Source: a bacterium (GTDB lineage Bacteria; DUMJ01). From it: 64,000 nt of DNA. Positions 1-64,000 of this stretch are shown here, one piece after another; position 1 is the first letter of the stretch, and each line of letters opens with the position of its first letter. Both the position numbers and the translations under genes were made by a program. The stretch is from positions 8,754 to 72,753 of the forward strand of contig JBMFMV010000003.1 of assembly GCA_049970495.1 (NCBI GenBank). The letters are read 5' to 3'. The notes beneath the pieces are model-generated. The model did not search any database and was not told the origin of the DNA. It saw nothing but the letters and a program-made list of their open reading frames with translations.

Positions 1-1
1 G

Positions 2-649
2 ATAAGATACATTCAGGGTCTATATGCAGGAGAGGCTGAGTTTGTAGATTATTGTTTGGGAGCTCTGTTTGATACACTGGAGGAATTAGGATATTATGAA
101 GATTCCCTTATAGTTATAACTGCTGATCATGGGCATCCTCTCTGTGATCATGGAAAGTTTTTAAAGGGTGCAGATAGGATGTATAATGAATTGTTTAAAG
201 TCCCATTTATTATGAGATTCCCTAAAGGTGAGTATGCTGGTAAGAAAATTTCTGCGCTTATTCAGTTTCCGGATATTTTACCAACGATATTAGAGATAAT
301 TGGGCTTAAGAATAATACGTGTAGTATGCATGGAAAGAGTTTTTTGCCAGTAATAAAGGGTGATAGAGATAACCATCGTGACACTGTAATTATGGGCTAT
401 TATGAAGGAATAGATCGATGCATTAGGGACCTACATTGGAGCTATGTGCAGAGGCCTGAGGGAGAACCGGATGAACTTTATAATTTAGATGAGGATCCTA
501 AAGAAAAGAATAATCTTATAGATAAATATCCCGAAGAGGCACTTAGGCTTTCCTCTATGTTTGGTTCTTATTTTAGAAATAGGAGAGCTGGAAAGGTTGT
601 AAAGGGAGTGCAAGGTAAGTATGAGATGAGTTCTAGTAGCGTAGAATAG
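2..649 (+). CDS. Sulfatase (arylsulfatase family), C-terminal portion; 5' end lies outside the window
   Basis: Frame is open from nt 2. ...YAGEAEFVDYCLGALFDTLEELGYYEDSLIVITADHGHPLCDHGKF... matches the conserved C-terminal block of type I sulfatases (nTlviftSDHG...hG...K). Confidence 0.6.
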   Translation: MRYIQGLYAGEAEFVDYCLGALFDTLEELGYYEDSLIVITADHGHPLCDHGKFLKGADRMYNELFKVPFIMRFPKGEYAGKKISALIQFPDILPTILEIIGLKNNTCSMHGKSFLPVIKGDRDNHRDTVIMGYYEGIDRCIRDLHWSYVQRPEGEPDELYNLDEDPKEKNNLIDKYPEEALRLSSMFGSYFRNRRAGKVVKGVQGKYEMSSSSVE

Positions 650-885
650 ATAAGCCTCCTTTTTGGAGAGTAACAAGAAATACCCTTAGATAATAGGGTC
701 TCATATGTTAGCATATAGGACTTATACCCCTTCTAGGGGTAACGAAAGGTTCCTTTAAAGGGGGGGTATTCTAAGAAATAGCATGAATTATTAGTATACT
801 ATTCTTAGTTAGCACTTCTACCAAGAGATTATGGACTATAAAAACGTTAAGGCAGAAGATGTTTAAAGATAGAAAAAGAGAAAGG

Positions 886-1698
886 TTATTCACTTGCTAG
901 CTTAAAGATTCTTTCTAGCTTTTTTTCTTCCCAATTTTTTATAAGATCTTCTACTTCTCCTAGAAAATTTCTGTATCCCCTTATAGCATTTATTACATTA
1001 TGTCTGTTGGTGTATAAAATATCTCGCCACACAGAGAAACTACTCTGTGCTAACCTTGTCATATCTTTATAGCCTCTACCAGAATAGACTATATTTCCAT
1101 TAACTGTCTCTTTAGCTACTACACTAAGACAAGTTGAGATTATCTGTGGAAGATGACTTATGTAGGCTACAAGTTTATCGTGGTCGTCTGGATTAATAAA
1201 AACAGGATTAGCTCCAAGAGACTCTACAATCTGCTTTACAGCTGTAGCAGTTTCTTGAGATGTATAATTAGTAGGGGTTAAGAAATATGTAGCATTTACA
1301 AAGAGATCCCTTTTTGCATAGTCTATTCCAGTTTTCTCTGAGCCGGCCATAGGATGTCCACCTATAAACCGGGCTAGTTTTTCTTTTGGCAGATCTTCTA
1401 GCTCCTTTATTATAAATCCCTTAGTACTTGCCACATCTGTTACTACTGTACTTTTAGTCTTTTCTAGTACCAACTTAACAAAACACGGCACAACCGATAC
1501 TACTGTGCACACAAAGATCATATCTAATTCTGGTGGAGAATCCAAAGGGGCTACCTCATCAATTATATTCATCTTCAAAGCCTTCTCTAATGGCTCTTTT
1601 GACCTATTCATCCCAATGACCTTATACCCTTTTTCTCTAAGAGAAAGGGCAAGAGACCCCCCTATAATACCTAGCCCTATTATTCCTATTGACTTCAT
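886..1698 (-). CDS. tyrA: Prephenate/arogenate dehydrogenase
   Basis: N-terminal Rossmann motif IGIIGLGIIGGSLALSL. PDH-like length (270 aa). ATG overlaps the aroG stop (ATGA). Last gene of the aro operon. Confidence 0.75.
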   Translation of the reverse strand: MKSIGIIGLGIIGGSLALSLREKGYKVIGMNRSKEPLEKALKMNIIDEVAPLDSPPELDMIFVCTVVSVVPCFVKLVLEKTKSTVVTDVASTKGFIIKELEDLPKEKLARFIGGHPMAGSEKTGIDYAKRDLFVNATYFLTPTNYTSQETATAVKQIVESLGANPVFINPDDHDKLVAYISHLPQIISTCLSVVAKETVNGNIVYSGRGYKDMTRLAQSSFSVWRDILYTNRHNVINAIRGYRNFLGEVEDLIKNWEEKKLERIFKLASE

Positions 1699-2717
1699 AT
1701 ACTTCTTCCAACTGCTTCCGCTACTTTTGCTAGCTCTCTCATTAGTGTTTGGAACATAGGAATATTTAGAGATTGTGCTCCATCAGAAAGGGCTTTTGCC
1801 GGTTCTGGATGGACTTCTATTATCAGCCCATCGGCACCTGCAGCTATTGCTGCCTTTGCCATAGGAGGGACTAACTGCCATCTCCCTGTACCGTGACTAG
1901 GGTCTACTATAACAGGTAGATGACTGAGTTCATGTAGAAGGGGAACTGCTGTTAAGTCTAATGTAAATCTTGTAGCTTGCTCAAAAGTCCTAATACCTCT
2001 TTCACAAAGTATTACCTGATGGTTTCCTCTAGACATAATATACTCTGCAGCTAAGAGAAATTCTTCTATGGTTGAGCTTAATCCTCGTTTCAAGAGGACA
2101 GGTAACCTAGTCTTACCCACTTCAGTTAAAAGAGGAAAGTTGCTCATATTTCGTGTACCTATCTGAAGTATATCTGCATATTGACTTACAAGCTCTACAT
2201 CTCTAGGATCAAGTACTTCGGTTACTATAGGTAAACCTACCTCTTTCCCTGCTTGATAGAGTAACTTAAGTCCTTCTTCCCCTAGCCCTTGGAAGCTGTA
2301 CGGAGAAGTTCTAGGTTTAAATGCCCCTCCTCTTAATATCTTGGCATTTGCTGCTTTTATTGCTCTAGCTGTAAGCATAATGTTATCTTCATTTTCTACT
2401 GCGCAAGGACCAGCCATCACTATTACCTCATTCCCACCTATCACTACCCCTTTCACATTTATCTGTGTCCCCTCTTTCTTCCATTCTCTACTAGCAAGTT
2501 TATACGGTTTTAAGATAGGAATAACTTTTTCTACGCTAGGAAGAGACTCTAACTGCTGAGCTAGTAATAGTTTGTGCTCATCTTTAGCTCCGATAACACC
2601 TATAATTGTTTTTTCTACCCCTCTAGAGACATTTACCCCATATCCTAGACTTTTGACCCTTTCACATATCAGTTCTATATCTCTTTCAGTGGCATTATCG
2701 GATAGTACTATTACCAT
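1695..2717 (-). CDS. aroG: 3-deoxy-7-phosphoheptulonate (DAHP) synthase, type I-beta, with N-terminal ferredoxin-like regulatory domain (Thermotoga-type)
   Basis: KPRTSPYSFQG signature of the DAHPS/KDO8PS family. Has a TIM-barrel core and a ~70-aa N-terminal extension (MVIVLSDNATERDIELICERVKSLGY...). Confidence 0.8.
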   Translation of the reverse strand: MVIVLSDNATERDIELICERVKSLGYGVNVSRGVEKTIIGVIGAKDEHKLLLAQQLESLPSVEKVIPILKPYKLASREWKKEGTQINVKGVVIGGNEVIVMAGPCAVENEDNIMLTARAIKAANAKILRGGAFKPRTSPYSFQGLGEEGLKLLYQAGKEVGLPIVTEVLDPRDVELVSQYADILQIGTRNMSNFPLLTEVGKTRLPVLLKRGLSSTIEEFLLAAEYIMSRGNHQVILCERGIRTFEQATRFTLDLTAVPLLHELSHLPVIVDPSHGTGRWQLVPPMAKAAIAAGADGLIIEVHPEPAKALSDGAQSLNIPMFQTLMRELAKVAEAVGRSI

Positions 2718-2757
2718 GTTTGCCTCTCTTATACATTCGTAAAGTCCCGGAGTTCAA

Positions 2758-3804
2758 TCATTTTAGTATACCTCCTAATATTTCTGGCGTTATATTCTTG
2801 AATTCTCTTACATCCCCTATTTTTATTGGGATTATAAACGACAATGAGCTTGTAGTAGCTTTTTTATCTATATAGAAATATGACATTAGGTCTTGAGGAT
2901 TTAAGTTTTTGAGTTCTGTTGGCAAGTTAAATCTCTCCAAGAGCGATCTTACCCTTTCTTTTAAAGAAGGCTCTGTAACCCCAAGCGCTTCTCCAAGTTT
3001 AATGGCATACATAATACCTATCGCTACCGCTTCTCCATGTAAATATTTTTTATAATTAGTAGCCGATTCTATAGCATGGGCAAATGTATGTCCTAGATTT
3101 AAAATCTTTCTTATAGCCTTATCTCTCTCATCCATCTTTACTATCTTTGCCTTTACTCTAATAGCCTTTTCTATAGCAGTAATTAAGGGATATCTACCTC
3201 GTTCGAGGATAGAGAAGAAGCCTTCTCCATCTATGATTCCTGCCTTTATTATTTCAGCCCATCCTGAATTGAGCTCTCTTTTGGGAAGAGTCTCTAAAAG
3301 GTTGACATCTATCAAAACCCCTTTGGGCTGATAGAATGCACCTACTAGGTTTTTCCCCTCTCTAAGATTTACCGCCACCTTTCCTCCAATGCTAGCATCG
3401 ACTTGGGCTAGTAAGGTCGTTGGTATCTGATAAAAGTCTATGCCTCGCATGTAGGTAGCAGCTATAAATCCTCCTGTATCACAGATGACTCCACCACCTA
3501 GATTTATAATACAGTCACTTCGGGTGAATTTGTTCTCTACTAAAGTTTTATATCCCTTTTCTACAGATTTTAATGTCTTATATCTTTCGCCATCAGGTAG
3601 TACTAATGTATCTACCTTTACGAATCCACCCTTAATAGAATCTAATACCTTCTTTCCATAGAGGTTCCATACTGTATTATTAGTTATAACTAGAGCCTTT
3701 CTATCCTCTTTAGATGGAAAGAAGACGTTAAACTTCTCTATAATACCTCTACCTATATAGATATTATAGCTATTATCCTTTAGCTTTACTTTTATTGTCC
3801 CCAT
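2758..3804 (-). CDS. aroB: 3-dehydroquinate synthase
   Basis: GGGVICDTGGFIAATYMRGI and HGEAVAIG motifs of DHQS. 348 aa. Confidence 0.85.
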   Translation of the reverse strand: MGTIKVKLKDNSYNIYIGRGIIEKFNVFFPSKEDRKALVITNNTVWNLYGKKVLDSIKGGFVKVDTLVLPDGERYKTLKSVEKGYKTLVENKFTRSDCIINLGGGVICDTGGFIAATYMRGIDFYQIPTTLLAQVDASIGGKVAVNLREGKNLVGAFYQPKGVLIDVNLLETLPKRELNSGWAEIIKAGIIDGEGFFSILERGRYPLITAIEKAIRVKAKIVKMDERDKAIRKILNLGHTFAHAIESATNYKKYLHGEAVAIGIMYAIKLGEALGVTEPSLKERVRSLLERFNLPTELKNLNPQDLMSYFYIDKKATTSSLSFIIPIKIGDVREFKNITPEILGGILK

Positions 3805-3893
3805 AGGTTAAAGATTATTATATTGATTGGGATAAAACATAGCAAATCGATTCCGAATAAATAATATGTTCAAGCTTAGAGGAATTGAACTCC

Positions 3894-4412
3894 CTAGATT
3901 CTTTCCTCTATTATTTGTAAAATCTCAGCAATGACTTCTTCAGGGCTTTTTGTCGCATCTATTATGTAGTTGGCTGTCTCTTTATACAGAGATTCTCTTT
4001 GTAAAAGAAGAGAACGAACTTTTACTTCTCTATCCCCCTCTAACAAAGGTCTTGTCCTGTCGTTTTCTGTTCTACTCAGCACAGTTTCTGGATTTACTTT
4101 TAGCCAAAATACTAGGCCCTTTTCTCTTAGAGCTTCCCTTACATTTTCTCTAGTTACACATCCTCCCCCTGTTGCTATTACAGTATTTTTGTCCTCAATG
4201 GCTTTTAGAATAGTCCTCTCTTCGATGTTTCTGAAATATACTTCCCCGTATCTTTTGAATATTTCGCTTATAGATAACCCTTCTCTCTCTTCTATAAGAA
4301 TATCAGTATCAATGAAATTTCTATTTAAGATTCTAGCTAACTCTTTCCCTATGGTTGTCTTGCCTGAAGCCATAAAACCTATTAAGATAATGGGTTTACA
4401 GGGACCTAACAT
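3894..4412 (-). CDS. aroK: Shikimate kinase
   Basis: P-loop ILIGFMASGKTTIGKELA. 172 aa. Start overlaps aroC 3' end by 17 nt. Confidence 0.85.
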   Translation of the reverse strand: MLGPCKPIILIGFMASGKTTIGKELARILNRNFIDTDILIEEREGLSISEIFKRYGEVYFRNIEERTILKAIEDKNTVIATGGGCVTRENVREALREKGLVFWLKVNPETVLSRTENDRTRPLLEGDREVKVRSLLLQRESLYKETANYIIDATKSPEEVIAEILQIIEERI

Positions 4413-5526
4413 AGTCTACATACTGAAAAAATCTAGATTTCAATTCTTCTATTGTATTTCCACCAAATTCTTCTAGGATTTTGTCAGCTAGAACCCAGGC
4501 TAACATTGCCTCTGCAATTACACCCGCAGAGGGAACTATGCATACATCACTTCTTACAACAGCTGCTTCAGTTTCTTCTTTAGTAATTATATCTATACTT
4601 GGTAAGGGCTTTCTCAAGGTTGGAACTGGTTTTACTGCTCCCTTTACAATAATAGGTTCCCCATTAGTCATACCACCTTCGATACCCCCTGCAAAGTTGG
4701 TCTCTCTATAAAATGGCCAGGGAAGACGTGATTTTTTATATTTTATTACATCTAGGACTTTAGAACCAAAATTCTCTGCGCTATAAAGACCTTTTCCTAT
4801 CTCCACACCTTTGACACTAGGAATACTCATTATAGCTTGAGCTATTAGACCATCTAACCTTTTATCCCAATGGGTATAGGTTCCAATTCCTGGTGGAACA
4901 TTAAGAGCTATTACTTCAAATATTCCACCTAAGGTATCCCCTTTTTCTGTTGCTTCATCTATAAGATCGATCATTTTCTCTGATATTTCTTTATCCGGAC
5001 ATCTTACAGGAGACTCATCGATTAATCTTTCTGCGCTTTCGTCGCCCGTATCTATATCTTTCTCAAGCTTTACATTTCCAATAGCTCTTGTAAAGCTTAG
5101 AATCTTTATTCCTAACTCTTTTAAGAGTTTTTTTGCTACTGCTCCAGCCATAACCCTGCTAGCGGTTTCTCTTGCGCTTGCCCTTTCCCATATATCTCTT
5201 ATATCGTTAGTATGATATTTTATAACCCCTGGGAGGTCAGCGTGCCCTGGCCTAGGTATAAATATAGAAGTTTGCTCCTTTTGCCAATCTGTATTTAAAA
5301 GGACTATAGATATTGGACTTCCTATAGTCTTACCATTTCTTACTCCAGAGTATATCTGGCACCTTTCAGATTCTATCGACATCCTTTTTCCTCTCCCGTA
5401 TCCTTGTCTTCTTCTATCTAACTCTATGTTTATATCATCTTCTGATAATGAGATACCACATGGGATACCTTCTATTATAGTTACAAGTGCCTTTCCATGA
5501 GATTCTCCAGCAGTAAGAAACCTCAT
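4396..5526 (-). CDS. aroC: Chorismate synthase
   Basis: Classic N-terminus MRFLTAGESHGKAL. 376 aa. ATGA overlap with the aroE stop. Confidence 0.9.
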   Translation of the reverse strand: MRFLTAGESHGKALVTIIEGIPCGISLSEDDINIELDRRRQGYGRGKRMSIESERCQIYSGVRNGKTIGSPISIVLLNTDWQKEQTSIFIPRPGHADLPGVIKYHTNDIRDIWERASARETASRVMAGAVAKKLLKELGIKILSFTRAIGNVKLEKDIDTGDESAERLIDESPVRCPDKEISEKMIDLIDEATEKGDTLGGIFEVIALNVPPGIGTYTHWDKRLDGLIAQAIMSIPSVKGVEIGKGLYSAENFGSKVLDVIKYKKSRLPWPFYRETNFAGGIEGGMTNGEPIIVKGAVKPVPTLRKPLPSIDIITKEETEAAVVRSDVCIVPSAGVIAEAMLAWVLADKILEEFGGNTIEELKSRFFQYVDYVRSL

Positions 5527-6359
5527 AAGTATTCTTTAATCGCCTCCTCCATTATCTCTACTGGTGGCTCTATACCTGTCCATATCTTAAAGGATGCTGC
5601 CCCTTGATATACTAACATCTTTATCCCATTTAGAGTTTTTGCCCCTAGCGTCTCTGCCACCTTAAGAAATTCAGTCTTAGGCGGATTATACACTAGGTCT
5701 ATAGCAGTTGTCTCCTTTCCAATTATAGAGCCGGGGATTCTTAAACTCTCTTCAATACCTTCCATACCAAGAGGTGTAGCATTTACTATGACGTCTATAA
5801 TTCCTAATGAATCTAAATTACTGAATGGGATAAATATTATCTCTTTATTGAATAGATCAGTTAAGAATTCTATAAGTTGCCTAGCTCTTTCTTCTGTTCT
5901 GTTTGTTATAAATAATCTCTTCACATTGAGTCTACATAAACTATACGCTACCGCTTTGCCTGCTCCGCCAGCTCCTATAAGTAGGGCTGAAGAATTGGTT
6001 ATATCTAGCCCTTCTAGACACTTTTCAAAACCAAATACGTCCGTATTATATCCTACAAGTTTTTCTTCAGTTATCTTTATTGTATTTACCGCCTTCAAGA
6101 CTTTTGCTTCTTCTGATAGCTCATCTAAATAGGAGATAACTGCAGTCTTATGAGGTATGGTGACATTAACACCAAGAATATTTGTATACCTAAGAGACTT
6201 TATAAAGGGTCCTATACCTTCTGGTTTTATATCAAGAGCAATATAGCAGCAGTCCATACCAAGCTCCTTAAATACTCTGTTATGCATTATTGGTGACATA
6301 CTATGTCTAATAGGGTGTCCTATTACTATTGCTATTTTAGTCGAACCTTTTATTTCCAT
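5523..6359 (-). CDS. aroE: Shikimate 5-dehydrogenase
   Basis: NVTIPHK substrate motif and GAGGAGKAVAYSL NADP-binding motif. First gene of the minus-strand aro operon. Confidence 0.85.
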   Translation of the reverse strand: MEIKGSTKIAIVIGHPIRHSMSPIMHNRVFKELGMDCCYIALDIKPEGIGPFIKSLRYTNILGVNVTIPHKTAVISYLDELSEEAKVLKAVNTIKITEEKLVGYNTDVFGFEKCLEGLDITNSSALLIGAGGAGKAVAYSLCRLNVKRLFITNRTEERARQLIEFLTDLFNKEIIFIPFSNLDSLGIIDVIVNATPLGMEGIEESLRIPGSIIGKETTAIDLVYNPPKTEFLKVAETLGAKTLNGIKMLVYQGAASFKIWTGIEPPVEIMEEAIKEYL

Positions 6360-6367
6360 AATTCCCT

Positions 6368-6395
6368 ATTATAAATATCTTAGTAGGAATTTCAA
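6368..6395 (-). promoter_or_regulatory. Candidate sigma-70-type promoter for the aro operon (TTGAAA-16-TATAAT on minus strand) ending 8 nt before the aroE ATG; possible leaderless transcript
   Basis: Reverse complement of 6390-6395 is TTGAAA. Reverse complement of 6368-6373 is TATAAT. Spacer is 16 nt. ATG at 6359. Confidence 0.3.
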
Positions 6396-6658
6396 GTAAA
6401 ATTCGATCCTAAAGTGTAATCACTTTATTAAAAGGGCTCCTTTCTAATTTAGCTATGTACTTATACAAATTTACCGCTTTCGTCTTTCCTCAAAATTAAA
6501 TCTTCCTGAAATACATATGATATTATTCATGGTTATATCTCTAGTTCATTTAGGATGTTAGTTTTCTGTTTCTTAGAACCTTTACGATAGTTATAAGCGT
6601 TATGGATAATTATAGACATTTTCCCTTTCATGGTGTATACTCCTTCTGGGATAGTTGT

Positions 6659-6725
6659 AACCATCCTGTAGCCTCCTTTTTTAGAATAAATATAACATAA
6701 GCTACAGGATGGTTCTTCTTTTTAC
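6659..6725 (+). other. Long perfect inverted repeat (14-bp stem, 28-nt loop) followed by a T-run on the plus strand, in the divergent aroE/bfr intergenic region
   Basis: aaccatcctgtagc (6659-6672) pairs with gctacaggatggtt (6701-6714), followed by cttctttttac. Sits between divergent gene starts, so it is not a conventional 3' terminator. Confidence 0.4.
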
Positions 6726-6847
6726 TAATTTTGAGGAAACAATCTAATTTCGGGTAGATTATTTTTGAGGAATGTCGCTTTTTTGACTTTATAGAAGTTG
6801 GATGATAAAATTTATCTATAAACATTTTTAAATAGGAGGTGTTTTAG

Positions 6848-7279
6848 ATGGCTTATCAAAAAGTGAGTCAAGAACTTTTGAATCTACTTAATGATGCTAT
6901 AGCTAGAGAGATACAAGTTTCTATCCAGTATATGTGGCAGCATATACAGTGGAGAGGAGTAAAGGCATTTGCTGTTAAGGAAGAGTTTAGGAGTATTTCT
7001 ATAGATGAGATGAAACATGCTGAGATAATAGCAGAGAGATTATTCTACCTCGGTGGTATCCCAACTACTAAGCCTACACCTATATATGTTGGAAATAGTC
7101 TTAAAGAAATGTTAGAGCAGGACGTAAAAGATGAAGAGAACGCTATAGAGATGTATAAGAGGATAATATCTTTGGCTGATAAAGAGGGAGATACAACTAC
7201 TGCTGAAATTTTTAGAGATATACTTGAGGATGAGGAAGAGCACCACGATACTTTTAGTAGTTTGTTAGAAGAGTTATAA
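6848..7279 (+). CDS. bfr: Bacterioferritin-like ferritin-superfamily diiron protein
   Basis: SIDEMKHAEIIAERLFYLGGIP matches the Bfr block ESIDEMKHADKLIERILFLEG. E..H diiron ligands are present. RBS AGGAGG lies 6 nt upstream of the ATG. Confidence 0.7.
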   Translation: MAYQKVSQELLNLLNDAIAREIQVSIQYMWQHIQWRGVKAFAVKEEFRSISIDEMKHAEIIAERLFYLGGIPTTKPTPIYVGNSLKEMLEQDVKDEENAIEMYKRIISLADKEGDTTTAEIFRDILEDEEEHHDTFSSLLEEL

Positions 7280-7291
7280 TTTAGATAAGAA

Positions 7292-7330
7292 AGTAGCGGA
7301 CGGGATCTAGCCTTGTCCGCTACTTATTAA
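7292..7330 (+). terminator. Rho-independent terminator after bfr
   Basis: agtagcggac...gtccgctact forms a 10-bp stem with a 13-nt loop, followed by TATTAAA. Confidence 0.5.
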
Positions 7331-7342
7331 AGGGTGAGTTTT

Positions 7343-8380
7343 ATGGAGAATGATAAGTATTTGAAGTGGTTTAAGGTTGGTTTAGGCGTAGCTATACTTT
7401 CCTCTAGCTCTCAGGTAAAAATTGGAGCTAAAGATATGCCTAAGCTATACATTAGTAATTACTCTAGCAACTTTACGGTCGCCTCTAATACTCAGAATAG
7501 AGAGATCCATAGTATAGTCGATGTAAGTATCGTAAAGGAGAATACTGTTAGGGAGTCTGTAAGGAAGGCAGTTTCTATGGTTGGAGGATTAGATTTTATA
7601 AAACCTGGAGACACTGTCCTTGTCAAACCTAATGTAAACTCTGATGACCCTTATCCTGGCACTACTAATCCCGAAGTAATTAGAGAGATAGTTTCTATGT
7701 GCTTTGAAAGTGGAGCTAGGAGGGTAATTGTTGCTGACCGCTCTGGTGTTCTCTGGCAGAATACTATGTATAATATGGAAAAAGTAGGAATAGCTCAAGC
7801 TGCTAGAGGGGCTGGCGCAGAAGTATTAGCTCTAGATAACGAAGAGTGGGTCCTTGTAAAGCCAAAAAGTTCTAAATACTGGGTTAATGGATTTAGAATT
7901 CCTAAAATAGTTACTGAAGTTGACCATATTATAAATGTTGCAGTAGTAAAGACTCATTCTATAGCAGACTTTTCTATGAGTTTAAAGAATTTTGTTGGTT
8001 TTATACATATGTCAGATAGGATGTTTATGCATAGTTCCGGTAATATAAAAGAGATGATTGCAGAGTTAAACCTTGCATTTAACCCAAAACTTAACATCCT
8101 TGATGCAACTAGGGTTTTTGTAAGGGGAGGGCCCGATAAGGGAGAAGTTAAAGAGCCAAGAGTTATTATTGCTTCTAGAAATAGAGTAGCAGCTGATATA
8201 GTTGGTTTAGCTCTCTTAAGGAGCTTAGGAACTACTACTGCAATTCAAGATAGAGATATATGGTCTCATCCTCAGATAAAAAGGGCTATAGAGCTTGATC
8301 TTGGTATTAAAGACTCATCTAGAATAAATCTTGTTGGAAGTAATGTGGATTTAGAAGAGATAAAAAGACTATCAAAATAG
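7343..8380 (+). CDS. DUF362-family protein with hydrophobic N-terminal segment (secreted or membrane-anchored)
   Basis: VLVKPNVNSDDPYPGTTNPEVI resembles the DUF362 core. ORF track starts at GTG 7334; ATG at 7343 chosen. N-terminal KWFKVGLGVAILSSSS is hydrophobic. Confidence 0.4.
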   Translation: MENDKYLKWFKVGLGVAILSSSSQVKIGAKDMPKLYISNYSSNFTVASNTQNREIHSIVDVSIVKENTVRESVRKAVSMVGGLDFIKPGDTVLVKPNVNSDDPYPGTTNPEVIREIVSMCFESGARRVIVADRSGVLWQNTMYNMEKVGIAQAARGAGAEVLALDNEEWVLVKPKSSKYWVNGFRIPKIVTEVDHIINVAVVKTHSIADFSMSLKNFVGFIHMSDRMFMHSSGNIKEMIAELNLAFNPKLNILDATRVFVRGGPDKGEVKEPRVIIASRNRVAADIVGLALLRSLGTTTAIQDRDIWSHPQIKRAIELDLGIKDSSRINLVGSNVDLEEIKRLSK

Positions 8381-8444
8381 ATTCTTGTAAATACCCCTTA
8401 GTTGTGGTATTATTTTCATTCGTAAGGATGGAAGGAGGTAGATA

Positions 8445-8585
8445 ATGAAGAAGACAGCCTTTCAAAGAAATAGAAAACCTAGAAAGACTACACATGGATT
8501 TTTGGCTAGGATGAGTACCCCTGGCGGTAGGAATGTTATTAAGCGTAGGAGAGCTAAAGGTAGACATAGATTAGTCCCGGTATAA
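8445..8585 (+). CDS. rpmH: 50S ribosomal protein L34
   Basis: Translated manually; below the ORF-track size cutoff. [46 protein letters not shown] is 46 aa. RBS GGAGG upstream. Confidence 0.9.
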
Positions 8586-8938
8586 TGCTCCCCAGGGAGA
8601 AAAGATTATCCAAGTCAAAAGATATAAGAAATATATTGAGGTGTGGTAAAAGGTTAATAATGGATGGTATAAGTTTATATGTAGTTAGAGGAAGGGGTAG
8701 GATAGGATTTATTACTACTAAAGGTTTTGAAAATGCAGTTTTACGTAATAGGGCTAAAAGAAGAGTAAGGGGGGCGTTTGAAGCAGAGCATTTTTCTATA
8801 GATAATTATGATCTACTCTTTGTTATAAGGCCTGAAGTATTGGAAGCTGATTTTGAAAAAATAAAGGAGATGATTAAGAGGCTTACTCTAAATATAAGAG
8901 ATGAAGAAGATAGCTTTAGTTCTAATAAGATTTTATAA
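8585..8938 (+). CDS. rnpA: Ribonuclease P protein component
   Basis: RNR motif [13 protein letters not shown]. 117 aa. ATG overlaps the rpmH stop (TAATG). Confidence 0.85.
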
Positions 8939-9110
8939 GTTATTTATATCGCCCTTATTGGGCAAAAACTGTAGGTTTTATCCAACCTGTTCTGAATATA
9001 CGTATCAGGCTATAGAGAGATACGGATTAGTTAAAGGAATATTCTTAGGATTGAGACGTATCCTACGATGTAATCCATTTAATCCTGGTGGTTATGACCC
9101 ACTATTATAA
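8901..9110 (+). CDS. yidD: Membrane protein insertion efficiency factor YidD
   Basis: [17 protein letters not shown] conserved YidD core. 69 aa. Overlaps the rnpA 3' end. Confidence 0.85.
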
Positions 9111-9128
9111 TTAAGGAAGGTTGAAGGT

Positions 9129-9749
9129 ATGAATTACATAAACAATTTTATAATGAGCATATTAGATTTCTTTTACAACTTAACAGGTAACTATGGTGTT
9201 GCATTAATCTTATTTACTGTAATTGTAAAACTCATACTTTATCCGCTAACGCATCAACAATTTAAGGCTCTTAAAGAGCAACAGAGAATTCAGCCTGAGC
9301 TTAATAAGTTGAGAGAGAGGTATAAGGATGATCCACAGAAGTTAAATCAGGAAATGATGGAGCTTTATAGGAGACACAGAATAAATCCTTTAGGGGGTTG
9401 CTTGCCTTTACTTATCCAATTTCCCATATTAGCCATACTCTATAGTGCTATAAATGCTTATTCTAGTAAGTTCGCCAATGCAAGCTTTTTGTGGATAAAA
9501 AGTTTAGCGTCGCCTGATCTTCCGCTACTTATTATATATGGAATCAGTATGGTAGCTTCTAGTTTTTTATCCTCACCTTTAAGTGAAGACCCATCGCAGC
9601 GTAGTAGTCAACTATTTATGAATATAGGCTTACCTATAATTTTTACTATTTTATTTAAGAACTTTCCTTCTGCCTTTATACTTTATTGGTTTGTCTTCAA
9701 TATCCTTACAACTATTCAGCAGGTATATGTAATGAGGGTACTAAAATAG
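9129..9749 (+). CDS. yidC: Membrane protein insertase YidC/Oxa1 (short form)
   Basis: Has the 60-kDa inner-membrane-protein core (KALKEQQRIQPELNKLRERYKDDPQKLNQEMMELYRRHRINPLGGCLP). 206 aa, as in SpoIIIJ-type short YidC. Confidence 0.8.
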   Translation: MNYINNFIMSILDFFYNLTGNYGVALILFTVIVKLILYPLTHQQFKALKEQQRIQPELNKLRERYKDDPQKLNQEMMELYRRHRINPLGGCLPLLIQFPILAILYSAINAYSSKFANASFLWIKSLASPDLPLLIIYGISMVASSFLSSPLSEDPSQRSSQLFMNIGLPIIFTILFKNFPSAFILYWFVFNILTTIQQVYVMRVLK

Positions 9750-9765
9750 TGGATGGAGGTTATAT

Positions 9766-10239
9766 ATGCTGAGACAGAAGCCTAGTATAGAAAGTCTTGC
9801 AAAGATGTTTATTAATCAATTACTTGGTCCATATAAACTTAAGTATGATCTCTCTGTAGAACTAAAGGATAATATATACTGGGTAAATCTAAAAGGAGAT
9901 GATGTATCCTTTCTTATAGGAAGGAAAGGGGTAATTTTATACTCTCTTCAGCATTTACTAAGACTCTACATTAGAAGAAGTATAGATGAAGAGGTAATGG
10001 TAACACTAGATATAAATGGATACAGAGCAGAGAAGGAGAGAAAACTTGTATTTTTAGCCAGAAAGGCTGCTTTTAGAGTCAAAAAGACAGGCAAGAGATT
10101 TGTTTTTAGACCTATGCCTGCAGCATTAAGAAGAATTATCCATAAGACATTAGAGAATAATCCAGAAGTTATTACTTACAGTGAGGGAAAAGAGCCGAAG
10201 AGGAGGGTTATAGTGGTGTTAAAGCCCAAAAATGGATGA
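9766..10239 (+). CDS. jag: Jag/SpoIIIJ-associated RNA-binding protein (KH + R3H)
   Basis: Sits after yidC. C-terminal R3H-like IIHKTLEN. Confidence 0.7.
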   Translation: MLRQKPSIESLAKMFINQLLGPYKLKYDLSVELKDNIYWVNLKGDDVSFLIGRKGVILYSLQHLLRLYIRRSIDEEVMVTLDINGYRAEKERKLVFLARKAAFRVKKTGKRFVFRPMPAALRRIIHKTLENNPEVITYSEGKEPKRRVIVVLKPKNG

Positions 10240-11587
10240 TACTATTGTAGCCCTTTCTACTCCTTACGGTGAGTCTGGTATAGGAGTAATAAGGTTAAGC
10301 GGGCCTGCGGCTATAGATATTGCCCAAAAGATTTTTAAAACTAGGAAGAGATTAGAAAATATACCGTCGCATAGAGCTGTTTTAGGACATATTATTAATC
10401 CAAAGACAAATGAGAAGTTAGATGAGTGTCTTTTACTTATTATGAGGGCTCCTCACAGCTATACAGGCGAGGATACAGTTGAATTTTATGTACATGGCAG
10501 TCCTGTCTTGGAGGAGCTAGTAATTAAGCTCTTGATAGAATTAGGAGCAAGACTAGCATCGCCTGGAGAATTTACTAAGAGGGCTTTTCTTAACGGAAAG
10601 TTGGATCTATCTAGGGCAGAGGCAATTATAGATATTATACAGGCTAAAAGTGAAATTGGTCTTAAGTCTTCTTACATACAGCTTCAAGGGAAATTGAGTA
10701 GTGAGATTAAACCGATTATGGAGGTGTTAAAGGGCCTTATAGCTGAGTTAGAAGCAGGAATAGACTTCCCAGAAGAGGTAGAATTCTCTTATGAGTCTAT
10801 AGAGGAAAGAATATCAAATATAATAGAAAGGCTTAGTACTCTTTTAGGTGGTGCATATTTTACTAGACTTTATAGGAAGGGCCTTTATTGTCCGATAGTT
10901 GGAAGGCCAAATGTAGGAAAATCTAGTCTCTTGAATATCTTATTAGGAGAGGAGAGGGCTATAGTAACCCCTATACCTGGGACTACAAGAGATACAATAA
11001 TAGAATCTTTGTCTATAGATGGGATTCCCATTACTCTGGTCGATACTGCCGGTATTAGGGATACTCAAGATCTAGTAGAGAGTATTGGGGTTAATAGAAC
11101 CCTATCTTCGATAGAAAATGCGGATATAGTTCTCTGGGTTGTAGATGTAAGCGAACCATTAAGAGAGGAAGATTTAGAGATAGAGGAGATTACAAGAGGG
11201 AAAAAGAGAATTATCGTCTTAAATAAGATAGATCTAGATAGTAGAGTAATTTATACTGATAATGTAAAGGATTATGGTCCATTTGTAGAGGTCTCTTGTA
11301 AGACAGGAGAAGGAATTGATAAGCTGAGGTTAAAATTAAAGGAGTTTTTGGGAAACATCCCATCCCCAGAGATTGTGGTTCCTATAAATGCTAGGCATGA
11401 AGCACTTATAAAGAGATGTATAAATAGACTTACAAATGCTCTAGAGGGTATTAAGTCTAAGTTTCCTATAGATGTTATAGCAGGAGAGATTTGGGAGAGT
11501 TATAATATATTAGGAGAAATTACAGGTGAGACTGCTAGTATTGATATAGTTGAAGAAATCTTTTCTAGATTCTGTGTAGGAAAATGA
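10232..11587 (+). CDS. mnmE: tRNA modification GTPase MnmE
   Basis: G1 [12 protein letters not shown] and G3 DTAGIR motifs. C-terminal CVGK motif. Confidence 0.9.
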
Positions 11588-13419
11588 AGGTATTTGATGT
11601 TATTGTTGTAGGAGCAGGACATGCTGGGATAGAGGCGGCCCTATCTGCTAATAGATTGGGCTGTAGTGTTCTGCTTTTGACAGGAAATTTAGATACCATA
11701 GCTTGGATGCCTTGTAACCCTGCTGTAGGGGGACCAGGAAAGGGACATCTAGTCAGAGAAGTAGATGCCCTTGGTGGAGAGATAGGCCGGGCTACTGATG
11801 CTACTTATATACATATAAGAGTTCTTAACTCTGGAAAGGGTATAGCGGTAAGGGCTTATAGGGCTCAAGTAGAGAAGAAGTTTTATCATATCTATATGAA
11901 AGAGAAGCTTGAGAATACACTAAATCTTATCTTGAGACAGGCTCAAGTAACAGATATTTTAGTAGAAGGTAAGAGGGTGATAGGGGTAAGAACAAAGACT
12001 AATCAAGAATTCTATGGTCAAGCAGTTGTTATAACTACCGGAACCTTTCTTGGTGGAAGAGTCTTTATTGGCACAGAGGTGTCTTACCCTGCAGGAAGGG
12101 CTGGAGAACCACCTAGCGAAGAGCTTACTCAATCTCTCAGAAATCTTGGTTTTAGAATAGGTAGATTTAAGACTGGAACTCCACCTAGAGTCGATGGAAG
12201 GACAGTGGATTTTTCTAAAATGACTGAGCAGCCACCAAGTGAGGTCCCCTTAAGATTTTCCTATCGAACCGAACTGGCGGAAATTATTGGTAGGAAGCAA
12301 CTCTCTTGCTGGCTCACCTTTACAACTGAGAAGACTAGGGAGATAGTACTAAAGAATCTCCATAGAGCACCTATGTATGCAGGGCAGATAACTGGAACGG
12401 GAACTAGATATTGTCCGTCCTTTGAGACCAAAGTTGTCCATTTTCCACATAGGGAGAGACATCAGGTTTTTATAGAACCTGAAGGCATTCATACCAATGA
12501 GATGTATGTACAAGGTATGTATACTAGTCTTCCTGAAGAGGTTCAAATAGAACTTCTTAGGTCTATCCCTGGGTTAGAAGAGGTCGAGCTGATGAGACCT
12601 GGCTATGCTATAGAGTATGATATGGTCTATCCAGATCAATTGAAGGAAACTCTTGAGACGAAAAAGATTTCTGGGCTCTTTCTTGCTGGGCAGATAAATG
12701 GTACCTCTGGGTATGAAGAGGCAGCAGCTCAAGGACTTATAGCGGGTATAAATGCAGCATTTTATGTTCAAAAAAGAGCTCCATTCTATCTTCAAAGAAG
12801 TGAGGCTTATATTGGAGTTCTTATAGATGATCTAATAACTAAAGGGATTGTAGAACCATACAGGATACTCACCTCAAGGGCAGAGTATCGTCTTGTTCTT
12901 ATGCAGGATAACGCAGATGAAAGACTTATGGAAAAGGGATTTAAGATTGGTCTAATAGATGAGAAGACTTATAAAGAGATGTTAGAGAGAAAGAAACTCG
13001 TAGAAGAAGAGATAAAGAGGTTAAGAAAGACAATTATCCCAGAGCTAAAGGCCTCAGCTTATAATTATTTAAAGAGGCCTGAAGTATCTTATTTGGATGT
13101 TATGAAGAAGTTAGGTGAAGAGCCCTTACTCTCTTCTGAGCTTATAACTAGGCTAGAAGCTAAAGTAAAATATGAGGGGTATATAAAGAGAGAAGAGGAG
13201 AGGATTAAGAGGTTTAGTCAGTTAGATGACAAGGTTCTTCCTGAAGATATAGATTATAGTAGTATTAAGGGGCTCTCACTTGAAGCGCGCGACAGGTTAA
13301 ATCAAGTTAGACCTAGGACATTGGGCCAGGCTAGTAGATTGCAAGGGGTCAGTCCAGCAGATATAGATGTCTTACTCGTATACCTGGAACTTTATAAGAG
13401 AGAAGCATCCAAAACTTGA
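11584..13419 (+). CDS. mnmG: tRNA uridine 5-carboxymethylaminomethyl modification enzyme MnmG (GidA)
   Basis: FAD-binding [14 protein letters not shown]. 611 aa. Confidence 0.9.
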
Positions 13420-13420
13420 G

Positions 13421-13921
13421 ATGTATCTTGAAGAACTTTTAAACGCACGAAAGAGTTTTAGCCTCTCTGGTGCAAGAGAAAGAGAAGATTTTATAAAGCT
13501 TATAGAGGAATCTTTGGCTCCGCTTTTGATTATAAATGATTGGAAAGGTAAGAGGATTATAGATATAGGTTCTGGAGCAGGATTTCCTGGTATACCCTTA
13601 GCTATAGTCCAAGAAGATGCTAATTTTTTATTAGTTGATATTTCTGTTAAAAGAACTGCTTTTCTCAATCTAGTTAGATCTAAACTTCAGCTTAGTAATG
13701 TAGAAGTATTATGTATGGATGCTAATAAATTAAAAGATGTTCAGAGGTTTATTGGAGCTTTCGATATAGCTCTCTCGAGAGGGGTAGGGGAAATCGACTA
13801 CCTTAGGTCTATTATTTTCCCTTTACTAAAAACCGGTGGGACGATGATATTATTTAAGTCAAAGGGAGAAGGATACAGGGTTAAACCTGGTCTAGTCTTA
13901 CTAAAAGAGGAGAAATCATGA
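13421..13921 (+). CDS. rsmG: 16S rRNA (guanine527-N7)-methyltransferase RsmG (GidB)
   Basis: SAM motif DIGSGAGFPGIPLAI. Start moved to ATG (MYLEEL...) right after the mnmG stop; the ORF-track start at 13367 overlaps mnmG. Confidence 0.8.
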   Translation: MYLEELLNARKSFSLSGAREREDFIKLIEESLAPLLIINDWKGKRIIDIGSGAGFPGIPLAIVQEDANFLLVDISVKRTAFLNLVRSKLQLSNVEVLCMDANKLKDVQRFIGAFDIALSRGVGEIDYLRSIIFPLLKTGGTMILFKSKGEGYRVKPGLVLLKEEKS

Positions 13922-14289
13922 ATGAGATAATTCTATTTACTATTGGTGCATTAATAGTAGTAAACATAGCACTTATTATAGTGGTTATCATTTTAAGAGC
14001 TAATATAAAAAGGGTTGAGGAGAAACAAAAGGGAGAATTAATCTTATCTTCTCTCTCTATTGGTGGAGCTAGATATGATGCTTTTCCTGGTATGTCTGGT
14101 AAGCTTAGCTTTTCTTTGGCCTTTATGGCTGGAGATAAGGGGATTATACTTACATCTATACATACCAGAGAACAATCTTATCTGTATCTTAAACCCTACT
14201 CGAAGGACAAAAACAATAACCTTACGGAAGAAGAGAAGAAAGCGGTAGAAATTGCGTTAAAAGAAGGTTATTCTATAAAAGACATATAG
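13918..14289 (+). CDS. Hypothetical small membrane protein (single N-terminal TM helix)
   Basis: N-terminal IILFTIGALIVVNIALIIVVIIL is hydrophobic. No recognisable domain. Confidence 0.4.
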   Translation: MNEIILFTIGALIVVNIALIIVVIILRANIKRVEEKQKGELILSSLSIGGARYDAFPGMSGKLSFSLAFMAGDKGIILTSIHTREQSYLYLKPYSKDKNNNLTEEEKKAVEIALKEGYSIKDI

Positions 14290-14299
14290 GGAGGCTAGA

Positions 14300-15130
14300 A
14301 TGGATACTGACAGGTGGGAATATACAAAGATATTTATTACCGCGCTAATTGCGGTAATAGTAGTTCTCTCTTGTTATCTATACAAGAGTAAATTTTATAT
14401 AGTTAAACTTGAAAATGAGCTCTCTTTAGCTCATGTTAAGATTCAAGACCTAAGAAAACTCGAAGATATAAATAATAGACAAAGGGCTGAGATTGCTAGG
14501 TTAAATAGTGAGGCTGAAAAGCTTAGGAGTAAAGTAGAAGATTTAGAGACCCTGAGTAAACAGGTCCAGGCTTTAACAGAAAAGACTTTAAAGATAGACC
14601 TCTCTTATAAGAAAAGTAGAAGGGTTTATTCTTCTAGAGGAGCAGATGTTACACTAGAGGAAATATATAAAAAATTTAATAGGCTGAGTAATAGTATAGA
14701 GGTCCAAAAAGATAATCTAAATCAGGTTAGATCTCAGTTGGAAATCTTGTATGAATGGAAGTTTTCTGTCCCCAGCGGTTATCCTGTCTTTGGCCCAATA
14801 TCCTCTGGTTTTGGATTTAGAGGAAGGGAGTTTCATACTGGTATAGATATACGTACAGGCATAGGAACTTTGGTAAAGGCTACGGCAAATGGAATTGTTT
14901 CCTATGCAGGATGGAGAAGTGGTTACGGGCTTACAGTAGCTGTGAGACATAACTTTGGATTTAGCACTATTTATGCTCACTTGTCTAAAATATTAGTGAA
15001 TGTAGGGAAAAGGATTGAGAGGGGGGATATTATAGGCTATACTGGTATGACTGGATATACTACTGGTCCACACTTACACTATGAAGTAAGAATAAATGAT
15101 AAGCCTGTAGATCCGAGAGATTATTTATAA
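14300..15130 (+). CDS. M23 family metallopeptidase with N-terminal TM and coiled-coil (EnvC-like)
   Basis: LytM motifs HTGIDI and GPHLHYE. Central region is heptad-rich. Confidence 0.8.
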   Translation: MDTDRWEYTKIFITALIAVIVVLSCYLYKSKFYIVKLENELSLAHVKIQDLRKLEDINNRQRAEIARLNSEAEKLRSKVEDLETLSKQVQALTEKTLKIDLSYKKSRRVYSSRGADVTLEEIYKKFNRLSNSIEVQKDNLNQVRSQLEILYEWKFSVPSGYPVFGPISSGFGFRGREFHTGIDIRTGIGTLVKATANGIVSYAGWRSGYGLTVAVRHNFGFSTIYAHLSKILVNVGKRIERGDIIGYTGMTGYTTGPHLHYEVRINDKPVDPRDYL

Positions 15131-15141
15131 GGAGGGATAAG

Positions 15142-16194
15142 ATGACTAGTAGGGAAAGGGTAAGGATGGCTTTGGAGCATAAAGAACCTGATAGAGTTCC
15201 TATCCATGATAGTATTTGGGGTGCTACTGTAAGTAGGTGGCATAAGGAGGGATTACCAGAGGAGATCCCTGTCTCGGAATATTTTGATTTTGAGATAGTT
15301 GGTTTTGGTGCTGACCTTTCCCCTAGGTTTCCGGTAAAGGTCTTGGAAAGAAATGAGACTTATATAGTTGAAACTACCCCTTATGGAGGGATAAGAAAAA
15401 ACTTTAGGGATTATTCCACCACACCTGAGATAATAGACTGGCCTATAAAATCTAAAGAGGATTGGTATAAGATAAAGGATAGATTACAGCCAGATATAAC
15501 TAGGGTAGATTGGGTCTCATCTCTGAATGCCTATAATAGAGCCTATGAGGATGGGAAGTTCATCACCTACAGTGCAGCTATGGGGTATGATCAATTCCAG
15601 TCTTATATAAAGACTGAAGAATTACTTATTCTTCTTATAGAAGATCCCGAATGGGCTATAGATATGTTTAGGACACATGCTATATTACTTATTGAGATGG
15701 CAAAGATTATGATGGAGCATGGATTTAAGTTCGATGGAGCTTTTCTGTACAATGATATGGGTTATAGGAATGGGCCTCTATTTTCTCCTAAGACATATCA
15801 AAAGGTCCTACAAGAGACTGATGCTATGATCTGTGAGTTTTTCCATAGGCATAATATGCCTGTTATACTCCATTCCTGTGGTAATGTGAAGGAATTAATC
15901 CCATATCTAATAGAAGCGGGATTTGATTGTCTCCAGCCATTAGAGGTAAAAGCAGGAATGGACTTACTAGAGCTTAAACCGAAATATGGAGATAAGATTG
16001 CCTTTATGGGGGGGATAGATGTAAGGAAGATGACAGACCCAGTTGCTATAGAGGAAGAAATAAGTAAGAAGTTTGAAGTTGCCAAAAAAGGTGGAGGCTA
16101 TATATATCATAGCGATCACTCTATTCCTAAGAATATAAGTTTTGAAGACTATAGGCGTGTAATAGAGCTAGTTAAGAAATATGGTAAATACTAA
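15142..16194 (+). CDS. Uroporphyrinogen decarboxylase (URO-D) family protein, MtaA/CmuA-like methyltransferase
   Basis: 350-aa URO-D-fold protein with no other tetrapyrrole genes nearby, a typical context for corrinoid methyltransferases. Confidence 0.55.
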   Translation: MTSRERVRMALEHKEPDRVPIHDSIWGATVSRWHKEGLPEEIPVSEYFDFEIVGFGADLSPRFPVKVLERNETYIVETTPYGGIRKNFRDYSTTPEIIDWPIKSKEDWYKIKDRLQPDITRVDWVSSLNAYNRAYEDGKFITYSAAMGYDQFQSYIKTEELLILLIEDPEWAIDMFRTHAILLIEMAKIMMEHGFKFDGAFLYNDMGYRNGPLFSPKTYQKVLQETDAMICEFFHRHNMPVILHSCGNVKELIPYLIEAGFDCLQPLEVKAGMDLLELKPKYGDKIAFMGGIDVRKMTDPVAIEEEISKKFEVAKKGGGYIYHSDHSIPKNISFEDYRRVIELVKKYGKY

Positions 16195-17834
16195 ATAATC
16201 CCTATAATTTCTCCATCGTCATTTACATCAATCTTAACAGCTGATGGAGATTTTGGTAAGCCAGGCATCGTCAATATAGAACCTGTGTAGGCCACTATAA
16301 AGCCAGCCCCTAGAGATACTTTTAACCTTTGGACATTTATATAGAACCCCTTAGGTCTCCCTAGTTTTTTAGGATCGTCACTTAATGAGTATTGTGTCTT
16401 AGCCATACATATGGGAAGGTTTGTAAATCCCCATTTGTATATCTTATTAAGATCATTCTGTGCCTCGTTACTGAAATTTACACCTTCTGCGCCGTAAACT
16501 AGTTTAGCTATCTTTTCTATCTTTTCTTCATATGAGTCTTCTAACTTATACAAGAAATTAAAAGAATTAGAGTCATTAGCAACTGAATCTAATACTTCAT
16601 TAGCCAGTTCTAAGGCTCCCTCTCCCCCAACTTCGTAGACATTAGAAACAGCAAACCTTACATCTATCTCTTTTAACTTACTTTTTAGAAATTCCAATTC
16701 TTTGTCAGTATCTGATGAGAATCTATTTATTGCCACAACTACCGGAACCTTAAAGACATTTCTTAATACCTCCATATGGTGAAATAGATTAGGCAGCCCC
16801 CTTTCTATTGCTTCTGTGTTTTCATTTTCTGCCCCTTTTTGACTTCCCAATCCATGATACTTTAAGGACCTTATAGAAGTTACTAGTACTACCGAATCTG
16901 GATGAAAATTTCCTACCCTACACTTTATATCGAAAAATTTTTCTCCACCTAGATCTACCCCAAAACCTGCTTCAGTTACTATATAATCTGCAAGAAGGGT
17001 AGCAAGAGTAGTTGCTATTATAGAGTTGCAGCCATGAGCAATATTTCCAAAAGGTCCACAATGTATAAATGCAGGAGTTCCTTCCAATGTTTGAACCAAA
17101 TTGGGAGAGAGTGCGTTTTTCAATAAAGCAGTCATTGCTCCTTCTACCTTTAAGTCTTTACTTAAGACAGGTTTATCCTCCTTATTTACCCCAATTACTA
17201 TATTACCTAGCCTTTCTTTTAAGTCCCTTATATTTTTTGCCATAGATAATATCGCCATAATTTCAGAAGCCGCTGTTATCTCAAAACCATCCTCTCTAGG
17301 TATTCCATTACTTTTTCCTCCAAGCCCGCTTACTATAAATCTTAATTGCCTGTCATTCATATCTACACATCTTTTCCAATATATCTGTAAGGGGTCTATA
17401 TCTAGCTCGTTTCCATGATAGATATGGTTGTCTATCACGGCTGATAGAAGATTATGAGCAGAAGATACTGCATGTATGTCTCCAGTAAAGTGTAAGTTTA
17501 TGTCTAAATCTGGAAAGACCTTAGCCCTTCCTCCTCCAACAGCCCCTCCTTTAACTCCAAATATGGGACCTAGGGATGGTTCTCTTAGACAGATTATAGT
17601 CTTCTTACCTAGCCTTGATAGTGCGTCTCCTAGACCTATAGTCGTAGTAGTTTTCCCTTCACCTTTGGGTGTAGGATTAATAGATGTCACAAGTATAAGT
17701 TTTCCCCTTTTTCTATCTTCTAGTTTATGGATAAGTTTCCAGTCAACTTTGCAGATATACCATCCATAGGGATAGTATTCATCCCTTTTTATCCCTAAAG
17801 ACTCCGTTAACTCCTCAATCCTTTTTATAGACAT
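16191..17834 (-). CDS. fhs: Formate--tetrahydrofolate ligase
   Basis: FTHFS signature PTPKGEGKTTTTIGL. 547 aa. Confidence 0.9.
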   Translation of the reverse strand: MSIKRIEELTESLGIKRDEYYPYGWYICKVDWKLIHKLEDRKRGKLILVTSINPTPKGEGKTTTTIGLGDALSRLGKKTIICLREPSLGPIFGVKGGAVGGGRAKVFPDLDINLHFTGDIHAVSSAHNLLSAVIDNHIYHGNELDIDPLQIYWKRCVDMNDRQLRFIVSGLGGKSNGIPREDGFEITAASEIMAILSMAKNIRDLKERLGNIVIGVNKEDKPVLSKDLKVEGAMTALLKNALSPNLVQTLEGTPAFIHCGPFGNIAHGCNSIIATTLATLLADYIVTEAGFGVDLGGEKFFDIKCRVGNFHPDSVVLVTSIRSLKYHGLGSQKGAENENTEAIERGLPNLFHHMEVLRNVFKVPVVVAINRFSSDTDKELEFLKSKLKEIDVRFAVSNVYEVGGEGALELANEVLDSVANDSNSFNFLYKLEDSYEEKIEKIAKLVYGAEGVNFSNEAQNDLNKIYKWGFTNLPICMAKTQYSLSDDPKKLGRPKGFYINVQRLKVSLGAGFIVAYTGSILTMPGLPKSPSAVKIDVNDDGEIIGII

Positions 17835-17981
17835 TTGTTGTCAAGTCCCTCCTATGGTATACGTATTTCATGTAAGTATTTGAATTATAATATCATATTG
17901 AGGTCCACCATGGAATAAAGTGCTACTATCTTACGTCTACTTTTTTGAGAAAAGTAATAAAAGAGAAGGAGGTGATTTAGT

Positions 17982-18482
17982 ATGAAAAGGGTTTTAGCCT
18001 TAGTCTTGAGCCTAGCTTTACTATTAGGGACAGTACAGGTTGCCTTTACTAAGCCTCTACCCTCTAGAAGGATACCTATTATAGCAGGTCCATTTAGGTG
18101 TGATATTGTGGAGATTTCACCATGGGGGCAGAATTTAATAAAGTATTTAAACCTTACCGATGAGCAGATAAATAAGATCAAAGAGTTGAGAGATAGGTAC
18201 TATGGGAAGCTAAAAGACCTATGGAATAAACTACAGGACGCGGTATTTTCACTTAGGCAACTACAATTCCAAAGGCAACCTGATAAGACTCAGATAGAGG
18301 AGAAGAGGAAAGAGATAAGTAATATTAGAAAAGAGATTAATAATACACTTAAAGATTACTGGAATGAGTTTAAAGGGATACTTACCAAGGAGCAATTGTC
18401 TAAGCTAACAGAAAGAAAATTTACACCTCCATTTAGAATTAAAAGGACTCCTTGGAGATGTAGTCCTTTTTTTAGATGGTAA
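17982..18482 (+). CDS. Periplasmic Spy/CpxP-family protein (LTXXQ motif)
   Basis: Signal peptide MKRVLALVLSLALLLGTVQVAFT. Two LTXXQ motifs (LTDEQ, LTKEQ). Confidence 0.6.
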   Translation: MKRVLALVLSLALLLGTVQVAFTKPLPSRRIPIIAGPFRCDIVEISPWGQNLIKYLNLTDEQINKIKELRDRYYGKLKDLWNKLQDAVFSLRQLQFQRQPDKTQIEEKRKEISNIRKEINNTLKDYWNEFKGILTKEQLSKLTERKFTPPFRIKRTPWRCSPFFRW

Positions 18483-18489
18483 AAAGGAC

Positions 18490-18519
18490 TTAGGGTCTTA
18501 GGGGATAACCTAAGACCCT
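18490..18519 (-). terminator. Strong hairpin terminator between the convergent CpxP-like gene and hypF (T-run on the minus-strand side)
   Basis: tagggtcttagg / cctaagacccta forms a 12-bp stem with loop ggataa. Minus-strand read continues into TCCTTTTTAC. Confidence 0.6.
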
Positions 18520-20762
18520 ACCCTTCCTCCAATTATTGCCTGCCCTAGAGATAGTCCTCCGTCATTGCAGGGAACCTGATGGTGAGTGTAGATTTTAAAT
18601 TTTTTCTCTCTTAGGTAATTGATAGTTTTTCTTAAGAGTCTTCTATTCTGAAAACATCCTCCACTTAAGACTACAGTGTCTATTTTGGTCTCTTCTCTTA
18701 TTGCTAGAGCTATATCTAACACTATTTTAGATATAGTATTGTGGAATTTAGCAGAGATAAGACTCATAGGAACCATATCTATGTCATTTATAATCTCTTC
18801 AAGCAAGTTCTTGAGTTTTATAATATAGGTGTTATTCTCCTCTTTTACCTCAAAACTATAGTGATCATCAACTTCTATATCTTTACTTACCATTTCTAAC
18901 TCTATAGCGGGTTGACCTTCGTAGCTTGTTTCTTTACAAATATTTAATAGACTAGAAATTACATCAAACAACCGCCCCATAGAAGATGTAAGTGGAGTAT
19001 TTATCCCTTTATCTATCTGCTCCTTTATGGCTCTTATCTCTGTCTCTGATATACCTTTTAAAAAGGGTAGATTGGGAATATCTCCAAATAGCTTAAAGAG
19101 ATAACCTATGGCAAGCCTATAAGGTCTCCTTATTGCTAATTCACCTCCAGGTAATGGGAGATATTCTAAATGTGCCTTTCTAATAAAACCATCATAATCT
19201 ACTACTAAGATTTCCCCTCCCCATACATTACCATCTAGACCATATCCAGAGCCATCAAAGGCTATCCCTATAACGGGCTTGGTAACATTATTCTCACCCA
19301 TGCAACTTACAATATGAGCATGGTGGTGTTGAACTCTTATTAGTGGTATGGTTCCTTCAAACTGTAGGGCATATTTAGTCGATAGATATTCAGGATGCAT
19401 ATCACAGACTACTATCTCAGGTTCTATTCTAAAAAGTCTTTTATATAAATCTATTGTACTTGTAAAATGTTCTAGGGTTTCTATGTTCTCTAGATCGCCA
19501 ATATGTTGGCTGATAAACGCATAATTATCCTTGGTAAGGCAGAAGGTATTCTTTAATTCTCCTCCGCATGCCAAAACCTGTTTCATCTTAAATGGAATTT
19601 TTACTGGTGATGGCGCATAACCCCTTGCCCTTCTTATCAAATACGGTTTTTCTTCAAAGACAGAGGCTACACTATCATCATAGCGTGAGTATATATCTCT
19701 GTCATTTAGAAGAAAGTAATCTGATATACCCTTTAGTCTATTTAAGGCTTCTTCATTATCCTGACATATAGGTTCTTCACTTAGATTTCCACTTGTCATT
19801 ACAAGTGGTCTATCAATCTCTTTAAAGAGTATATGATGTAAAGGTGTATATGGAAGCATTATACCAAGATAATTATTATTGGGAGCGACATTTTTTGATA
19901 TGTTGCCAAGGTCCTTTATCCTAAGTAACACTATTGGGGCTTGAGGGGATTTTAGAAGTTCTTCTTCTTTTGGTGTGATATAGCAGTACTTTTTTATCGT
20001 ATCTAAATCTTTCATCATAAGAGCAAAAGGTTTATTCCCTCTTCTTTTCCTCTCTCTTAAAAGGCTTACTACCTTATCATTTGTAGCGTCACATGCTAAA
20101 TGAAACCCTCCAAGTCCCTTTATTGCTATAATGAAACCCTCTTTTAAAAGTCTGGCAGTTTCCTTTATAGGGTCTTCGGACTCTAGTCCTTCTATCCATA
20201 ACTTGGGGCCGCAGATAGGACAGGCATTAGGTTGCGCATGAAATCTTCTATCTAAAGGATCATTATACTCCCTTTCACAGTCTTTACACATCTTAAATTT
20301 TTCCATTGTGGTATTCTTTCTGTCGTAAGGGATGTCCTTTATAATAGTGAACCTTGGTCCACAGTTTGTGCAGTTTATAAATGGATATCTATAGCGTCTA
20401 TCTTTAGGGTCAAATAGTTCCTCAAGACAGTCTTGGCATACTGCTATATCTGATGAGATAAGCTGATACCCTATGTCTTCTTTACTCTCTTTAATAAAGA
20501 AGTCTTTATAGTTATTTAAGATTGAATCCTCTATCTCTATGTTCTCTATCCTAGCGATAGGTGGGGCTTTCTTCCTAATGTTAGATATAAATCTTTCTAC
20601 ATCACTATCTTCTCCCTCTATTTCTATCTCTACAGAGCTAGAGGTATTTAACACCCATCCCTTTAGGTTGTGTTCTTTTGCTAATCTATATATAAATGGT
20701 CTGAAACCTACCCCTTGGACAACTCCGAAGATCCGTATCCTTTTACTTATAAGAGTTTTCAC
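18510..20762 (-). CDS. hypF: [NiFe]-hydrogenase maturation carbamoyltransferase HypF
   Basis: Acylphosphatase domain (VQGVGFRPF), paired CxxC zinc fingers, YrdC and Kae1-like domains. 750 aa. Confidence 0.9.
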   Translation of the reverse strand: MKTLISKRIRIFGVVQGVGFRPFIYRLAKEHNLKGWVLNTSSSVEIEIEGEDSDVERFISNIRKKAPPIARIENIEIEDSILNNYKDFFIKESKEDIGYQLISSDIAVCQDCLEELFDPKDRRYRYPFINCTNCGPRFTIIKDIPYDRKNTTMEKFKMCKDCEREYNDPLDRRFHAQPNACPICGPKLWIEGLESEDPIKETARLLKEGFIIAIKGLGGFHLACDATNDKVVSLLRERKRRGNKPFALMMKDLDTIKKYCYITPKEEELLKSPQAPIVLLRIKDLGNISKNVAPNNNYLGIMLPYTPLHHILFKEIDRPLVMTSGNLSEEPICQDNEEALNRLKGISDYFLLNDRDIYSRYDDSVASVFEEKPYLIRRARGYAPSPVKIPFKMKQVLACGGELKNTFCLTKDNYAFISQHIGDLENIETLEHFTSTIDLYKRLFRIEPEIVVCDMHPEYLSTKYALQFEGTIPLIRVQHHHAHIVSCMGENNVTKPVIGIAFDGSGYGLDGNVWGGEILVVDYDGFIRKAHLEYLPLPGGELAIRRPYRLAIGYLFKLFGDIPNLPFLKGISETEIRAIKEQIDKGINTPLTSSMGRLFDVISSLLNICKETSYEGQPAIELEMVSKDIEVDDHYSFEVKEENNTYIIKLKNLLEEIINDIDMVPMSLISAKFHNTISKIVLDIALAIREETKIDTVVLSGGCFQNRRLLRKTINYLREKKFKIYTHHQVPCNDGGLSLGQAIIGGRVGS

Positions 20763-21387
20763 TTTCGAGCCATTCTACCCAGGTATCTATGCCTTCCTTT
20801 GTTTTACAGGAAAGAAGAAAGATTTTTGCATTCTTATTTAAAGCTATTATTCCATTTTTAAACCTTTCTAGGTCAAAATTTACATAAGGTAGAAGATCGA
20901 TCTTATTCAGTATGACTGCGTTTACTTTTGAAAACAGTCCAGGATACTTATATGGTTTATCATCTCCTTCTGGAATGCTAGATATGGCAATTCTTATATG
21001 TTCCCCTAAATCAAAGCTGGCAGGGCAGATAAGGTTTCCTATGTTTTCTATAAATAGATATTTTACATTAGAAAGAGAAAGCTTCTTAGTAGCCTCCCTT
21101 ATCATTGGGGCGTCAAGATGACAGTTCCCTCCAGTGTTTATTTGCACTACTGGGATATTAAATTTCGCCATCCTCTCACTGTCTATACTTGAGGCTACAT
21201 CCCCTTCTATTACCGCTACTTGAGACCCTAACCTAAAGATGGTTTCTAATATAAGACTTGTCTTTCCAGCTCCTGGAGAGGACATTATATTAATTGTAAA
21301 TACCTTTAGATTATCAAAAAACTCTCTGTTTAAAGCAGCAACTTGATCGTTAGCATCTAGGATATTCTTCACAATCTCTATTTTCAT
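20743..21387 (-). CDS. hypB: Hydrogenase nickel incorporation GTPase HypB
   Basis: P-loop SSPGAGKTSL. 214 aa. Confidence 0.85.
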   Translation of the reverse strand: MKIEIVKNILDANDQVAALNREFFDNLKVFTINIMSSPGAGKTSLILETIFRLGSQVAVIEGDVASSIDSERMAKFNIPVVQINTGGNCHLDAPMIREATKKLSLSNVKYLFIENIGNLICPASFDLGEHIRIAISSIPEGDDKPYKYPGLFSKVNAVILNKIDLLPYVNFDLERFKNGIIALNKNAKIFLLSCKTKEGIDTWVEWLESENSYK

Positions 21388-21715
21388 CTTCCACCTCTAT
21401 GCTCTCTATATAAAATTCTCTCCCTTCAATTACATCTCCGCCAATCTTTTTACAGTAGGGACACAGGTATGTTTCATCAGGAATGAACTCTTTTTGACAG
21501 TTGTAACATCTTAATTTTACAGGGATCCTTCTGAATAGAAGTTTTGTTCCCTCTAATGGTGTTGATCTTGTTAACAATTCGAAATAAAATTGGATAGACT
21601 CGTCAATAAAGCTAGAAAGATCTCCTATTACCAATTCTATAGTCTTTACCTTTTTGCCCTTACTTACTTCCGTAACTGTCTTTATTACCTCTTCTGTAAC
21701 TGCCAACTCATGCAT
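21350..21715 (-). CDS. hypA: Hydrogenase nickel insertion protein HypA
   Basis: MHELAVTEE N-terminus. CxxC...CxxC zinc site. ~12-aa acidic C-terminal tail overlaps hypB. Confidence 0.8.
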   Translation of the reverse strand: MHELAVTEEVIKTVTEVSKGKKVKTIELVIGDLSSFIDESIQFYFELLTRSTPLEGTKLLFRRIPVKLRCYNCQKEFIPDETYLCPYCKKIGGDVIEGREFYIESIEVEDENRDCEEYPRC

Positions 21716-22149
21716 ATCTCTTTTATCTTTTTTATAGCCTCCTCCGAGTTCTTTTTTGCTTCTTTAGTTATATCAAATCCAAAATCAAAGTTGTACCCTT
21801 TTATAGATACTAGATACGACTTAGGGCATACCCCGTAAAGTTCCTTGGTTATAGCTAGAAGCATCTCTGGACTTATATGATGAGAAAAGATTGGAGTTTT
21901 GTATCTAGGGGCTATCTCTCTAATAATAAAGTCTTCCACTTGATTTATACTAGCATCAACAAAAAAGACAAGCTCGTATCCTGAAATATCCTCACAGAGT
22001 TCAGGACCGAGCTCTTGAAGAGATATTACATCAACACTAATTTCCTCAAGTGAAAGTCTTTCAGTTACATATTCTCCAATCCCATCATCGCATCTTGCAG
22101 GATTTCCATAACCTATAATTAATATTCTAGTCCCTCTTGACGCTTCCAA
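21685..22149 (-). CDS. Hydrogenase maturation endopeptidase (HoxW/HycI family)
   Basis: ILIIGYGNPARCDDGIG motif. TTG start. Overlaps hoxH 3' end by 23 nt. Confidence 0.8.
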   Translation of the reverse strand: MEASRGTRILIIGYGNPARCDDGIGEYVTERLSLEEISVDVISLQELGPELCEDISGYELVFFVDASINQVEDFIIREIAPRYKTPIFSHHISPEMLLAITKELYGVCPKSYLVSIKGYNFDFGFDITKEAKKNSEEAIKKIKEICMSWQLQKR

Positions 22150-23554
22150 TCACCTCTCCGGTAGAACTAGAAATGATATCGATGACCATTGGCATCTTCC
22201 CTACAGCGTGAGTAGAACAGGAAAGGCATGGATCATAACATCTTATTAACCCTTCAACCCTATTAAGCATACCTTCGGTAAGATTTTTACCATCAATATA
22301 TCTTTTAGCTACTTCCTCTACTCCTTTACTCATAGCCCAATTATTATGACCAGTGGCTACTATTAGATTAACCTTTACTATTGTTCCTTTATTGTCTACC
22401 CAATAGTGATGGATAAGAGTTCCTCTAGGAGCCTCTATTACCCCTATCCCTTCAGGTAAAATCTTATCTGTGGTGACAAGTATATCGTCTGAGAGTATAT
22501 CTGGGTCTAATAGAAGTTCCTTAGCCCTCTCAGCTGCAAATAGATCCTCTATTAGTCGGGCATAGTGGTAATATAAAGACCCTTCTACTGGTTTTCCTCC
22601 ATTTATGCTCTTAAAGTTTTTAAATTCTTCTTGTGCAAGAGGAGTATCGACCTTTTCTGCAACATTTAATCTAGCTAAAGGTCCTACTCTATAAACCCCA
22701 TCTGGCCATCCTAGCTTCTTATAGAATGGAAACTTCAGATAAGACCAGTCTTCTACATGTTCCCCTATATAGTTTAGATAGGTAGATCCATCAAAGAGTT
22801 CTAAGAGATTACCATCTTTATCTATAAGTTTTACCTTGCCATCATATAGTTCTAATCCACCATTTTCTGTTACCAAACCCATATATCCACTTGGAAATAC
22901 TCCAAATTCTTCTACAGTCTCTTTATTCTTCTCTATCCAATCTTTAGCTAGACTTATACCTTCTTGTATATAAGAGATCATAGAATCTATCTCTTTTAAT
23001 AATTCATCTCTGTCCTTTACTGAGAGCGCATTATTTACACCACCTGGAACTGCGTAATTAGGATGTATCCTTCTCCCTGCAAGTTTGGCTATTATCTCCT
23101 GTCCAAATTTACGAAGCTTTACCGCCTTCATTGCTAACTCGGGATTTGCCTCTATTATACCGACGACATTTCTAATCTTAGGGTCTGCGTCCCACCCAAA
23201 GATTAGGTCCGGACCAGCTAACTCAAAGAAATGCATAGAATGAGATTGTATAACTTGTCCCATATGCATAAGCTCTCTAAGTAGCTTTGCTGGTCTAGGA
23301 ATATCTGCAGAGATAATGGCGTCACAAGCCTTAGCAGAGGCTAGATGATGACTTACAGGACATATACCGCAGATTCGCGGAGTTATAACTGGCATTTCAT
23401 AGAACATTCTTCCTTCACTAAATTTCTCAAATCCCCTAAATTGGTCTACATGGAAATAAGCCCTATCAACCTTACCATCATCATTTATATATATTGTTAT
23501 TCTAGCATGTCCCTCTATTCTTGTTACTGGTTGGATAGTTATCTTTTGGGTCAT
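22127..23554 (-). CDS. [NiFe]-hydrogenase large subunit, cytoplasmic group-3-like
   Basis: N-terminal RICGICPVSHH and C-terminal DPCLSCSTH Ni-Fe ligands. 26-aa C-terminal extension for protease cleavage. Confidence 0.85.
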   Translation of the reverse strand: MTQKITIQPVTRIEGHARITIYINDDGKVDRAYFHVDQFRGFEKFSEGRMFYEMPVITPRICGICPVSHHLASAKACDAIISADIPRPAKLLRELMHMGQVIQSHSMHFFELAGPDLIFGWDADPKIRNVVGIIEANPELAMKAVKLRKFGQEIIAKLAGRRIHPNYAVPGGVNNALSVKDRDELLKEIDSMISYIQEGISLAKDWIEKNKETVEEFGVFPSGYMGLVTENGGLELYDGKVKLIDKDGNLLELFDGSTYLNYIGEHVEDWSYLKFPFYKKLGWPDGVYRVGPLARLNVAEKVDTPLAQEEFKNFKSINGGKPVEGSLYYHYARLIEDLFAAERAKELLLDPDILSDDILVTTDKILPEGIGVIEAPRGTLIHHYWVDNKGTIVKVNLIVATGHNNWAMSKGVEEVAKRYIDGKNLTEGMLNRVEGLIRCYDPCLSCSTHAVGKMPMVIDIISSSTGEVIGSVKRD

Positions 23555-23566
23555 TGCTACCTCCTT

Positions 23567-24109
23567 CTAATCATACCTTAATAAATCACCAACAAGAAGC
23601 GGTTTGCGTCCCTCTACTAATTCTCTTAGTACATAATATATTGCATCAGCTCTAGGCGGACATCCAGGTATATAAAAATCTACCTTCACTATTTGATTTA
23701 CTGCCTTAGCTAGCTTTGTGTGTTTACCTATCTCAGGTGAAGTAGGAATTTTACCGTTCACTGTGCTTTCTGTCTCTATATAACCACGTCTCAATAGCTC
23801 TTCCACCGGGAAATAATTCCTCATGGTTACTATACCACCAAATACAGCACAATCGCCTATGGCTATAAGGAATTTACACTTGTCCCTCATATGTTTTACA
23901 ACTTCTATATGGTGATCTGTACTAACCGCTCCTTCCAAAATACCTATATCTACTTCCTCTGTAGGCTCTTTAAAATCTGTTATGGGAGTAGCGTTTAACT
24001 CTACTCCCATCTTTACCAGTTCAACTAAACGTTCATCCATATCTAATATTGACATATGACATCCAGAACATCCATCGAGCCAATCTGTGGCTATAGTAAT
24101 CTTTTTCAT
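23567..24109 (-). CDS. [NiFe]-hydrogenase small subunit (short HoxY-like, no Tat signal)
   Basis: DGCSGCHMS, GDCAVFGG and PGCPP cluster motifs. 180 aa. Confidence 0.8.
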   Translation of the reverse strand: MKKITIATDWLDGCSGCHMSILDMDERLVELVKMGVELNATPITDFKEPTEEVDIGILEGAVSTDHHIEVVKHMRDKCKFLIAIGDCAVFGGIVTMRNYFPVEELLRRGYIETESTVNGKIPTSPEIGKHTKLAKAVNQIVKVDFYIPGCPPRADAIYYVLRELVEGRKPLLVGDLLRYD

Positions 24110-24121
24110 AACTTTCCTCCT

Positions 24122-25780
24122 TTACCTTCCTAGAAGTATACTGAGGATTTCGCCATTAGTCTTTACACCTTTTTTAGGTGTCAAAACTTTGACGAGCTTT
24201 TGTTCTATCCCCTCTATGTTTATATATGTCCCCTCTTCTTCCAACCAGATAGAGCTTGGCAGTACAATATCTGCAGATTCAACCGCTGGAGTATAATAAC
24301 TAGTCTGCAAAATGACCTTATTTAAATTCTCAGGAAGTTTATCTATGTAAGGAGCAACTATATAGGCATTTTTCTTAAGAACAAAGCTTCCATTGAGTCC
24401 AATCTTTTTAGCCCCAAGATAGTTTGATGCAGGGGCAAGCCATATGAATTTTGCTTTGCCACTTATACGAGATAAACTATCTGCTATGGTCTTGTCTATC
24501 TGGCTATATATAATAATAGGACTATTCCCTGTAAGTGCATTACCTATGGCTTTGTCTAGGTCCTTCATTTGATATGAAAGTTTGGCAAGTTTGTTTAGGC
24601 TATTTGGTTTATCATCGACTACTATAAGTTCACCATCATTAAAGACTGCTCTCTTTACAAATGAACCTACTACACCAAAATTCTTATCCAGATCCACCCC
24701 TATTATAACAATCTTATCTGCACTTAGTATATCACTCATCTTACCGAAATTGTCTATAGGATTAGAGGTATTTTCTATTAACCCGATGTTATCTCCTAGG
24801 AGGTCTTTAAACTTAGAAAGGACCTCTAAAGGTAAAGAGGCAGAGATATATCCAACTGTTTCCTTTTCAGCAAGTATTTCCTTTGCCTTATCTATAGCTT
24901 CTTCCCATGTAACAGGTTCTAATTTACCATCTTTTCTTATCATAGGTTGAGTAATTCTCTCTTTTGTATCATTTAGAGGTTCATATCTACCTAACTTGCA
25001 TAGAACTCCATTATTTATGGGATTCTCCCAGTCTCCTAAGATCTGTACTATATGATTAGCCCTTTTATAAACTTCTATTCCACAACCAACACTGCAGTTT
25101 GCACATATAGTCTTTATCAATTCACTTTCTTTTCTAGTGCCAAGGTAGACGCCTTTTTTATCGGTTAATGCACCAGTAGGACAGACCTGTACGCAGAGGC
25201 CACAGGAAACACAAGAAGACTCTCCAAGAGGCACATTTAGATCGGCAGTAAGCATGGAATCAATTCCTCTTTGACTTATACCTAAGACATTGTGACCAGC
25301 CATCTCTGAACAAGCCCTGATACATCTCCTACATAGAACACACCTATTATGGTCTACCAATATATATTGGTGACTTGTATCTACAGGGAATTTTGTTATA
25401 TAAGTTGGAAGTTCGAAGTGATCCAGTCCCATAGAATAGCCTAGGTCTTGGAGCTCACAATTACCGCTCATTTCACAGTACATACAGTAGTGATTTCTCT
25501 CTGAAAAGATAAGGTTTAGTACAAATTTCCTAGCTTTTTTTACCGTTTCGGTATCTGTTTGTATCTCCATCCCTTCAGATACAGGCAGGGTGCAAGAAGC
25601 TTGCAATACCCCAGGCCTTGTTTCTACTACACACATCCTACAAGCCCCTATAGAAGTTAACTTTGGATGGTAACACAACACCGGTACATCTATTCCAATT
25701 TCTTTTAATACTTCAAGAACTGTTTTCCCCTCTTCAACCTGAGCCGGTTGTCCATTTATTTTGATATTTACTAAAGCCAT
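24122..25780 (-). CDS. NuoG/HoxU-like iron-sulfur subunit (2Fe-2S plus 4Fe-4S clusters plus truncated molybdopterin-oxidoreductase fold)
   Basis: N-terminal 2Fe-2S ferredoxin fold (CYHPKL...CRMC). CxxCxxxC clusters. CANCSVGCG Fe4S4 motif of the molybdopterin-oxidoreductase family. 552 aa. Confidence 0.7.
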   Translation of the reverse strand: MALVNIKINGQPAQVEEGKTVLEVLKEIGIDVPVLCYHPKLTSIGACRMCVVETRPGVLQASCTLPVSEGMEIQTDTETVKKARKFVLNLIFSERNHYCMYCEMSGNCELQDLGYSMGLDHFELPTYITKFPVDTSHQYILVDHNRCVLCRRCIRACSEMAGHNVLGISQRGIDSMLTADLNVPLGESSCVSCGLCVQVCPTGALTDKKGVYLGTRKESELIKTICANCSVGCGIEVYKRANHIVQILGDWENPINNGVLCKLGRYEPLNDTKERITQPMIRKDGKLEPVTWEEAIDKAKEILAEKETVGYISASLPLEVLSKFKDLLGDNIGLIENTSNPIDNFGKMSDILSADKIVIIGVDLDKNFGVVGSFVKRAVFNDGELIVVDDKPNSLNKLAKLSYQMKDLDKAIGNALTGNSPIIIYSQIDKTIADSLSRISGKAKFIWLAPASNYLGAKKIGLNGSFVLKKNAYIVAPYIDKLPENLNKVILQTSYYTPAVESADIVLPSSIWLEEEGTYINIEGIEQKLVKVLTPKKGVKTNGEILSILLGR

Positions 25781-25883
25781 TTAAGACCTCCTCGCTAATC
25801 TAAGAAATTACCTAAAATATTTTAAACATAAAATCTAGCCAAGTCAAGTAATTGTATGAGTTACATACATTTGAGACTCCGGA

Positions 25884-26292
25884 TTACATTTTAAACATAT
25901 AATCAGTAGGAGATAAATTATTTAAGCTTTTATGTACCCTCTTAGTAGTATACAAATAACATAGTCTATAGGTAAACTTGTGTTCTATTCCTCTCCCTTT
26001 CAAGTACTTGTCAAAGACACCTAAGAATTCCGAACCATTATCTGTTTGCACAACCATAATTAGAAGACTAGAATCATAGTTGATCCTAGCTTAAGCCAAA
26101 TATGTATCATCCAAACACCTGGTAGCTCTTATAAACCTCAATCAAGATAGACTTTCTACATCTTTTCTATTACTATTAAAGTTCTCTATTCAAATTTTAG
26201 GATATTTATCTTTCTTTATACCTTTCGCAAAGTAACCTGAACTTCTCCTCAGCCTCCTATAAAGAGTTCTCTGATTTAAGATCAGAGAATTT
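25884..26292 (-). mobile_element. Degraded IS transposase remnant (rve DDE integrase core, IS3/IS481-like), multiply frameshifted or deleted
   Basis: Minus-strand translation gives ...VVQTDNGSEFLGVFDKYLKGRGIEHKFT...SLNNLSPTDYMFKM*, the DDE TDNGSEF motif plus a C-terminal block. Upstream out-of-frame pieces encode an HTH-like NQRTLYRRLRR. No intact ORF. Confidence 0.6.
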
Positions 26293-26417
26293 CCTAGAGT
26301 TAAGATACGATGCGGGTTTAGAAAAATAGATGCAACGCATGTGTCATTTTCAAAATTGGAATTGTCTTAGGAGCGCCTACTCGAAGTCTACCAAAGTAAA
26401 AATAAATATATAATAAA

Positions 26418-26444
26418 GTAGGGCAGATGTTTTACCTGCCCTAC
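26418..26444 (-). terminator. Rho-independent terminator of the solute-binding-protein gene
   Basis: gtagggcag / ctgccctac forms a 9-bp stem with a 9-nt loop. Minus-strand continuation is T-rich (TTTATTATATATTTATTT). Confidence 0.55.
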
Positions 26445-26467
26445 AAAGTATTGCCATCAATAATGAT

Positions 26468-28417
26468 TTACTTCTTAAAGAAGAACTGCTCTGGACGAGC
26501 ATTCTTTGGGGATCTTATGTTATCGTCCCATAGGAGCCCATCAGGGATATTTCTAAAATTATTTTTAACTACTATAAGCTGTGGCACCTCTCCTACAAGT
26601 CCTATCATCCAGATATTCTTTTTGTGGAGGTTAATTATCTCTTTAAAGTATCTATTCCTTTGTTTTTCGTCACCTGTAACCTTTACTTTGTCCCAAAGTT
26701 CATAGATTTTTCTAATATCTCCCCTGGGTTCTTCTCCACCTTTTCCGCCAGTAGTATACCATGTTGCATATAGAGGAGCCCAAGGAGCTTCTGCTACCAT
26801 CCCCAATAGATGTCCTGGATCAGAAAGAACTGCTACATTTCTATCAAAGCCCCATACTCCAACTTCTAATTCTCCAGCTCTAGCTCTTGTTACATATAGA
26901 GAACGTTCTAAAGGTTTTAACGCTACTTTTATCCCTATGTTTTCCCAGTATTTCTTTATAACTTCCATATATGGCCTGTCTCCGGAGTATTCTATAGTAA
27001 TTGCTAGCGTCTTTCCATCTGGTCTTAATCTAAATCCATCTTTATCTCTCTTGGTTAGCCCCATTTTATCTAGATACTCATTCGCTTTCTTAGGATTGTA
27101 TTCTGCATAAGCCTTCTCCCACTCTGGATCGTAGAAAGGTGCTCCACTTATTATAGACGCTTGCCTAGGTTCTCCTAAACCTAGATAGAATAATTGATTT
27201 ATCTCTTCTCTGTTTATAGCTAAGGATAGAGCAAATCTAAATCTTCTATCCTCAAAGATCTTTCTTAGCACTGGGTCTTTTACGTTTTGATTAAGTAATA
27301 TTGCTGGGCTAGCTCCCGTTCCTTGTGGCCATCTTAATACTCTATAATCTCCCTTTGTTCTGTTCTCCATAAGTAGCGTGTAATCTGCAAGGGCTAATCC
27401 CCTTTCCTGCATATCCACTTCACCAGCAATAGCTTTTAGGACTGCAGTTTCTCCAGACTGTAATAGGAGATGAGTTATTCTATCGATATAGGGAAGCTGA
27501 TTACCAGCTGGATCTATCTTCCAATAGTAGGGATTTCTTTCCATTACTTGTAAGGTTACAGTATGAGGGGTGGTTGTTCTCCAGGGATAAATTACAGGTA
27601 ATTCTGGATTCTGTAAGAAGTCATTCTTGTTACTAAAAAGTTGATACCAATTTTGAAGGCCTTCCTTCTTCACAAGCTCATCTAGTTTTTCTTTAGGAGT
27701 ATACTTAGGATGAAACTGTTTTAAGTAGTGTTTTGGGGCGAAGAATGTATGTCCCCCTCCCATCTTTCCTATAGATATAAGGAAAAGTGGGCTGGGTTCT
27801 TCGAAAGTAACTCTAAATGAGTATGTATCGATTTTATCTATCTTACATGGTTTACCTCCAGCTATAAGCCATGTAGGAATTGTTGGTGTAAGCTCCTTGT
27901 TTAAAAGAATATCTTCATACCAGAACATTACGTCTTCGGTTGTTAGTGGTATCCCATCAGACCATTTTATACCCTCTCTAAGTTTAAATGTGTAGACTTT
28001 GGCGTCTCTTGAGACCTTCCAACTCTCTGCAACATTGGGTAATATTTTGGTCCCATCTTTATTAAACATTACTAAATGTTCGCTACAGAGTTTATAAGGA
28101 CCGGGAGAATCTGAAAGTCCAGACCAAGTTCTTCTCCAAGTCCCCCCGTATTCTCCAATCTCCTCATAAGGTGTTACAACTAGAGGGTTTTTAGGTAATC
28201 TTTGTTCTACTGGTGGAAGTTTTCCTTGTTTCACTAATTCTGCCAATTGTGGAGCTTCGTTGAATTTAGTAATTTTCTTGCCAGTGAGTTTCTCATAATC
28301 TGAGAGATTATAATACTCTCCTACCTCTACTTTTTCGGCACTGAAACTTATTTTGACAAGGCTTAGAAACATACTAATGCATACAAATAGAATTGTTAAT
28401 ATACGCCAAATTCTCAT
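26468..28417 (-). CDS. ABC transporter substrate-binding protein, family 5 (oligopeptide/oligosaccharide/nickel type), orphan
   Basis: Signal peptide MRIWRILTILFVCISMFLSLVKISFSA. 649-aa SBP_bac_5-like architecture. No permease or ATPase genes adjacent. Confidence 0.65.
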   Translation of the reverse strand: MRIWRILTILFVCISMFLSLVKISFSAEKVEVGEYYNLSDYEKLTGKKITKFNEAPQLAELVKQGKLPPVEQRLPKNPLVVTPYEEIGEYGGTWRRTWSGLSDSPGPYKLCSEHLVMFNKDGTKILPNVAESWKVSRDAKVYTFKLREGIKWSDGIPLTTEDVMFWYEDILLNKELTPTIPTWLIAGGKPCKIDKIDTYSFRVTFEEPSPLFLISIGKMGGGHTFFAPKHYLKQFHPKYTPKEKLDELVKKEGLQNWYQLFSNKNDFLQNPELPVIYPWRTTTPHTVTLQVMERNPYYWKIDPAGNQLPYIDRITHLLLQSGETAVLKAIAGEVDMQERGLALADYTLLMENRTKGDYRVLRWPQGTGASPAILLNQNVKDPVLRKIFEDRRFRFALSLAINREEINQLFYLGLGEPRQASIISGAPFYDPEWEKAYAEYNPKKANEYLDKMGLTKRDKDGFRLRPDGKTLAITIEYSGDRPYMEVIKKYWENIGIKVALKPLERSLYVTRARAGELEVGVWGFDRNVAVLSDPGHLLGMVAEAPWAPLYATWYTTGGKGGEEPRGDIRKIYELWDKVKVTGDEKQRNRYFKEIINLHKKNIWMIGLVGEVPQLIVVKNNFRNIPDGLLWDDNIRSPKNARPEQFFFKK

Positions 28418-28496
28418 ATCCTCTTACCCTCCTTTTGGTTTTTTATAGCAAAACATAGTTAAATATCCTACAAATATTGTACCACTAATTTTAAAA

Positions 28497-29882
28497 TTAG
28501 TAAAGATATCTCCAGGTTCTGCCGTCTTTTTTTATAAAGTCTTCTGCCTCTTTTGGACCAAAAGAACCTACCGAATAGATAGGAATTTGAGGATTATCCT
28601 TCCAGAATTCAATTATTGGTTGTACTATTTCCCACGCCTTTTCTATTTCATCTTCTCTTATAAATAGGGTCTGATCACCTCTAATGAGGTCTATAAAGAG
28701 TGTCTCATAAGCCTCTATATTCTGACTACTCCACTCCATAGAGGTAGGTATTGGACAGGATAGGATACTACTTCCTAGGGGCCTAAGCTGAAAACTCAGT
28801 ATAATTTTATTTTCTGGGGCAATTTTAAAGCCTATTATATCTTCTTGGGGTGTACAATCTAATAACTTTGAGAACAAGCCGGGTATTTTCTTAAATACAA
28901 TAATTGCTGATGTCTCTTTTTTCTTCAATTTCTTACCTGTCCTCAAATAAAAAGGCACACCATCCCATCTGAGATTCTCTATATAAAATTTTATTCCAGC
29001 GTATGTCTCTGTATAGGACTTAGAAAGTCCTTCATCTGCTAGGTATCCTTCATACTGTCCTCTTACTGTGTATAAGGGTACCTCTTCATATCTTATTTCC
29101 TTTATACTCTTTAAGACTTTTACTTTTTCATCTCTTATGGCGTTTTCGTTTATACAGCATGGCGGTTCCATAGCTATTAATGTGAGTATCTGGATTAGAT
29201 GGTTTTGTACCATATCTCTTAGAGCTCCAACTTTATCGTAGTATCCTAATCTTCCTTCTACGCCTACATCTTCTAATGCTGATATCTGTATATGATCTAT
29301 GAAGTTTCTATTCCAAATCCCTTCAAAGATTATATTAGAAAATCTTAGTCCAAAGATATTTTGTACCGTCTCTTTACCTAAAAAATGGTCTATTCTATAA
29401 ATCTCCTCTTCCTTAAAAAATTCTTTAATGATTCTATTAAGTCTCTTAGCAGATTCTAGATCATAGCCAAATGGCTTTTCAATGACTATTTTCCTTTTGT
29501 TAGAAAACTCTTTTAAAAGATGCCCTAGGTTTATAATTATTGATTCAAAAGTAAATGGTGGAGTAGCTAAATAGAAGATTAATTCTTCATCTTTAAATCT
29601 TGATAGAATCTCCTTTAGATTTTTATACTCCTCTATTTTGTCTAAGTCGATTCTTACAAATTCAAAGAGGGAGAAAAATCTAGGATCATCTGATTTTATA
29701 GAGGTCCTTAGCATTTGAATAAACTCTTCTTTCCCAACGTTAGGTCTTCTTCCCGTACCTATTATTTTTGAGCAGTTTATTAAATGATGTCCTCTATACA
29801 GGTTGTAAAGAACAGGGTACAATTTAGACCTTGCCAAATCTCCTAGTCCTCCAAATATTATTATTACAAATCTTCTTTCCAT
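28497..29882 (-). CDS. zwf: Glucose-6-phosphate 1-dehydrogenase
   Basis: RIDHFLGKE active-site motif, EKPFG, N-terminal FGGLGDLA NADP motif. Confidence 0.85.
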   Translation of the reverse strand: MERRFVIIIFGGLGDLARSKLYPVLYNLYRGHHLINCSKIIGTGRRPNVGKEEFIQMLRTSIKSDDPRFFSLFEFVRIDLDKIEEYKNLKEILSRFKDEELIFYLATPPFTFESIIINLGHLLKEFSNKRKIVIEKPFGYDLESAKRLNRIIKEFFKEEEIYRIDHFLGKETVQNIFGLRFSNIIFEGIWNRNFIDHIQISALEDVGVEGRLGYYDKVGALRDMVQNHLIQILTLIAMEPPCCINENAIRDEKVKVLKSIKEIRYEEVPLYTVRGQYEGYLADEGLSKSYTETYAGIKFYIENLRWDGVPFYLRTGKKLKKKETSAIIVFKKIPGLFSKLLDCTPQEDIIGFKIAPENKIILSFQLRPLGSSILSCPIPTSMEWSSQNIEAYETLFIDLIRGDQTLFIREDEIEKAWEIVQPIIEFWKDNPQIPIYSVGSFGPKEAEDFIKKDGRTWRYLY

Positions 29883-30043
29883 AAGGTTATCTACCTCTTT
29901 CTTAACATATTTTTGTAGATAAATTATATCACTTTAATGAGATTTCTTCTAAATGCTATTAAACTGAGGTTAGATTGATAACCTCTTTGATGCGCTATAT
30001 ACTAGTAAGCAAAAGTTTAAATTGATTGAATAGGAGGTTATAT

Positions 30044-30619
30044 ATGAAATTAAAGGGCAAAAGGGTAGTAATTCTAGTTTCTAATGAATTTGAAGATATA
30101 GAAGTCTTTTATCCATTTCTTAGACTTAGCGAAGAAGGGGCATGGATAACTTTTGGTATATATCAGAGAGGATTTCATCCAAGGCCTGCGTTCCCTGGTA
30201 AGCCAATAACAGGAAGATTTGGACTTACTGTTCCTCCTATGTTTCATAGAGAAGGATATAGATATGATGTAAAAGAGGCTACCGAGTTGTCCCCTGATGA
30301 TTATGATGCAGTAATAATTCCGGGTGGATTTTCTCCAGACTATCTAAGGAGAGAGCCAAAGATTACCGAGTTTGTTAGTAAGATGTACGAACAGGGTAAA
30401 GTTGTAGCTGCTATATGTCATGGCCCCTGGCTTATAATCTCTGCCAAAATAGCTAAAGGAAAGAGAATAGCAGGTGTTACACCTATAAAAGATGATATAG
30501 AAAACGCAGGGGCCATCTTTGTTGATGAGCCAGTAGCAGTTGACGGAAATATAATAACAAGTAGAGTACCTGATGACCTACCTGAATTCTGTCAGGCTAT
30601 AATTAACGCTATGTCATAA
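30044..30619 (+). CDS. DJ-1/PfpI family protease/deglycase
   Basis: Nucleophile elbow AAICHGP. ATG at 30044 preceded by AGGAGG; the ORF-track TTG start at 30026 is not used. Confidence 0.8.
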   Translation: MKLKGKRVVILVSNEFEDIEVFYPFLRLSEEGAWITFGIYQRGFHPRPAFPGKPITGRFGLTVPPMFHREGYRYDVKEATELSPDDYDAVIIPGGFSPDYLRREPKITEFVSKMYEQGKVVAAICHGPWLIISAKIAKGKRIAGVTPIKDDIENAGAIFVDEPVAVDGNIITSRVPDDLPEFCQAIINAMS

Positions 30620-31621
30620 CTCCAACTTTACCACCTGGGTTAGGTTTAATGGCATGTCTGGATCTAGCCCCTTTTTTATAGCTCTATAATAACCTAGATA
30701 TTGAGCAAATGGCATATAAAGGACTAACCTTAGAAATTCGTTTAGCTCTGAATCTATATTGATTCCATTACTGGTCTTATCTCCTATTATAACGTACTGT
30801 CCACCAATTTCTCTGATCTCTTCTATCACCCTTAGTTCCTCCTCTTTTGCTGAATCTGATAAGAGTAGTATTACAATAGAGTCTTTTGTTAAGCTTGCCT
30901 TTGGCCCATGTCTAAACTCTAAAGTGTGATAGGCGTTAGTAAGGGAACTTGACATCTCTCTTACCTTTAGTGCAGATTCACAAGCAATACCGTAGAGAGG
31001 TCCTGAGCCTAAGAATATAATTTCTTTATATTCTTCCCTTGAGATTTTTTCTGCCCATTCTCTAGCAAGAGATAATACTCTTTGAGAAGATGTGGGGAGC
31101 TTTTCTTTAATAATGTTTATGTCTGACGAGTTAATCCCATTGAGTACTCCTAATTGAACTCCAAGTAACATAGAAGTAAAAGATTTTGTCATTACAACAC
31201 TATTCTCTTTTGCCGATTCTAAGATTATCGCCCTCTCACTTTTATAAGTTAACTGACTTTTAGCCTTAGTGGTTATAGAAATAAAATTTCCTTTTCCTAA
31301 AGACCTCACCTTTTCCATAGCCATCATTACCTCACTAGTCTCCCCTGATCTAGAAATACCAAGGTATAATGTAGGTCTTTTAGATATTACAGTATTCGAG
31401 AAAAAGATAAATTCTTGAGACGGAACACCTCGAGATGGGATACCTGTATAGTGTTGGGTAAAACTGGCTAGACTAAGGGCAAGATAATACGATGTCCCAC
31501 TTCCAAAGTAAATAATCTCTTCTTTGTTTCTAATTTCTTCTATACAGGGTGGATTATCTAATATCTCTTTCCAGACCTTTGGTTGGTCTTCTATTTCTTG
31601 TCTAGTATACTCTCCATACAT
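30614..31621 (-). CDS. Double-SIS-domain sugar-phosphate isomerase/deaminase (GlmS C-terminal-like; AgaS/FrlB/GlmD family)
   Basis: Two SIS modules (GSGTSY..., GSGPLYG...). ATG at 31621 with AAAGGAGG RBS; the ORF-track TTG start at 31630 is not used. Confidence 0.65.
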   Translation of the reverse strand: MYGEYTRQEIEDQPKVWKEILDNPPCIEEIRNKEEIIYFGSGTSYYLALSLASFTQHYTGIPSRGVPSQEFIFFSNTVISKRPTLYLGISRSGETSEVMMAMEKVRSLGKGNFISITTKAKSQLTYKSERAIILESAKENSVVMTKSFTSMLLGVQLGVLNGINSSDINIIKEKLPTSSQRVLSLAREWAEKISREEYKEIIFLGSGPLYGIACESALKVREMSSSLTNAYHTLEFRHGPKASLTKDSIVILLLSDSAKEEELRVIEEIREIGGQYVIIGDKTSNGINIDSELNEFLRLVLYMPFAQYLGYYRAIKKGLDPDMPLNLTQVVKLEL

Positions 31622-31730
31622 CCTAGTCAATCCTCCTTTTTATGGCTTAACGCCTTAATTAATAAAGCTTTACTTTGTATCTAAGTCAAATAGACTATCT
31701 CTTTTACTAAGAGATTATCACCTATAATTG

Positions 31731-33146
31731 TCAAAGAATTATATGGGCTGGTTTTAAGGTCCACGTTTGTAACTTGGCTAGCTCTATAATATTTGGAGCA
31801 CTAAAGTCCTCCGGAAGGATAATCCAATCCCATACCCCCTCTTCTTTGACTTGACTTTCAAGAAGTAAATTCCCTTTTATTATCTTGATATTTTCAGGTA
31901 GTGAAGTGTTGATAGGTAACTGAGAGATTAATACATTGGCCGTAGCAAAAAAGTCTATTGGGCTTACAATTTTGTCCTGAATAGTTATGGCTTCTGGAAT
32001 TCGGCCATTCTTATTAATAAATTCCAAAATCCATCTACAAGCGAAAGCAAGGTCTTCTTTATTAAAAAATATAACTTCGCTATCAATCCTTTTTATGGGT
32101 CCATAGATTGTATCAGGTAACTTAAATTTAGACTCTACTATACATAGATTGTTATCTATTAAGTTTACTAATAACGATAGGGCTAAATAGAAGATTTCAG
32201 CAGGTGATAATGTTATTCTATCAAATCCGTAATAGGTAATTTTAGAATTAATCTCTTTAGCTAGGTGAATAATTTCAGAAGTAGAAAATAACTCTTCTTT
32301 AGCTTTATTAAAGTATATACTGTAAGCCTCTCTAGCTGTTAGTATTTGAACGTCTGAATGTGAAGCTATATAGTTTAAATATTCAGAGAAGTATCCGAGC
32401 TCTTTTTTCATCCTCTCATAGGATTTTAATTTAGGGATAGTCCAACTGGAGCGATCTGTATTCTTACCCCTACTAAAATTGACACTATCCCAGAATTCAT
32501 AGGTGGCAAATTCACATGGATGATACCATATACTAATCACTCCACCGTCCTCATTTATAAGACGTCTAAAGATATTTTCGAAGTTTTCAATACCTACTTT
32601 GATTCCTTCATAACCTAGTTTTAGGTCAAGTCTTGTAGTATTCTCTCGAAGCCTAAGGATATTGAGTATCCCACAGTACCAGAAGGGCTTTTCATTAAGT
32701 CCTATATGCTCAGCTTCATCAAGATAGACTTGAATTCCCCAGTTTTTAAGAACAGGGTATACATGTGGTGCCCAAGAGGAACCCGGTTGTCCATAACAAG
32801 AAGGTATAACATCAAATGTGTCTATTATTTCCTCATACCCAATCCTTTCTCTAAGTTCAAATTCTTTTATCCCTTCTTCCCACCCAAGGTCTTTTAGATA
32901 TTCAGCTACTGTTGGATGAACACTGTGTAGATTAGTATGATATCCGATATCGTGCTTTTTTAATCTATCAATTATGTCATATCTTCCTCGCTCTTTTAAG
33001 GCTCTAACTTTCTCCCCTACTAATTTAAAGGTTCCTTTTATCTTATACGAATCTAGGACATCTATTATACCCTTGAGAGCGTCATCGCTTTGTGGAGTAA
33101 TAAAATCTTCCACGTCAAACCAAAGTAAGACATATACTTTAGACAT
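31731..33146 (-). CDS. Hypothetical protein with distant polysaccharide-deacetylase (CE4/NodB-like) N-terminal features
   Basis: WFDVEDF and HTNLHSVHP loosely resemble CE4 motifs 1 and 2. 471 aa. Weak assignment. Confidence 0.3.
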   Translation of the reverse strand: MSKVYVLLWFDVEDFITPQSDDALKGIIDVLDSYKIKGTFKLVGEKVRALKERGRYDIIDRLKKHDIGYHTNLHSVHPTVAEYLKDLGWEEGIKEFELRERIGYEEIIDTFDVIPSCYGQPGSSWAPHVYPVLKNWGIQVYLDEAEHIGLNEKPFWYCGILNILRLRENTTRLDLKLGYEGIKVGIENFENIFRRLINEDGGVISIWYHPCEFATYEFWDSVNFSRGKNTDRSSWTIPKLKSYERMKKELGYFSEYLNYIASHSDVQILTAREAYSIYFNKAKEELFSTSEIIHLAKEINSKITYYGFDRITLSPAEIFYLALSLLVNLIDNNLCIVESKFKLPDTIYGPIKRIDSEVIFFNKEDLAFACRWILEFINKNGRIPEAITIQDKIVSPIDFFATANVLISQLPINTSLPENIKIIKGNLLLESQVKEEGVWDWIILPEDFSAPNIIELAKLQTWTLKPAHIIL

Positions 33147-33261
33147 AGACGCTCCTCCTTACTTTTGAGTGTTATCTTTAAGAGAATTTTAACATTTCTA
33201 GGATATGATAAAATATAAACCTGAAGGCTTATGCTAGATTATAAAGAAAGGAGATCTATTA

Positions 33262-34713
33262 ATGGTGGAGGAATATACCTTTACTTTTGATTTCACTGAG
33301 AAAGACACTAAACAGCATTTCCCAATTACATTTGAGGTAAAAGAGGGAATAAAAGAGATGTTAATTATTGGAAGTTATCAACCTAAAGCAGCTGACAAGG
33401 AACTTTCTAAAGAACTTGCTAAGTCTGCCTTAAGACTTTATTTAAATCAGGGTGATATGCCTTTAGATGTAGATGCCTTGTCTGAAGATATTTTAGAAAA
33501 AGTAATGGCAGACTTTATTCCGGTGAGTAACCTTATAAACTTTAGAATCTTTGACTCACTAGGAAATTTTAGAGGAACAGGTGATAATAGGGTATCTGAC
33601 GGAATTCCTATAAAAATAGGTAATAACATTAGTTCTTTTGGTTGTGTCTCTGGAGAAATCTATCCAGGTACTTGGAGACTTATAGTTGAAACCCACGCAG
33701 TAATTAATAAATGCCGTTTGAATCTAAAGATTAGACTTAATGATAGAGAGGAGACTTATGATATACCAGAATTGGCTGGTCCTTATAGGCCTATATGGAA
33801 TAGAGAGCTACCTAAGAATGGTTGGGTTAAGGGAGATTTTCACTCCCATTCCAGGCATAGCGATGGGAGTATGACTATTGAAGAACTAGTTCAAAACGCT
33901 ATTGATAGGGGGCTTGATTTTATCTTTCTTACTGATCATAATAAGATTTCTGGATGGGAGACAGCTAAAGATGAAAAGTTTCCTCTTTTCCCTGGAATAG
34001 AGTTTACTACTTTTTGGGGACACTTTACAGCCTTTGGAATAACTAGATATATAGAATGGGATAGTATAAATCTTAATAGGGGAATAAATGAAGTTGCTGA
34101 GTTAGTTCATTCTCAAGGGGGTCTATTCTGTGTTGCTCATCCGTTTACAATAGGGGACCCTGTCTGTACCGGATGCAGATGCATCCTCGATGTAGATTGG
34201 AATTGTGTAGATGCTCTGGAGGTATGGGCTGGGACTTTTAGGCAGAGAAGACACGAGAATACCGAAACCTTAAAATTATGGCGAACTTTGTTGAACCAAG
34301 GTTATAGGGTAGTAGGAATAGGTTCTACAGATATCCATTCAACAAAGGATATTTATCCAGATATATCCATGACGTATGTCTTAGTAGAAGAGTTAACCCT
34401 TTCTAATCTATTGGACTCATTAAAGAAGGGGAGAGTCTATGTAACTAAAGGACCAAAAGTTAGCTTCGACATTGGAAATGCTATTATAGGGGATAGTATC
34501 AATACTTCTAAATCATCGGTAAATCTTAAGTATTCTATAACTATGGAATCTGATCTCAAGATTATTTATAACGGCAGAGAGACTAGCGCCATAAGAAATA
34601 CGAGCGCTGGAGAAGTAGAATTTATTCCAGAATACCCTGGTTATGTGTATCTAGAATTTTGGAAGGGAGGGGAATTAGTCGCTTTTACCAATCCAATATT
34701 TATAGAAGATTAA
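33262..34713 (+). CDS. PHP-domain metal-dependent phosphoesterase (CehA/McbA family) with ~170-aa N-terminal extra domain
   Basis: GDFHSHSRHSDGSMTIEELV...FLTDHNKISG...ALEVWAG PHP histidine/aspartate motifs. Confidence 0.7.
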   Translation: MVEEYTFTFDFTEKDTKQHFPITFEVKEGIKEMLIIGSYQPKAADKELSKELAKSALRLYLNQGDMPLDVDALSEDILEKVMADFIPVSNLINFRIFDSLGNFRGTGDNRVSDGIPIKIGNNISSFGCVSGEIYPGTWRLIVETHAVINKCRLNLKIRLNDREETYDIPELAGPYRPIWNRELPKNGWVKGDFHSHSRHSDGSMTIEELVQNAIDRGLDFIFLTDHNKISGWETAKDEKFPLFPGIEFTTFWGHFTAFGITRYIEWDSINLNRGINEVAELVHSQGGLFCVAHPFTIGDPVCTGCRCILDVDWNCVDALEVWAGTFRQRRHENTETLKLWRTLLNQGYRVVGIGSTDIHSTKDIYPDISMTYVLVEELTLSNLLDSLKKGRVYVTKGPKVSFDIGNAIIGDSINTSKSSVNLKYSITMESDLKIIYNGRETSAIRNTSAGEVEFIPEYPGYVYLEFWKGGELVAFTNPIFIED

Positions 34714-35989
34714 TCCCTCTGCCTATAGTAATGTTCCCGTAGGGAACTACATATAGAGTAGATTTTTCTTTCAAGGAGAGCATTTCTATTGCCTCTTCTA
34801 AATTATCTGCTTTCTTAAATCCTAAAAGTTTTACATCCTCTTCAGATAGATCAGTTATTATAACTACTTTTCGTTTCTTCAGTCCGACTCTAATGTCATA
34901 AGCTATCTTTCCTATCATATTAAAATCTTTTCTTAATTCTTTTTCTAACTCTATGGGTGACTCAATACCTAACCACTCTCTAAGATTCTCTGCCCCTAGC
35001 CCTTCGCTACAGGAAGCAACTAATATTATTCCTCCGTCTTCTTTTACCATCTGCATAGTATTTATTATAGATTTCATTGCTTGATAGAAATTGATATCAA
35101 ATGGGTATCCTCCAGCACTTACCAAGACCACATCAGCTTTCTGTTTTATTTCTACTGAGAATATCTTCTCGATTATCTTACACCCTGCTCGATGAGCCTG
35201 TTTCCAGTTAGTCCCTGAGACTATTCCAGAGAGTTTTCCTTCTGCGTTGAATATTGTATTTACAATGAAATCTATCCCTGCTAGTTCAGCTATCTCTTCC
35301 ATATCTTCATGAACAGGATTTCTATCTAAAATTCCAGCGGAAGCCATTGGATTATATCCTTTACCAAAGGATGGCTCTAGTAACATAAGATGATTATGAC
35401 TTATAGTAGGAAAGCCTGAGATGCCAGGTAAAATGGATTTTGCCCCTCCACTAAAACCTGCAAAGTCATGGTAGTTTATTGTTCCTGTTATTATCTTCAA
35501 TTCAGCTTCTAGATAATCTCTATTCAAATATATAGGGGTACCTCTAGAAGAGACACCCCTATATTCTAGAGAAGACATATCCCTGCAGTTATGATTTATT
35601 ATTCTGAGTTTATTTGTAACTTCTTCCCCTAATAGAGACCTGATTTCTTCTTGATTAAGCATGGGATGAGCACCTACTGCGATAATTATTTCAATGTTAT
35701 CTAATGGCATTCCCACTTTAGTAAGTTCTTCTAAGAGGATAGGCACAATTTCTTTTGCTAGAGTCCTTCTTGTCTTATCGCTAACTAGGATCACCGCAGA
35801 ATTTTTACCTTTAGCTACCTCTAAAAGAGATAATCCATACTTTGGTTTTCTGATAGTTTCGTAAATAGCTTCTTCCTGCTCCACTAATTCAGGATACCTT
35901 TTAGGCTTTAGGAAACCTAAAAGGTTTAACCCTCCTATATCGAACTCCTTTTCTTCTTTATTGTAAGGTAGTTTTACTATTTCTTCCAT
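34700..35989 (-). CDS. LarA-like (nickel-pincer-dependent 2-hydroxyacid racemase/epimerase family; DUF2088)
   Basis: 429 aa. ...VVLVSAGGYPFDINFYQAMKSI... matches the LarA core. Convergent 14-nt overlap with the PHP gene. Confidence 0.55.
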   Translation of the reverse strand: MEEIVKLPYNKEEKEFDIGGLNLLGFLKPKRYPELVEQEEAIYETIRKPKYGLSLLEVAKGKNSAVILVSDKTRRTLAKEIVPILLEELTKVGMPLDNIEIIIAVGAHPMLNQEEIRSLLGEEVTNKLRIINHNCRDMSSLEYRGVSSRGTPIYLNRDYLEAELKIITGTINYHDFAGFSGGAKSILPGISGFPTISHNHLMLLEPSFGKGYNPMASAGILDRNPVHEDMEEIAELAGIDFIVNTIFNAEGKLSGIVSGTNWKQAHRAGCKIIEKIFSVEIKQKADVVLVSAGGYPFDINFYQAMKSIINTMQMVKEDGGIILVASCSEGLGAENLREWLGIESPIELEKELRKDFNMIGKIAYDIRVGLKKRKVVIITDLSEEDVKLLGFKKADNLEEAIEMLSLKEKSTLYVVPYGNITIGRGINLL

Positions 35990-36927
35990 AATTCAGGTAG
36001 AGGATATTCATCTAATAGTTTCTTCATTTTAACTTTTATCTCCTCGTCAGCAGGACTTAGTGGTAGTCTTGGTATTCCACCAGGAAGTCCTACCAGATTC
36101 ATTCCTGCCTTCAGTTTTATAATATAGTCTGCCAGGCTATCTCCAACTTCTAGTATATAGTCTAAGAGTGGTCCGGCCTGTTTTAGTATCATCTTCGCCC
36201 TATCATAATCTTTCTTTTCTTCAGCCTCGTATATACTTAGACAGGTCTTTGGTATTAGACATGCCTCCCCAGTGACAAATCCACGAGCTCCCATCAGACT
36301 AGCATAAGGTTCATGTGGTTCTCCTGCTCCATTGACTATAGAAATTTTATCACCCAATACTTCTATCATCTTGGCTAGTTTACTTATATAAGGAGAGTTA
36401 TCTTTTAATGCTACGATATTAGGGACCTCTCCAACAAGTCTTGCCATTGTTTCTATGGGTATATCTAATTGTGAAGCAAACCAGTTATTATAGACCATAA
36501 TGCCTAGTTTTGTCTCTTTAGCTATGGCCTTGTAGTGGTTTAAAAGTATCTTCTCCGAAGGTTTCCAATAGTAAGGCGGACTTATCATAACACCATCAAG
36601 TCCTGCCTCTTCTGCATAGTGGACTAGCTTTATAACAGTTCTTGTATCTGTATGATTACATCCACCAATAACAGGAACCACATCACCAGCTTCTTCTTTT
36701 ACAATCTTGAATATCCTTCTCCTTTCCTCATCTGTAAGCATTGGACATTCTCCGGTACTACCAGCAGGAACTAAGACCCCATTTCCTTCTTTTATACCGC
36801 TATCTATGAGGAATCTAGTGAGTCTTCTTAGTCCACCCTCATCTAACTCATAATCTTCTTTAAATGGAGTTACCATAACTACAACTATACCTTTAACTTT
36901 ATCCTTTAGATCCTTAAATTCTAACAT
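35977..36927 (-). CDS. DapA/N-acetylneuraminate-lyase family Schiff-base aldolase/synthase
   Basis: VTPF...GSTGE motif. Candidate Schiff-base lysine in VALKDNS. ATG at 36927 chosen over the GTG at 36939. Overlaps the LarA-like start by 13 nt. Confidence 0.75.
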   Translation of the reverse strand: MLEFKDLKDKVKGIVVVMVTPFKEDYELDEGGLRRLTRFLIDSGIKEGNGVLVPAGSTGECPMLTDEERRRIFKIVKEEAGDVVPVIGGCNHTDTRTVIKLVHYAEEAGLDGVMISPPYYWKPSEKILLNHYKAIAKETKLGIMVYNNWFASQLDIPIETMARLVGEVPNIVALKDNSPYISKLAKMIEVLGDKISIVNGAGEPHEPYASLMGARGFVTGEACLIPKTCLSIYEAEEKKDYDRAKMILKQAGPLLDYILEVGDSLADYIIKLKAGMNLVGLPGGIPRLPLSPADEEIKVKMKKLLDEYPLPELWKK

Positions 36928-37129
36928 TTTAATCGACACCTCCTGAAAGCTTAATGTCTGATCTAGGTTGAAATTTTATCAAGTTTATACTTAATTGTCA
37001 AAGGTTTCCCTGCTAATAAGTCTAACTTTTCTTTGAAGATGTAAGATTATAATATATTAAACTCTTGTATATTAATCGATTTGTAGTAAAATATATGCAA
37101 GATTGTCAGGGTTTGGAAGGAGGGTAATT

Positions 37130-38449
37130 ATGGAAGAATATGTACCTTATGAATTAAAAGGCAAAAAGATCCTAGAGATTATTCATATTGGTTCTAAGTT
37201 TAGTAAAGAGGAGTCTATAGAACTCAAATTTTATATAAAGACCAATAAAGATTTAGTAAAAGTAGCAAAAGATATAGCTAGAGACGAAACTACTGGTCCT
37301 TGGGTTGGGCAAGGGGAACCAACAGAGCTCTTTATCCGTTCTCAGGCAGATGTGGATAGAATAGAGAGGTATGGGGAGAATGAGGGTGTAATCTATGTAA
37401 GAACACCTCTTTCTAATATCTCCCAGGAAGCAGATCCTTTATATCAGTTTATTATGCTTGCAGTCGGAGGACCTGTATTGGAATTTGTTTATTATCAACA
37501 AGTAGCGTTTTTAGACTTTACCTTCCCAGAAAGTTTTTTGATGAGATTTTCAGGTCCGAAGTTTGGAATAAATGGTGTTAGAAAACTCTTAAATCTCAAA
37601 GATGGAGAACCTATTGTCGGAACAATAATGAAACCTTGTGCGGGATTAACCCCTAAAGAAGTGGCAGAGAGGTGTTATCAAGCTGCCCTTGGGGGTGTGA
37701 TGTTTATAAAGGATGATGAAAAGATGTTGGGACCTAGCTATTGCCCCTTAGAAGAAAAGGTAAAACTTGTATCTCAGGCTTTGAAAAGGGCAGAAGAGGA
37801 GACAGGGAGAAGGTGTCTCTATGCCCCTCATATAGTTGCTAGAGCAGACAAGATTAAGGATATCGCTAAGAGGGCTATAGAGTGGGGAGCTACTGCCTTG
37901 ATGTTTAATGCAGTACTAGGTCATACATATGAGGCTCTTAGTATCTTAGCTGAAGATAACGAGATAAACGTTCCTCTTTATGCCCACTCTGGTGGTAGAT
38001 CTGGTTTGTCAACAGGTCCAAGGAGGATAGATGATACTGTAATAGCAAAGTTGTTAAGATATAGTGGAGCAGATTTCTTCCAACATGGAGTTTTTGGTAT
38101 GAAAGAGATGCATGTTGCTTCATTGGATGATGGATTACTTCATAATCTGATTAAGGTCTTAAGAGAAGACACTCCAGGTATTAAGGATACAATCCCTGTA
38201 GCTGCCGGTGGCCTTGGAGTAACAAATGTTGGGATAAATCTTAAAGAGCATAGGGATGAAAAATTTGGCTATGGTGTTGCTCTATTAGCAGGTTCTAACG
38301 TATTAAAACATCCTGATGGTCCTAAAGCGGGGGCTATAGCTATGCATCAGGCAATTCAAGCCTATTATGATGAAGGAATAGTAGATAAGGACAGACTAAA
38401 TGAATATGCTATAAGAAGAGGGTATAAAGAATTATTGAAAATACTATAA
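37130..38449 (+). CDS. RuBisCO-like protein (form IV RLP of the RuBisCO large-subunit superfamily)
   Basis: GTIMKPCAGL (K175 kept, K177 to C) and FIKDDE (K201, D203, E204 kept) align to RbcL TIKPKLGL / FTKDDE. PVAAGGLG and AHSGG align to the SGGIH and HIHR regions. ATG preceded by GGAGG. Confidence 0.75.
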   Translation: MEEYVPYELKGKKILEIIHIGSKFSKEESIELKFYIKTNKDLVKVAKDIARDETTGPWVGQGEPTELFIRSQADVDRIERYGENEGVIYVRTPLSNISQEADPLYQFIMLAVGGPVLEFVYYQQVAFLDFTFPESFLMRFSGPKFGINGVRKLLNLKDGEPIVGTIMKPCAGLTPKEVAERCYQAALGGVMFIKDDEKMLGPSYCPLEEKVKLVSQALKRAEEETGRRCLYAPHIVARADKIKDIAKRAIEWGATALMFNAVLGHTYEALSILAEDNEINVPLYAHSGGRSGLSTGPRRIDDTVIAKLLRYSGADFFQHGVFGMKEMHVASLDDGLLHNLIKVLREDTPGIKDTIPVAAGGLGVTNVGINLKEHRDEKFGYGVALLAGSNVLKHPDGPKAGAIAMHQAIQAYYDEGIVDKDRLNEYAIRRGYKELLKIL

Positions 38450-38463
38450 AATGGGAGGGGATT

Positions 38464-41400
38464 ATGAGAAAAATCCATCTTGTTCCACATTTTCACTGTG
38501 ACCCTGTCTGGATAGCAGATCAGAATATGTACCAAGAGGGAGGGGAAAATCTCCCTAGGATGACTCGCCATCCCTTTGGATTTTTGGACTTAGTAAGATC
38601 CTATCTGGATTGTTGTAGAAAAGATGAAGAATATACCATTTTTCTCTCCGAATTAGACTATCTAAAACCATATTGGGATATGTATCCAGAGGATAGAAAA
38701 TTTATAAGATACCTTATATCTAGAAGAAGGCTAGATTTAGGAGGTTCTTATAATGAGCCTAATGAAAATAGTATAGGAGAAGAGGCGCTAGTTAGAAATG
38801 TCCTCTATGGAATGACATTTCATAAACTGCAATTAGGTGCGGACCCAAAGGTTTATCTTCCTTTAGATGTATTTGGACATACAATTCAGCTTTCTCAGAT
38901 TCTAAAGAAGAGTGGATTTCAGGGATGTATTTGGTCCAAGCATGTAGTAGGATTTCCTCCAGTGTTTTATCATATGTCTCTAGATGGAAGTGTTCTCCTA
39001 CATAGAAGAGTAGACTATGGTGGACACTTCCAGAATATAGATATATTGAAGGAAGACTTATCTCTGAGATTTGAAGAAACAGAAAGTATGAGAATAGATG
39101 TAGATTTAAGGTTTATAGGTGGTGATTCAGACCCCCCTACTGAATGGCTTACAGGGAGGAGTAAAGAACTACGAGAGGGGAGAATTCCTATTTTCCTTTC
39201 TGTTCCTAGTAGGTATATAGAGGAACTTCAGAATAGAATAAAGGGGAAAAGGTTTAGTATTCCATACAGTTCTAGAGATATGGCGTTTTACCATATAGGA
39301 ACCTCTCTATCTAGGGTAGAATTGAAGATAGCGAACAGGCTAGGGGAGATTAAACTCTTAAAGGCAGAAAGATTTGCTACTATATCTTATCTACTTGGAG
39401 CCAAATATCCTCATAAGGCTTTAGATAAAGCGTGGAGACAATTACTATTTAATCAGCATCATGATGCTATAACAGGAACTTCAGGAGATAAACCTTACGT
39501 TGATCTTATGATAGGATACAGGGAATCTCTAAGATTATCCAGTTCTATACTTAATAGTTCACTTAAGTTTCTCTCTTCACTAATAGATACTGAGGGACAG
39601 GGGGTTCCTATTGTTGTGTTTAATAGTCTAAATTGGACTCGCTCTGACCTGTGTAAGATCAAGCTTCCTGTCGGATCTTACAAGATAGTAGATAGTACAG
39701 GGAAGATTTACTCATCTCTCAGTGTAGAAAAAGGGAATAATGTTGAAGTCTTTTTCATAGGAGAAGACATTCCACCACTAGGATATAAGGTATTCTTTGC
39801 TATTCCAACCAAGAATAAGAAAGAATTAATAAGGGATAGAGGAACAGTTATAGAGAATGATTTCTATCGTATAGAAGTAGACCCTACCAAAGGTGGAAGG
39901 ATTAAGAGTCTTGTTTATATGGGTAGAGAATTTGTAAAAGAAGAGAGAGGAATGAATGAACTTATTTTACTCAAAGAAGATCCAAATAGAAGGGAACCTT
40001 CTTGGGAAGTATTTACTACAGGTGAAAAGTTAAGTTCAAGCGAATTTCCAGCAGATGTGGAAAGAGAAAGGAATGAACTATATGAAAGACTCATTATATC
40101 AGGAAGAATAGGAGATTTCTGTAAATTTAGACAGATAATAACCCTTTATAAAGGTATAGAAAGAATAGAGTTTGTTACTGATATTATTGATTATAAGAAG
40201 AAGACCTCAGAAGATGATATGTTTGTCGTTGTATTCCCTACCACTTTAGAAAATACCCTTCCTACTTTTGAAGATAGATTTGGAGCATTAACAAGGAGAA
40301 AGAGTAGGGGATATCTAGACTTTAGAACTTGGCAGTGGAGGAATTATTCTAGTTGTGGTATATATCCAGCTTATAGATGGGTAGATTTAGGTCCCTCAGT
40401 GACTATAAGGATAGGGTCAAGTAGTTTGCCAATCGGCCTTACAGATATAATAATACCGCACAATAAAGATTTGGAATCTAATATCCCTATTCTGTTGAAG
40501 TCTTTAGCTAATAAGGGGATAACAGCCTCTATTATGTATGATGATAACGATATGGATAGACGAAGTAAGCTTTTGAGTGAGGATAGCACTTTACCACTGT
40601 TTGAGGAGGACATATTTGCAACATTTAGAGTTTCTATAGGGCTTCCTAATAACAGTTACATAGAAAGAATAATTTCTAGACTGCCGAAGGAAGTCGTAGA
40701 GAGATTCCAGAAGGCTATAGAAGAGAAGGGTTATGGGTTACTTCTAGTAGAAGAAGATGTACCGGTACTTGTAATTTCTGCTAAGAATATATCCAGTCTT
40801 ATAGATATTTTTACTAGGATAGAAAAGGATTTAGCCGATAGAATAATTGACCTTTCTGAAGATGAAGGGTATATATCTTACAAAGAAGTTCCTTCTTTTG
40901 GATTGACTCTAATAAACAAAGGTAATATAAGTAACAGTGTAGAGAATGATAATACTATTGTAATGCTCTTACAACATACCGCAAGATGGTCTGGTAAGCA
41001 CTTTGACTTTGACTTTGTTCCTGAAGAAGGGACCCATAGGTTTATATATGCCCTTTATCCTCATAAGGGCACTTGGATAGAGGCAAAGTCTTATAAAAAG
41101 GCGATAGAGTTCAATTTTGAACTAGATAGTATAGTCACAGATTCTCATAGCGGCTATTTCCCAAAGAATCATAGCTTTATAAATTTTGGAAATAGCGATA
41201 TTATACTTACTGCTTTAAAGTTAGAAGGAGTTCCTTTAGCAGGGCCGATTATGGATGCTGGTGATAGTGATAATATCATAATAAGGGTATATGAACCTTG
41301 TGGTAGAGAAACCTGCTTTGATATTTACTCTAGTTTTCCTATTTTAGAGGCGCAAAGGACAGACCTTATGGAGAATGAAATTACTCCTATTAGTAGTTTT

Positions 41401-42096
41401 TACCTTACGCCATTTTCTATTGAAACTTATAAGCTTTCATTAAAAAGAAACCCTTTAAGATATGTAGATTATGATATTCAGACAGAACCATATCAACCGG
41501 TATATGTAAGATATTGGAGACATAATGCTGGAGCTTCTCCCGTTGGAAATCTCCCAATAGTGGTGTCTTTAAGAAAAGAAGGAGATAAAATAACTCTTTA
41601 TGTGGCAAATGATTTTGTTGATAAAAAAGTTTTAGGTAAGGTTTGCCTTAGATCTGTAGGGATCGAATTAGATAAAAGAGAGATAGAGTTTGACCTTTTT
41701 CCATCTGCTTATGCTAGATATGAAGTTGCTCAATGCAAAGAGGAGAAACCTAGTATTGTAGAAGCTTTATGGGAGTGTGATGGGCAGAGTTATAAAGATG
41801 TACTTATTTTAGGAGAGTTGAAAGCTCTAGATGTATCTTTTAAAGATGGAAAGATAGATATATACAATCCAAATTGGTTCGAAGTGGAGGGAGAAGTTAT
41901 TATAGGGGCTCCTATAGAATTGTGGGGTAAAGAACTTACTGGAGATTTTTCTTTCGACGCTATTCCTGAAAGATTTAGCTTTTACTGTAAACCTAATGGC
42001 AATTACAGTTTAGAAATTAGTGTTGAAAGACCCAATAATTGGAGTATGGTAAAACTAGCCTATATGGGTAAAACCCTTTATCTAAGACCAAAGTAA
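38464..42096 (+). CDS. Glycoside hydrolase family 38 alpha-mannosidase-type enzyme, unusually large (1210 aa)
   Basis: N-terminal VPHFHCDPVW, LDVFGHT and FNQHHDAITGTS GH38 signatures. Starts 14 nt after the RLP stop with GGGAGGGG RBS. Confidence 0.8.
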   Translation: MRKIHLVPHFHCDPVWIADQNMYQEGGENLPRMTRHPFGFLDLVRSYLDCCRKDEEYTIFLSELDYLKPYWDMYPEDRKFIRYLISRRRLDLGGSYNEPNENSIGEEALVRNVLYGMTFHKLQLGADPKVYLPLDVFGHTIQLSQILKKSGFQGCIWSKHVVGFPPVFYHMSLDGSVLLHRRVDYGGHFQNIDILKEDLSLRFEETESMRIDVDLRFIGGDSDPPTEWLTGRSKELREGRIPIFLSVPSRYIEELQNRIKGKRFSIPYSSRDMAFYHIGTSLSRVELKIANRLGEIKLLKAERFATISYLLGAKYPHKALDKAWRQLLFNQHHDAITGTSGDKPYVDLMIGYRESLRLSSSILNSSLKFLSSLIDTEGQGVPIVVFNSLNWTRSDLCKIKLPVGSYKIVDSTGKIYSSLSVEKGNNVEVFFIGEDIPPLGYKVFFAIPTKNKKELIRDRGTVIENDFYRIEVDPTKGGRIKSLVYMGREFVKEERGMNELILLKEDPNRREPSWEVFTTGEKLSSSEFPADVERERNELYERLIISGRIGDFCKFRQIITLYKGIERIEFVTDIIDYKKKTSEDDMFVVVFPTTLENTLPTFEDRFGALTRRKSRGYLDFRTWQWRNYSSCGIYPAYRWVDLGPSVTIRIGSSSLPIGLTDIIIPHNKDLESNIPILLKSLANKGITASIMYDDNDMDRRSKLLSEDSTLPLFEEDIFATFRVSIGLPNNSYIERIISRLPKEVVERFQKAIEEKGYGLLLVEEDVPVLVISAKNISSLIDIFTRIEKDLADRIIDLSEDEGYISYKEVPSFGLTLINKGNISNSVENDNTIVMLLQHTARWSGKHFDFDFVPEEGTHRFIYALYPHKGTWIEAKSYKKAIEFNFELDSIVTDSHSGYFPKNHSFINFGNSDIILTALKLEGVPLAGPIMDAGDSDNIIIRVYEPCGRETCFDIYSSFPILEAQRTDLMENEITPISSFYLTPFSIETYKLSLKRNPLRYVDYDIQTEPYQPVYVRYWRHNAGASPVGNLPIVVSLRKEGDKITLYVANDFVDKKVLGKVCLRSVGIELDKREIEFDLFPSAYARYEVAQCKEEKPSIVEALWECDGQSYKDVLILGELKALDVSFKDGKIDIYNPNWFEVEGEVIIGAPIELWGKELTGDFSFDAIPERFSFYCKPNGNYSLEISVERPNNWSMVKLAYMGKTLYLRPK

Positions 42097-43592
42097 TTGA
42101 GGATAATTGCACCTATGTAGACAATTAATCCCATAATTACTAAGTATATGAGAGAGTAAGGGAATATTATTCTCATCAATTTCCCTTCCTCTCCTTTTTT
42201 ATTTATCCCCGAGACTGCTAGAGTAAGGTTTTGTAAAGATATAAGTTTCCCTCCTGTGGCTCCGCTAGCATTGGCACTAGCTAGCCATACCTGAGGGACC
42301 CCTATACTTTTACCTGCTTCCGTCTGTAAAGTCCCAAAAAGGACATTCGAGGCAGTATCACTTCCCCCCAAGAATGTTCCTATGGCTCCTAGAAATGGTG
42401 ATATAAATGGGTAGAAACTGCCAAATATCTGTATGAGTTTAATGGCAAGAAACTTAGTCATACCCGCATAACTCATAATATTAGCCATAGCCATCATAGA
42501 AGTAATAATTGAAATAGTAGGTAGGATCTGTATTAATGTCCCTAAAAGTGCCTTCTTATAGTCAATTAGTCTAGCATTTAATATTAGTCCTCCAATAATT
42601 GTCGAGATTAATATGAGTGTCCCGGGTGTATAAAGGGGATCTATCTTTATACTCTTATTTATCGGTTCAAGTCTCAGTGTAAGTGAGAGAGGATAAGATG
42701 TTAGTATTTCACTCATACCCTTGCTAAACCTTGTTATAAGTATAAGTAAAACAATCAATATATATGGAACCCATGACCTTAAATCTTCCTTAGAGACCTT
42801 TTCTTTGATATTTCTCTTCTCTACTAATCTTAAATAGAGTATTAGAAAACCTATAGTAAAGAATGAGGCTAGGATTGCAGGTAATTCTGGCCCTATATAC
42901 CAGCCAACAAGACTCTGTGTTATAGCGAAAGAAAATCCAGTTCCTAAGAGAAGGAATATACTAGCAGATTCCTTAAGTTCCCTCTTTATAAAAAATGGAA
43001 TAAGTAGCGTTACGGGAAAGAGCTGTAGGCCTATTGTTCCACTAAGAGCTTTTATTGGTAGGTTAGTAACTCTTGCCAAAGCTATTACTGGTACCCCTAT
43101 AGCAGCATAGACAACGGGGATAGTATTTGATAGTAGAGAGACTATAGCTGACTGATATAGTGGAAATCCTAATGATAATAGGATAGCAGAAGGAACTATT
43201 ACGGAAGTACCAAACCCTGCTATACCTTCAAGAAGGGCTCCAAAACAGAAAGCTATTATAAGAGCTTGTATTATCTTCTTATCAGATATGCCAGATAAAC
43301 TCCTTTTGATTCCATCTATAGCTTCTGTCTCACAGATCAATCTATAGGTAAAAAGAGCTCCAAAAATAGTCCAAATAATAGGGTATAGAGAAGAGACGAT
43401 CCCATCTATAATACTCCAGTAGATTATATTAATAGTAACATCCCAGAAAAATATTGCTCCTAAAATTGTTACAAGAAGAGATATGATACAGGCTAAATAA
43501 GGCTTTGTGACTCTAAATATAAGTGCGTAACAGAGCCACAGAAGAGGAATTACAGCTGATAATAGCATTAGTAGCTCTCTGTATCTTTCCAT
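42078..43592 (-). CDS. lctP: LctP-family permease (L-lactate/glycolate/hydroxy-acid)
   Basis: ALIIAFCFGALLEGIAGFGTSVIVPSAILLSLGF and FLGAIGTFLGGSDTASNVLFGTLQ closely match E. coli LldP blocks. 504 aa. Confidence 0.8.
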   Translation of the reverse strand: MERYRELLMLLSAVIPLLWLCYALIFRVTKPYLACIISLLVTILGAIFFWDVTINIIYWSIIDGIVSSLYPIIWTIFGALFTYRLICETEAIDGIKRSLSGISDKKIIQALIIAFCFGALLEGIAGFGTSVIVPSAILLSLGFPLYQSAIVSLLSNTIPVVYAAIGVPVIALARVTNLPIKALSGTIGLQLFPVTLLIPFFIKRELKESASIFLLLGTGFSFAITQSLVGWYIGPELPAILASFFTIGFLILYLRLVEKRNIKEKVSKEDLRSWVPYILIVLLILITRFSKGMSEILTSYPLSLTLRLEPINKSIKIDPLYTPGTLILISTIIGGLILNARLIDYKKALLGTLIQILPTISIITSMMAMANIMSYAGMTKFLAIKLIQIFGSFYPFISPFLGAIGTFLGGSDTASNVLFGTLQTEAGKSIGVPQVWLASANASGATGGKLISLQNLTLAVSGINKKGEEGKLMRIIFPYSLIYLVIMGLIVYIGAIILNYFGLR

Positions 43593-43733
43593 AATATTCT
43601 ATAGACCTCCTCTCTAATTTTCTAAAATTTTATCATAAAACTTCGGTCATTACTTATCTGTAATCAAAATTTTACCAATTCAGCCGTCATTATGTTTGAC
43701 ATAAGACAGTTATTTTGAGTATAATAGTGTTCT

Positions 43734-44951
43734 ATGTACAGAATATCTACATTTGAGTCGCTTCGATATAGAAACTTTAGACTCTTTTGGAGCGGACAAC
43801 TTATCTCACTTATAGGGAGTTGGATACAGAATGTGGCCCAAGGTTGGCTTGTACTTGAACTTACAAATTCTCCGTTCTTACTTGGACTAGTAAACAGTAT
43901 AGGATCTTTGCCTATTCTCTTTTTCTCTATGATAGCAGGCGTTATAGCTGATAGGGTGAGGAAGAGAAATCTAATCATAGCTACTCAGATCTCCCTTACA
44001 ATTCTTGCCTTTATTCTTGGGCTTCTTACCTCTACAGATTTGGTCAGGATATGGCATGTTATTATTATTGTCTTTTTGGTTGGAGTTGTAAATGCCTTTG
44101 ATATGCCTGCAAGACAATCTTTTGTTATAGAGTTAGTAGGAAGGGAATCACTTATGAATGCTATCGCTCTGAATTCTTCTATCTTTAATGCTGCTAGAAC
44201 TATAGGCCCTGCGATAGCCGGAATTATGGTTTCTTCGATAGGGATTGCAGGCTGCTTTTATATAAATGCCATAAGCTTTATCCCTGTTATTATAGGCTTA
44301 TACTTGATTAACGGTGAATTTAGGGTAGAAAGGGAAGATTTTTCTAATATTTCCTTATTAGAAGACTTAAGATTAGGTCTAATATATCTTAAGTCTAATC
44401 GAGACGTATTTATCATTATCTTGATGGTTGCTATAAATAGTGTATTTGGTATGCCTTACACGGTATTTATGCCAGTATTTGCTAGAGATGTATTTAAAGT
44501 CGGAGCTCGTGGCTTAGGTTTTCTTATGGCTTCAGTAGGCATTGGAGCTCTTGTTGACGCACTAGTAGTGGCAACCATAGGAAGATATAGAAGAAAGGGG
44601 CGTATACTCTTCATTGGTATTTCTTTGCTCTCTATATTTTTGATTATTTTTTCACTCTCGAAGAGTTATATATTAGGACTACTTGCATTAGTCTTTACTG
44701 GATTTTTTATGATAATGTTTACTGCTACTGCTAATACACTTGTTCAGACTTATGTTAGGGATGATATGAGGGGGAGGATTATGAGCACATATACAATGTT
44801 TTTTATTGGTATGACGCCTCTAGGAAGTCTCCAGGCAAGGGCTATATCTAGCAGATGGGGAGTTACTACTGCAGTATTATTGGGAGGGATTCTAAATCTA
44901 CTAATGGCAATTACTATCTTTATAAAGTTTCCAAATATAAAAAATATGTGA
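43734..44951 (+). CDS. MFS transporter
   Basis: 12-TM profile with MFS loop motif (GVIADRVRKRN). 405 aa. Confidence 0.7.
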   Translation: MYRISTFESLRYRNFRLFWSGQLISLIGSWIQNVAQGWLVLELTNSPFLLGLVNSIGSLPILFFSMIAGVIADRVRKRNLIIATQISLTILAFILGLLTSTDLVRIWHVIIIVFLVGVVNAFDMPARQSFVIELVGRESLMNAIALNSSIFNAARTIGPAIAGIMVSSIGIAGCFYINAISFIPVIIGLYLINGEFRVEREDFSNISLLEDLRLGLIYLKSNRDVFIIILMVAINSVFGMPYTVFMPVFARDVFKVGARGLGFLMASVGIGALVDALVVATIGRYRRKGRILFIGISLLSIFLIIFSLSKSYILGLLALVFTGFFMIMFTATANTLVQTYVRDDMRGRIMSTYTMFFIGMTPLGSLQARAISSRWGVTTAVLLGGILNLLMAITIFIKFPNIKNM

Positions 44952-44964
44952 GGTGTCAAGGTTT

Positions 44965-45642
44965 ATGAATATATCTCTTTTACTAGCTTTTTGGGGTGGA
45001 ATAATATCCTTCTTTTCTCCTTGTATACTACCACTTGTTCCTCTTTACCTCTCTTATATAAGTGGGATTTCCCTCCAAGAATTGAGCTCTTCTAGAAAGA
45101 CATTAATACTTAAGGTATTAGTTTTTATTTTTGGATTTTCCATCTTCTTTTCCCTTTTAGGGGCATCTGCTTCTTTCTTGGGGAATTGGCTTTTAATCTA
45201 TAGAGATTTGTTGAATAGAATTGGTGGAATAATACTTATACTCTTTGGAATTTCCTTTCTAGGAATCTTAAAGATTCCTTTCTTGTATAGAGAAGCAAGG
45301 ATAAATTTAAAGACCACAGGAGGTTACCTGGGGGCTTTTCTTTTAGGTTTTGTCTTTGCTTTAGGTTGGACTCCATGTGTTACCCCTATATTATCGTCTA
45401 TATTTTTATTTGCTACTAGAGAGGAGTCTGTACATAGAGGTATACTATTACTTTTTTCATATGCCTTAGGGATAGGGATACCTTTTATTCTAGTAGCACT
45501 TTTTATTGATGTATTCTTAAGAAACACCTCTAGAATAAAGAAGGTTCTTCCTTATCTCTCATTTATTAGTGGTATATTTCTTATAGTTATGGGTGTGTTT
45601 ATGCTTCTTGGTAAGATCTTTAGTCAAATCTTCTTTTCTTGA
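44965..45642 (+). CDS. ccdA: Cytochrome c-type biogenesis / thiol-disulfide transporter CcdA (DsbD family)
   Basis: Two conserved Cys-Pro motifs FSPCILPLVP and WTPCVTPIL. ATG at 44965 chosen over the GTG at 44953. Confidence 0.75.
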   Translation: MNISLLLAFWGGIISFFSPCILPLVPLYLSYISGISLQELSSSRKTLILKVLVFIFGFSIFFSLLGASASFLGNWLLIYRDLLNRIGGIILILFGISFLGILKIPFLYREARINLKTTGGYLGAFLLGFVFALGWTPCVTPILSSIFLFATREESVHRGILLLFSYALGIGIPFILVALFIDVFLRNTSRIKKVLPYLSFISGIFLIVMGVFMLLGKIFSQIFFS

Positions 45643-45672
45643 CAAAGATTTAAGTAAATGGTAAACTGTTTT
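45639..45672 (+). promoter_or_regulatory. Candidate sigma-A promoter of the hrcA-grpE-dnaK-dnaJ operon (TTGACA-17-TAAACT)
   Basis: TTGACA at 45639-45644 overlaps the ccdA stop. 17-nt spacer. Weak -10 TAAACT directly upstream of CIRCE. Confidence 0.4.
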
Positions 45673-45680
45673 ATGTAAAG

Positions 45681-45707
45681 TTAGCACTTGAACATATAGA
45701 GTGCTAA
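45681..45707 (+). promoter_or_regulatory. CIRCE operator (HrcA binding site)
   Basis: TTAGCACTT-N9-GAGTGCTAA is a near-perfect match to TTAGCACTC-N9-GAGTGCTAA. 20 nt upstream of the hrcA ATG. Confidence 0.9.
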
Positions 45708-45726
45708 CAGGAGATGATAGAGAAGT

Positions 45727-46728
45727 ATGCTTACTGAGCGAGAAAAGATTATCTTAAAAGCGATTGTGGAAGAGTATATAAATACAGGAGAGCCCATAAG
45801 TTCAAAAGTAGTAGCAACGAAGTATTGTCCTTATGTAAGTTCTGCTACTATTAGGAATGATATGGGCGTTTTAGAAGAGATGGGCTATATAACCCAGCCT
45901 CATCCTTCTGCTGGAAGAGTACCTAGTCCAAAGGGCTATAGGTATTATATAGAAAATATGCTGGTAGACTGTAAACTCTCTCCCCAGCAGAAAATGAGGA
46001 TAAGGAAGATATTGTCGAATTTAGAGCCAGATGTAAGAGACCTTAGAGAGATTATAAAAGCTACGTCTTGGTTGATTGCTCAACTTTCCAAGTTGTTAGC
46101 ATTTTCTTATGGTCCTATATCCTCTGGGAAGTTTGTTAAAAGGCTTTGGCTTACCCCTATAGATGAAAATAGTGTACTCCTTATCTATATGACAGAGACT
46201 GGGGATGTAGACCATAGAGTTATATATGCAAAATATAGTCCTGTGAATTTAGAAAGGCTATCCAATATATTTTCTACCAAACTAGAGAAGGAAGGAATAG
46301 ATAAGATAGACATTAAAGAGATACTGTCTCTTCTTCCTGAAGAAGAGCCTCTAATAAAAGAAATTATTGATTCTTTAAAGAAAGAGAGTTATTCTTATGC
46401 AGAATCTTATATAGAGGGAACAGATTATATAGATAGAATTCCGGAATTTAATGACCCAGAAACTCTTAAGAGTCTTATTAGCATAATAAACAAAGAAGAA
46501 CTGGTGATAGAGCAGATAAATGCGGCTATAAATTCTGGAAACGTATGGACTAGTATCGGGGAAAGAGGGAATCTTACTTTAGTGGTAGTACCTTACTTTG
46601 CTAAAGATTTTCCTATTGGGGCCGCAGGAGTAGTTGGTCCGATAAGGATGAACTATAAATTTATAATACCCCTTTTGAATTTCATAAAGAGCTGTATATC
46701 TGAAATGTTATCTGTTCGCTGGAGGTGA
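45727..46728 (+). CDS. hrcA: Heat-inducible transcription repressor HrcA
   Basis: N-terminal winged-helix MLTEREKIILKAIVEEYINTGEPISSK. 333 aa. Preceded by CIRCE. Confidence 0.9.
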   Translation: MLTEREKIILKAIVEEYINTGEPISSKVVATKYCPYVSSATIRNDMGVLEEMGYITQPHPSAGRVPSPKGYRYYIENMLVDCKLSPQQKMRIRKILSNLEPDVRDLREIIKATSWLIAQLSKLLAFSYGPISSGKFVKRLWLTPIDENSVLLIYMTETGDVDHRVIYAKYSPVNLERLSNIFSTKLEKEGIDKIDIKEILSLLPEEEPLIKEIIDSLKKESYSYAESYIEGTDYIDRIPEFNDPETLKSLISIINKEELVIEQINAAINSGNVWTSIGERGNLTLVVVPYFAKDFPIGAAGVVGPIRMNYKFIIPLLNFIKSCISEMLSVRWR

Positions 46729-46732
46729 ACAT

Positions 46733-47236
46733 ATGGAAGAAGAGCTTCTCTCAGAGGAGAAGAATGATGTGCCAGCAGAGGATATAGAACTTATCAGACG
46801 GCAGTATAAAGAGTTGGAAGATAAGTTTTTTAGACTTGCTGCAGATTTTGATAACTATAGAAAAAGGATGGTAAGAGAGATAGAAGAGCTTAAAGATGTG
46901 ATAAGGATAGAGCTTATAAGGACCCTACTCCCTATTTTGGATGATATAGAGAGAGCTTTTTATTCCATCCAAGAAAATAGTGATAGCGATATAAAAGAAG
47001 GGATAGGGCTGGTAATGAAGAACTTTCAAAATTGGCTTTCAGATCAGGGAGTTAAGACTATAGAGATATCTAATAATATTTTTGATCCTAGATATCATGA
47101 AGCTGTAGTGATTGAAGAGAGTAAAGAGATAGAAGAAGATAAGATTGAAGAATTAAGAAAAGGATACCTTCTTAACGATAGAGTTATAAGACCTACTATG
47201 GTAAAAATTATTAAAAAGGTAAAGGAGGGAGAGTAG
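46733..47236 (+). CDS. grpE: Nucleotide exchange factor GrpE
   Basis: Position and GrpE-like coiled-coil plus C-terminal beta domain. 167 aa. Confidence 0.85.
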   Translation: MEEELLSEEKNDVPAEDIELIRRQYKELEDKFFRLAADFDNYRKRMVREIEELKDVIRIELIRTLLPILDDIERAFYSIQENSDSDIKEGIGLVMKNFQNWLSDQGVKTIEISNNIFDPRYHEAVVIEESKEIEEDKIEELRKGYLLNDRVIRPTMVKIIKKVKEGE

Positions 47237-47239
47237 GAT

Positions 47240-49054
47240 ATGGCTAAAGTTATTGGAATTGATTTGGGAACTACCAACTCAGTAGTGGCATTTGTTGAAG
47301 GGGGAAAACCTACGGTAATTCCAAATGCAGAGGGTAGTAGACTTACCCCATCTGCAGTTGCATTTACACAGGATGGTCAAATACTCGTAGGTCAATTGGC
47401 TAAGAGACAGGCTATCCTTAATCCTGAGAGGACTATTCTTTCTATAAAGCGTCATATGGGGACTAACTATAAAGTTAAAATAGATAATAAAGAGTACACC
47501 CCTCAAGAAATCTCTGCTATGATACTTAGGAAACTGAAGGAAGACGCAGAGGCTTATCTTGGAGAGAAGATAGAAAAGGCAGTTATAACTGTTCCTGCTT
47601 ATTTTAATGATGCGCAACGTCAAGCTACAAAAGAGGCTGGAATTATTGCAGGGTTAGATGTTATGAGGATTATTAATGAGCCTACCGCTTCTGCTCTGGC
47701 TTATGGGCTTGATAAAGAAGGCTCTCAAACTATATTGGTTTATGATTTAGGTGGTGGAACCTTTGATGTTTCTATTCTAGAGATAGGAGAAGGGGTATTC
47801 GAGGTAAAAGCCACAAGTGGAGATACTCATCTAGGTGGGGATGACTATGACCAAAGGATAATGGACTATCTTATAGAAGAGTTTAAGAAGAAAGAAGGAA
47901 TTGATCTAAGTCAAGATAGGATGGCTCTTCAGAGGCTTAAAGAGGCTGCTGAGAAAGCTAAGATAGAGCTCTCTACTCTTATGTCTACCGAGATAAATCT
48001 TCCATTTATTGCTGCTACTCAACATGGCCCAAAACACCTAAGTATTACTCTTACTAGGGCACAGTTTGAAGCAATGACAAGAGACCTTACTGAAAGGACA
48101 AGAGAACCCATATATAGGGCACTTTCTGATGCAAAACTTGACCCTTCTAAGATAGATAAGATATTACTAGTTGGTGGGTCTACTAGAATGCCTGCCGTTC
48201 AGAGATTAGTTAAGGAGATATTTGGTAAAGAACCAAGAAAAGATATAAATCCTGACGAGTGTGTTGCCTTAGGTGCAGCCATTCAAGCAGCGGTACTTGC
48301 TGGAGAGATAAGGGATATTGTACTCCTTGATGTTACCCCACTCTCTCTAGGTATAGAGACTTTAGGTGGAATATTTACAAAAATAATAGAGCGTAATACT
48401 ACCATACCTGTATCCAAGAGTGAAATATTTACTACAGCTGTCGACAACCAGACCTCTGTAGAGATACATGTACTCCAAGGAGAAAGACCTATGGCGGCAG
48501 ATAATCTGTCTTTAGGAAGATTTATCTTAGATGGGATTCCACCTGCACCTAGAGGAGTTCCAAAGATTCAGGTTACTTTTGATATTGATGCTAACGGTAT
48601 TGTCCATGTGTCTGCTAAAGACTTAGCTACAAATAGAGAACAGAGAATAACTGTAAAGGGCGGCACAGGTTTATCCAAAGAAGAGATTGAACGTATGATT
48701 AGAGAAGCTCAAGCTCATGCAGAGGAAGATAAACGTAAAAGAGAAGAGGCAGAAGCAAGGAATCAACTTGATGGACTTCTCTATACGGCAGAGAAATTGG
48801 CAAAAGATGCTGTAGGTAAGGTAAGTCAGGATCTGATAGATAATCTCAATAAGACAATAGAAGAGATAAGATCTGCTGATAAGACTGGAATAGACAAGAT
48901 TAAGGAGTTGACTAATAGATTAAACGATGCTATATATAAGGTATCTACTGAACTCTATGCTAAGGCAGGTACTCAGCAGACATCTTCTGGTCCTTCTGGA
49001 GGACAACAAAACCCTGGGGGAGGGACAATAGATACTGAGTATAAGGTACAGTAG
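47240..49054 (+). CDS. dnaK: Chaperone DnaK (Hsp70)
   Basis: [10 protein letters not shown] and DLGGGTFD signatures. 604 aa. Confidence 0.95.
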
Positions 49055-49056
49055 TT

Positions 49057-50226
49057 ATGCCTGGTAAGGATTATTATGAGATATTGGGAGTGCCTAGAGA
49101 TGCCTCCCTAGAAGATATAAAGAAGGCGTATAGAAGATTAGCTAAACAGTATCATCCTGATATAAATAAAGATGATCCTCAGGCTAATGAAAAGTTTAAG
49201 GAGATAAATGAGGCATATGAAGTCCTAAGCGACCCCCAAAAGAGAGCTCAATATGATCGTTTTGGAACTGTTGGTGGAGATTTTTCCTCTTTTGGGGGCC
49301 AACAGTACACTACTGATTTCGGCAGTTTTACGGACTTCTCTGATATATTTGATGATATTGGCTCCACCTTTAATGACTTTGTAAAGAGTTTCTTTGGTAG
49401 AGAGAGGGCACAGACAACTGAAAGAATACCAAGGAAAGGTTCTGATATAACTGCTAGTCTAGATATTACTTTAGAAGAGGTGCTTACCGGAATTGAGAGA
49501 GAGTTAGAGATAAATAGAAGAGAACTCTGCGATTTATGCGGAGGAAGCGGAATAAAACCTGGTACACAACCAGAGAAGTGTCCTTATTGTAATGGAACAG
49601 GACAGATAAGGTCTTCACGTTCTACTCCTTTTGGACAGATAGTAAATATTATTACTTGTCCTTCTTGTAGAGGAACAGGTAAGATAATTACTCACCCCTG
49701 TTCTCAGTGTAATGGAAGAGGTTTTATATCTAGAAGGCGTAAGGTTATGGTAAAGGTGCCTCCTGGAGTAGAGGATGGTATGAGACTTAGGTTGAGGGGA
49801 GAGGGAGATGTTGGAATTAATGGAGGGCCACCGGGTGATTTGTTTGTCTTTGTGAGAGTGAAACCTCATCCGCTCTTTAGAAGATTCGGTGCTGATTTAG
49901 AGTATGAGGCAGTGATAGATATATTTGATGCCGTATTAGGAACCGAGATAGAGGTTCCTACCTTAGAAAGAAATATAGAAAAACTTAATATTCCTCCAGG
50001 GACTCAGTTTGGTTCTACTTTTAGACTAAGAGGACGAGGACTCCCATTTATTAATGACGGAGGTAGAGGAGATCTTATAGTTAAGGTTAGAATAGAGGTC
50101 CCTCAAAAGTTGAGTGAAAAAGAGAGAGAACTATTATTAGAGATTGTTAGTCTGCGTGGCAAGAAAATTAATGATAGAGGTAGTAAGTCTTTTTTTGAAA
50201 GAGTAAAGAATGCTTTTGGAGGTTAA
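49057..50226 (+). CDS. dnaJ: Chaperone DnaJ
   Basis: J-domain with HPD ([10 protein letters not shown]). G/F region. Four CxxCxGxG zinc repeats. Confidence 0.95.
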
Positions 50227-51102
50227 TTGTCTAGGTTTTGGGTAGAAGTAAGTATAACTTATAATAAAAGAGCTTTCCCTTATCTAGACTTAGAAGATAT
50301 AATTTCTAGTAAATTATGGGATATTAATTCTTCTGGGGTAGCAATAGATTCTTCAAGTAACTATGTGAAAATAACTGGTTATTTCCCTTTAGATGCCCTT
50401 TTTTATAAAAAGCTAGAAGAGTTGGAGCTCTCTTTAGGTGAATATATCCTTTCGGGATTGAAATTTAGTTTTAATATTTCTGAAGAGTCAGAATGGCAAA
50501 AGTTTGGTAAATTTGAACCCTTTCAGATTGGAAGGTTCTTTATTATACCAGACGAAGCCAATTATACTATCCCAGAAGGTTTGATACCTATTTATATAAA
50601 ACCTGGTATGGCTTTTGGAACTGGGCTTCATCCTACTACGAGGATGTGTATAAAGCTACTAGAAACTCTTCCTTTAGAGGGTAAATTGGGTATAGATGTG
50701 GGAACTGGAAGCGGTATATTAGCTATATGTATGTTGAAACTGGGCTGTTTACGTGTTATAGGGATTGATAATGATTTAGTAGCTATATCTGATGCTAGGG
50801 AGAACGCTATTAAAAGTGATGTAGAAGATGGTTTAGACCTTAGATTAGGAGACCTTCTTAATGACTATGAGGGAGAAAGGGCAGATGTAATTACCGCTAA
50901 TCTGCTTCCTCAACTTATGCCACCGCTTTTTGAAAAGATTCCTTTAGTTTTAAATCCAAATGGATATCTTATTGTGAGTGGTTTCTCTGAGAATGAAGAC
51001 GAAGAGATAATAGTTCTTGCTCGTTCTTTTGGCCTCTCCTCGAAAGAGAGACTCATAGAAGAGGGGTGGGCTGCGCTTTTATTTGCATATGACACTGCTT
51101 AG
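50227..51102 (+). CDS. prmA: Ribosomal protein L11 methyltransferase
   Basis: SAM motif DVGTGSGILAI. TTG start immediately after the dnaJ stop. Confidence 0.75.
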   Translation: MSRFWVEVSITYNKRAFPYLDLEDIISSKLWDINSSGVAIDSSSNYVKITGYFPLDALFYKKLEELELSLGEYILSGLKFSFNISEESEWQKFGKFEPFQIGRFFIIPDEANYTIPEGLIPIYIKPGMAFGTGLHPTTRMCIKLLETLPLEGKLGIDVGTGSGILAICMLKLGCLRVIGIDNDLVAISDARENAIKSDVEDGLDLRLGDLLNDYEGERADVITANLLPQLMPPLFEKIPLVLNPNGYLIVSGFSENEDEEIIVLARSFGLSSKERLIEEGWAALLFAYDTA

Positions 51103-51799
51103 AGTCTTTTTGGAAAAAGTTTCTGATACGATAAAGGTTTTTGATAGGGAGATCCTTCGTCATATTTCTGCTAGAAGACTTTCTGAGGGTGATCAATTAA
51201 TAGTCTGTGATAGATTTGGCCAGTCTTATATATATAGAATAAAAGAGAGAGAACAGAGTAGTATTTTACTAGAAAAAGTAGAACCAATAGAATTTTCTTT
51301 CCCTTTAAAGAATGTTATATACGCCCAAGCTCTCATAAGACCTCGAAAGTTAGAATCAATTATTTCTTACAGTACTCAATTAGGAGTAGAATCTTTTGTC
51401 TTTTTTGTATCTAAGAGGTCATCGATAAGGGATCTAAGTATAGTTAAAAAGAGATTAGATAGACTTAGGAGTGTAGCTATGGCTTCGGCTGAGATATCCA
51501 TGAATAGGGTACCTGATATAAAAATTGTGCCTGATCTTAAGACTCTTCTAGAACAGTTTAGTACTTATAAGCCTTTATTACTTTATGAAAATGCACAGGA
51601 GAGATTAAATTTAGAATGGCTTAAGAATAATGATATTAATGACATACTATTTATCATAGGTCCGGAAGGCGGTTTTGAGGATGAAGAAGTTGAGATAGTT
51701 AGGGAAAGGGGTGGCTTTATTCTTTCATTAGGTGATAGAATCTTGACCTCCGAAGTAGCTGGTTTTGTTGTTCTTTCCCTTATTCAATTTGGGATCTAA
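51089..51799 (+). CDS. rsmE: 16S rRNA (uracil1498-N3)-methyltransferase RsmE
   Basis: RsmE-like PUA and SPOUT arrangement (IIGPEGGFEDEE). ATG at 51089 chosen. Confidence 0.7.
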   Translation: MTLLRVFLEKVSDTIKVFDREILRHISARRLSEGDQLIVCDRFGQSYIYRIKEREQSSILLEKVEPIEFSFPLKNVIYAQALIRPRKLESIISYSTQLGVESFVFFVSKRSSIRDLSIVKKRLDRLRSVAMASAEISMNRVPDIKIVPDLKTLLEQFSTYKPLLLYENAQERLNLEWLKNNDINDILFIIGPEGGFEDEEVEIVRERGGFILSLGDRILTSEVAGFVVLSLIQFGI

Positions 51800-51804
51800 G
51801 TATT

Positions 51805-53046
51805 ATGAGATTTCGAATATATACCTTTGGTTGCAAGACCAATCAGTATGATTCAGAATTCTTAAGAAGAATTTTAGTTAACTCTATGAAAGAGGCTAAT
51901 GATGAAGAGATTCCGGATATTATTATTGTCAATACTTGCTCTGTAACACATATAGCAGAGAGAAAGGCTAGAACTTTAATTAGACATCTTTTAAGGACTT
52001 ATCCTACTGCTAAGGTAATTGTTACCGGATGTTATGCAGAGAGAGACCCTAAAGCTATAGAAAACCTTGGCAATCTTATAGTAGTAGGTAATAGAGATAA
52101 AGAGAAGATACCTAGTTTATTATTGCCTGATTCTATTCCCAAGATTTTACCTGAAGATAAAAGTAAAAGGATAAGGGCTTTTGTGAAGATTCAAGATGGT
52201 TGTGATGATTTCTGTTCCTATTGTATAGTCCCTTATGTAAGAGGTCCTGTCCGTTCTAGAAAGACTGAAGAAATCTTAAAAGAAGTTAAGACTTTGGCTG
52301 AATTAGGTTATCCTGAGATTGTATTAACAGGTATACATATAGGCAGATTTGAAGATAATGGAAGAAGACTTTCCGATTTAGTAAAGCTTATATATAGAGA
52401 AGTTCCAGATATAAAAAGAATTAGATTAAGTTCTATAGAACCTCAAGAAGTGAATAGAGAAATTATAAGACTCTTTAATGAAGTTCCTATTTTATGTCCT
52501 CACATACATTTAGTTGCTCAAAGTGGGAGTAATAAGGTCTTAAAGGATATGAGAAGAAAGTATACAAGGAAGGAATATCTTTCTCTAGTTGAGGAGTTCA
52601 GATCGATTAGAAATGATATAGAATTTACCACTGATATAATAGTGGGATTTCCTACTGAAGAAGAAAGGGATTTTGAGGATACTATATCTTTGGTAAAAGA
52701 GGTTGGCTTTATTAAAGTACATATATTCCCTTTTTCCCCTAGGCCAGGAACCGATGCCTTTTCCCTAAAGAGAATAGATAAGAAGGTAGTTAGAGAAAGA
52801 GAAGAAAGACTTAAAGAGGTAAGTTTAGACGTAGCCTTTAATAGGCTTAAAAATATTATAGGAGAGGATATGGAAATTCTAGTAGAGAGATATTCAAATG
52901 GTGTAGCAGTCGGTCTGACTAAAACTTATATTAGAGTCTATTCGACTGTATCTTCCCCTATTTCTATAGGGGACCTTATAAGGGTCCGCATCAATAGTGT
53001 AAATAAGGGAAAAGACAGCGTAAATCTTAAGGGCACTTCTTCTTAG
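51805..53046 (+). CDS. mtaB: Radical-SAM methylthiotransferase (MtaB/MiaB-like) with TRAM domain
   Basis: MTTase N-domain YTFGCKTNQYDSE. Radical SAM GCDDFCSYC. Confidence 0.8.
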   Translation: MRFRIYTFGCKTNQYDSEFLRRILVNSMKEANDEEIPDIIIVNTCSVTHIAERKARTLIRHLLRTYPTAKVIVTGCYAERDPKAIENLGNLIVVGNRDKEKIPSLLLPDSIPKILPEDKSKRIRAFVKIQDGCDDFCSYCIVPYVRGPVRSRKTEEILKEVKTLAELGYPEIVLTGIHIGRFEDNGRRLSDLVKLIYREVPDIKRIRLSSIEPQEVNREIIRLFNEVPILCPHIHLVAQSGSNKVLKDMRRKYTRKEYLSLVEEFRSIRNDIEFTTDIIVGFPTEEERDFEDTISLVKEVGFIKVHIFPFSPRPGTDAFSLKRIDKKVVREREERLKEVSLDVAFNRLKNIIGEDMEILVERYSNGVAVGLTKTYIRVYSTVSSPISIGDLIRVRINSVNKGKDSVNLKGTSS

Positions 53047-53053
53047 CTTAGGA

Positions 53054-53151
53054 GTATTTGAAATCTGTAAGTTCGTATTGTATTAGAAAGTTTCAAATAG
53101 TCCTTTGGTCTGTCAAAAATAGGGCTCCATAAGCTTTTGCGTAGAACTTAC
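53054..53151 (+). other. Interleaved inverted repeats downstream of mtaB; probable terminator region, alternative structures possible
   Basis: gtatttgaaa (53054-63) pairs with tttcaaatag (53091-100). tgtaagttc (53066-74) pairs with gaacttaca (53143-51). A TTGATT-17-ATAATT promoter-like element follows at 53167-53195. Confidence 0.35.
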
Positions 53152-53214
53152 AAAGCCTCGGCATATTGATTTTCTAATTACTGGTGGTATAATTCTATAT
53201 CTAGGTGATGTGGC

Positions 53215-53874
53215 ATGCCTGAAAAGATTAAGAATGTAGCGGTGATAGGTTTAGGCAGATTTGGTTTTTCCCTAGCTGTAAATTTACAGCAGCTAGGTTG
53301 TAACGTATTGGCTATAGATAGTGATGCGGATGTTATAGAGAACATAAAAGATGGTATATCGCAGGCGTTAGTCTTAGATGCCACTGACGAAACTGCATTA
53401 AGAGAGGCGGGAGTAGGAGATATGGATGCAGCATGCATTTCAACAGGAAGGGATTTACAATCGAGTGTTTTGACTGCCCTTATATTAAAAAAACTTGGTG
53501 TAAAATATATTTTAGCTACTGCGATAAATGATTTGCACAAGAAGATACTAGAAAAGATTGGGGTAAATCTTATCATTTTTCCTGAAAAAGATATGGGGGC
53601 TAGAATTGCATACAGGTTAACTCACCCCACAGTCTTAGAGAGGATAGAAGTCTCTCCAGATATAGAAATGATAGAAATAGATCCTTTAGAATGGATGATT
53701 GGAAAATCTCTGTCAGAGATAGACCTGCCAAAGAGATATGGAATAAGAATATTCGCTATAAGAAGGAAAGATAAAACTATAACAGAACTTACAGGAGATA
53801 CAAGAATCTTAAAGGATGATAAGATATATATCTATGGAAGGCATAACGCTATAGAGAAATTTGTGGAGCACTAA
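53215..53874 (+). CDS. ktrA: K+ uptake regulatory subunit KtrA/TrkA-type (RCK_N + RCK_C), copy 1
   Basis: Rossmann VAVIGLGRFG. 219 aa. Confidence 0.8.
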   Translation: MPEKIKNVAVIGLGRFGFSLAVNLQQLGCNVLAIDSDADVIENIKDGISQALVLDATDETALREAGVGDMDAACISTGRDLQSSVLTALILKKLGVKYILATAINDLHKKILEKIGVNLIIFPEKDMGARIAYRLTHPTVLERIEVSPDIEMIEIDPLEWMIGKSLSEIDLPKRYGIRIFAIRRKDKTITELTGDTRILKDDKIYIYGRHNAIEKFVEH

Positions 53875-53876
53875 CT

Positions 53877-55208
53877 ATGCAGAAAGAGAACAATCCTTGG
53901 CGCTTTATAGTTCTCAGTTTCCTTTTTATAATCCTTACTGGAGCTTTATTATTGATGTTACCAATCTCTTCCAGATCTGGAAGATTTACCGATCCTCTCA
54001 CTGCTCTCTTTACTGCTACCTCTGCTACATGTGTTACAGGACTTGTGGTTGTCGATACTGGGACTTACTGGACATTTTTTGGTCAGATAGTTATTTTACT
54101 TTTAATACAATTAGGCGGTATAAGCTATATGACTCTTCTAAGTTTTTTAGCTCTGTTACTTCGTAGGCAAGTCTTTCTACATGAAAGAATTATCTTACAG
54201 GAATCTCTTAATACTTGGTCTATTAGAGGTGTTATGCGATTGGCTAGGTTAGTCCTTTTTACGGTAATCTCATTTGAAGGGATTGGTGCTTTATTTCTAT
54301 TTTTGGTCTTTAAAAAAGATTATCCTCTTCTGACCTCTATAAAATTTGGCATCTTTCACAGTATCTCTGCCTTCTGTAATGCCGGTTTTGATCTTTTAGG
54401 AGGATTTAAAAGTTTTACTGGATATGTAGATAATCCTCTCTTGGTATTTACGGTGACATCTCTTATCATATTTGGCGGTATAGGATTTATTGTGATGCAT
54501 GACCTCAGAAGTAATCTTTTTAATTGGAAAAAACTTACTCTACACTCCAAATTGGCTATAGTAACAACACTTATCCTGATAAGTTCAGGTACAGTAGTTG
54601 TTGGAATCTTGGAATGGAAAAATCCAAACACTTTGGGAAGTCTTTCTGTTAATGGGAAATTATTAGGGGCTTATTTTCAAGCTGTAACTCCTAGGACAGC
54701 TGGTTTTAATACTGTTAATATTGGAGGAATGCGACCAGAAACATTACTTTTTGTCATTTTACTTATGTTCATAGGGGCGTCTCCTGGTGGTACTGGTGGA
54801 GGTATAAAAACGGTAACATTTGCTGTTCTATTATATGCGGTAAGAGCCACTCTTATGGGATATGAAAATGTAGAGATATTTGGGCGTAGGTTATATTGGG
54901 ATTCTGTTAGAAAAGCTTGGGCTGTATTTTTTCTCTCTTTAGCGCTTATATTTGTAAGCTGGTTTATACTTTTATTAACAGAGAATTTCCCTCCTCTTAA
55001 CATCCTTTTTGAGGTGGTTTCAGCCTTTGGTACTGTTGGTTTATCTACAGGCATAACTCCAAGTTTGTCCCCTATAGGAAAGGTGATAATAATTCTAAAT
55101 ATGTATCTTGGTAGAGTTGGTTTAGTAGTCTTTGGCCTATCTTTCTTATATCCTTTAAGGAGAAGGGCTCATATAGAATTGCCTTATGGTGAGGTGAGTA
55201 TAGGATGA
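53877..55208 (+). CDS. ktrB: K+ transporter membrane subunit KtrB/TrkH
   Basis: Multi-pass membrane protein with repeated selectivity-filter-like glycines (SPGGTGGGIKT). 443 aa. Confidence 0.8.
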   Translation: MQKENNPWRFIVLSFLFIILTGALLLMLPISSRSGRFTDPLTALFTATSATCVTGLVVVDTGTYWTFFGQIVILLLIQLGGISYMTLLSFLALLLRRQVFLHERIILQESLNTWSIRGVMRLARLVLFTVISFEGIGALFLFLVFKKDYPLLTSIKFGIFHSISAFCNAGFDLLGGFKSFTGYVDNPLLVFTVTSLIIFGGIGFIVMHDLRSNLFNWKKLTLHSKLAIVTTLILISSGTVVVGILEWKNPNTLGSLSVNGKLLGAYFQAVTPRTAGFNTVNIGGMRPETLLFVILLMFIGASPGGTGGGIKTVTFAVLLYAVRATLMGYENVEIFGRRLYWDSVRKAWAVFFLSLALIFVSWFILLLTENFPPLNILFEVVSAFGTVGLSTGITPSLSPIGKVIIILNMYLGRVGLVVFGLSFLYPLRRRAHIELPYGEVSIG

Positions 55209-55861
55209 GATTATTTTATAGACCTTCTCAATATGCAGTTATAGGAATTGGAAGATTTGGGACCTCGGTAGTTGAAACTTTAGCTGGACTAGGTTATGAG
55301 GTACTTGCTATAGACCCTGAGGAGAAGAATATAGAGAGGGTAAGAAATATAGCCACCTATACTGCTGTTGTAGATGTTACTAATGAGAATGAACTTAAGG
55401 AAACTGGAATCACTAATGTAGATATAGCTATAGTTTGTCTATCAGATTTAGAGATGAACATACTTGCTACTATGATAGTTAAGGAGTTAGGAATAAGATA
55501 TGTGATAGCTAGAGGCTTGAACGATAATCATATAGAGATCTTAAAACTAATTGGTGCAGACTGGATAGTTTGTCCAGAAAAAGAAATGGGAAGAAGGATA
55601 GCACAGAAGATGGCTATGCCTGGTATAATTGATCCTATGGACGCTATGCCTGAAGCAAGAGTCATTGAGATCACTGCTACTCAGGATTTGATTGGTAAGA
55701 GGATTCAAGAAATTGCTCCTCCTACTAGTGGTATTTTAATCTTAGGTATAAGAAGAAATGGTAATGTTATTGTAGTTCCTAGTCCTGAAGAGATTATAAG
55801 ATCGAACGACGAGATATACCTTTTTGGTTCCCTTTCCGCTCTTGAAGGTTTTATAGTTTAA
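55205..55861 (+). CDS. K+ uptake regulatory subunit KtrA/TrkA-type, copy 2 (paralog of copy 1)
   Basis: Rossmann AVIGIGRFG. Alignable to copy 1 over its full length. Confidence 0.8.
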   Translation: MRLFYRPSQYAVIGIGRFGTSVVETLAGLGYEVLAIDPEEKNIERVRNIATYTAVVDVTNENELKETGITNVDIAIVCLSDLEMNILATMIVKELGIRYVIARGLNDNHIEILKLIGADWIVCPEKEMGRRIAQKMAMPGIIDPMDAMPEARVIEITATQDLIGKRIQEIAPPTSGILILGIRRNGNVIVVPSPEEIIRSNDEIYLFGSLSALEGFIV

Positions 55862-55977
55862 TGATATTATATAGACTTAAGGTGGCTTGTACTTTAAAAG
55901 ACAAGACCATCTATTAATTTAAAGATAGATAAAAATTCGTCCGGTACCAATATCGGACTGGAACGGAGGTGTTTAGT

Positions 55978-56661
55978 ATGCGTATATCCAATAAAGAAAT
56001 TGCTTTAGGTGGGTTATTTGGAGGTATTATATTATTTCTTGGTTTCTCTTATCTAGGTTATATTCCTCTCCCTACTCCGGCTGGTGCTGCTACAATTATG
56101 CATATACCGGTTATAGTTGCAGGTTTGGTCCTTGGTCCTAAGTTTGGCGCTATAGCTGGTACGCTTTTCGGCCTATCCGCCTTATACTATTTCTTGAGTA
56201 TAGCTCCTCCCTGGGTATTATTCCCAGCTAGGCCCTTTATCGGCGTGGTTCCCCCACTTGTATATTGGGGGATGTTTAAGATACTTAGCAGGAAAGAGAA
56301 ATCTTTTGTAAGATGGGTATCTTTAATTGTTTCAGTTTTCCTCTTAATTATTACCCTTAAGCTAAGTTATGATAAACTAGGTATTAACTTTTGGTTTATC
56401 TTACTTTCACTTTTATTGGTTTTAATAATTGTATTTTGGATAAGAAGCTCTGATCCAAAGATTGTTTCTCTTGCTGTTGCCTCATTTTTAGGAAGTCTGA
56501 CCAATACTGTTGGGACATTAGGATTAGCTGTAGTATTTAAGATTTTTCCCATCGGTACTGCCCTTTCTATTGGAATAATCCATGGTATTCCTGAAGCGAT
56601 ATTAGCTGTAGTCATATGCACTCCTATAGTAATGGCTTTAGAAAGGAGAGTTAAAGGATGA
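55978..56661 (+). CDS. ECF-transporter substrate-specific (S) component, predicted pantothenate (PanT)
   Basis: ~6-TM small membrane protein. ATG at 55978 with GGAGG RBS. Stop overlaps the coaX start (ATGA). Confidence 0.45.
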   Translation: MRISNKEIALGGLFGGIILFLGFSYLGYIPLPTPAGAATIMHIPVIVAGLVLGPKFGAIAGTLFGLSALYYFLSIAPPWVLFPARPFIGVVPPLVYWGMFKILSRKEKSFVRWVSLIVSVFLLIITLKLSYDKLGINFWFILLSLLLVLIIVFWIRSSDPKIVSLAVASFLGSLTNTVGTLGLAVVFKIFPIGTALSIGIIHGIPEAILAVVICTPIVMALERRVKG

Positions 56662-57422
56662 TAATAGCTATTGATGTTGGAAATACTAATATTGATATTG
56701 GATTCTTTCAAGGATATAGATTATTAAGACACTTTGAGCTTTCTACTAATAGACAGGCAACAAGTTACGAATATGCACTAAATCTTTCTTGGCTCATTGG
56801 TAATAATAATTTAAAGGCAGATGATATAGAAGGGGTTGCATTGTCATCAGTTGTGCCCCCTGTGACCTTAGAGTTAGAACGGGCCGTAAGATATCTCTTT
56901 GGTTTAAAACCATTTATAGTTGCTCCCGGTATAAAGACTGGTTTGATTATAGAAGTAGAAAATCCTAAAGAGGTAGGTTCAGACATAATATGTAATGCAG
57001 TATCTTTAGTGGAAGACTATAGGATATCTGGAATAGTTGTAGATTTTGGGACCGCTATTACGGTTACAGGTGTCAAAGATAGAAAACTGCTTGGGGTGGC
57101 GATAGCTCCTGGGATATGGACTGCTAGTTCTGCTCTTTGGGAAAGAGCGGCAAGACTTTCCCCTGTAGATATATTTAATCCTCCAGAGAGTGTACTTGGT
57201 AAAAATACTGTTACCGCTATGCAGTCTGGAATAATATACGGTTTTGTTGGTTTAGTAGATAAACTTGTCTCTTTGGAATTACAAGAGATGGAAATAGAAC
57301 CTTTTGTTATAGCTACTGGCGGTTGGTCTGAGAGGATAGCCAAGTATTGTAGCACTATAAATCTGGTAGACCCTTATCTTACTCTTAAGGGTCTCTGTAG
57401 ATTGTACATGAAGAATATGTAG
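56658..57422 (+). CDS. coaX: Type III pantothenate kinase
   Basis: MIIAIDVGNTNIDIGFF N-terminus. ASKHA fold. 254 aa. Confidence 0.85.
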   Translation: MIIAIDVGNTNIDIGFFQGYRLLRHFELSTNRQATSYEYALNLSWLIGNNNLKADDIEGVALSSVVPPVTLELERAVRYLFGLKPFIVAPGIKTGLIIEVENPKEVGSDIICNAVSLVEDYRISGIVVDFGTAITVTGVKDRKLLGVAIAPGIWTASSALWERAARLSPVDIFNPPESVLGKNTVTAMQSGIIYGFVGLVDKLVSLELQEMEIEPFVIATGGWSERIAKYCSTINLVDPYLTLKGLCRLYMKNM

Positions 57423-57460
57423 CCAATTGACTTTTTTACTTCTTTTCATACAATATAATA

Positions 57461-58729
57461 GTGGATTTTGGGACAGATAAAATAAAAAGAAAACTAAGAG
57501 AGTCTATTGCCCTTAGGAATATAGCATTACTCTACGGCGAAATAGCATTTATTGGGGTCTTAAATGGTACTATCGGCACGTATCTAGGGGTATTTGCTAT
57601 AAGACTAGGGGCTTCTAATAGTATTATAGGTCTTATGTCCTCATTACCCGCTTTTCTTACCGTCCTTCTTATGTATCCAGCCTCCCAGCTAGTAAGTCTT
57701 TGGAAGGATAAGATAGAGATAAACAAGTGGACATTCCTATTTACTAGGATCCTTTATCTTCCTCTGGCTTTTGCCCCTTACTTTCCTCAGCCTGCTCTAT
57801 TTATACTTATGATTGTTACTCTATTGGCTATACCTGCTACTTCCGCTAATATTGCGTTTAATGTCATGTTCATAGACCTTATCCCTTCTTATCTAAGAGC
57901 TACCATACTCTCTAATAGGAATATGCTCCTGATGTTTATACAGACTTTTACATCTACCCTAGTAGGATATTTCTTAGATAAAACTAAGTTCCCAGTAAAC
58001 TTTCAGATAGTTATGTTCATTGGTTTTGTTGCAAGTATGATGAGTCTTTTTCTTATGTCATTCTTAAAACCTATAAGAAAGTTTAGTAAGAGTGAAGATG
58101 TCTCTATTAATTGGAAGAGAATAATTCTTTCTATAGGGACACAGTTTAAAGATATAATTAGTATCTTTAGAGAAGATCAGGCTTTTAAGAATTTTCAGTT
58201 TGCAACCTTTATATTTTATCTTGGGCTCTATATCCCTATGCCTCTTTTTGGTATTAGGATGATAAGAGAACTGCATTTTACTAATTTTGTTATCGGTCTC
58301 ACATCCACCTCTAGCGGATTAGCTATGGCTCTTTCCTATCCTTTTTGGAATAGATTGGGGAAGAAAATAGGAGTGAGAAATGCCTTATTTTGGAGTAATA
58401 TAGGAATAGCTTTCTATCCATTTATCTTTATTATGCTTAGAAGGCCAACTGAAATAATAGCACTTTCCGCTCTAGGTGGCTTCTTTAGTGCAGGATTTAG
58501 TATTTTTATGTATATGGCTCTTTTAATCTTCTTGCCTTCTGAAAAAAAGGCAGAGTATTTAGCTATAAATGGAATTATCTCAAATGTGAGTCTTACAATT
58601 GGTCCTATAATAGGGACACAACTCTCAAATGTTATGGGGATATCACCTGTATTTTTTATAGGGACTATTATTAGAATTATTGGGACGTATCTTTATCTAA
58701 AGAATGTACCTAAAGGAAGGTCTAGTTAG
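57461..58729 (+). CDS. MFS transporter
   Basis: 12-TM profile. Only a GTG start is available in frame. Confidence 0.6.
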
Positions 58730-59944
58730 GTTCCTATTTCCCAACTCTCTAGGTATCTTTTCTGTTCTTCTGTTAATTCATCTATCTCTACCCCCATTGT
58801 TAGAAGTTTTCTCTTAGCTACCGTTCTATCAATCTCTATAGGAACATCTAGCACTTTTGGAGGTAGATTTTTCCCCTCTCTTACTAGATACTCTACTGCA
58901 AGAGCTTGATTGGAAAAACTCATATCCATAACACTTGAAGGATGTCCTTCTGCACAGGCTAGGTTTAATAACCTTCCTCTTGCTAATAGATAAAGTTTTT
59001 TGCCATCTAGAAGAGTAAACTCTTCTAGCTCGTCCCTTATCGTCCTTCTAGAAATAGAAATCTCTTCTAATCCTTTTACATCTATCTCTACATCAAAATG
59101 ACCTGAATTACCTAGTATAGCACCGTCTTTCATAAGACGAAAGTGTTCTTTTCTTATTACATTTATATTCCCAGTAACAGTCACAAATATATCTCCATAT
59201 CTTACCGCTTCTCTTATTGGCATAACATCGTATCCATCCATAACTGCTTCTAGAGCTCTTATATAGTCTACCTCTACCACTATTACTTTGGCACCCATAC
59301 CTCTAGCTCTGCTTGCTAAACCTTTTCCACATTGACCGTATCCACATACTACAAAAGTCTTCCCTGCTAACAGTATATTGGTAGCTCTCAATATACCATC
59401 TATGGTACTTTGACCCGTTCCGTATCTATTGTCAAAGAAGTGCTTGGTCATAGCGTTATTTACTGCTATTACAGGGATTCTTAACTGTTTATTCTTTTCT
59501 AGACTTAAAAGCCTATTTACTCCTGTGGTTGTTTCCTCTGTACCGCCTATTGTATACTCTCCAAATTCTTCCCATCTCTTATGTAAGACTGCAGTTAAAT
59601 CTCCGCCATCATCCATAATTATATGAGGTTTTATAGAGAGAACTTTTTTGATATCTCTATAATACTCTTCTGTATTTATTCCCCTTTTTGCAAAGACATT
59701 TGCAGTCCCTTCTTCTACTAAGGTTTCTGCTACTTCATCCTGAGTACTTAATGGATTTGAACCACATAGTGCTATCTCTGCTCCACCAGTCCTAAGCGTC
59801 CTTGCTAAGACGGCTGTCTCTGCTGTAACATGTAGACACATCCCTATCCTTATACCCGCAAATGGCTTTTCCCTGTTAAAATCTTCCCTTAAAGATACTA
59901 AGACAGGCATTTGTCTCTCTGCCCACTCTATTCTTAATCTTCCT

Positions 59945-59952
<8 letters not shown>
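58726..59952 (-). CDS. ahcY: Adenosylhomocysteinase
   Basis: N-terminal WAERQMPVL and NAD-binding GYGQCGKG motifs. 408 aa. Confidence 0.9.
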
Positions 59953-63196
<3,244 letters not shown>

Positions 63197-63206
<10 letters not shown>

Positions 63207-64000
63207 AATTTCCCCCTCCTAATAAGGTCTAATAGATTCTCTCCATAAAAATCTGGTTTAAATGATTCTTCAAGACTATTCAACTCTTCTTTAGAAGCTA
63301 TACCACTCAATACTATTCCTGTCTTACACCCCAATCTCTTTCCTGCTACTAGATCCGTTTCTATTCTGTCTCCTATAAGAAGTACCTCTTTTGGATCTTT
63401 TATATCAAACAGATTCAATATAAGTTTCAGACCCACTATTTCTGGTTTGCCAATTACTATCGGCTTCTTCTTAGATGCGGTTTCTACAGCCTTTACTATA
63501 CTTCCTCCACCTGGAATTATACCACTTTCTGTAGGAAATGTAGGGTCTGTATTAGTCGCTATAAATTTAGCCCCAGAGAAGATCGCCTGTTGAGCATATG
63601 TAAGTTTCTGAAAGTTAAAATTCTTATCCATCCCTACTATAACATAGTCAATAGGAGGTTCATAGTTTGACCAGAAGAGATTTCTAAATCCAATCTCTTC
63701 TAATTCCCAAACTATCCCTTCTTCCCCTATAATAAAAATTCTATCATCCTTATCCGCTTCTCTATCTAAATAGAGTGCGGTAAGGTAGCTAGAAGTAAAT
63801 ATATCAGATATAGAGATGTCCACTCCTATATTACTCAATAATTCTACCGCTCTTTTCCTAGGCCTAGTAGAATTATTGGTGAGATAAACTACCTTAATGC
63901 CACTCTCTTTTAATAACTTTATCCCTTCTATAGCTCCTGTTATTGGAATCTTTCCTTTTATAACTACTCCATCTATGTCTAATATGACTAACCTTACATT
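63197..64000 (-). CDS. HAD-IIA family hydrolase (NagD-like), N-terminal end lies outside the window
   Basis: Frame stays open to nt 64000. Upstream of the ORF-track TTG start it encodes ...NVRLVILDIDGVVIKGK...VVYLTNNSTRPRK (HAD motif I DxDG and the LTNNS block). Confidence 0.75.

Follow-up and report, generated by a model that had tools for sequence, protein, structure and literature searches.

A soluble [NiFe] hydrogenase operon without linked NuoE/NuoF-type genes: an ancestral core and a possible flavoprotein partner encoded elsewhere

Introduction

The window, that is, the whole stretch of bacterial DNA analyzed here (64,000 nucleotides, or 64 kb), encodes a [NiFe] hydrogenase with a NuoG-like third subunit, upstream of which the remains of a transposase are found where some related operons carry genes of the HoxE and HoxF type. 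The question is whether a diaphorase module was lost from this locus through an IS event, as the original prediction proposed in one of its two alternatives (the other being a non-canonical partner), or whether the lineage never had one there, and with which partner the enzyme would then exchange electrons.

The Operon and Its Genes

The operon is conserved and encodes the catalytic core (A, S, and L subunits) of a soluble group 3 [NiFe] hydrogenase of the Hox/NiFe-HydABCSL lineage. Its features are listed below.

25780-18510, minus strand: hydrogenase operon, structural and maturation genes
24122..25780, minus strand: A subunit (long HoxU/NiFe-HydA-like, 552 aa; Pfam and NCBIfam matches)
23567..24109, minus strand: small subunit (HoxY/HydS-like, 180 aa; PF01058 Oxidored_q6, E = 4e-31)
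22127..23554, minus strand: large catalytic [NiFe] subunit (HoxH/HydL-like, 475 aa; motifs, PF00374)
21685..22149, minus strand: hydrogenase maturation endopeptidase (154 aa; TIGR00072, 73 bits, cut-off 47)
21350..21715, minus strand: HypA nickel metallochaperone (PF01155, E = 4e-28)
20743..21387, minus strand: HypB nickel GTPase (TIGR00073, 254 bits, cut-off 121)
18510..20762, minus strand: HypF carbamoyltransferase (TIGR00143, 888 bits, cut-off 466)

The profile matches agree with the original prediction as to hypA, hypB, hypF, and the protease, and its statements about missing genes also hold. Pfam searches of essentially all open reading frames of at least 100 aa, together with motif scans, detected neither NuoE/F nor HypC, HypD, or HypE in the 64-kb window, and blastp with NuoE/F queries from Caldisericota and Chloroflexi returned no NuoE/F there. 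What Pfam identifies 5' of A is not NuoE/F but genes for G6PD and for a solute-binding protein of the SBP_bac_5 family. The operon lacks hypCDE throughout the clade to which the window belongs (JBAMLL01, JACIXS01, JAOACC01, DUMJ01, and JBMFOH01).

Large and Small Subunits

The large subunit possesses the Ni-Fe ligand motifs of group 3 (RxCGxCxxxH and DPCxxCxxH) in the forms PRICGICPVSH (L1) and DPCLSCSTH (L2), the latter followed by a 24-aa C-terminal extension that is cleavable, and its precomputed Pfam family is PF27537 HoxH. The small subunit has the short form of this group, without a Tat signal and with only four Cys residues (C14, C17, C87, and C150), which correspond to one proximal [4Fe-4S] cluster. 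The predicted assignment to the cytoplasmic group 3 enzymes is thereby borne out.

When ranking against solved structures was used as a proxy for a classifier, the large subunit matched HydL first (7t2r_D, 621 bits, E = 1e-185), followed by MvhA (454 bits, E = 5e-135) and HoxH (414 bits, E = 9e-123); for the small subunit, HydS and HoxY rank first, with 7t2r_E as the top match (E = 4e-54). The second place of MvhA, ahead of HoxH, would suit an Mvh-like (group 3c) hydrogenase feeding an HdrA-type bifurcating partner, as would the top NCBIfam model for the large subunit, which is VhuA, and the treatment of a homolog from Acetomicrobium thermoterrenum as Mvh in the Poudel paper. Such an identity is nevertheless very improbable, given that the VhuA score (479 bits) is below the cut-off of 800, that the third subunit is of the HoxU/HydA type, and that the small subunit has 180 aa and one cluster as opposed to about 300 aa and three clusters in MvhG. 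MvhD and Hdr genes are missing from the window and from all 80 loci inspected, and membership of the Mvh/Vhu group 3c, for which an MvhG-type small subunit, MvhD, and HdrABC were sought, was rejected.

The A Subunit

The A subunit is composed of Fer2_4, NADH-G_4Fe-4S_3, Fer4_Nqo3, Molybdop_Fe4S4, and partial Molybdopterin domains, the last representing a vestigial molybdopterin-oxidoreductase domain. Its clusters are an N-terminal [2Fe-2S], a His-ligated [4Fe-4S], two ferredoxin-type [4Fe-4S], and that of Molybdop_Fe4S4, and all the Cys/His ligands are invariant among 89 homologs. It is a HydA-type subunit with clusters A1-A5 and no H-cluster, its top PDB match is 7t2r_A (E = 6e-82), and its AF2 model (pLDDT 87) is closest to 7T30_A/7T2R_A (TM 0.85). 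The original prediction was right about the NuoG-like character and the length of 552 aa, but not in regarding this length as odd, because A subunits of the family span 546-642 aa even when E/F are linked, and about 550 aa is the norm.

Three other identities were considered for this protein and rejected: a group 3d HoxU of about 240 aa (the HoxU model NF005745 covers only residues 1-224, with 230 bits against a cut-off of 333), a complex I NuoG (291 bits against 470), and a formate dehydrogenase alpha subunit (106 bits against 666, and no PF01568, Molydop_binding). Current labels on such A subunits include "formate dehydrogenase major subunit", "molybdopterin-dependent oxidoreductase", and "NADH-quinone oxidoreductase chain 3".

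CpI of Clostridium pasteurianum (PDB 1FEH) is a monomeric ferredoxin-dependent [FeFe] hydrogenase, and its ferredoxin-interacting F-cluster domain is homologous to A residues 1-210 (A residues 6-209 align to CpI residues 4-209, E~1e-19). Unlike CpI, A lacks an H-cluster domain, the catalytic reaction being carried out by a separate [NiFe] S-L dimer.

Comparison with Characterized Enzymes

The top solved homolog of L, S, and A is the electron-bifurcating NiFe-HydABCSL (NiFe-Bfu) of Acetomicrobium mobile (PDB 7T2R/7T30; Feng et al. 2022, PMC8880783), which shares with the window enzyme the gene order A-S-L, the single-cluster S, and five Fe-S sites in A including Molybdop_Fe4S4 (A5). Its A subunit is longer, however (692 aa against 552 aa), the vestigial molybdopterin domain of the window protein being shorter, and the window locus has no HydB or HydC in cis: genes with PF01512 or PF01257, which would denote HydB (FMN/NAD, B1-B5) and HydC, are missing from the 64-kb window.

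With the group 3d enzymes HoxEFUYH/HoxFUYH (Synechocystis; Hydrogenophilus thermoluteolus, PDB 5XF9) the window enzyme has in common the L1/L2 motifs and a HoxY-type small subunit, and HoxU resembles the part of A that the NF005745 model covers. It differs from them in its third subunit, about 550 aa long instead of about 240 aa, and in that the window contains no HoxE or HoxF; genes of both types are directly upstream in relatives from Caldisericota, Coprothermobacterota, and Anaerolineae.

Origin of the Gap Upstream of the Operon

The region between the hydrogenase genes and their upstream neighbor contains the following elements.

25793..25787, minus strand: RBS GAGGAGG, 3' of the promoter
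25819..25847, minus strand: sigma-70-like promoter TTGACT-17-TAAAAT (promoter scan, 10/12 matches)
25884..26150, minus strand: decayed IS481-like DDE (rve) transposase remnant (ORF, weak Pfam and tblastn matches)
26418..26444, minus strand: intrinsic terminator-like hairpin of the SBP_bac_5 gene (11-bp stem with 6 GC pairs, T-run)
28417..26468: SBP_bac_5 gene, upstream neighbor of the operon

The decayed rve fragment that had been predicted is real, if statistically weak. Its ORF of 57 aa (26057..25884, 'MVVQTDNGSEFLGVF...HKSLNNLSPTDY') matches rve below the Pfam threshold (E = 0.079), tblastn against IS481-family transposases gives E~1e-3 with 30% identity and an internal deletion, and frameshifted remains extend to about 26150. 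It is situated between the terminator of the upstream gene and the hydrogenase promoter and is no part of the hydrogenase.

An IS insertion or deletion that removed hoxE/hoxF would have left a crippled or recently rewired operon, and two observations are in its favor: the remnant lies 37 bp 5' of the promoter's -35 element, and distant relatives, about 45% identical (Caldisericota, Coprothermobacterota), carry E-F at exactly this place. Closer relatives tell otherwise. At 11 loci from at least five lineages, with A subunits 68-87% identical, the operon and its downstream synteny are identical, there are no E/F genes (PF01512/PF01257) within up to 10 kb, and the IS remnant is missing from all 11. 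The upstream neighbor is not constant (AhpC, a HAD hydrolase, or SBP together with the IS), and the promoter is conserved up to the junction: the roughly 85-bp promoter/RBS region directly 5' of A, outside which the remnant lies, is kept in the window and in three of these relatives (L006, L011, and L012), the sequence farther upstream being unrelated. Moreover, every hydrogenase ORF of the window is intact and the ligands are invariant. Loss through an IS event is therefore extremely improbable; the comparison with remnant-free relatives, proposed in the original prediction as a check, yielded the same E/F-less operon and so refutes this half of the prediction by its own criterion.

Because these relatives share the E/F-less operon without the IS and with the promoter kept, the window clade ancestrally had no NuoE/NuoF-type genes beside the operon, and their lack is not an IS scar. 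The operon is vertically inherited, and the IS481-like remnant records no more than a rearrangement affecting the upstream neighbor, which is unrelated.

Distribution of Linked and Unlinked Cassettes

All 80 species-level genomes compared have the A-S-L-protease cassette. In about 37 loci it is immediately preceded by genes of the HoxE/HoxF type, and at least 32 have no E/F within 10 kb, so that linked diaphorase genes are missing in about 40% of species (32/80 confirmed; up to 45/80 when loci whose upstream flanks are short are included). The E/F-less loci fall into three clades or more, among them Syntrophales/Smithella, Dictyoglomota, and that of the window. The unlinked cassettes of Syntrophales/Smithella and Dictyoglomaceae have the same four genes, no E/F within 10 kb, and A subunits of 550-570 aa, are only 43-47% identical to the window enzyme, and branch as separate clades in the tree of the large subunit; unlike them, the window clade has hypA, hypB, and hypF appended. 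The "cytoplasmic [NiFe]-hydrogenase" mentioned for the genome of Syntrophus aciditrophicus (PMC7311640) may be one of these cassettes, and in the literature searched the [NiFe] hydrogenases of Dictyoglomus, Smithella, and Syntrophus receive passing mentions only.

The E-F module itself is interchangeable among catalytic modules, since [FeFe] HydA, FdhA, and NiFe A-S-L genes can each be preceded by E-F(::GltD) cassettes with 85-87% identity. Where it is linked in relatives of the window enzyme, the HoxF-like F has no HydB C-terminal 2x[4Fe-4S] ferredoxin domain.

Electron Path and Partner

By homology to 7T2R, H2 would be split or formed at the Ni-Fe site of L, and electrons would travel from the single proximal [4Fe-4S] of S to the A3 and A2 [4Fe-4S] clusters and from there to A1, the [2Fe-2S] at the N terminus; the A4/A5 branch would be structural, as would the vestigial molybdopterin domain. 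From A1, electrons would pass to an FMN flavoprotein module of the HoxE/HoxF type whose genes lie at another place in the genome, possibly common to a [FeFe] hydrogenase or formate dehydrogenase, which would couple H2 to NAD(H), perhaps together with ferredoxin. To this combination of an ancestral E/F-less core operon and a trans-encoded partner we assign a probability of about 0.5.

The trans-encoded partner is suggested by the A subunit, which in the window clade retains 103 of the 115 columns that E/F-linked enzymes conserve. None of these columns has disappeared from all three E/F-less clades together, the [2Fe-2S] domain at the N terminus shows no relaxation, and in the Smithella clade A subunits with and without linked E/F share 82-85% identity. 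The interchangeability of E-F modules points the same way, as does the precedent of hypCDE, which are indispensable, lie outside the operon, and, like the E/F module, would have to be encoded elsewhere in the genome. Against it, no E/F gene of the window clade is among the matches listed for a Coprothermobacterota HoxF-like query, and the two E-F contexts inspected, beside FdhA or [FeFe] HydA, are from other organisms. Furthermore, Schut et al. 2022 (PMC9304861) report operon linkage with HydC and an A subunit for virtually all of 1558 HydB homologs, whereas whole clades have long kept A-S-L unlinked; a trans partner would therefore have to be shared with another enzyme. No conserved extra neighbor hints at any partner, and retention of the A1 domain fits direct ferredoxin docking equally well.

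Such docking is central to a second, more tentative reading, in which a stand-alone A-S-L heterotrimer exchanges electrons directly with ferredoxin or flavodoxin, without a flavoprotein, as a [NiFe] counterpart of CpI that disposes of fermentative reducing power as H2. The alignment of A with CpI is consistent with it, as are the stability of the E/F-less state over three whole clades and the fact that, across 34 E/F-less loci, only A, S, L, and the protease (34/34) are conserved, with no ferredoxin, flavodoxin, Hdr, or MvhD as a conserved extra neighbor. The host lineage (Dictyoglomota-like, biogas reactors) is also probably fermentative. A change of partner finds no echo, however, in the sequence of A, where no convergent loss of conserved positions was detected in the E/F-less clades; the close identity of linked and unlinked A subunits in Smithella likewise tells against it, and no characterized precedent was found in the literature examined. 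The E/F flavoprotein encoded elsewhere is thus slightly favored over direct ferredoxin coupling.

Significance

The finding is largely ordinary, in that bacteria of this lineage normally have no genes for the NADH-binding partner at this operon. If the partner acts in trans, the enzyme is one more hydrogenase of the Hox/NiFe-Bfu type, and the result matters mainly for correct annotation. It is conceivable, though doubtful, that the unlinked A-S-L cassettes constitute a distinct and widespread class of flavoprotein-free heterotrimeric [NiFe] hydrogenases for H2-ferredoxin coupling. The class so proposed spans the Dictyoglomota-like window clade, Dictyoglomaceae, and most Syntrophales/Smithella. 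Were it to exist, ferredoxin coupling would take place via the CpI-like N-terminal clusters of A, and E/F (or E/F::GltD) would have been repeatedly gained and lost, switching enzymes between ferredoxin-only and NAD(P)H-coupled or bifurcating modes.

The broader result is that near-identical E-F modules are swapped among the catalytic modules of [NiFe] hydrogenases, [FeFe] hydrogenases, and formate dehydrogenases, and the identity of the partner of the unlinked enzymes bears on how H2 metabolism is inferred from genomes alone in syntrophs (Smithella, Syntrophus) and in thermophilic fermenters.

Gene Content of the Hydrogenase Operon

The hydrogenase is encoded by a compact minus-strand operon, listed here with the features that precede it.

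Features of the hydrogenase operon and its upstream region
28417..26468, minus (the operon strand): SBP_bac_5 solute-binding protein (SBP), upstream of the hydrogenase
26444..26418: terminator of the SBP gene
25780 to 18510, minus: hydrogenase operon, seven tightly packed genes
minus: A subunit, Fe-S protein, 552 aa; Fer2_4, NADH-G_4Fe-4S_3, Fer4_Nqo3, Molybdop_Fe4S4 and partial Molybdopterin domains
minus: small subunit S, 180 aa; Oxidored_q6
minus: large subunit L, 475 aa; NiFeSe_Hases
minus: maturation endopeptidase, then HypA, HypB and HypF, the remaining four operon genes

L carries the motifs PRICGICPVSH and DPCLSCSTH, the latter followed by a 24-residue tail. S begins with MKKITIATDWLDGCSGCH, its only four cysteines are those of the proximal cluster, and no twin-arginine signal is present in its sequence. 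The domain search of the 552-aa A subunit did not find a Molydop_binding domain. Genes for NuoE/NuoF or for HypC, HypD and HypE were not found anywhere in the 64-kb window, which confirms the original observation of a hydrogenase with a long NuoG-like subunit, lacking both the HoxE/HoxF-type diaphorase genes (E/F) and hypCDE in this stretch.

Relationship to NiFe-HydABCSL

The best solved homolog of L, S and A alike is the electron-bifurcating NiFe-HydABCSL of Acetomicrobium mobile (NiFe-Bfu; PDB 7T2R/7T30). L matches 7T2R with E=1e-185 and 621 bits, as against 454 bits for MvhA and 414 bits for HoxH of the Hydrogenophilus soluble hydrogenase; S matches the A. mobile enzyme with E=4e-54, and A with E=6e-82, the match covering residues 4-317 and the C-terminal end. 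The AlphaFold model of A, computed from 89 aligned sequences (pLDDT 87, pTM 0.87), superposes best on 7T30_A/7T2R_A (TM 0.85) and next on the complex I 75-kDa/NuoG subunits. The ligands of its five Fe-S sites (C36/47/50/63; H97/C99/C102/C108; C147/150/153/157; C190/193/196/200; C226/229/233/261) are invariant across the family except C190, which is nearly so (at least 90% in the 89-sequence alignment). In 7T2R, electrons travel along FMN-B1-A1-A2-A3-S1-[NiFe], and A4/A5 form a dead-end structural branch (PMC8880783).

Other assignments were rejected. A scores 291 bits as NuoG (cut-off 470) and 106 bits as formate dehydrogenase (cut-off 666), and the canonical HoxU model spans only residues 1-224, with 230 bits against a cut-off of 333. 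An Mvh assignment fails on the single cluster of the small subunit and on the absence of MvhD and Hdr. The Hox hydrogenases are similar in the core, but A falls outside the HoxU size criterion; NiFe-HydABCSL is the nearest sequence relative, although the window enzyme has no operon-encoded HydB/HydC (or E/F) module. Judged from its sequence, the enzyme is predicted to work as a Hox/NiFe-Bfu hydrogenase core.

The Operon Boundary and the Upstream Transposase Remnant

The upstream region contains, on the same strand, a glucose-6-phosphate dehydrogenase gene and the SBP gene. A 57-aa ORF, MVVQTDNGSEFLGVF...HKSLNNLSPTDYMFKM, sits between the SBP terminator and the hydrogenase and reaches only E=0.079 with Pfam rve; tblastn relates it to IS481-family transposases (E~1e-3) with an internal deletion, and frameshifted remains extend out to about 26150. 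The ORF is read as a decayed DDE-transposase fragment, on statistically weak matches. A promoter (TTGACT-17-TAAAAT, 25847..25819) and the RBS GAGGAGG lie in the ~85 bp that precede the A start codon; in the junction alignment this stretch is conserved in the window and three close relatives (L006, L011, L012), and the sequence beyond it is unrelated.

The hydrogenase protein is recorded from the MAG GCA_039793545.1 (contig JBAMLL010000003.1). Its close relatives are labeled at NCBI as "Dictyoglomota bacterium" or plain "bacterium".

Identity of the A subunit in related loci (window clade)
L006, L011, L012: 85-87%
L002-L005, L013: 76%
L007, L014: 68%

All of them have exactly the gene set A-S-L-protease-hypA-hypB-hypF, followed by a DUF4890 gene, formate-THF ligase, a URO-D-family gene and an M23 peptidase. 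No E/F genes occur in these relatives up to 10 kb per side, as available, and no transposase fragment in any of their loci. The upstream neighbor varies by lineage: L006 has AhpC, the loci L002-5, L007 and L011-14 have a HAD hydrolase, and the window has SBP together with the IS remnant.

Because the promoter/RBS stretch is conserved and the relatives share an operon without E/F or IS, the sequence comparison indicates that the operon boundary is ancestral and intact. The idea that an IS event had removed hoxE/hoxF is thus ruled out by these relatives, the outcome set beforehand as its refutation, and by the conservation of the promoter up to the junction. The IS fragment lies outside the operon and records at most a swap of the upstream neighbor.

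The region just upstream of the hydrogenase promoter is a rearrangement hotspot within the clade (window 25781-28417 versus L006:3705-4261 and the L011/L012 upstream regions). Downstream, the formate-THF ligase, URO-D-family (possibly methyltransferase) and DUF4890/LTXXQ genes (16191-18482) are syntenic with the operon clade-wide, at the same positions in L002-L007, possibly a sign that H2 and C1 metabolism are connected.

Architecture Across the Family

Homologs of A number in the thousands (5460 of 8000 scored candidates at E<=1e-30). Their public annotations include "formate dehydrogenase major subunit", "molybdopterin-dependent oxidoreductase" and "NADH-quinone oxidoreductase chain 3", the first two kinds of label being attached to many of them; all of these names mislead when the protein is an Fe-S subunit of a hydrogenase. 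One genome per species was scanned, and the best 80 loci were kept and annotated by script; the A-S-L-protease cassette is universal among them. About 22 of the 80 (Coprothermobacterota, Caldisericota, Anaerolineae) have a HoxE-like gene and a HoxF-like gene (520-560 aa, Complex1_51K + NADH_4Fe-4S) directly upstream, and in 15 (Chloroflexota, Acidobacteriota, Desulfobacterales) the upstream genes are HoxE and a fused F::GltD of about 1020-1100 aa. At least 32 of the 80 contain no E/F within 10 kb. When L is placed on a neighbor-joining tree, the loci without E/F fall into at least three separate clades, namely the window clade, Dictyoglomota/Caldisericota-UBA4770 and a large Syntrophales/Smithella clade.

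The A subunit measures 546-642 aa with linked E/F and 536-573 aa without; a length twice that of HoxU is therefore the family norm. In the 34 E/F-less loci compared, universal conservation is limited to A, S, L and the protease, and the cassette is not accompanied by a ferredoxin, flavodoxin, MvhD or Hdr gene.

In some Caldisericota and Coprothermobacterota, A-S-L is preceded by two E/F sets (L009:900-9985, L015:3424-10008, also L016, L018 and L019), with HoxE+HoxF (about 540 aa) adjoining and E plus a ~1030-aa F::GltD about 5 kb upstream; in L009 the distal set has a sensory-type [FeFe]-hydrogenase-like gene of 414 aa next to it.

The Electron Partner

With a probability of roughly 0.5, the partner would be a flavoprotein E/F module encoded elsewhere in the genome. 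Several observations favor such a module acting in trans. Of the 115 columns conserved in E/F-linked A subunits, the window clade keeps 103 and Smithella 107, and not one is missing from all three E/F-less clades. The N-terminal [2Fe-2S] domain, through which A contacts the flavoprotein in 7T2R, ranks with the best-conserved parts of A, and linked and unlinked A subunits of the Smithella clade are 82-85% identical. The operon lacks hypCDE throughout the window clade, and these genes, indispensable for the Ni-Fe site, would likewise lie away from it. Finally, E-F is modular: E-F(::GltD) cassettes that share 85-87% identity with the [NiFe]-linked copy stand in front of [FeFe] HydA (L093, L094) or split FdhA (L095, L096), and the Coprothermobacterota-type F recurs beside FdhA (L091) and [FeFe] HydA (L092). 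Because E-F precedes [NiFe], [FeFe] and Fdh modules, it would serve as a generic plug for A-type N-terminal domains.

A somewhat less probable alternative is that the enzyme couples directly to ferredoxin with no flavoprotein. The stability of the unlinked state across whole clades speaks for it, as does the homology of A residues 6-209 to the F-cluster domain with which monomeric CpI faces ferredoxin; moreover, a HydB homolog almost always shares an operon with its own A subunit (PMC9304861). The lack of convergent change in A among the E/F-less clades and the 82-85% identity of linked and unlinked A subunits weigh against this direct coupling; the retained N-terminal domain fits both models equally.

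In Smithellaceae, three different catalytic modules follow immediately downstream of a near-identical HoxE-like + NuoF::GltD cassette, whose F is 85-87% identical.

Smithellaceae loci with the cassette, and the catalytic module behind it
L093:9019-14838: [FeFe] HydA (586 aa)
L095/L096:9038-15787: split FdhA (356+538 aa), possibly selenocysteine-containing
L056:6891-13800, and L039: NiFe A-S-L genes

In L093-L096, where the cassette is linked to [FeFe] HydA or FdhA, the same DRTGG/HATPase/PHP regulatory genes stand in front of it. The arrangement points to a swappable diaphorase module.

Other Genes in the Window

A rnpA-yidC-jag(KH/R3H)-mnmE-mnmG-rsmG set (8585-13921, plus strand) is typically located near the replication origin, and the hydrogenase operon therefore lies about 5-12 kb from the probable origin region. 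A 448-aa RuBisCO large-subunit homolog (37103-38449, plus strand; PF00016, E=2.5e-35), which may be form III or a RuBisCO-like protein, neighbors a DHDPS-family gene, LarA, a PHP-domain gene and a 1210-aa GH38 alpha-mannosidase. A 471-aa ORF (31731-33146, minus strand) has no Pfam match and is also called as a gene, again with no Pfam match, in the source record of the contig (L001).

Relation to Earlier Work

The literature searched held no biochemical characterization of an unlinked A-S-L cassette. In the S. aciditrophicus genome, "cytoplasmic [NiFe]-hydrogenase" genes were transcribed and their peptides undetected (PMC7311640); this enzyme may belong to the same family. The question of the partner of unlinked A-S-L enzymes concerns a large pre-existing set of genomes, and not the window locus specifically.

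Follow-up and report, generated by a model that had tools for sequence, protein, structure and literature searches.

Organization of the Locus

The locus lies in a window of 64,000 nucleotides, which is the whole stretch of DNA analysed, and its features are collected in Table 1. An ORF check of this window found every gene listed by an earlier note, made from the sequence alone, at agreeing coordinates. The gene for a RuBisCO-like protein (RLP) is followed, 14 nt after its stop codon, by the ATG of a GH38 glycosidase gene with GGGAGGGG in the RBS position, and divergently from this pair, upstream, run the DapA-like and LarA-like genes with a mutual overlap of 13 nt; both arrangements were confirmed as first described. 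The PHP, CE4-like, double-SIS, and LctP neighbours were likewise recovered with Pfam and NCBIfam models, the CE4 match being sub-threshold. The LctP gene is convergent with the GH38 gene and overlaps it by 19 nt, the 3' ends of the PHP and LarA-like genes overlap by 14 nt, and the CE4-like gene is the divergent partner of the PHP gene.

Table 1. Features of the RLP locus (positions in the window)
Feature	Position	Strand	Remarks
Double-SIS sugar-phosphate isomerase/deaminase-like	30614-31630	-	Pfam SIS, two matches
CE4-like (weak) protein	31731-33146	-	471 aa; Polysacc_deac_1 20.9 vs cut-off 23.1
PHP-domain CehA/McbA-family metallohydrolase	33262-34713	+	NF038032 249 vs cut-off 80
LarA-family nickel-pincer 2-hydroxyacid racemase/epimerase	34700-35989	-	Pfam Lar_N + LarA_C
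DHDPS/NAL-family class I aldolase-like (DapA-like)	ORF 35977-36939	-	Likely start ATG 36927
Promoter-like element TTGTAT-16 nt-TAAAAT	37065-37092	+	Consensus-level inference
RBS of RLP	37115-37124		GGAAGGAGGG
RLP	37130-38449	+	439 aa; stop TAA 38447-38449
RBS-position sequence of GH38	38453-38460		GGGAGGGG
GH38 glycosidase, cytoplasmic	38464-42096	+	1210 aa; ATG at 38464
LctP-family hydroxy-acid permease	42078-43592	-	TIGR00795 349.5 vs cut-off 341

The RuBisCO-like Protein

Against Pfam RuBisCO_large the RLP scores 122.7 bits, but it stays under the cut-off of every NCBIfam RuBisCO and RLP model. Its AlphaFold model (pLDDT 94.8) resembles the structures of RLPs and of form I and form III RuBisCO in Foldseek at TM 0.76-0.85 and 23-28% identity, with the likeness about equal across all solved classes. 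Residue mapping indicates that the metal site of carbamylated Lys, Asp, and Glu (K201, D203, E204), the K175 equivalent, and H294 are retained, whereas N123 is replaced by Pro, K177 by Cys, R295 by Ser, H298 by Arg, H327 by Gln, and S379 by Ala. The clade carries the signature P115 / K168-P-C170 / K194-D-D-E-K / H286-S-G-G-R / F-Q318-H / A359-G-G, together with an invariant Arg298-Arg299 pair and a remodelled distal phosphate site; conservation within it does not extend to the loop-6 Lys, and where MtnW has its catalytic Lys an invariant GGP motif stands. In a rough neighbor-joining tree, which spans deep divergences and has no anchors for several named RLP clades, the protein falls in a clade apart from the MtnW and form III anchors.

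The failed NCBIfam models, the residue pattern, and the separate branch bear out the earlier assignment to a form-IV-type RLP that is neither a carboxylase nor MtnW. The protein is thus predicted to be unable to carboxylate RuBP and is read as an isomerase or epimerase, uncharacterised so far, that works by enolisation, with a phospho-keto sugar as its probable substrate. The chemistry that still appears most reasonable is the one originally proposed, in which a keto sugar or keto acid in phosphorylated form is enolised.

Neighbouring Genes

The GH38 protein comprises four Pfam domains (Glyco_hydro_38N, Alpha-mann_mid, Glyco_hydro_38C, and Glyco_hydro38C2) followed by about 220 further residues, contains the motifs HFHCD, LDVFGH (with the nucleophile Asp), and QHHDAITGT, and shows no N-terminal signal peptide obvious by eye. 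Its closest solved structure is Ams1 (E 4e-21), and it scores 110 bits against the MngB model, for which the cut-off is 1138.

The DapA-like and LarA-like genes form a separable, translationally coupled cassette with the DapA-like gene first, its likely start lying after AGGAGG. The DapA-like protein matches Pfam DHDPS at 190.8 bits and keeps the Schiff-base Lys (IVALKDN), GSTGE, and Tyr, with Ala at the position of DHDPS Arg138; it is not a true DapA, and its TIGR00674 score of 172 lies below the cut-off of 206. For the LarA-like protein, the best NCBIfam model is LarAH10 (394 vs cut-off 540), the best solved relative is the malate racemase Mar2 (2e-68), and the equivalents of H108, H174, K184, and H200 are retained.

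Among the other neighbours, the PHP protein matches no family over its N-terminal 190 or so aa, and its PDB matches are confined to the first PHP motif. The CE4 match of the CE4-like protein is N-terminal, and this protein has no NCBIfam or PDB match. The double-SIS protein scores far under the cut-offs of the GlmD, GlmS C-terminal, and AgaS models.

Conservation and Selection in Related Genomes

Seven lineages of Dictyoglomota-like MAGs were compared, with neighbourhoods examined within 8-10 kb. The order RLP-GH38-LctP occurs in five of the seven, with GH38 14-16 nt downstream of RLP, and this recurrence means that the pair is not a one-off juxtaposition, the chance explanation that the earlier note had raised. 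LctP is the constant downstream neighbour of RLP or RLP-GH38 (7/7), and PHP lies at most 10 kb upstream of RLP in six lineages, the seventh (L003) being cut at the RLP start. Wherever a related locus reaches upstream past PHP (L004, L005, L088, and L092), the CE4-like gene keeps its synteny with PHP, and the double-SIS gene is a variable island member in whose place L004, L005, and L092 have a DeoR regulator and a sugar-binding protein.

The DNA upstream of RLP has been reshuffled repeatedly. Three lineages have the DapA-LarA cassette immediately upstream of RLP; one strain has it at a distance of 4.8 kb, L088 has three inserted genes between it and RLP, and others do not have it within 8-10 kb. 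Strains of P0001, which share one RLP sequence, show three different upstream arrangements. In L006, RLP-LctP is accompanied by a GH38 paralogue (38% identity) that lies divergently upstream and abuts RLP. L005, nested among the GH38-bearing lineages, is reduced to PHP-RLP-LctP, with GH38, DapA, and LarA gone, and since it groups with the GH38-bearing L004 in the RLP, LctP, and PHP trees, its GH38-less state is most simply a loss. RLP has the lowest dN/dS in the locus (0.02-0.05, at dS from 0.7 to >2), and the L004-L005 pair gives 0.053, indicating strong purifying selection. The RLP-GH38 junction has outlasted dS >1 in five lineages while the DNA upstream was reshuffled. No kinase or aldolase was found near RLP in the Dictyoglomota-like loci.

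About 80 nt 5' of the RLP start align across eight loci, irrespective of which gene precedes them (DapA-like, PHP, sulfatase, or divergent GH38). A generic promoter scan found no excess relative to shuffled sequences. At the level of consensus, RLP appears to be a self-promoted gene with its own promoter-like element, and this upstream element, together with the 14-nt gap, makes co-transcription of RLP with GH38 almost certain at this locus.

Orthologues in Other Phyla

The RLP clade is common to MAGs of Omnitrophota, Poribacteria, Planctomycetota, Ratteibacteria, and Aerophobetes, and 60 orthologue loci (654 kb, RLPs 48-63% identical) were searched with phmmer at E<=1e-3. None of them contains LctP or LarA-like genes, and no LctP homologue was found near RLP in 139 loci from other phyla; PHP, CE4-like, and LctP genes accompany RLP only within the Dictyoglomota-like lineage. 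One DapA-family gene was found, non-adjacent, with two CorA genes separating RLP from this DHDPS-family gene. GH38 is represented by one partial ORF, three genes upstream of RLP in L121, an unrelated lineage; L110 and L112 carry the RLP of L121 at 99% nucleotide identity, but their upstream DNA is unrelated. The operon claim survives in part: the RLP-GH38 pair is repeated in related genomes, but the four-gene set RLP-GH38-DapA-LarA fails as a conserved functional unit, the partners being non-adjacent in all 60 loci.

The subfamily is mostly an orphan gene. Ketose kinase or ketose-bisphosphate aldolase-type genes (PfkB, PFK, class II aldolase, and GatZ-like) stand at most three genes from RLP in 10 of 45 dereplicated loci, for example in the order RLP-PFK-class II aldolase-PfkB, and are enriched among near genes (15/209) versus farther genes (5/244; Fisher p = 0.010). 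Because no such gene occurs near RLP in the Dictyoglomota-like loci, the suggested sugar-phosphate substrate class is carried over from sister subfamilies and from the 22% of distant orthologues that have one.

Interpretation of the Locus

The preferred reading, to which a probability of about 0.6 is given, is that the locus is a mosaic and not a pathway, in which local additions surround a constrained, self-promoted RLP core. In such a mosaic, the resident core would be the strongly constrained RLP gene with its promoter-like element; GH38, 14-16 nt downstream in one Dictyoglomota-like group, would be read through from the RLP promoter; and the DapA-like/LarA-like cassette and assorted glycan-degrading genes would have been inserted upstream in some lineages, at what may be a recombination hot spot between housekeeping blocks. 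The RLP itself would abstract a proton beside a carbonyl with Mg2+/carbamate assistance, so that a phosphorylated substrate, a keto sugar (or a keto sugar acid), is isomerised or epimerised, and would pass its product to a kinase/aldolase route. Since none of these neighbours accompanies RLP in other phyla, its pairing with the mannosidase is a local arrangement of one small bacterial lineage and not evidence for a new conserved pathway. The RLP is a strongly conserved gene of an unstudied enzyme clade, and the interest of the locus rests on this clade, not on the operon.

Alternatively, RLP and GH38 may be a dedicated two-enzyme unit, in which GH38 would free mannose, a mannosyl-linked hydroxy acid, or a phospho-sugar in the cytoplasm, RLP would enolise the phosphorylated product, and LctP would handle the acid. 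The 14-16 nt gap under a single promoter-like element, the persistence of the pair in five lineages at dS >1 despite upstream reshuffling, and the adjacency of LctP in every lineage of this group argue for such a unit, as do the paralogue adjoining RLP in L006 and the partial GH38 of L121. However, the RLP of L005 is still constrained in a locus without GH38, one GH38 match in 654 kb is close to chance level by a rough, uncalculated estimate, the same RLP in L110 and L112 has unrelated upstream DNA, and the locus has no kinase; moreover, mannose catabolism is not known to require an RLP-type step. The unit is considered unlikely; taken together, the L006 paralogue and the L121 ORF may still reflect a genuine functional connection with the use of mannosides. 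A 2-hydroxy/2-keto sugar-acid route shared with the DapA-like, LarA-like, LctP, and PHP proteins, with a phosphorylated keto acid as substrate by analogy with the D-apionate RLPs, is decidedly improbable. These four families all handle hydroxy or keto acids, the Arg298-Arg299 pair and remodelled phosphate site could bind a carboxylate, and a LarAH10 enzyme was reported to epimerise gluconate/mannonate (PMC11770544); the D-apionate RLPs have a 3-oxo acid-sugar phosphate as substrate (PMC6302742, citing Carter 2018). Yet L005 has no such cassette, several P0001 strains do not carry it within 8-10 kb, in L088 three inserted genes stand between it and RLP, the orthologue loci lack LarA and LctP and hold their single DHDPS-family gene apart from RLP, and the OiaX model gives 131.6 against a cut-off of 700.

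Assignment to known RuBisCO-fold enzymes fares worse still. PRK09549, the model of the methionine-salvage enolase MtnW (YkrW clade), is the best NCBIfam match by E-value, and MtnW structures are among the top PDB matches; but the two MtnW scores fall short (178.5 vs 409 and 143 vs 513.6), form III RuBisCO matches equally well, the catalytic Lys (FGK in 2oek and 2zvi) gives way to GGP, HPAxSGA to HSGGR, and KDDEI to KDDEK, and no mtn genes were noticed among the window families reported (for one list, its top 25). The earlier note had named membership of the MtnW clade, with mtn genes elsewhere in the genome, as one finding that would overturn it; the MtnW anchors form a branch apart from the RLP in the rough tree, and an MtnW identity is very hard to sustain. 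That the protein is a bona fide form III-like RuBisCO in nucleotide salvage or CO2 fixation is scarcely credible: archaeal form III enzymes are among the top fold and sequence matches and K175, K201, D203, E204, and H294 are retained, but the six other residues listed above are replaced, the loop-6 Lys varies across the clade, TIGR03326 scores 168.8 vs 497, and neither phosphoribulokinase nor AMP-phosphorylase-type genes were noticed among the window families reported.

Comparison with Known Systems

The GH38 alpha-mannosidases (yeast Ams1, Streptococcus/Enterococcus GH38, and E. coli MngB) share with the window GH38 the domain architecture, cytoplasmic location, HxHxD and QHHD metal motifs, and DxFGH nucleophile; the window protein is nevertheless very divergent from them, its best PDB match being the one cited above, and is not an MngB orthologue. 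The LarA superfamily (Mar2 and LarAH10) has in common with the LarA-like protein the catalytic His pair, the cofactor-tethering Lys, and the Ni-binding His, and the DHDPS/NAL-family aldolases share the Schiff-base Lys, Tyr, and GxTGE of the DapA-like protein but not Arg138; both window proteins remain under every curated equivalog cut-off.

MtnW/YkrW, the 2,3-diketo-5-methylthiopentyl-1-phosphate enolase (B. subtilis 2zvi and G. kaustophilus 2oek), is about 28% identical to the window RLP and has the RuBisCO large-subunit fold, the KDDE metal/carbamate triad, and the K175 equivalent in common with it; its non-carboxylating enolisation of a 1-phospho keto compound may resemble the RLP chemistry. 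The window RLP differs in failing both curated models, in lacking the MtnW Lys at the N123 position, in having AGG for SAG as well as the altered His motif, in its separate branch, and in having no mtn genes seen nearby. Form III RuBisCO (P. horikoshii 2cwx/2d69 and H. butylicus 6hun) provides the best fold and sequence matches (TM 0.82-0.89, 26-27% identity) with the same domain layout, whereas at least six RuBP-binding or carboxylation residues are replaced in the window RLP and its curated score is one third of the cut-off. DUF1537-type acid-sugar kinases are associated with D-apionate-pathway RLPs; no such kinase was recognised among the genes annotated around RLP, either in this locus or in those of the orthologues. 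The window RLP also falls far below the OiaX cut-off. According to PMC6302742, citing Carter 2018, the D-apionate RLPs (the 3-oxo-isoapionate-4-phosphate decarboxylase OiaX and a transcarboxylase/hydrolase) were recruited to carbohydrate catabolism and act on a kinase-made oxo sugar-acid phosphate. The uncharacterised sister subfamilies of K-P-T and K-P-G types (Anaerolineae, Armatimonadota, and others) form one superclade with the window RLP at 36-46% identity and share with it KDDEK, Y-C, and H-[SC]-G-G-[RK]; unlike the window gene, they belong to conserved clusters that also hold PfkB, FGGY, DeoC/LacD aldolase, mannitol dehydrogenase, RPE, and sugar ABC transporters.

Gene Layout of the Island

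Every open reading frame listed in the earlier note was recovered at its coordinates when the window was checked. A RuBisCO-like protein (RLP) and a GH38 gene stand in tandem on the forward strand, and a DapA-like gene of the DHDPS/NAL family is divergent from them. The flanking genes encode a PHP/CehA-McbA hydrolase, a CE4-like protein (a sub-threshold assignment), a double-SIS protein and an LctP-family permease, and the remainder of the window is housekeeping in nature (aromatic amino-acid genes, FTHFS, hrcA-grpE-dnaK-dnaJ and mnmE/G). Rfam gave zero matches across the whole window, and a generic scan for promoters and terminators returned the same counts as in shuffled sequences.

The DapA-like/LarA-like cassette (34700-36927) is translationally coupled through its overlap. 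At the upstream edge of the island, the genes for glucose-6-phosphate dehydrogenase and a DJ-1/PfpI protein were not seen at the corresponding position in the related loci L004, L005 and L092. The CE4-like and PHP genes form a divergent pair in those Dictyoglomota-like loci that extend upstream of PHP. An Armatimonadota MAG (L049) encodes a homologue of the CE4-like protein (38% identity) at 9 kb from its RLP, which is of a sister subfamily.

Features of the island and of compared loci (L-numbers are fetched loci with homologous RLPs)
Feature	Location	Strand	Remarks
NuoG-like Fe-S/molybdopterin oxidoreductase subunit, glucose-6-phosphate dehydrogenase, DJ-1/PfpI protein	window 24122-25780 and 28497-30619		upstream edge of island
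Double-SIS protein	window 30614-31630	-
CE4-like protein	window 31731-33146	-	471 aa; without PDB or NCBIfam relative
PHP hydrolase	window 33262-34713	+	N-terminal ~190 aa matches no family; 3' end overlaps that of LarA-like gene by 14 nt
LarA-like	window 34700-35989	-
DapA-like	window 35977-36927	-	likely start ATG 36927; overlaps LarA-like gene by 13 nt
RLP	window 37130-38449	+	ATG 37130; RBS GGAAGGAGGG ahead of start
GH38	window 38464-42096	+	1210 aa; starts 14 nt past RLP end; RBS GGGAGGGG
LctP-family permease	window 42078-43592	-
gltX, RLP, PFK-family kinase, divergent class II ketose-bisphosphate aldolase, PfkB hexose kinase	L084:6496-12207		8-30 nt gaps; also in L085, L118, L021
Two tandem CorA-family Mg2+ transporter genes	L099:5743-7952		directly upstream of orthologous RLP, co-directional
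Partial GH38 ORF, AP_endonuc_2-like TIM barrel, Gfo/Idh/MocA oxidoreductase	L121:1-2606		followed by RLP (2593-3624)
GntR, LarA-family, aldehyde dehydrogenase, transaldolase/FSA	L087:16779-20722		downstream of LctP

Placement of the RLP within the RuBisCO Superfamily

The RLP belongs to the RuBisCO superfamily, with an N-terminal alpha+beta domain and a C-terminal TIM barrel (Pfam PF00016, 122.7 vs. 30.1), and its AlphaFold model (pLDDT 94.8) is matched by Foldseek to RuBisCO and RLP structures at TM 0.76-0.85 and 23-28% identity, being about equally similar in fold to all solved classes. In the NCBIfam profile search, every curated RLP or RuBisCO model was missed by a wide margin. Assignment to MtnW/YkrW was rejected on NF007095 (PRK09549; 178.5 vs. 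409) and TIGR03332 (143 vs. 513.6), to forms I-III RuBisCO on the form III model TIGR03326 (168.8 vs. 497) and PRK04208 (156 vs. 438), and to the D-apionate enzyme OiaX on NF042437 (131.6 vs. 700). Solved MtnW, form III RuBisCO, and Chlorobium and Rhodopseudomonas RLPs score alike, at ~100-130 bits with a single sequence and ~113-160 bits with the family profile. The structures 1tel, 2qyg and 3nwr, which we take to represent the Photo clade, the DeepYkrW type and the 3nwr class, respectively, reach only 99-148 bits against the window RLP.

An exact-sequence lookup of the window RLP returned no record, and Pfam context was therefore taken from its relatives. Among the 1.84 billion cluster representatives of the library searched, the subfamily comes down to two or three 50% clusters, and its named homologues are 87% identical in Dictyoglomi MAGs and 56-63% identical in those of Poribacteria, Omnitrophica and Ratteibacteria. 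A rough neighbor-joining tree of 127 superfamily representatives, whose anchors were rebuilt from PDB alignments, assigns the RLP to a tight group defined by PKPC / KDDEK / HSGGR / FQ[HI] / AGG. This group is nested in a larger clade with KDDEK and H[SC]GG[RK] and lies apart from the MtnW and form III anchors.

The machinery for activation and metal binding is kept in the window RLP, where K201, D203 and E204 of RuBisCO correspond to K194, D196 and E197 and K175 to K168, all of them invariant or nearly so across the clade; H294 is likewise kept. The full set of RuBP-binding and carboxylation residues of forms I-III is absent, since N123 is replaced by P115, K177 by C170, R295 by S287, H298 by R290, H327 by Q318, S379 by A359, and G403-G404 by G388-S389, and the loop-6 Lys (K334) is variable within the clade. 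Cys170, at the K177 position, was considered as a clade-specific catalytic residue and rejected, since many other branches of RLPs commonly have K-P-C as well. The FGK motif of MtnW (2oek, 2zvi, 4nas) aligns with an invariant GGP of the clade; the catalytic Lys of MtnW at the RuBisCO N123 position is reportedly Lys98 in G. kaustophilus.

Membership in the methionine-salvage clade, named in the earlier note as one outcome that would overturn its proposal, is thus contradicted by the missed models, by GGP in place of the MtnW Lys and by the separate branch in the tree. No mtn gene is among the families reported for the 64-kb window, which for its remaining genes are the 25 most frequent ones. 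An open-access literature search found nothing on this clade or on a link between an RLP and GH38. On sequence comparison with the solved classes, to which IV-AMC, IV-GOS and the A. fulgidus type do not belong, the protein is best filed under a clade of RLPs whose active-site pattern is distinct and whose operon partner is restricted to one lineage.

Gene Order in Dictyoglomota-Like Lineages

A total of 171 loci were fetched, among which seven Dictyoglomota-like lineages remained after dereplication at 95% RLP identity.

Gene order around the RLP in Dictyoglomota-like loci (P0001, strains sharing one RLP sequence)
Loci	Arrangement
Window, L092, L004	CE4-PHP-LarA-DapA / RLP-GH38 / LctP
L003	RLP-GH38 / LctP; contig begins at RLP
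P0001 strains	RLP-GH38 / LctP; three different upstream regions
P0001: L086, L087, L089, L093	upstream: GH106, GxGYxYP, NIF3, esterase, sulfatase
P0001: L094	upstream: other genes, then NIF3, esterase, sulfatase
P0001: L088	upstream: PHP-LarA-DapA, then GH141-like gene, esterase, sulfatase
L005	only CE4-PHP-RLP / LctP
L006	PHP, GH116, solute-binding protein, 38%-identical GH38 paralogue divergent from RLP / LctP

In these genomes glycan genes are preferentially inserted upstream of the RLP, in a region that is a recombination hot spot. An esterase and a sulfatase adjoin the RLP in all three P0001 upstream regions. Strains with identical RLP proteins differ in their upstream glycan genes over 8-10 kb (L086-L094, L088; window 26468-37130), and on the downstream side hrcA-grpE-dnaK remains fixed. 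In L005, the DapA-like/LarA-like cassette and GH38 are missing together. Because L005 clusters with L004 in the trees of RLP, LctP and PHP, its lack of GH38 and DapA-LarA is most simply read as loss.

Overall, no gene of the locus is under tighter constraint than the RLP, which has dN/dS of 0.02-0.05 as against ~0.07-0.15 for GH38, LctP and PHP at dS of 0.7 to >2; the value of 0.053 for the L004-L005 pair denotes strong purifying selection. Moreover, ~80 nt 5' of the RLP start, containing a TTGTAT-16-TAAAAT element, align in every context. This constraint and the aligned upstream DNA point to the RLP as a resident gene with its own putative promoter, to which GH38 appears to have been appended in most of the Dictyoglomota-like lineage.

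Partner Linkage in Other Phyla

The loci searched from other phyla number 139 (1.64 Mb), 60 of which (654 kb) carry RLPs of the window subfamily at 48-63% identity. Pooled-neighbor Pfam counts listed only the 25 commonest families and cannot show absence, so the absence of partners was judged by phmmer searches of the window proteins against all ORFs of the 139 loci (E <= 1e-3). Neighboring ORFs were clustered on non-overlapping calls after removal of shadow ORFs overlapping the RLP. LctP has no match in the 139 loci or in the 60 subfamily loci among them. LarA has one in the 139, 7 kb from a sister-subfamily RLP, and none in the 60; the DHDPS family has four, none adjacent, with one in the 60 (L099); PHP domains have five, all >3.5 kb away, with three in the 60; and the single GH38 match belongs to a subfamily locus (L121).

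The DHDPS-family genes near distant RLPs (L099, L132) were rejected as partners, because none is adjacent and two CorA genes intervene in L099; ahead of that CorA pair lie the DHDPS-family gene and a gene for an EcoRV-type restriction endonuclease. A conserved partnership with the PHP hydrolase, modelled on that of MtnW with the phosphatase MtnX, was likewise rejected, given that PHP genes in other phyla lie 6-9 kb from the RLP and are non-syntenic. In L121, the four genes are tightly packed and co-directional, and the partial GH38 ORF is 27% identical to residues 813-988 of the window GH38; the RLPs of L110 and L112 equal that of L121 at 99% nucleotide identity, with wholly different upstream DNA. 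Many orthologues stand in plainly unrelated contexts: Omnitrophota-like loci, for instance, have TilS upstream, and Poribacteria-like loci have a cysteine desulfurase and mraZ-mraW, with which the division cluster begins. The conserved RLP-GH38-DapA-LarA linkage proposed earlier is not supported, as the unit is reshuffled among close relatives and none of its partners is adjacent in the 60 orthologue loci of other phyla.

Partner Enzymes of the Island

Four Pfam GH38 domains above cut-off identify the GH38 protein, whose sequence contains HFHCD, LDVFGH and QHHDAITGT as its motifs for metal binding and the nucleophile and, on inspection, no obvious signal peptide. Among solved proteins yeast Ams1 comes closest, with an E-value of no better than 4e-21, and orthology to the mannosylglycerate hydrolase MngB was rejected (NF007331, 110 bits vs. 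a cut-off of 1138).

The LarA-like protein belongs to its superfamily by Lar_N and LarA_C (Pfam 198 and 66 bits), and its alignment with Mar2 shows the motifs GAH, NYH, SGGAK and SHNH, with two catalytic His, the cofactor-binding Lys and the Ni-binding His kept. The characterised specificity groups (LarAH10, malate racemase, lactate racemase) were rejected at 394 vs. 540, 376 vs. 500, 340 vs. 462 and 320 vs. 460. A LarAH10 enzyme epimerises gluconate/mannonate, as reported (PMC11770544); such activity in the window protein, which falls under the LarAH10 model cut-off, may be taken as a lead only. None of larB, larC and larE is among the 25 most frequent families of the remaining window genes. 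A second LarA-family gene in L087, a P0001 strain, lies in a cluster of its own, and LarA homologues thus occupy several different contexts in these genomes.

The DapA-like protein is rejected as a true 4-hydroxy-tetrahydrodipicolinate synthase (TIGR00674, 172 vs. 206), the DHDPS Arg138 that binds aspartate semialdehyde being replaced by Ala. It retains the Schiff-base Lys, Tyr and GSTGE and is therefore a DHDPS/NAL-family member of another specificity. Together, the DapA-like and LarA-like genes are a separate cassette, distinct from the RLP. The permease belongs to the LctP family (TIGR00795, 349.5 vs. 341.15) and falls far under the cut-offs of the specific lactate and glycolate permease equivalogs.

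Sugar Kinases and Aldolases as Recurring Neighbors

Of 45 dereplicated orthologue loci, 10 have a gene for a PfkB, PFK, class II aldolase, GatZ-like or FGGY protein no more than three genes away from the RLP, and kinase/aldolase-type genes make up 15 of 209 near genes vs. 5 of 244 farther ones (Fisher p = 0.010). One arrangement is the gltX-headed cluster of L084, whose kinase and aldolase both score under the curated cut-offs of their families; others are aldolase-RLP-PfkB, RLP-PfkB-URO-D-like and URO-D-like-GatZ-like-RLP.

The sister subfamilies K-P-T and K-P-G are far more regularly clustered with PfkB, FGGY, DeoC/LacD aldolase, mannitol dehydrogenase, RPE and ABC sugar transporters. The Dictyoglomota-like loci contain none of these kinase, aldolase and sister-cluster genes. 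In K-P-T loci of Pelolinea/Anaerolineae (L046-L048, L051, L065, L071, L158, L160, L164, L165; RLP 36-39% identical), genes for a PfkB kinase, an FGGY kinase and a DeoC/LacD aldolase precede the RLP, in that order, and beyond it the opposite strand encodes an AP_endonuc_2 protein and sugar ABC transporter components; this conserved cluster looks like an undescribed sugar catabolic operon.

Proposed Role and Significance

With gene identities, synteny pattern, selective constraint and residue pattern established here, the RLP would be an independent enzyme unable to carboxylate RuBP, and it would retain the machinery for Mg2+/carbamate-assisted proton abstraction beside a carbonyl, which is the chemistry common to characterised RLPs (PMC6302742). 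Given the contexts of orthologues and sisters, the protein would most likely act upstream of an aldolase, as an isomerase or epimerase of a phosphorylated keto sugar or keto sugar acid.

As for GH38, it is probably read through from the RLP promoter in the Dictyoglomota-like lineage. That the two genes form a functional unit, held together by shared physiology rather than convenience, seems rather unlikely to us; in its favor, the junction persists through dS >1, and GH38 recurs near the RLP in two further arrangements (L006, and L121 with its partial ORF three genes upstream). At a probability of roughly 0.3, the fullest reading is that the clade and its K-P-T and K-P-G sisters comprise one or more RuBisCO-superfamily activities not yet described, one candidate being an epimerase or isomerase that depends on Mg2+ and carbamate, acts on substrates resembling ketose 1-phosphates (a sugar or 5-keto acid sugar) and would feed PFK/PfkB kinases and class II or DeoC/LacD aldolases; in Dictyoglomota-like thermophiles this enzyme may have been drawn into a two-gene operon with a cytoplasmic GH38, which would couple the breakdown of mannosides to its reaction.

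The data do not support a conserved RLP-GH38-DapA-LarA unit. What interest is left attaches to the clade of the RLP, and the comparative data caution against inferring a pathway from a single locus. The RLP-GH38 operon is a source of thermostable candidate proteins and offers a testable context, growth on mannosides. Members of the clade, taken with its sisters, are found widely among uncultivated Omnitrophota, Poribacteria, Planctomycetota and Anaerolineae, and a defined reaction could annotate a sugar-metabolism step in many uncultivated bacteria. RLPs are the non-carboxylating relatives of RuBisCO, and to our knowledge only a handful of their reactions are known, namely those of the methionine-salvage enolase and isomerases and of the D-apionate enzymes. 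Beside these, the present clade fails all curated models, spans several poorly studied phyla and has a weak but significant kinase/aldolase association; with its reaction defined, the functional map of the superfamily would gain a further branch.

Follow-up and report, generated by a model that had tools for sequence, protein, structure and literature searches.

The gene at positions 37130-38449 of the window, the whole 64,000-nucleotide stretch of DNA analysed here, encodes a member of the RuBisCO large-subunit superfamily. Judged from its sequence, the product belongs to an uncharacterised subfamily of form IV RuBisCO homologues (RuBisCO-like proteins, RLPs), and it is predicted not to carboxylate RuBP. 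It keeps the metal/carbamate core and almost certainly carries out a sugar-phosphate chemistry other than CO2 fixation, a reading that follows from the loss of residues expected to hold the substrate. RuBisCO evolved either from such non-carboxylating relatives or in parallel with them, and very few RLP reactions have been worked out. The subfamily is termed clade A, a provisional name coined here; a literature search that did not cover key RLP reviews found no published work on it.

The ATG start of the gene lies 7 nt past a GGAGGG; the TTG at 37103 given in the ORF listing is an unlikely start. Homologues P0001-P0023 are 438-439 aa long, with a coverage of 100%. The Pfam catalytic-domain model PF00016 matches residues 146-418 with 122.7 bits against a gathering threshold of 30.1 (E 2.3e-35), a resemblance far above chance level. 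The AlphaFold model (pLDDT 92.7, pTM 0.92) has the two-domain fold of the RuBisCO large subunit, with an N-terminal alpha/beta domain and a C-terminal TIM barrel. Foldseek aligns it with 2d69, 2qyg, 6hun and 3a12 at TM 0.82-0.84 over about 420-450 columns, and TM values are 0.82-0.84 to form III RuBisCOs and four RLP structures, 2zvi among the matches. The coordinates of the gene, its motifs and its downstream neighbour are collected in Table 1.

Table 1. Features of the RLP locus in window coordinates; the equivalences pair the protein's own residues with spinach RbcL numbering, and counts refer to the 161 homologues.
Feature	Position	Strand	Remarks
RuBisCO-like protein (RLP) gene	37130..38449	+	439 aa plus stop; ORF real
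D52-ETTGPW58, N-terminal-domain motif	37283..37303	+	D52=E60, P57=T65, W58=W66
GGPVLEF	37466..37486	+	P115 replaces N123; Pro in 161/161
I166-M-K168-P-C170-AGL	37625..37648	+	I=T173, K=K175 (kept), C=K177; each 161/161
MKPCAGL, residues 167-173	37628-37648	+	within the I166 motif
FIK194-D-D196-E197, residues 192-197	37703..37720	+	carbamylation Lys K201 and Mg2+ ligands D203/E204; all 161/161
AH286-S287-GG-R290-SGLS-TGPRR299	37982..38026	+	H=H294 (kept), S=R295, R=H298; conserved TGPRR follows
AHSGGRSG, residues 285-292	37982-38005	+	start of the AH286 motif
DFF-Q318-H319-GVFGM-K325-EM-H328-VAS	38072..38122	+	Q=H327 (lost), H319=S328, K325=K334
DFFQHG, residues 315-320	38072-38089	+	start of the Q318 motif
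PVA-A359-G360-G361-LG, residues 356-363	38195..38218	+	A=S379; G380/G381 kept
L-A-G388-S389-N390, residues 386-390	38285..38299	+	G=G403 (kept), S=G404, N=G405
GH38 alpha-mannosidase-family gene	38464..42096	+	1210 aa; 14 nt 3' of the RLP gene

The register against spinach RbcL was established by HMMER pairwise alignments to 6hun and 2cwx, by MAFFT alignments with spinach, 6hun, 2cwx, 2zvi and 20 to 161 homologues, and by hhalign profile-profile comparison of the subfamily with bona fide RuBisCOs (probability 100, E 1e-65). The spinach reference is identical at 475/475 residues to PDB chain 1ir1_A, a chain grouped by sequence with 8ruc. The three approaches agree in pairing K168 and C170 with K175 and K177, K194/D196/E197 with K201/D203/E204, H286 and S287 with H294 and R295, and A359/G360/G361 with S379/G380/G381. 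The motifs quoted in a preliminary description of this DNA all occur in the ORF translation, and its by-eye assignments of MKPCAGL (K175 kept, K177 to C), FIKDDE (K201/D203/E204 kept), AHSGGRSG (H294 kept, R295 to S) and PVAAGGLG (S379 to A, G380/G381 kept) recur in each alignment. A shifted register at 175/201/203/204, which it had named as grounds for refutation, did not materialise.

Its reading of QHG as a retained H327 proved to be one residue off. In the gapless pairing of DFFQHGVFGMK with DHIHSGTVVGK, position 327 is Gln (Q318) and the His falls at 328 (H319). We take position 327 to be part of the RuBisCO distal-phosphate site, so the correction strengthens the non-RuBP conclusion by adding one more lost residue of that site. 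The same description had LAGS replacing the glycines at 403-404; the G404 to S replacement stands and the loss of G403 does not, as G388 aligns with G403, the preceding Ala with F402, S389 with G404 and N390 with G405. Further replacements that it had not listed are N123 to P, T173 to I, T65 to P and H298 to R.

Among the RuBP-binding and catalytic residues of bona fide RuBisCOs (N123, T173, K175, K177, H294, R295, H298, H327, K334, S379, G380, G381, G403 and G404), the protein shows N123P, T173I, K177C, R295S, H298R, H327Q, S379A and G404S, and at least eight RuBP-contacting positions are replaced in the alignments. The carbamylatable Lys and the metal ligands of the K201-x-D203-E204 motif are present. 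The protein thus matches the broad definition of form IV, a RuBisCO large-subunit homologue without several residues essential for RuBP carboxylation.

Form III RuBisCOs (P. horikoshii 2cwx/2d69, H. butylicus 6hun, T. kodakarensis 3a12) match best in both sequence and structure, with E-values of 1e-37 (6hun) to 1e-30. They have a KDDE metal site, a GG phosphate loop and H294 in common with the RLP; the window's protein also carries the K334 equivalent. These likenesses would suit a true if unusual RuBP carboxylase, for instance a form III-like enzyme in a nucleoside/AMP pathway. However, identity is 26-28% to form III enzymes and only 22-28% to bona fide RuBisCOs, and the eight substitutions are consistent over 161 homologues. 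Scores fall short of the curated cut-offs of form III, form II and large-subunit models: the form III model TIGR03326 gives 168.9 bits against a cut-off of 497, PRK04208 156.4 against 438 and PRK13475 120.1 against 489, and AMP phosphorylase, R15P isomerase and PRK are absent from the annotated neighbours. The substitutions relative to form III, together with the TIGR03326 score, suggest that the RLP should neither bind nor carboxylate RuBP, and a carboxylase is strongly disfavoured, to the point of being hardly credible. Known RLPs score no better than form III (C. tepidum 1ykw, 122.6 bits; R. palustris RLP2 2qyg, 108.9; 3nwr, 98.9). Homologues are annotated as 'RuBisCO large subunit C-terminal-like domain-containing protein' or 'large subunit-like protein'.

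Conservation was assessed over 161 distinct homologues, all from MAGs or metagenome contigs, which form 25 lineages at 80% identity. Clade A is widespread among uncultured bacteria, with hosts in at least six phyla that include Dictyoglomota-like, Poribacteria, Ratteibacteria, Omnitrophota, Aerophobetes and Planctomycetota genomes. The window's own protein probably derives from a thermophile. The active-site signature is nearly invariant, and K175, K201, D203, E204, H294, G380, G381, G403 and W66 are kept by every homologue. The replacements are held almost as tightly: position 295 is Ser in 146/161 (Cys in 12, Thr in 3), 298 is Arg in 149/161 (Leu in 12), 327 is Gln in 159/161, 379 is Ala in 159/161, and 404 is Ser in 150 and Thr in 11. 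In the alignments the pocket is not merely degraded but swapped for another strongly conserved set, P123/I173/C177/S295/R298/Q327/A379/S404, a point that the preliminary description had missed. Further residues, in the protein's own numbering, are also fixed: R298 is invariant in alignment A1, and H328 and S331 are invariant within the subfamily. Cys177 was considered as a unique catalytic hallmark and dropped, since Cys also occurs there in many unrelated RLP representatives.

Other positions vary. The K334 equivalent is Lys in only 56/161 homologues, and position 328 is Ile in 84 and His in 69. This non-uniformity at the loop 6 Lys334 position and at 298 suggests that substrates may differ among sublineages. 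Among clade A homologues, position 60 is Asp, Glu or Asn and position 65 is variable, alongside the invariant W66; in RuBisCO, E60, T65 and W66 are contributed by the partner subunit.

A non-catalytic or regulatory role, in which the RLP would be a binding protein and its metal site a relic, was also considered. To our knowledge, no reaction has been assigned to RLPs of the Chlorobium IV-Photo type. Some RLPs, such as this type, are tied to stress and sulfur phenotypes (PMC6389311), and the scattered gene context of clade A points to no pathway. Against such a role, every one of the 161 homologues retains the Mg/carbamate triad together with H294 and K175, and residues invariant in the subfamily form a conserved second shell. 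This is the pattern expected of purifying selection on a working active site, and makes a relic site very unlikely.

The preferred reading, to which we give an even chance, is that clade A RLPs are Mg2+/carbamate-dependent enolising isomerases or epimerases that act on a phosphorylated ketose and do not carboxylate RuBP. The preliminary description had proposed a metal-dependent enolase or isomerase on a non-RuBP substrate; the intact metal/carbamate site, altered pocket and non-RuBP substrate agree with our results, while sequence tools neither show nor exclude an enolase or isomerase specifically. From membership, fold, kept and replaced residues, conservation and neighbourhoods, we infer carbamylation, metal binding, enolisation and a substrate class as follows. 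Carbamylated Lys194, with Asp196 and Glu197, would hold Mg2+, to which a phosphorylated keto-sugar would bind through its carbonyl and the neighbouring hydroxyl (or carboxylate). The retained Gly360-Gly361/Gly388 backbone pocket would receive the phosphate, below Trp58 from the partner subunit. The carbamate, Lys168 or His286 would act as the base that takes the alpha-proton to give a metal-stabilised enediolate, whose reprotonation elsewhere or on the other face would yield an isomerase, tautomerase or epimerase reaction in place of CO2 addition. The substrate would most likely be a ketose mono- or bisphosphate that is passed on to a kinase and a class II aldolase as carbohydrates are degraded.

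Enolate-type chemistry is common to all characterised RLPs (PMC6302742, PMC7325909). They enolise DK-MTP-1-P and decarboxylate or transcarboxylate 3-oxo-isoapionate-4-phosphate, and an isomerisation has been reported for the R. rubrum RLP (PMC6302742).

The gene context of clade A was compared over 102 loci of the 25 lineages, and neighbouring ORFs were clustered around 85 and later 166 loci. No conserved operon partner emerges, with no neighbour family in more than 5/25 lineages, so that assignment by guilt by association is impossible. The recurrent neighbours are sugar-phosphate genes, namely PFK, PfkB, class II ketose-bisphosphate aldolase, GatZ-like and Gfo/Idh/MocA. The RLP gene is adjacent to and co-directional with PFK-family kinase, class II aldolase and PfkB genes in lineages 10 and 14, and lies together with a class II ketose-bisphosphate aldolase and a PfkB kinase in lineage 11. 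A GatZ/KbaZ-like gene is immediately upstream in lineages 7 and 8, a Gfo/Idh/MocA dehydrogenase gene adjoins it in lineages 1 and 4 and is nearby in lineage 5, and a xylose-isomerase-like TIM barrel is encoded within 8 kb in five lineages. Several lineages have the RLP gene amid housekeeping genes such as TilS, GltX, PurH and MiaB-like.

Sister clades B and C, from Anaerolineae, Armatimonadota, Verrucomicrobiota and other MAGs, are 33-45% identical to clade A and also uncharacterised. They share the K175/K201/D203/E204/H294/GG/G403 core and have Ser/Cys at 295 and Arg/Lys at 298, whereas 177 is Thr/Gly, 327 Arg/Asp and 379 Ser. Unlike clade A, they are regularly near PfkB kinases in sugar-utilisation clusters: at 29 loci a PfkB kinase gene occurs within the 10-kb flanks, and at several of these it is the immediate neighbour. 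FGGY kinase, DeoC/LacD aldolase, mannitol-dehydrogenase-family and ribulose-phosphate-3-epimerase-family genes also occur nearby.

A side reaction of RuBisCO yields xylulose-1,5-bisphosphate by reprotonation of the 2,3-enediolate that its first step forms. A specific form of the preferred reading, which we consider speculative and rather unlikely, makes clade A a ketose-(bis)phosphate 3-epimerase/isomerase in which the 2,3-enediolate of the RuBisCO-like first step would be reprotonated rather than receive CO2, supplying a PFK/PfkB kinase and class II ketose-bisphosphate aldolase in anaerobic heterotrophs. We know of no RLP to which this reaction type has been assigned.

Salvage of SAM by-products would instead make the RLP a housekeeping enzyme with no need of a dedicated operon, either an MtnW-like DK-MTP-1-P enolase or an isomerase of 5-methylthioribulose-1-phosphate (MTRu-1-P) or 5-deoxyribulose-1-phosphate like that reported for the R. 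rubrum RLP. The top NCBIfam match and best-scoring curated family is indeed MtnW, and the solved structures nearest to the RLP include B. subtilis MtnW (2zvi). Some homologues carry the JGI pipeline annotation 'DK-MTP-1-P enolase', and the lack of a conserved operon, with TilS, GltX or radical-SAM MiaB-like neighbours in some lineages, would suit this role. MtnW enzymes of the YkrW type (B. subtilis 2zvi, G. kaustophilus 2oek) have the same two-domain fold (TM 0.80-0.81) and the K175/K201/D203/E204/H294 core, with K177 and R295 replaced in both groups. However, identity is 29-31%, and the scores fall below half of the curated equivalog cut-offs (PRK09549, 178.6 bits against 409; TIGR03332, 143.1 against 513.6). 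The RLP also differs in Ala379 (Ser in MtnW), GG380-381 (AG) and Gln327, and has an invariant Pro at 123 where one alignment gives Lys in B. subtilis MtnW, a position aligned inconsistently across alignments and assumed here to be the site of the MtnW catalytic Lys. No methionine-salvage gene (mtnA, mtnK, mtnB, mtnX, mtnD) is found among the annotated recurrent neighbours at the 102 loci, which instead encode kinases and aldolases of hexose phosphates. Salvage is considered unlikely.

The proposed logic for clade A resembles that of the D-apiose-pathway RLPs (the 3-oxo-isoapionate-4-phosphate decarboxylase OiaX and the related transcarboxylase/hydrolase), which act on a phosphorylated keto sugar derivative in carbohydrate catabolism. 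A decarboxylase or transcarboxylase/hydrolase on a phosphorylated 3-oxo acid-sugar, as in that pathway or in four-carbon acid-sugar pathways, is conceivable, though quite improbable. It would accord with the match to the OiaX model NF042437, with the D-2-hydroxyacid dehydrogenase gene that adjoins the RLP gene in three lineages, with the MR/MLE enolase-superfamily gene upstream in L025 and L029, and with window neighbours that handle hydroxy- or keto-acids (a LarA homologue, a DHDPS-family lyase and an LctP permease). The OiaX score, however, is 131.7 bits against a cut-off of 700. A DUF1537-type kinase, the usual partner in acid-sugar RLP pathways, is absent from the annotated recurrent neighbours, and clade A has PFK, PfkB and class II aldolase where the D-apiose RLPs have acid-sugar kinase partners. 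The LarA and DHDPS genes were inserted together recently, as just 2/5 closely related loci have them, and the pair was rejected as a lineage-specific rather than functional partnership.

In the window, the neighbours of the RLP gene are the GH38 glycosidase, the LctP-family permease, the LarA homologue and the DHDPS-family lyase. No sugar kinase or bisphosphate aldolase is among them, and this, with the scattered context across lineages, counts against the preferred reading of an enolising isomerase or epimerase. The GH38 and RLP genes are probably co-transcribed in the window's lineage only. No terminator-like site separates them, and a promoter/terminator scan of 36700-42400 gave counts not above shuffled controls. 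A GH38 gene stands beside the RLP gene at nine loci of two lineages, is absent in L007 and is divergent in L008; with co-transcription limited to one lineage, a functional link is not established. The window's PHP (CehA/McbA) protein was rejected as a counterpart of the Metallophos+PHP gene near Omnitrophota RLPs, as BLASTP gave no similarity (E 0.14). The window contains no tRNA genes.

As regards the window, the finding serves chiefly as a warning: the gene encodes an ordinary RLP, though an uncharacterised one, and is no evidence of carbon fixation. For the family, clade A now has a fixed signature of P123, I173, K175, C177, K201, D203, E204, H294, S295, R298, Q327, A379, G380, G381, G403 and S404. 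A compact subfamily with two sugar-kinase-linked sister clades offers a concrete target for enzymology, and the candidate substrates are few. Should the proposed function prove true, it would add one further enolate reaction to the superfamily and help to prevent the mis-annotation of these genes in metagenomes as markers of CO2 fixation or methionine salvage. A 3-epimerase/isomerase, if that is what clade A proves to be, would provide a plausible model of the pre-carboxylase ancestor.

The gene for the RuBisCO-like protein (RLP) begins at an ATG preceded by GGAGGG seven bases earlier in the window sequence, and the ATG-started product is covered over 100% of its length by the nearest RLP homologues, which are 438-439 aa long. 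This start is therefore preferred to the TTG of the ORF listing (37103-38449, +). Against the Pfam model of the RuBisCO large-chain catalytic domain the product scores 122.7 bits (gathering threshold 30.1, E 2.3e-35), and every motif quoted in the preliminary description lies at its expected place. Its top PDB sequence matches, all at roughly 25-30% identity, are the form III enzymes 6hun (1.1e-37) and 2cwx (2.6e-36) and several RLPs, namely B. subtilis MtnW 2zvi (3e-36), 3fk4, 2oek, the RLP of C. tepidum (1ykw) and RLP2 of R. palustris (2qyg). AlphaFold, given an alignment of 19 sequences, predicts the structure with confidence (pLDDT 92.7, pTM 0.92), and Foldseek finds the model as close to form III enzymes as to RLPs of solved structure (TM 0.82-0.84).

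Features of the window in the surroundings of the RLP gene
Feature	Position	Strand	Remark
URO-D-like (uroporphyrinogen-decarboxylase-family) gene	15142-16194	+	21 kb from RLP
Formate-tetrahydrofolate ligase	16191-17834
HypF, NiFe-hydrogenase large and small subunits, NuoG-like Fe-S/molybdopterin protein	18510-25780	-
G6PD	28497-29882	-	further upstream of RLP
SIS-domain sugar-phosphate isomerase or deaminase-like gene	30614-31630	-	further upstream of RLP
DJ-1/PfpI			further upstream of RLP
471-aa ORF	31731-33146	-	polysaccharide-deacetylase 20.9 bits vs 23.1, sub-threshold
CehA/McbA PHP metallohydrolase	33262-34713	+	249 bits vs cut-off 80
LarA homologue	34700-35989	-	overlaps DHDPS-family lyase by 13 nt
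DHDPS-family lyase	35977-36939	-	upstream of RLP, divergent
RLP gene	37130-38449	+	ATG start, 439 aa
GH38-family glycosidase, 1210 aa	38464-42096	+	starts 14 nt after RLP stop
LctP-family permease	42078-43592	-	348.7 bits vs 341; converges on GH38, overlap 19 nt

The residue register was established against spinach RbcL (475/475 residues identical to PDB 1ir1_A, whose sequence group includes 8ruc) by three routes: HMMER pairwise alignments of the RLP with 6hun and 2cwx; MAFFT alignments with spinach, 6hun, 2cwx, 2zvi and 20, 75 and 161 homologues; and a profile-profile alignment by hhalign of clade A, to which the query belongs, with eight bona fide RuBisCOs (probability 100, E 1e-65). A shifted by-eye register would have placed other residues at positions 175, 201, 203 and 204; none was found, and the three routes agree with the earlier reading that Lys175 and the metal/carbamate residues are kept, as are His294, Gly380 and Gly381, while Lys177, Arg295 and Ser379 have become Cys, Ser and Ala. 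Two points of that reading require revision. LAGS had been taken to replace the glycines at 403-404, of which the second is indeed Ser and the first is retained. His327 had been described as kept, whereas the gap-free pairing of DFFQHGVFGMK with DHIHSGTVVGK places Gln at 327 and the His at 328. Further changes are Asn123 to Pro, Thr173 to Ile, Thr65 to Pro and Glu60 to Asp.

Spinach RbcL positions, the aligned query residues and their state in 161 distinct full-length clade-A sequences
Spinach	Query	All three routes	Clade A
W66			unchanged, 161/161
N123			P, 161/161
T173			I, 161/161
K175	K168	kept	unchanged, 161/161
K177	C170	changed	C, 161/161
K201	K194	kept	unchanged, 161/161
D203	D196	kept	unchanged, 161/161
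E204	E197	kept	unchanged, 161/161
H294	H286	kept	unchanged, 161/161
R295	S287	changed	S 146, C 12, T 3
H298	R290	changed	R 149, L 12
H327	Q318		Q, 159/161
S328	H319		I 84, H 69
K334	K325		K, 56/161
S379	A359	changed	A, 159/161
G380	G360	kept	unchanged, 161/161
G381	G361	kept	unchanged, 161/161
G403	G388	kept	unchanged, 161/161
G404	S389	changed	S 150, T 11
G405	N390	changed

Across clade A, the carbamylated-Lys/metal site is intact and invariant, as are Lys175 and His294, and the backbone phosphate pocket (Gly380, Gly381, Gly403) and Trp66 are equally preserved. The motifs ETTGxW, GGPxLEFVYY and TGPRR, and a His-x-x-Ser after loop 6, are also invariant and specific to the subfamily. Cys177 was considered as a clade-A speciality and dropped, since many other RLP representatives carry Cys there. 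Judged by these conservation patterns, the clade-A pocket is not decayed; a different, selected residue set is in place. Since the catalytic core is so strictly conserved, a non-catalytic protein has only a very small chance of being correct.

A word-indexed search (E <= 1e-10) returned 293 relatives, of which the nearest (86-91% identical) come from Dictyoglomi or unclassified MAGs, the closest named homologue being from a Dictyoglomi MAG (87%), and a tier at 51-66% identity comprises Poribacteria, Ratteibacteria and Omnitrophica. Pattern scans recovered 80 loci in GTDB species-representative genomes, all of them MAGs or uncultured isolates, and 79 in JGI metagenomes; the closest, L087, is 94% identical to the query. 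Among 1.84 billion cluster representatives, searched exhaustively with HMMER, there are 1423 superfamily members (E <= 0.001), only three of which exceed 50% identity to the query, so clade A is compact within a very diverse, largely unstudied superfamily.

The query misses every curated NCBIfam cut-off by far: MtnW (PRK09549, 178.6 against 409; TIGR03332, 143.1 against 513.6), form III (TIGR03326, 168.9 against 497), large subunit (PRK04208, 156.4 against 438), OiaX (NF042437, 131.7 against 700) and form II (PRK13475, 120.1 against 489). The protein is a member of the RLPs in the broad sense and works like them, but the curated definitions of MtnW, OiaX and form III exclude it. Eight of the positions that contact RuBP are replaced, which makes carboxylation very unlikely, and a true carboxylase receives almost no weight; the query is almost certainly a non-carboxylating RLP enzyme. 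A role in salvage of SAM by-products would fit MtnW being the best, though weak, NCBIfam match, and the scattered housekeeping gene context. It is nevertheless unlikely, because the MtnW thresholds are failed, position 123 is Pro, and methionine-salvage genes are absent from the annotated recurrent neighbours.

The reactions of MtnW, the R. rubrum RLP and the apiose-pathway RLPs all proceed via a Mg2+-stabilised enediolate at the carbamylated-Lys site. MtnW enolises DK-MTP-1-P, isomerisation has been reported for the R. rubrum RLP, and apiose-pathway RLPs decarboxylate or transcarboxylate 3-oxo-isoapionate-4-phosphate (PMC6302742). One summary considers isomerases or epimerases likely for most RLPs (PMC7325909).

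In the query, the metal site and phosphate pocket are kept, and Arg295, His298 and His327, which we take to be the distal phosphate site of RuBP, are Ser, Arg and Gln. From this combination we infer a phosphorylated keto-sugar substrate, with one phosphate held in the conserved pocket. The keto-sugar would be enolised at the metal and then reprotonated, the product being its isomer or epimer. A second anionic group, either phosphate or carboxylate, could find a binding site in Arg290 and the arginines of the TGPRR motif. Enolisation-type chemistry on a phospho-keto-sugar has roughly even odds of being right, and confidence in any particular substrate is low.

Gene context was compared between the window and four closely related loci, L005-L008. 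Of all the neighbours, only the LctP permease adjoins the RLP in each of these five Dictyoglomota-like loci. GH38 is next to the RLP in four of the five, and the PHP hydrolase lies inside the sequenced flank in 4/5. No terminator-like site was found between RLP and GH38; GH38 adjoins the RLP in nine loci of two lineages (clade-A clusters at 80% RLP identity), is missing from L007 and divergent in L008, and has only a weak match to mannosylglycerate hydrolase (110 bits, cut-off 1138). Such associations are lineage-level synteny and weak evidence of function. The N-terminal ~185 aa of the PHP hydrolase have no family match; a CehA/McbA PHP gene occurs near the RLP again in Dictyoglomota-like loci and L012, and the Metallophos+PHP gene near Omnitrophota RLPs proved unrelated (BLASTP E 0.14). 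The 471-aa ORF has no NCBIfam match and is conserved in L006 and L007.

The LarA family comprises nickel-pincer 2-hydroxyacid racemases or epimerases, and the homologue here falls below its nearest models, LarAH10 (394 bits against 540) and the malate racemase LarAH6 (376 against 500). The LarA and DHDPS pair is found in only 2/5 closely related loci and looks like an inserted two-gene module. Hydroxy-acid genes near the RLP in the window and in some lineages would suit an OiaX-type decarboxylase of 3-oxo acid-sugar phosphates, which is rather improbable given a score of 132 against 700 and the recent insertion of this pair.

The remaining window genes are housekeeping (shikimate genes, MnmE/MnmG, FTHFS, NiFe hydrogenase with HypF, HrcA-DnaK-DnaJ, AdoHcy hydrolase and CTP synthase). 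The hydrogenase block and formate-tetrahydrofolate ligase suggest an anaerobic, H2-metabolising host. URO-D-like genes recur near clade A and B RLPs at nine loci (also L001:391-1485 and L081:14970-16049).

When ORFs were called and clustered at 102 clade-A loci, no neighbour family was shared by more than 5 of the 25 lineages. The recurrent families are all in sugar or sugar-phosphate metabolism. They comprise a xylose-isomerase-like TIM barrel (five lineages, not adjacent to the RLP), a Gfo/Idh/MocA dehydrogenase (adjoining in lineages 1 and 4, near in lineage 5), a GatZ/KbaZ-like gene (immediately upstream on the same strand in lineages 7 and 8, ~4 kb off in lineage 3), a D-2-hydroxyacid dehydrogenase (three lineages) and DUF4432 (one lineage in the final clustering). 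The most telling context is provided by co-directional strings. In lineages 10 and 14, the string runs from GltX and the RLP to a PFK-family kinase (222 bits against 430) and a class II aldolase (372 aa), both divergent, and then PfkB (for example L023, 1-6000; L086, 5496-11207; L128; L129). In lineage 11, the RLP stands between a class II ketose-bisphosphate aldolase and a PfkB ribokinase-like kinase (L132; L134:4266-7494). If one substrate had to be named from these PFK, PfkB and class II aldolase contexts, it would be a ketohexose (bis)phosphate. In other lineages, the RLP lies amid housekeeping genes (TilS, PurH, a GidA-like gene, GltX).

The same pattern scans show that sister clades B and C share the K175/K201/D203/E204/H294/GG core with clade A. 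Clade B (Anaerolineae, Verrucomicrobiota, Kiritimatiellia and others) is 35-45% identical to the query and differs in Thr177, Arg327 and Ser379, whereas clade C (Armatimonadota and relatives) is 33-36% identical, with Gly177 and Asp327. At 29 clade B/C loci, the 10 kb flanks include a PfkB kinase, which in several cases adjoins the RLP directly. Genes often found alongside encode a xylose-isomerase-like TIM barrel, FGGY kinase, DeoC/LacD aldolase, mannitol-dehydrogenase-family and ribulose-phosphate-3-epimerase-family proteins, a small cupin, a DeoR regulator and sugar ABC transporters. Such a make-up is the hallmark of catabolic clusters for phosphorylation of a sugar and its subsequent rearrangement. 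Clade B/C RLPs sit inside sugar-utilisation clusters at L032-L084 (for example L055:8965-9930, L067:5059-6054 and L073:11257-12267). Neither clade appears to have been characterised, and assigning a function may be easier for them than for clade A.

A literature search on clade A found nothing. Public pipelines already label its homologues RuBisCO-like, so clade A represents a new, uncharacterised addition to the RLPs already recognised, and the finding is expected to be no surprise to a specialist. The gene should not be taken as a sign of carbon fixation or methionine salvage, and clade A offers a well-defined target for function discovery.
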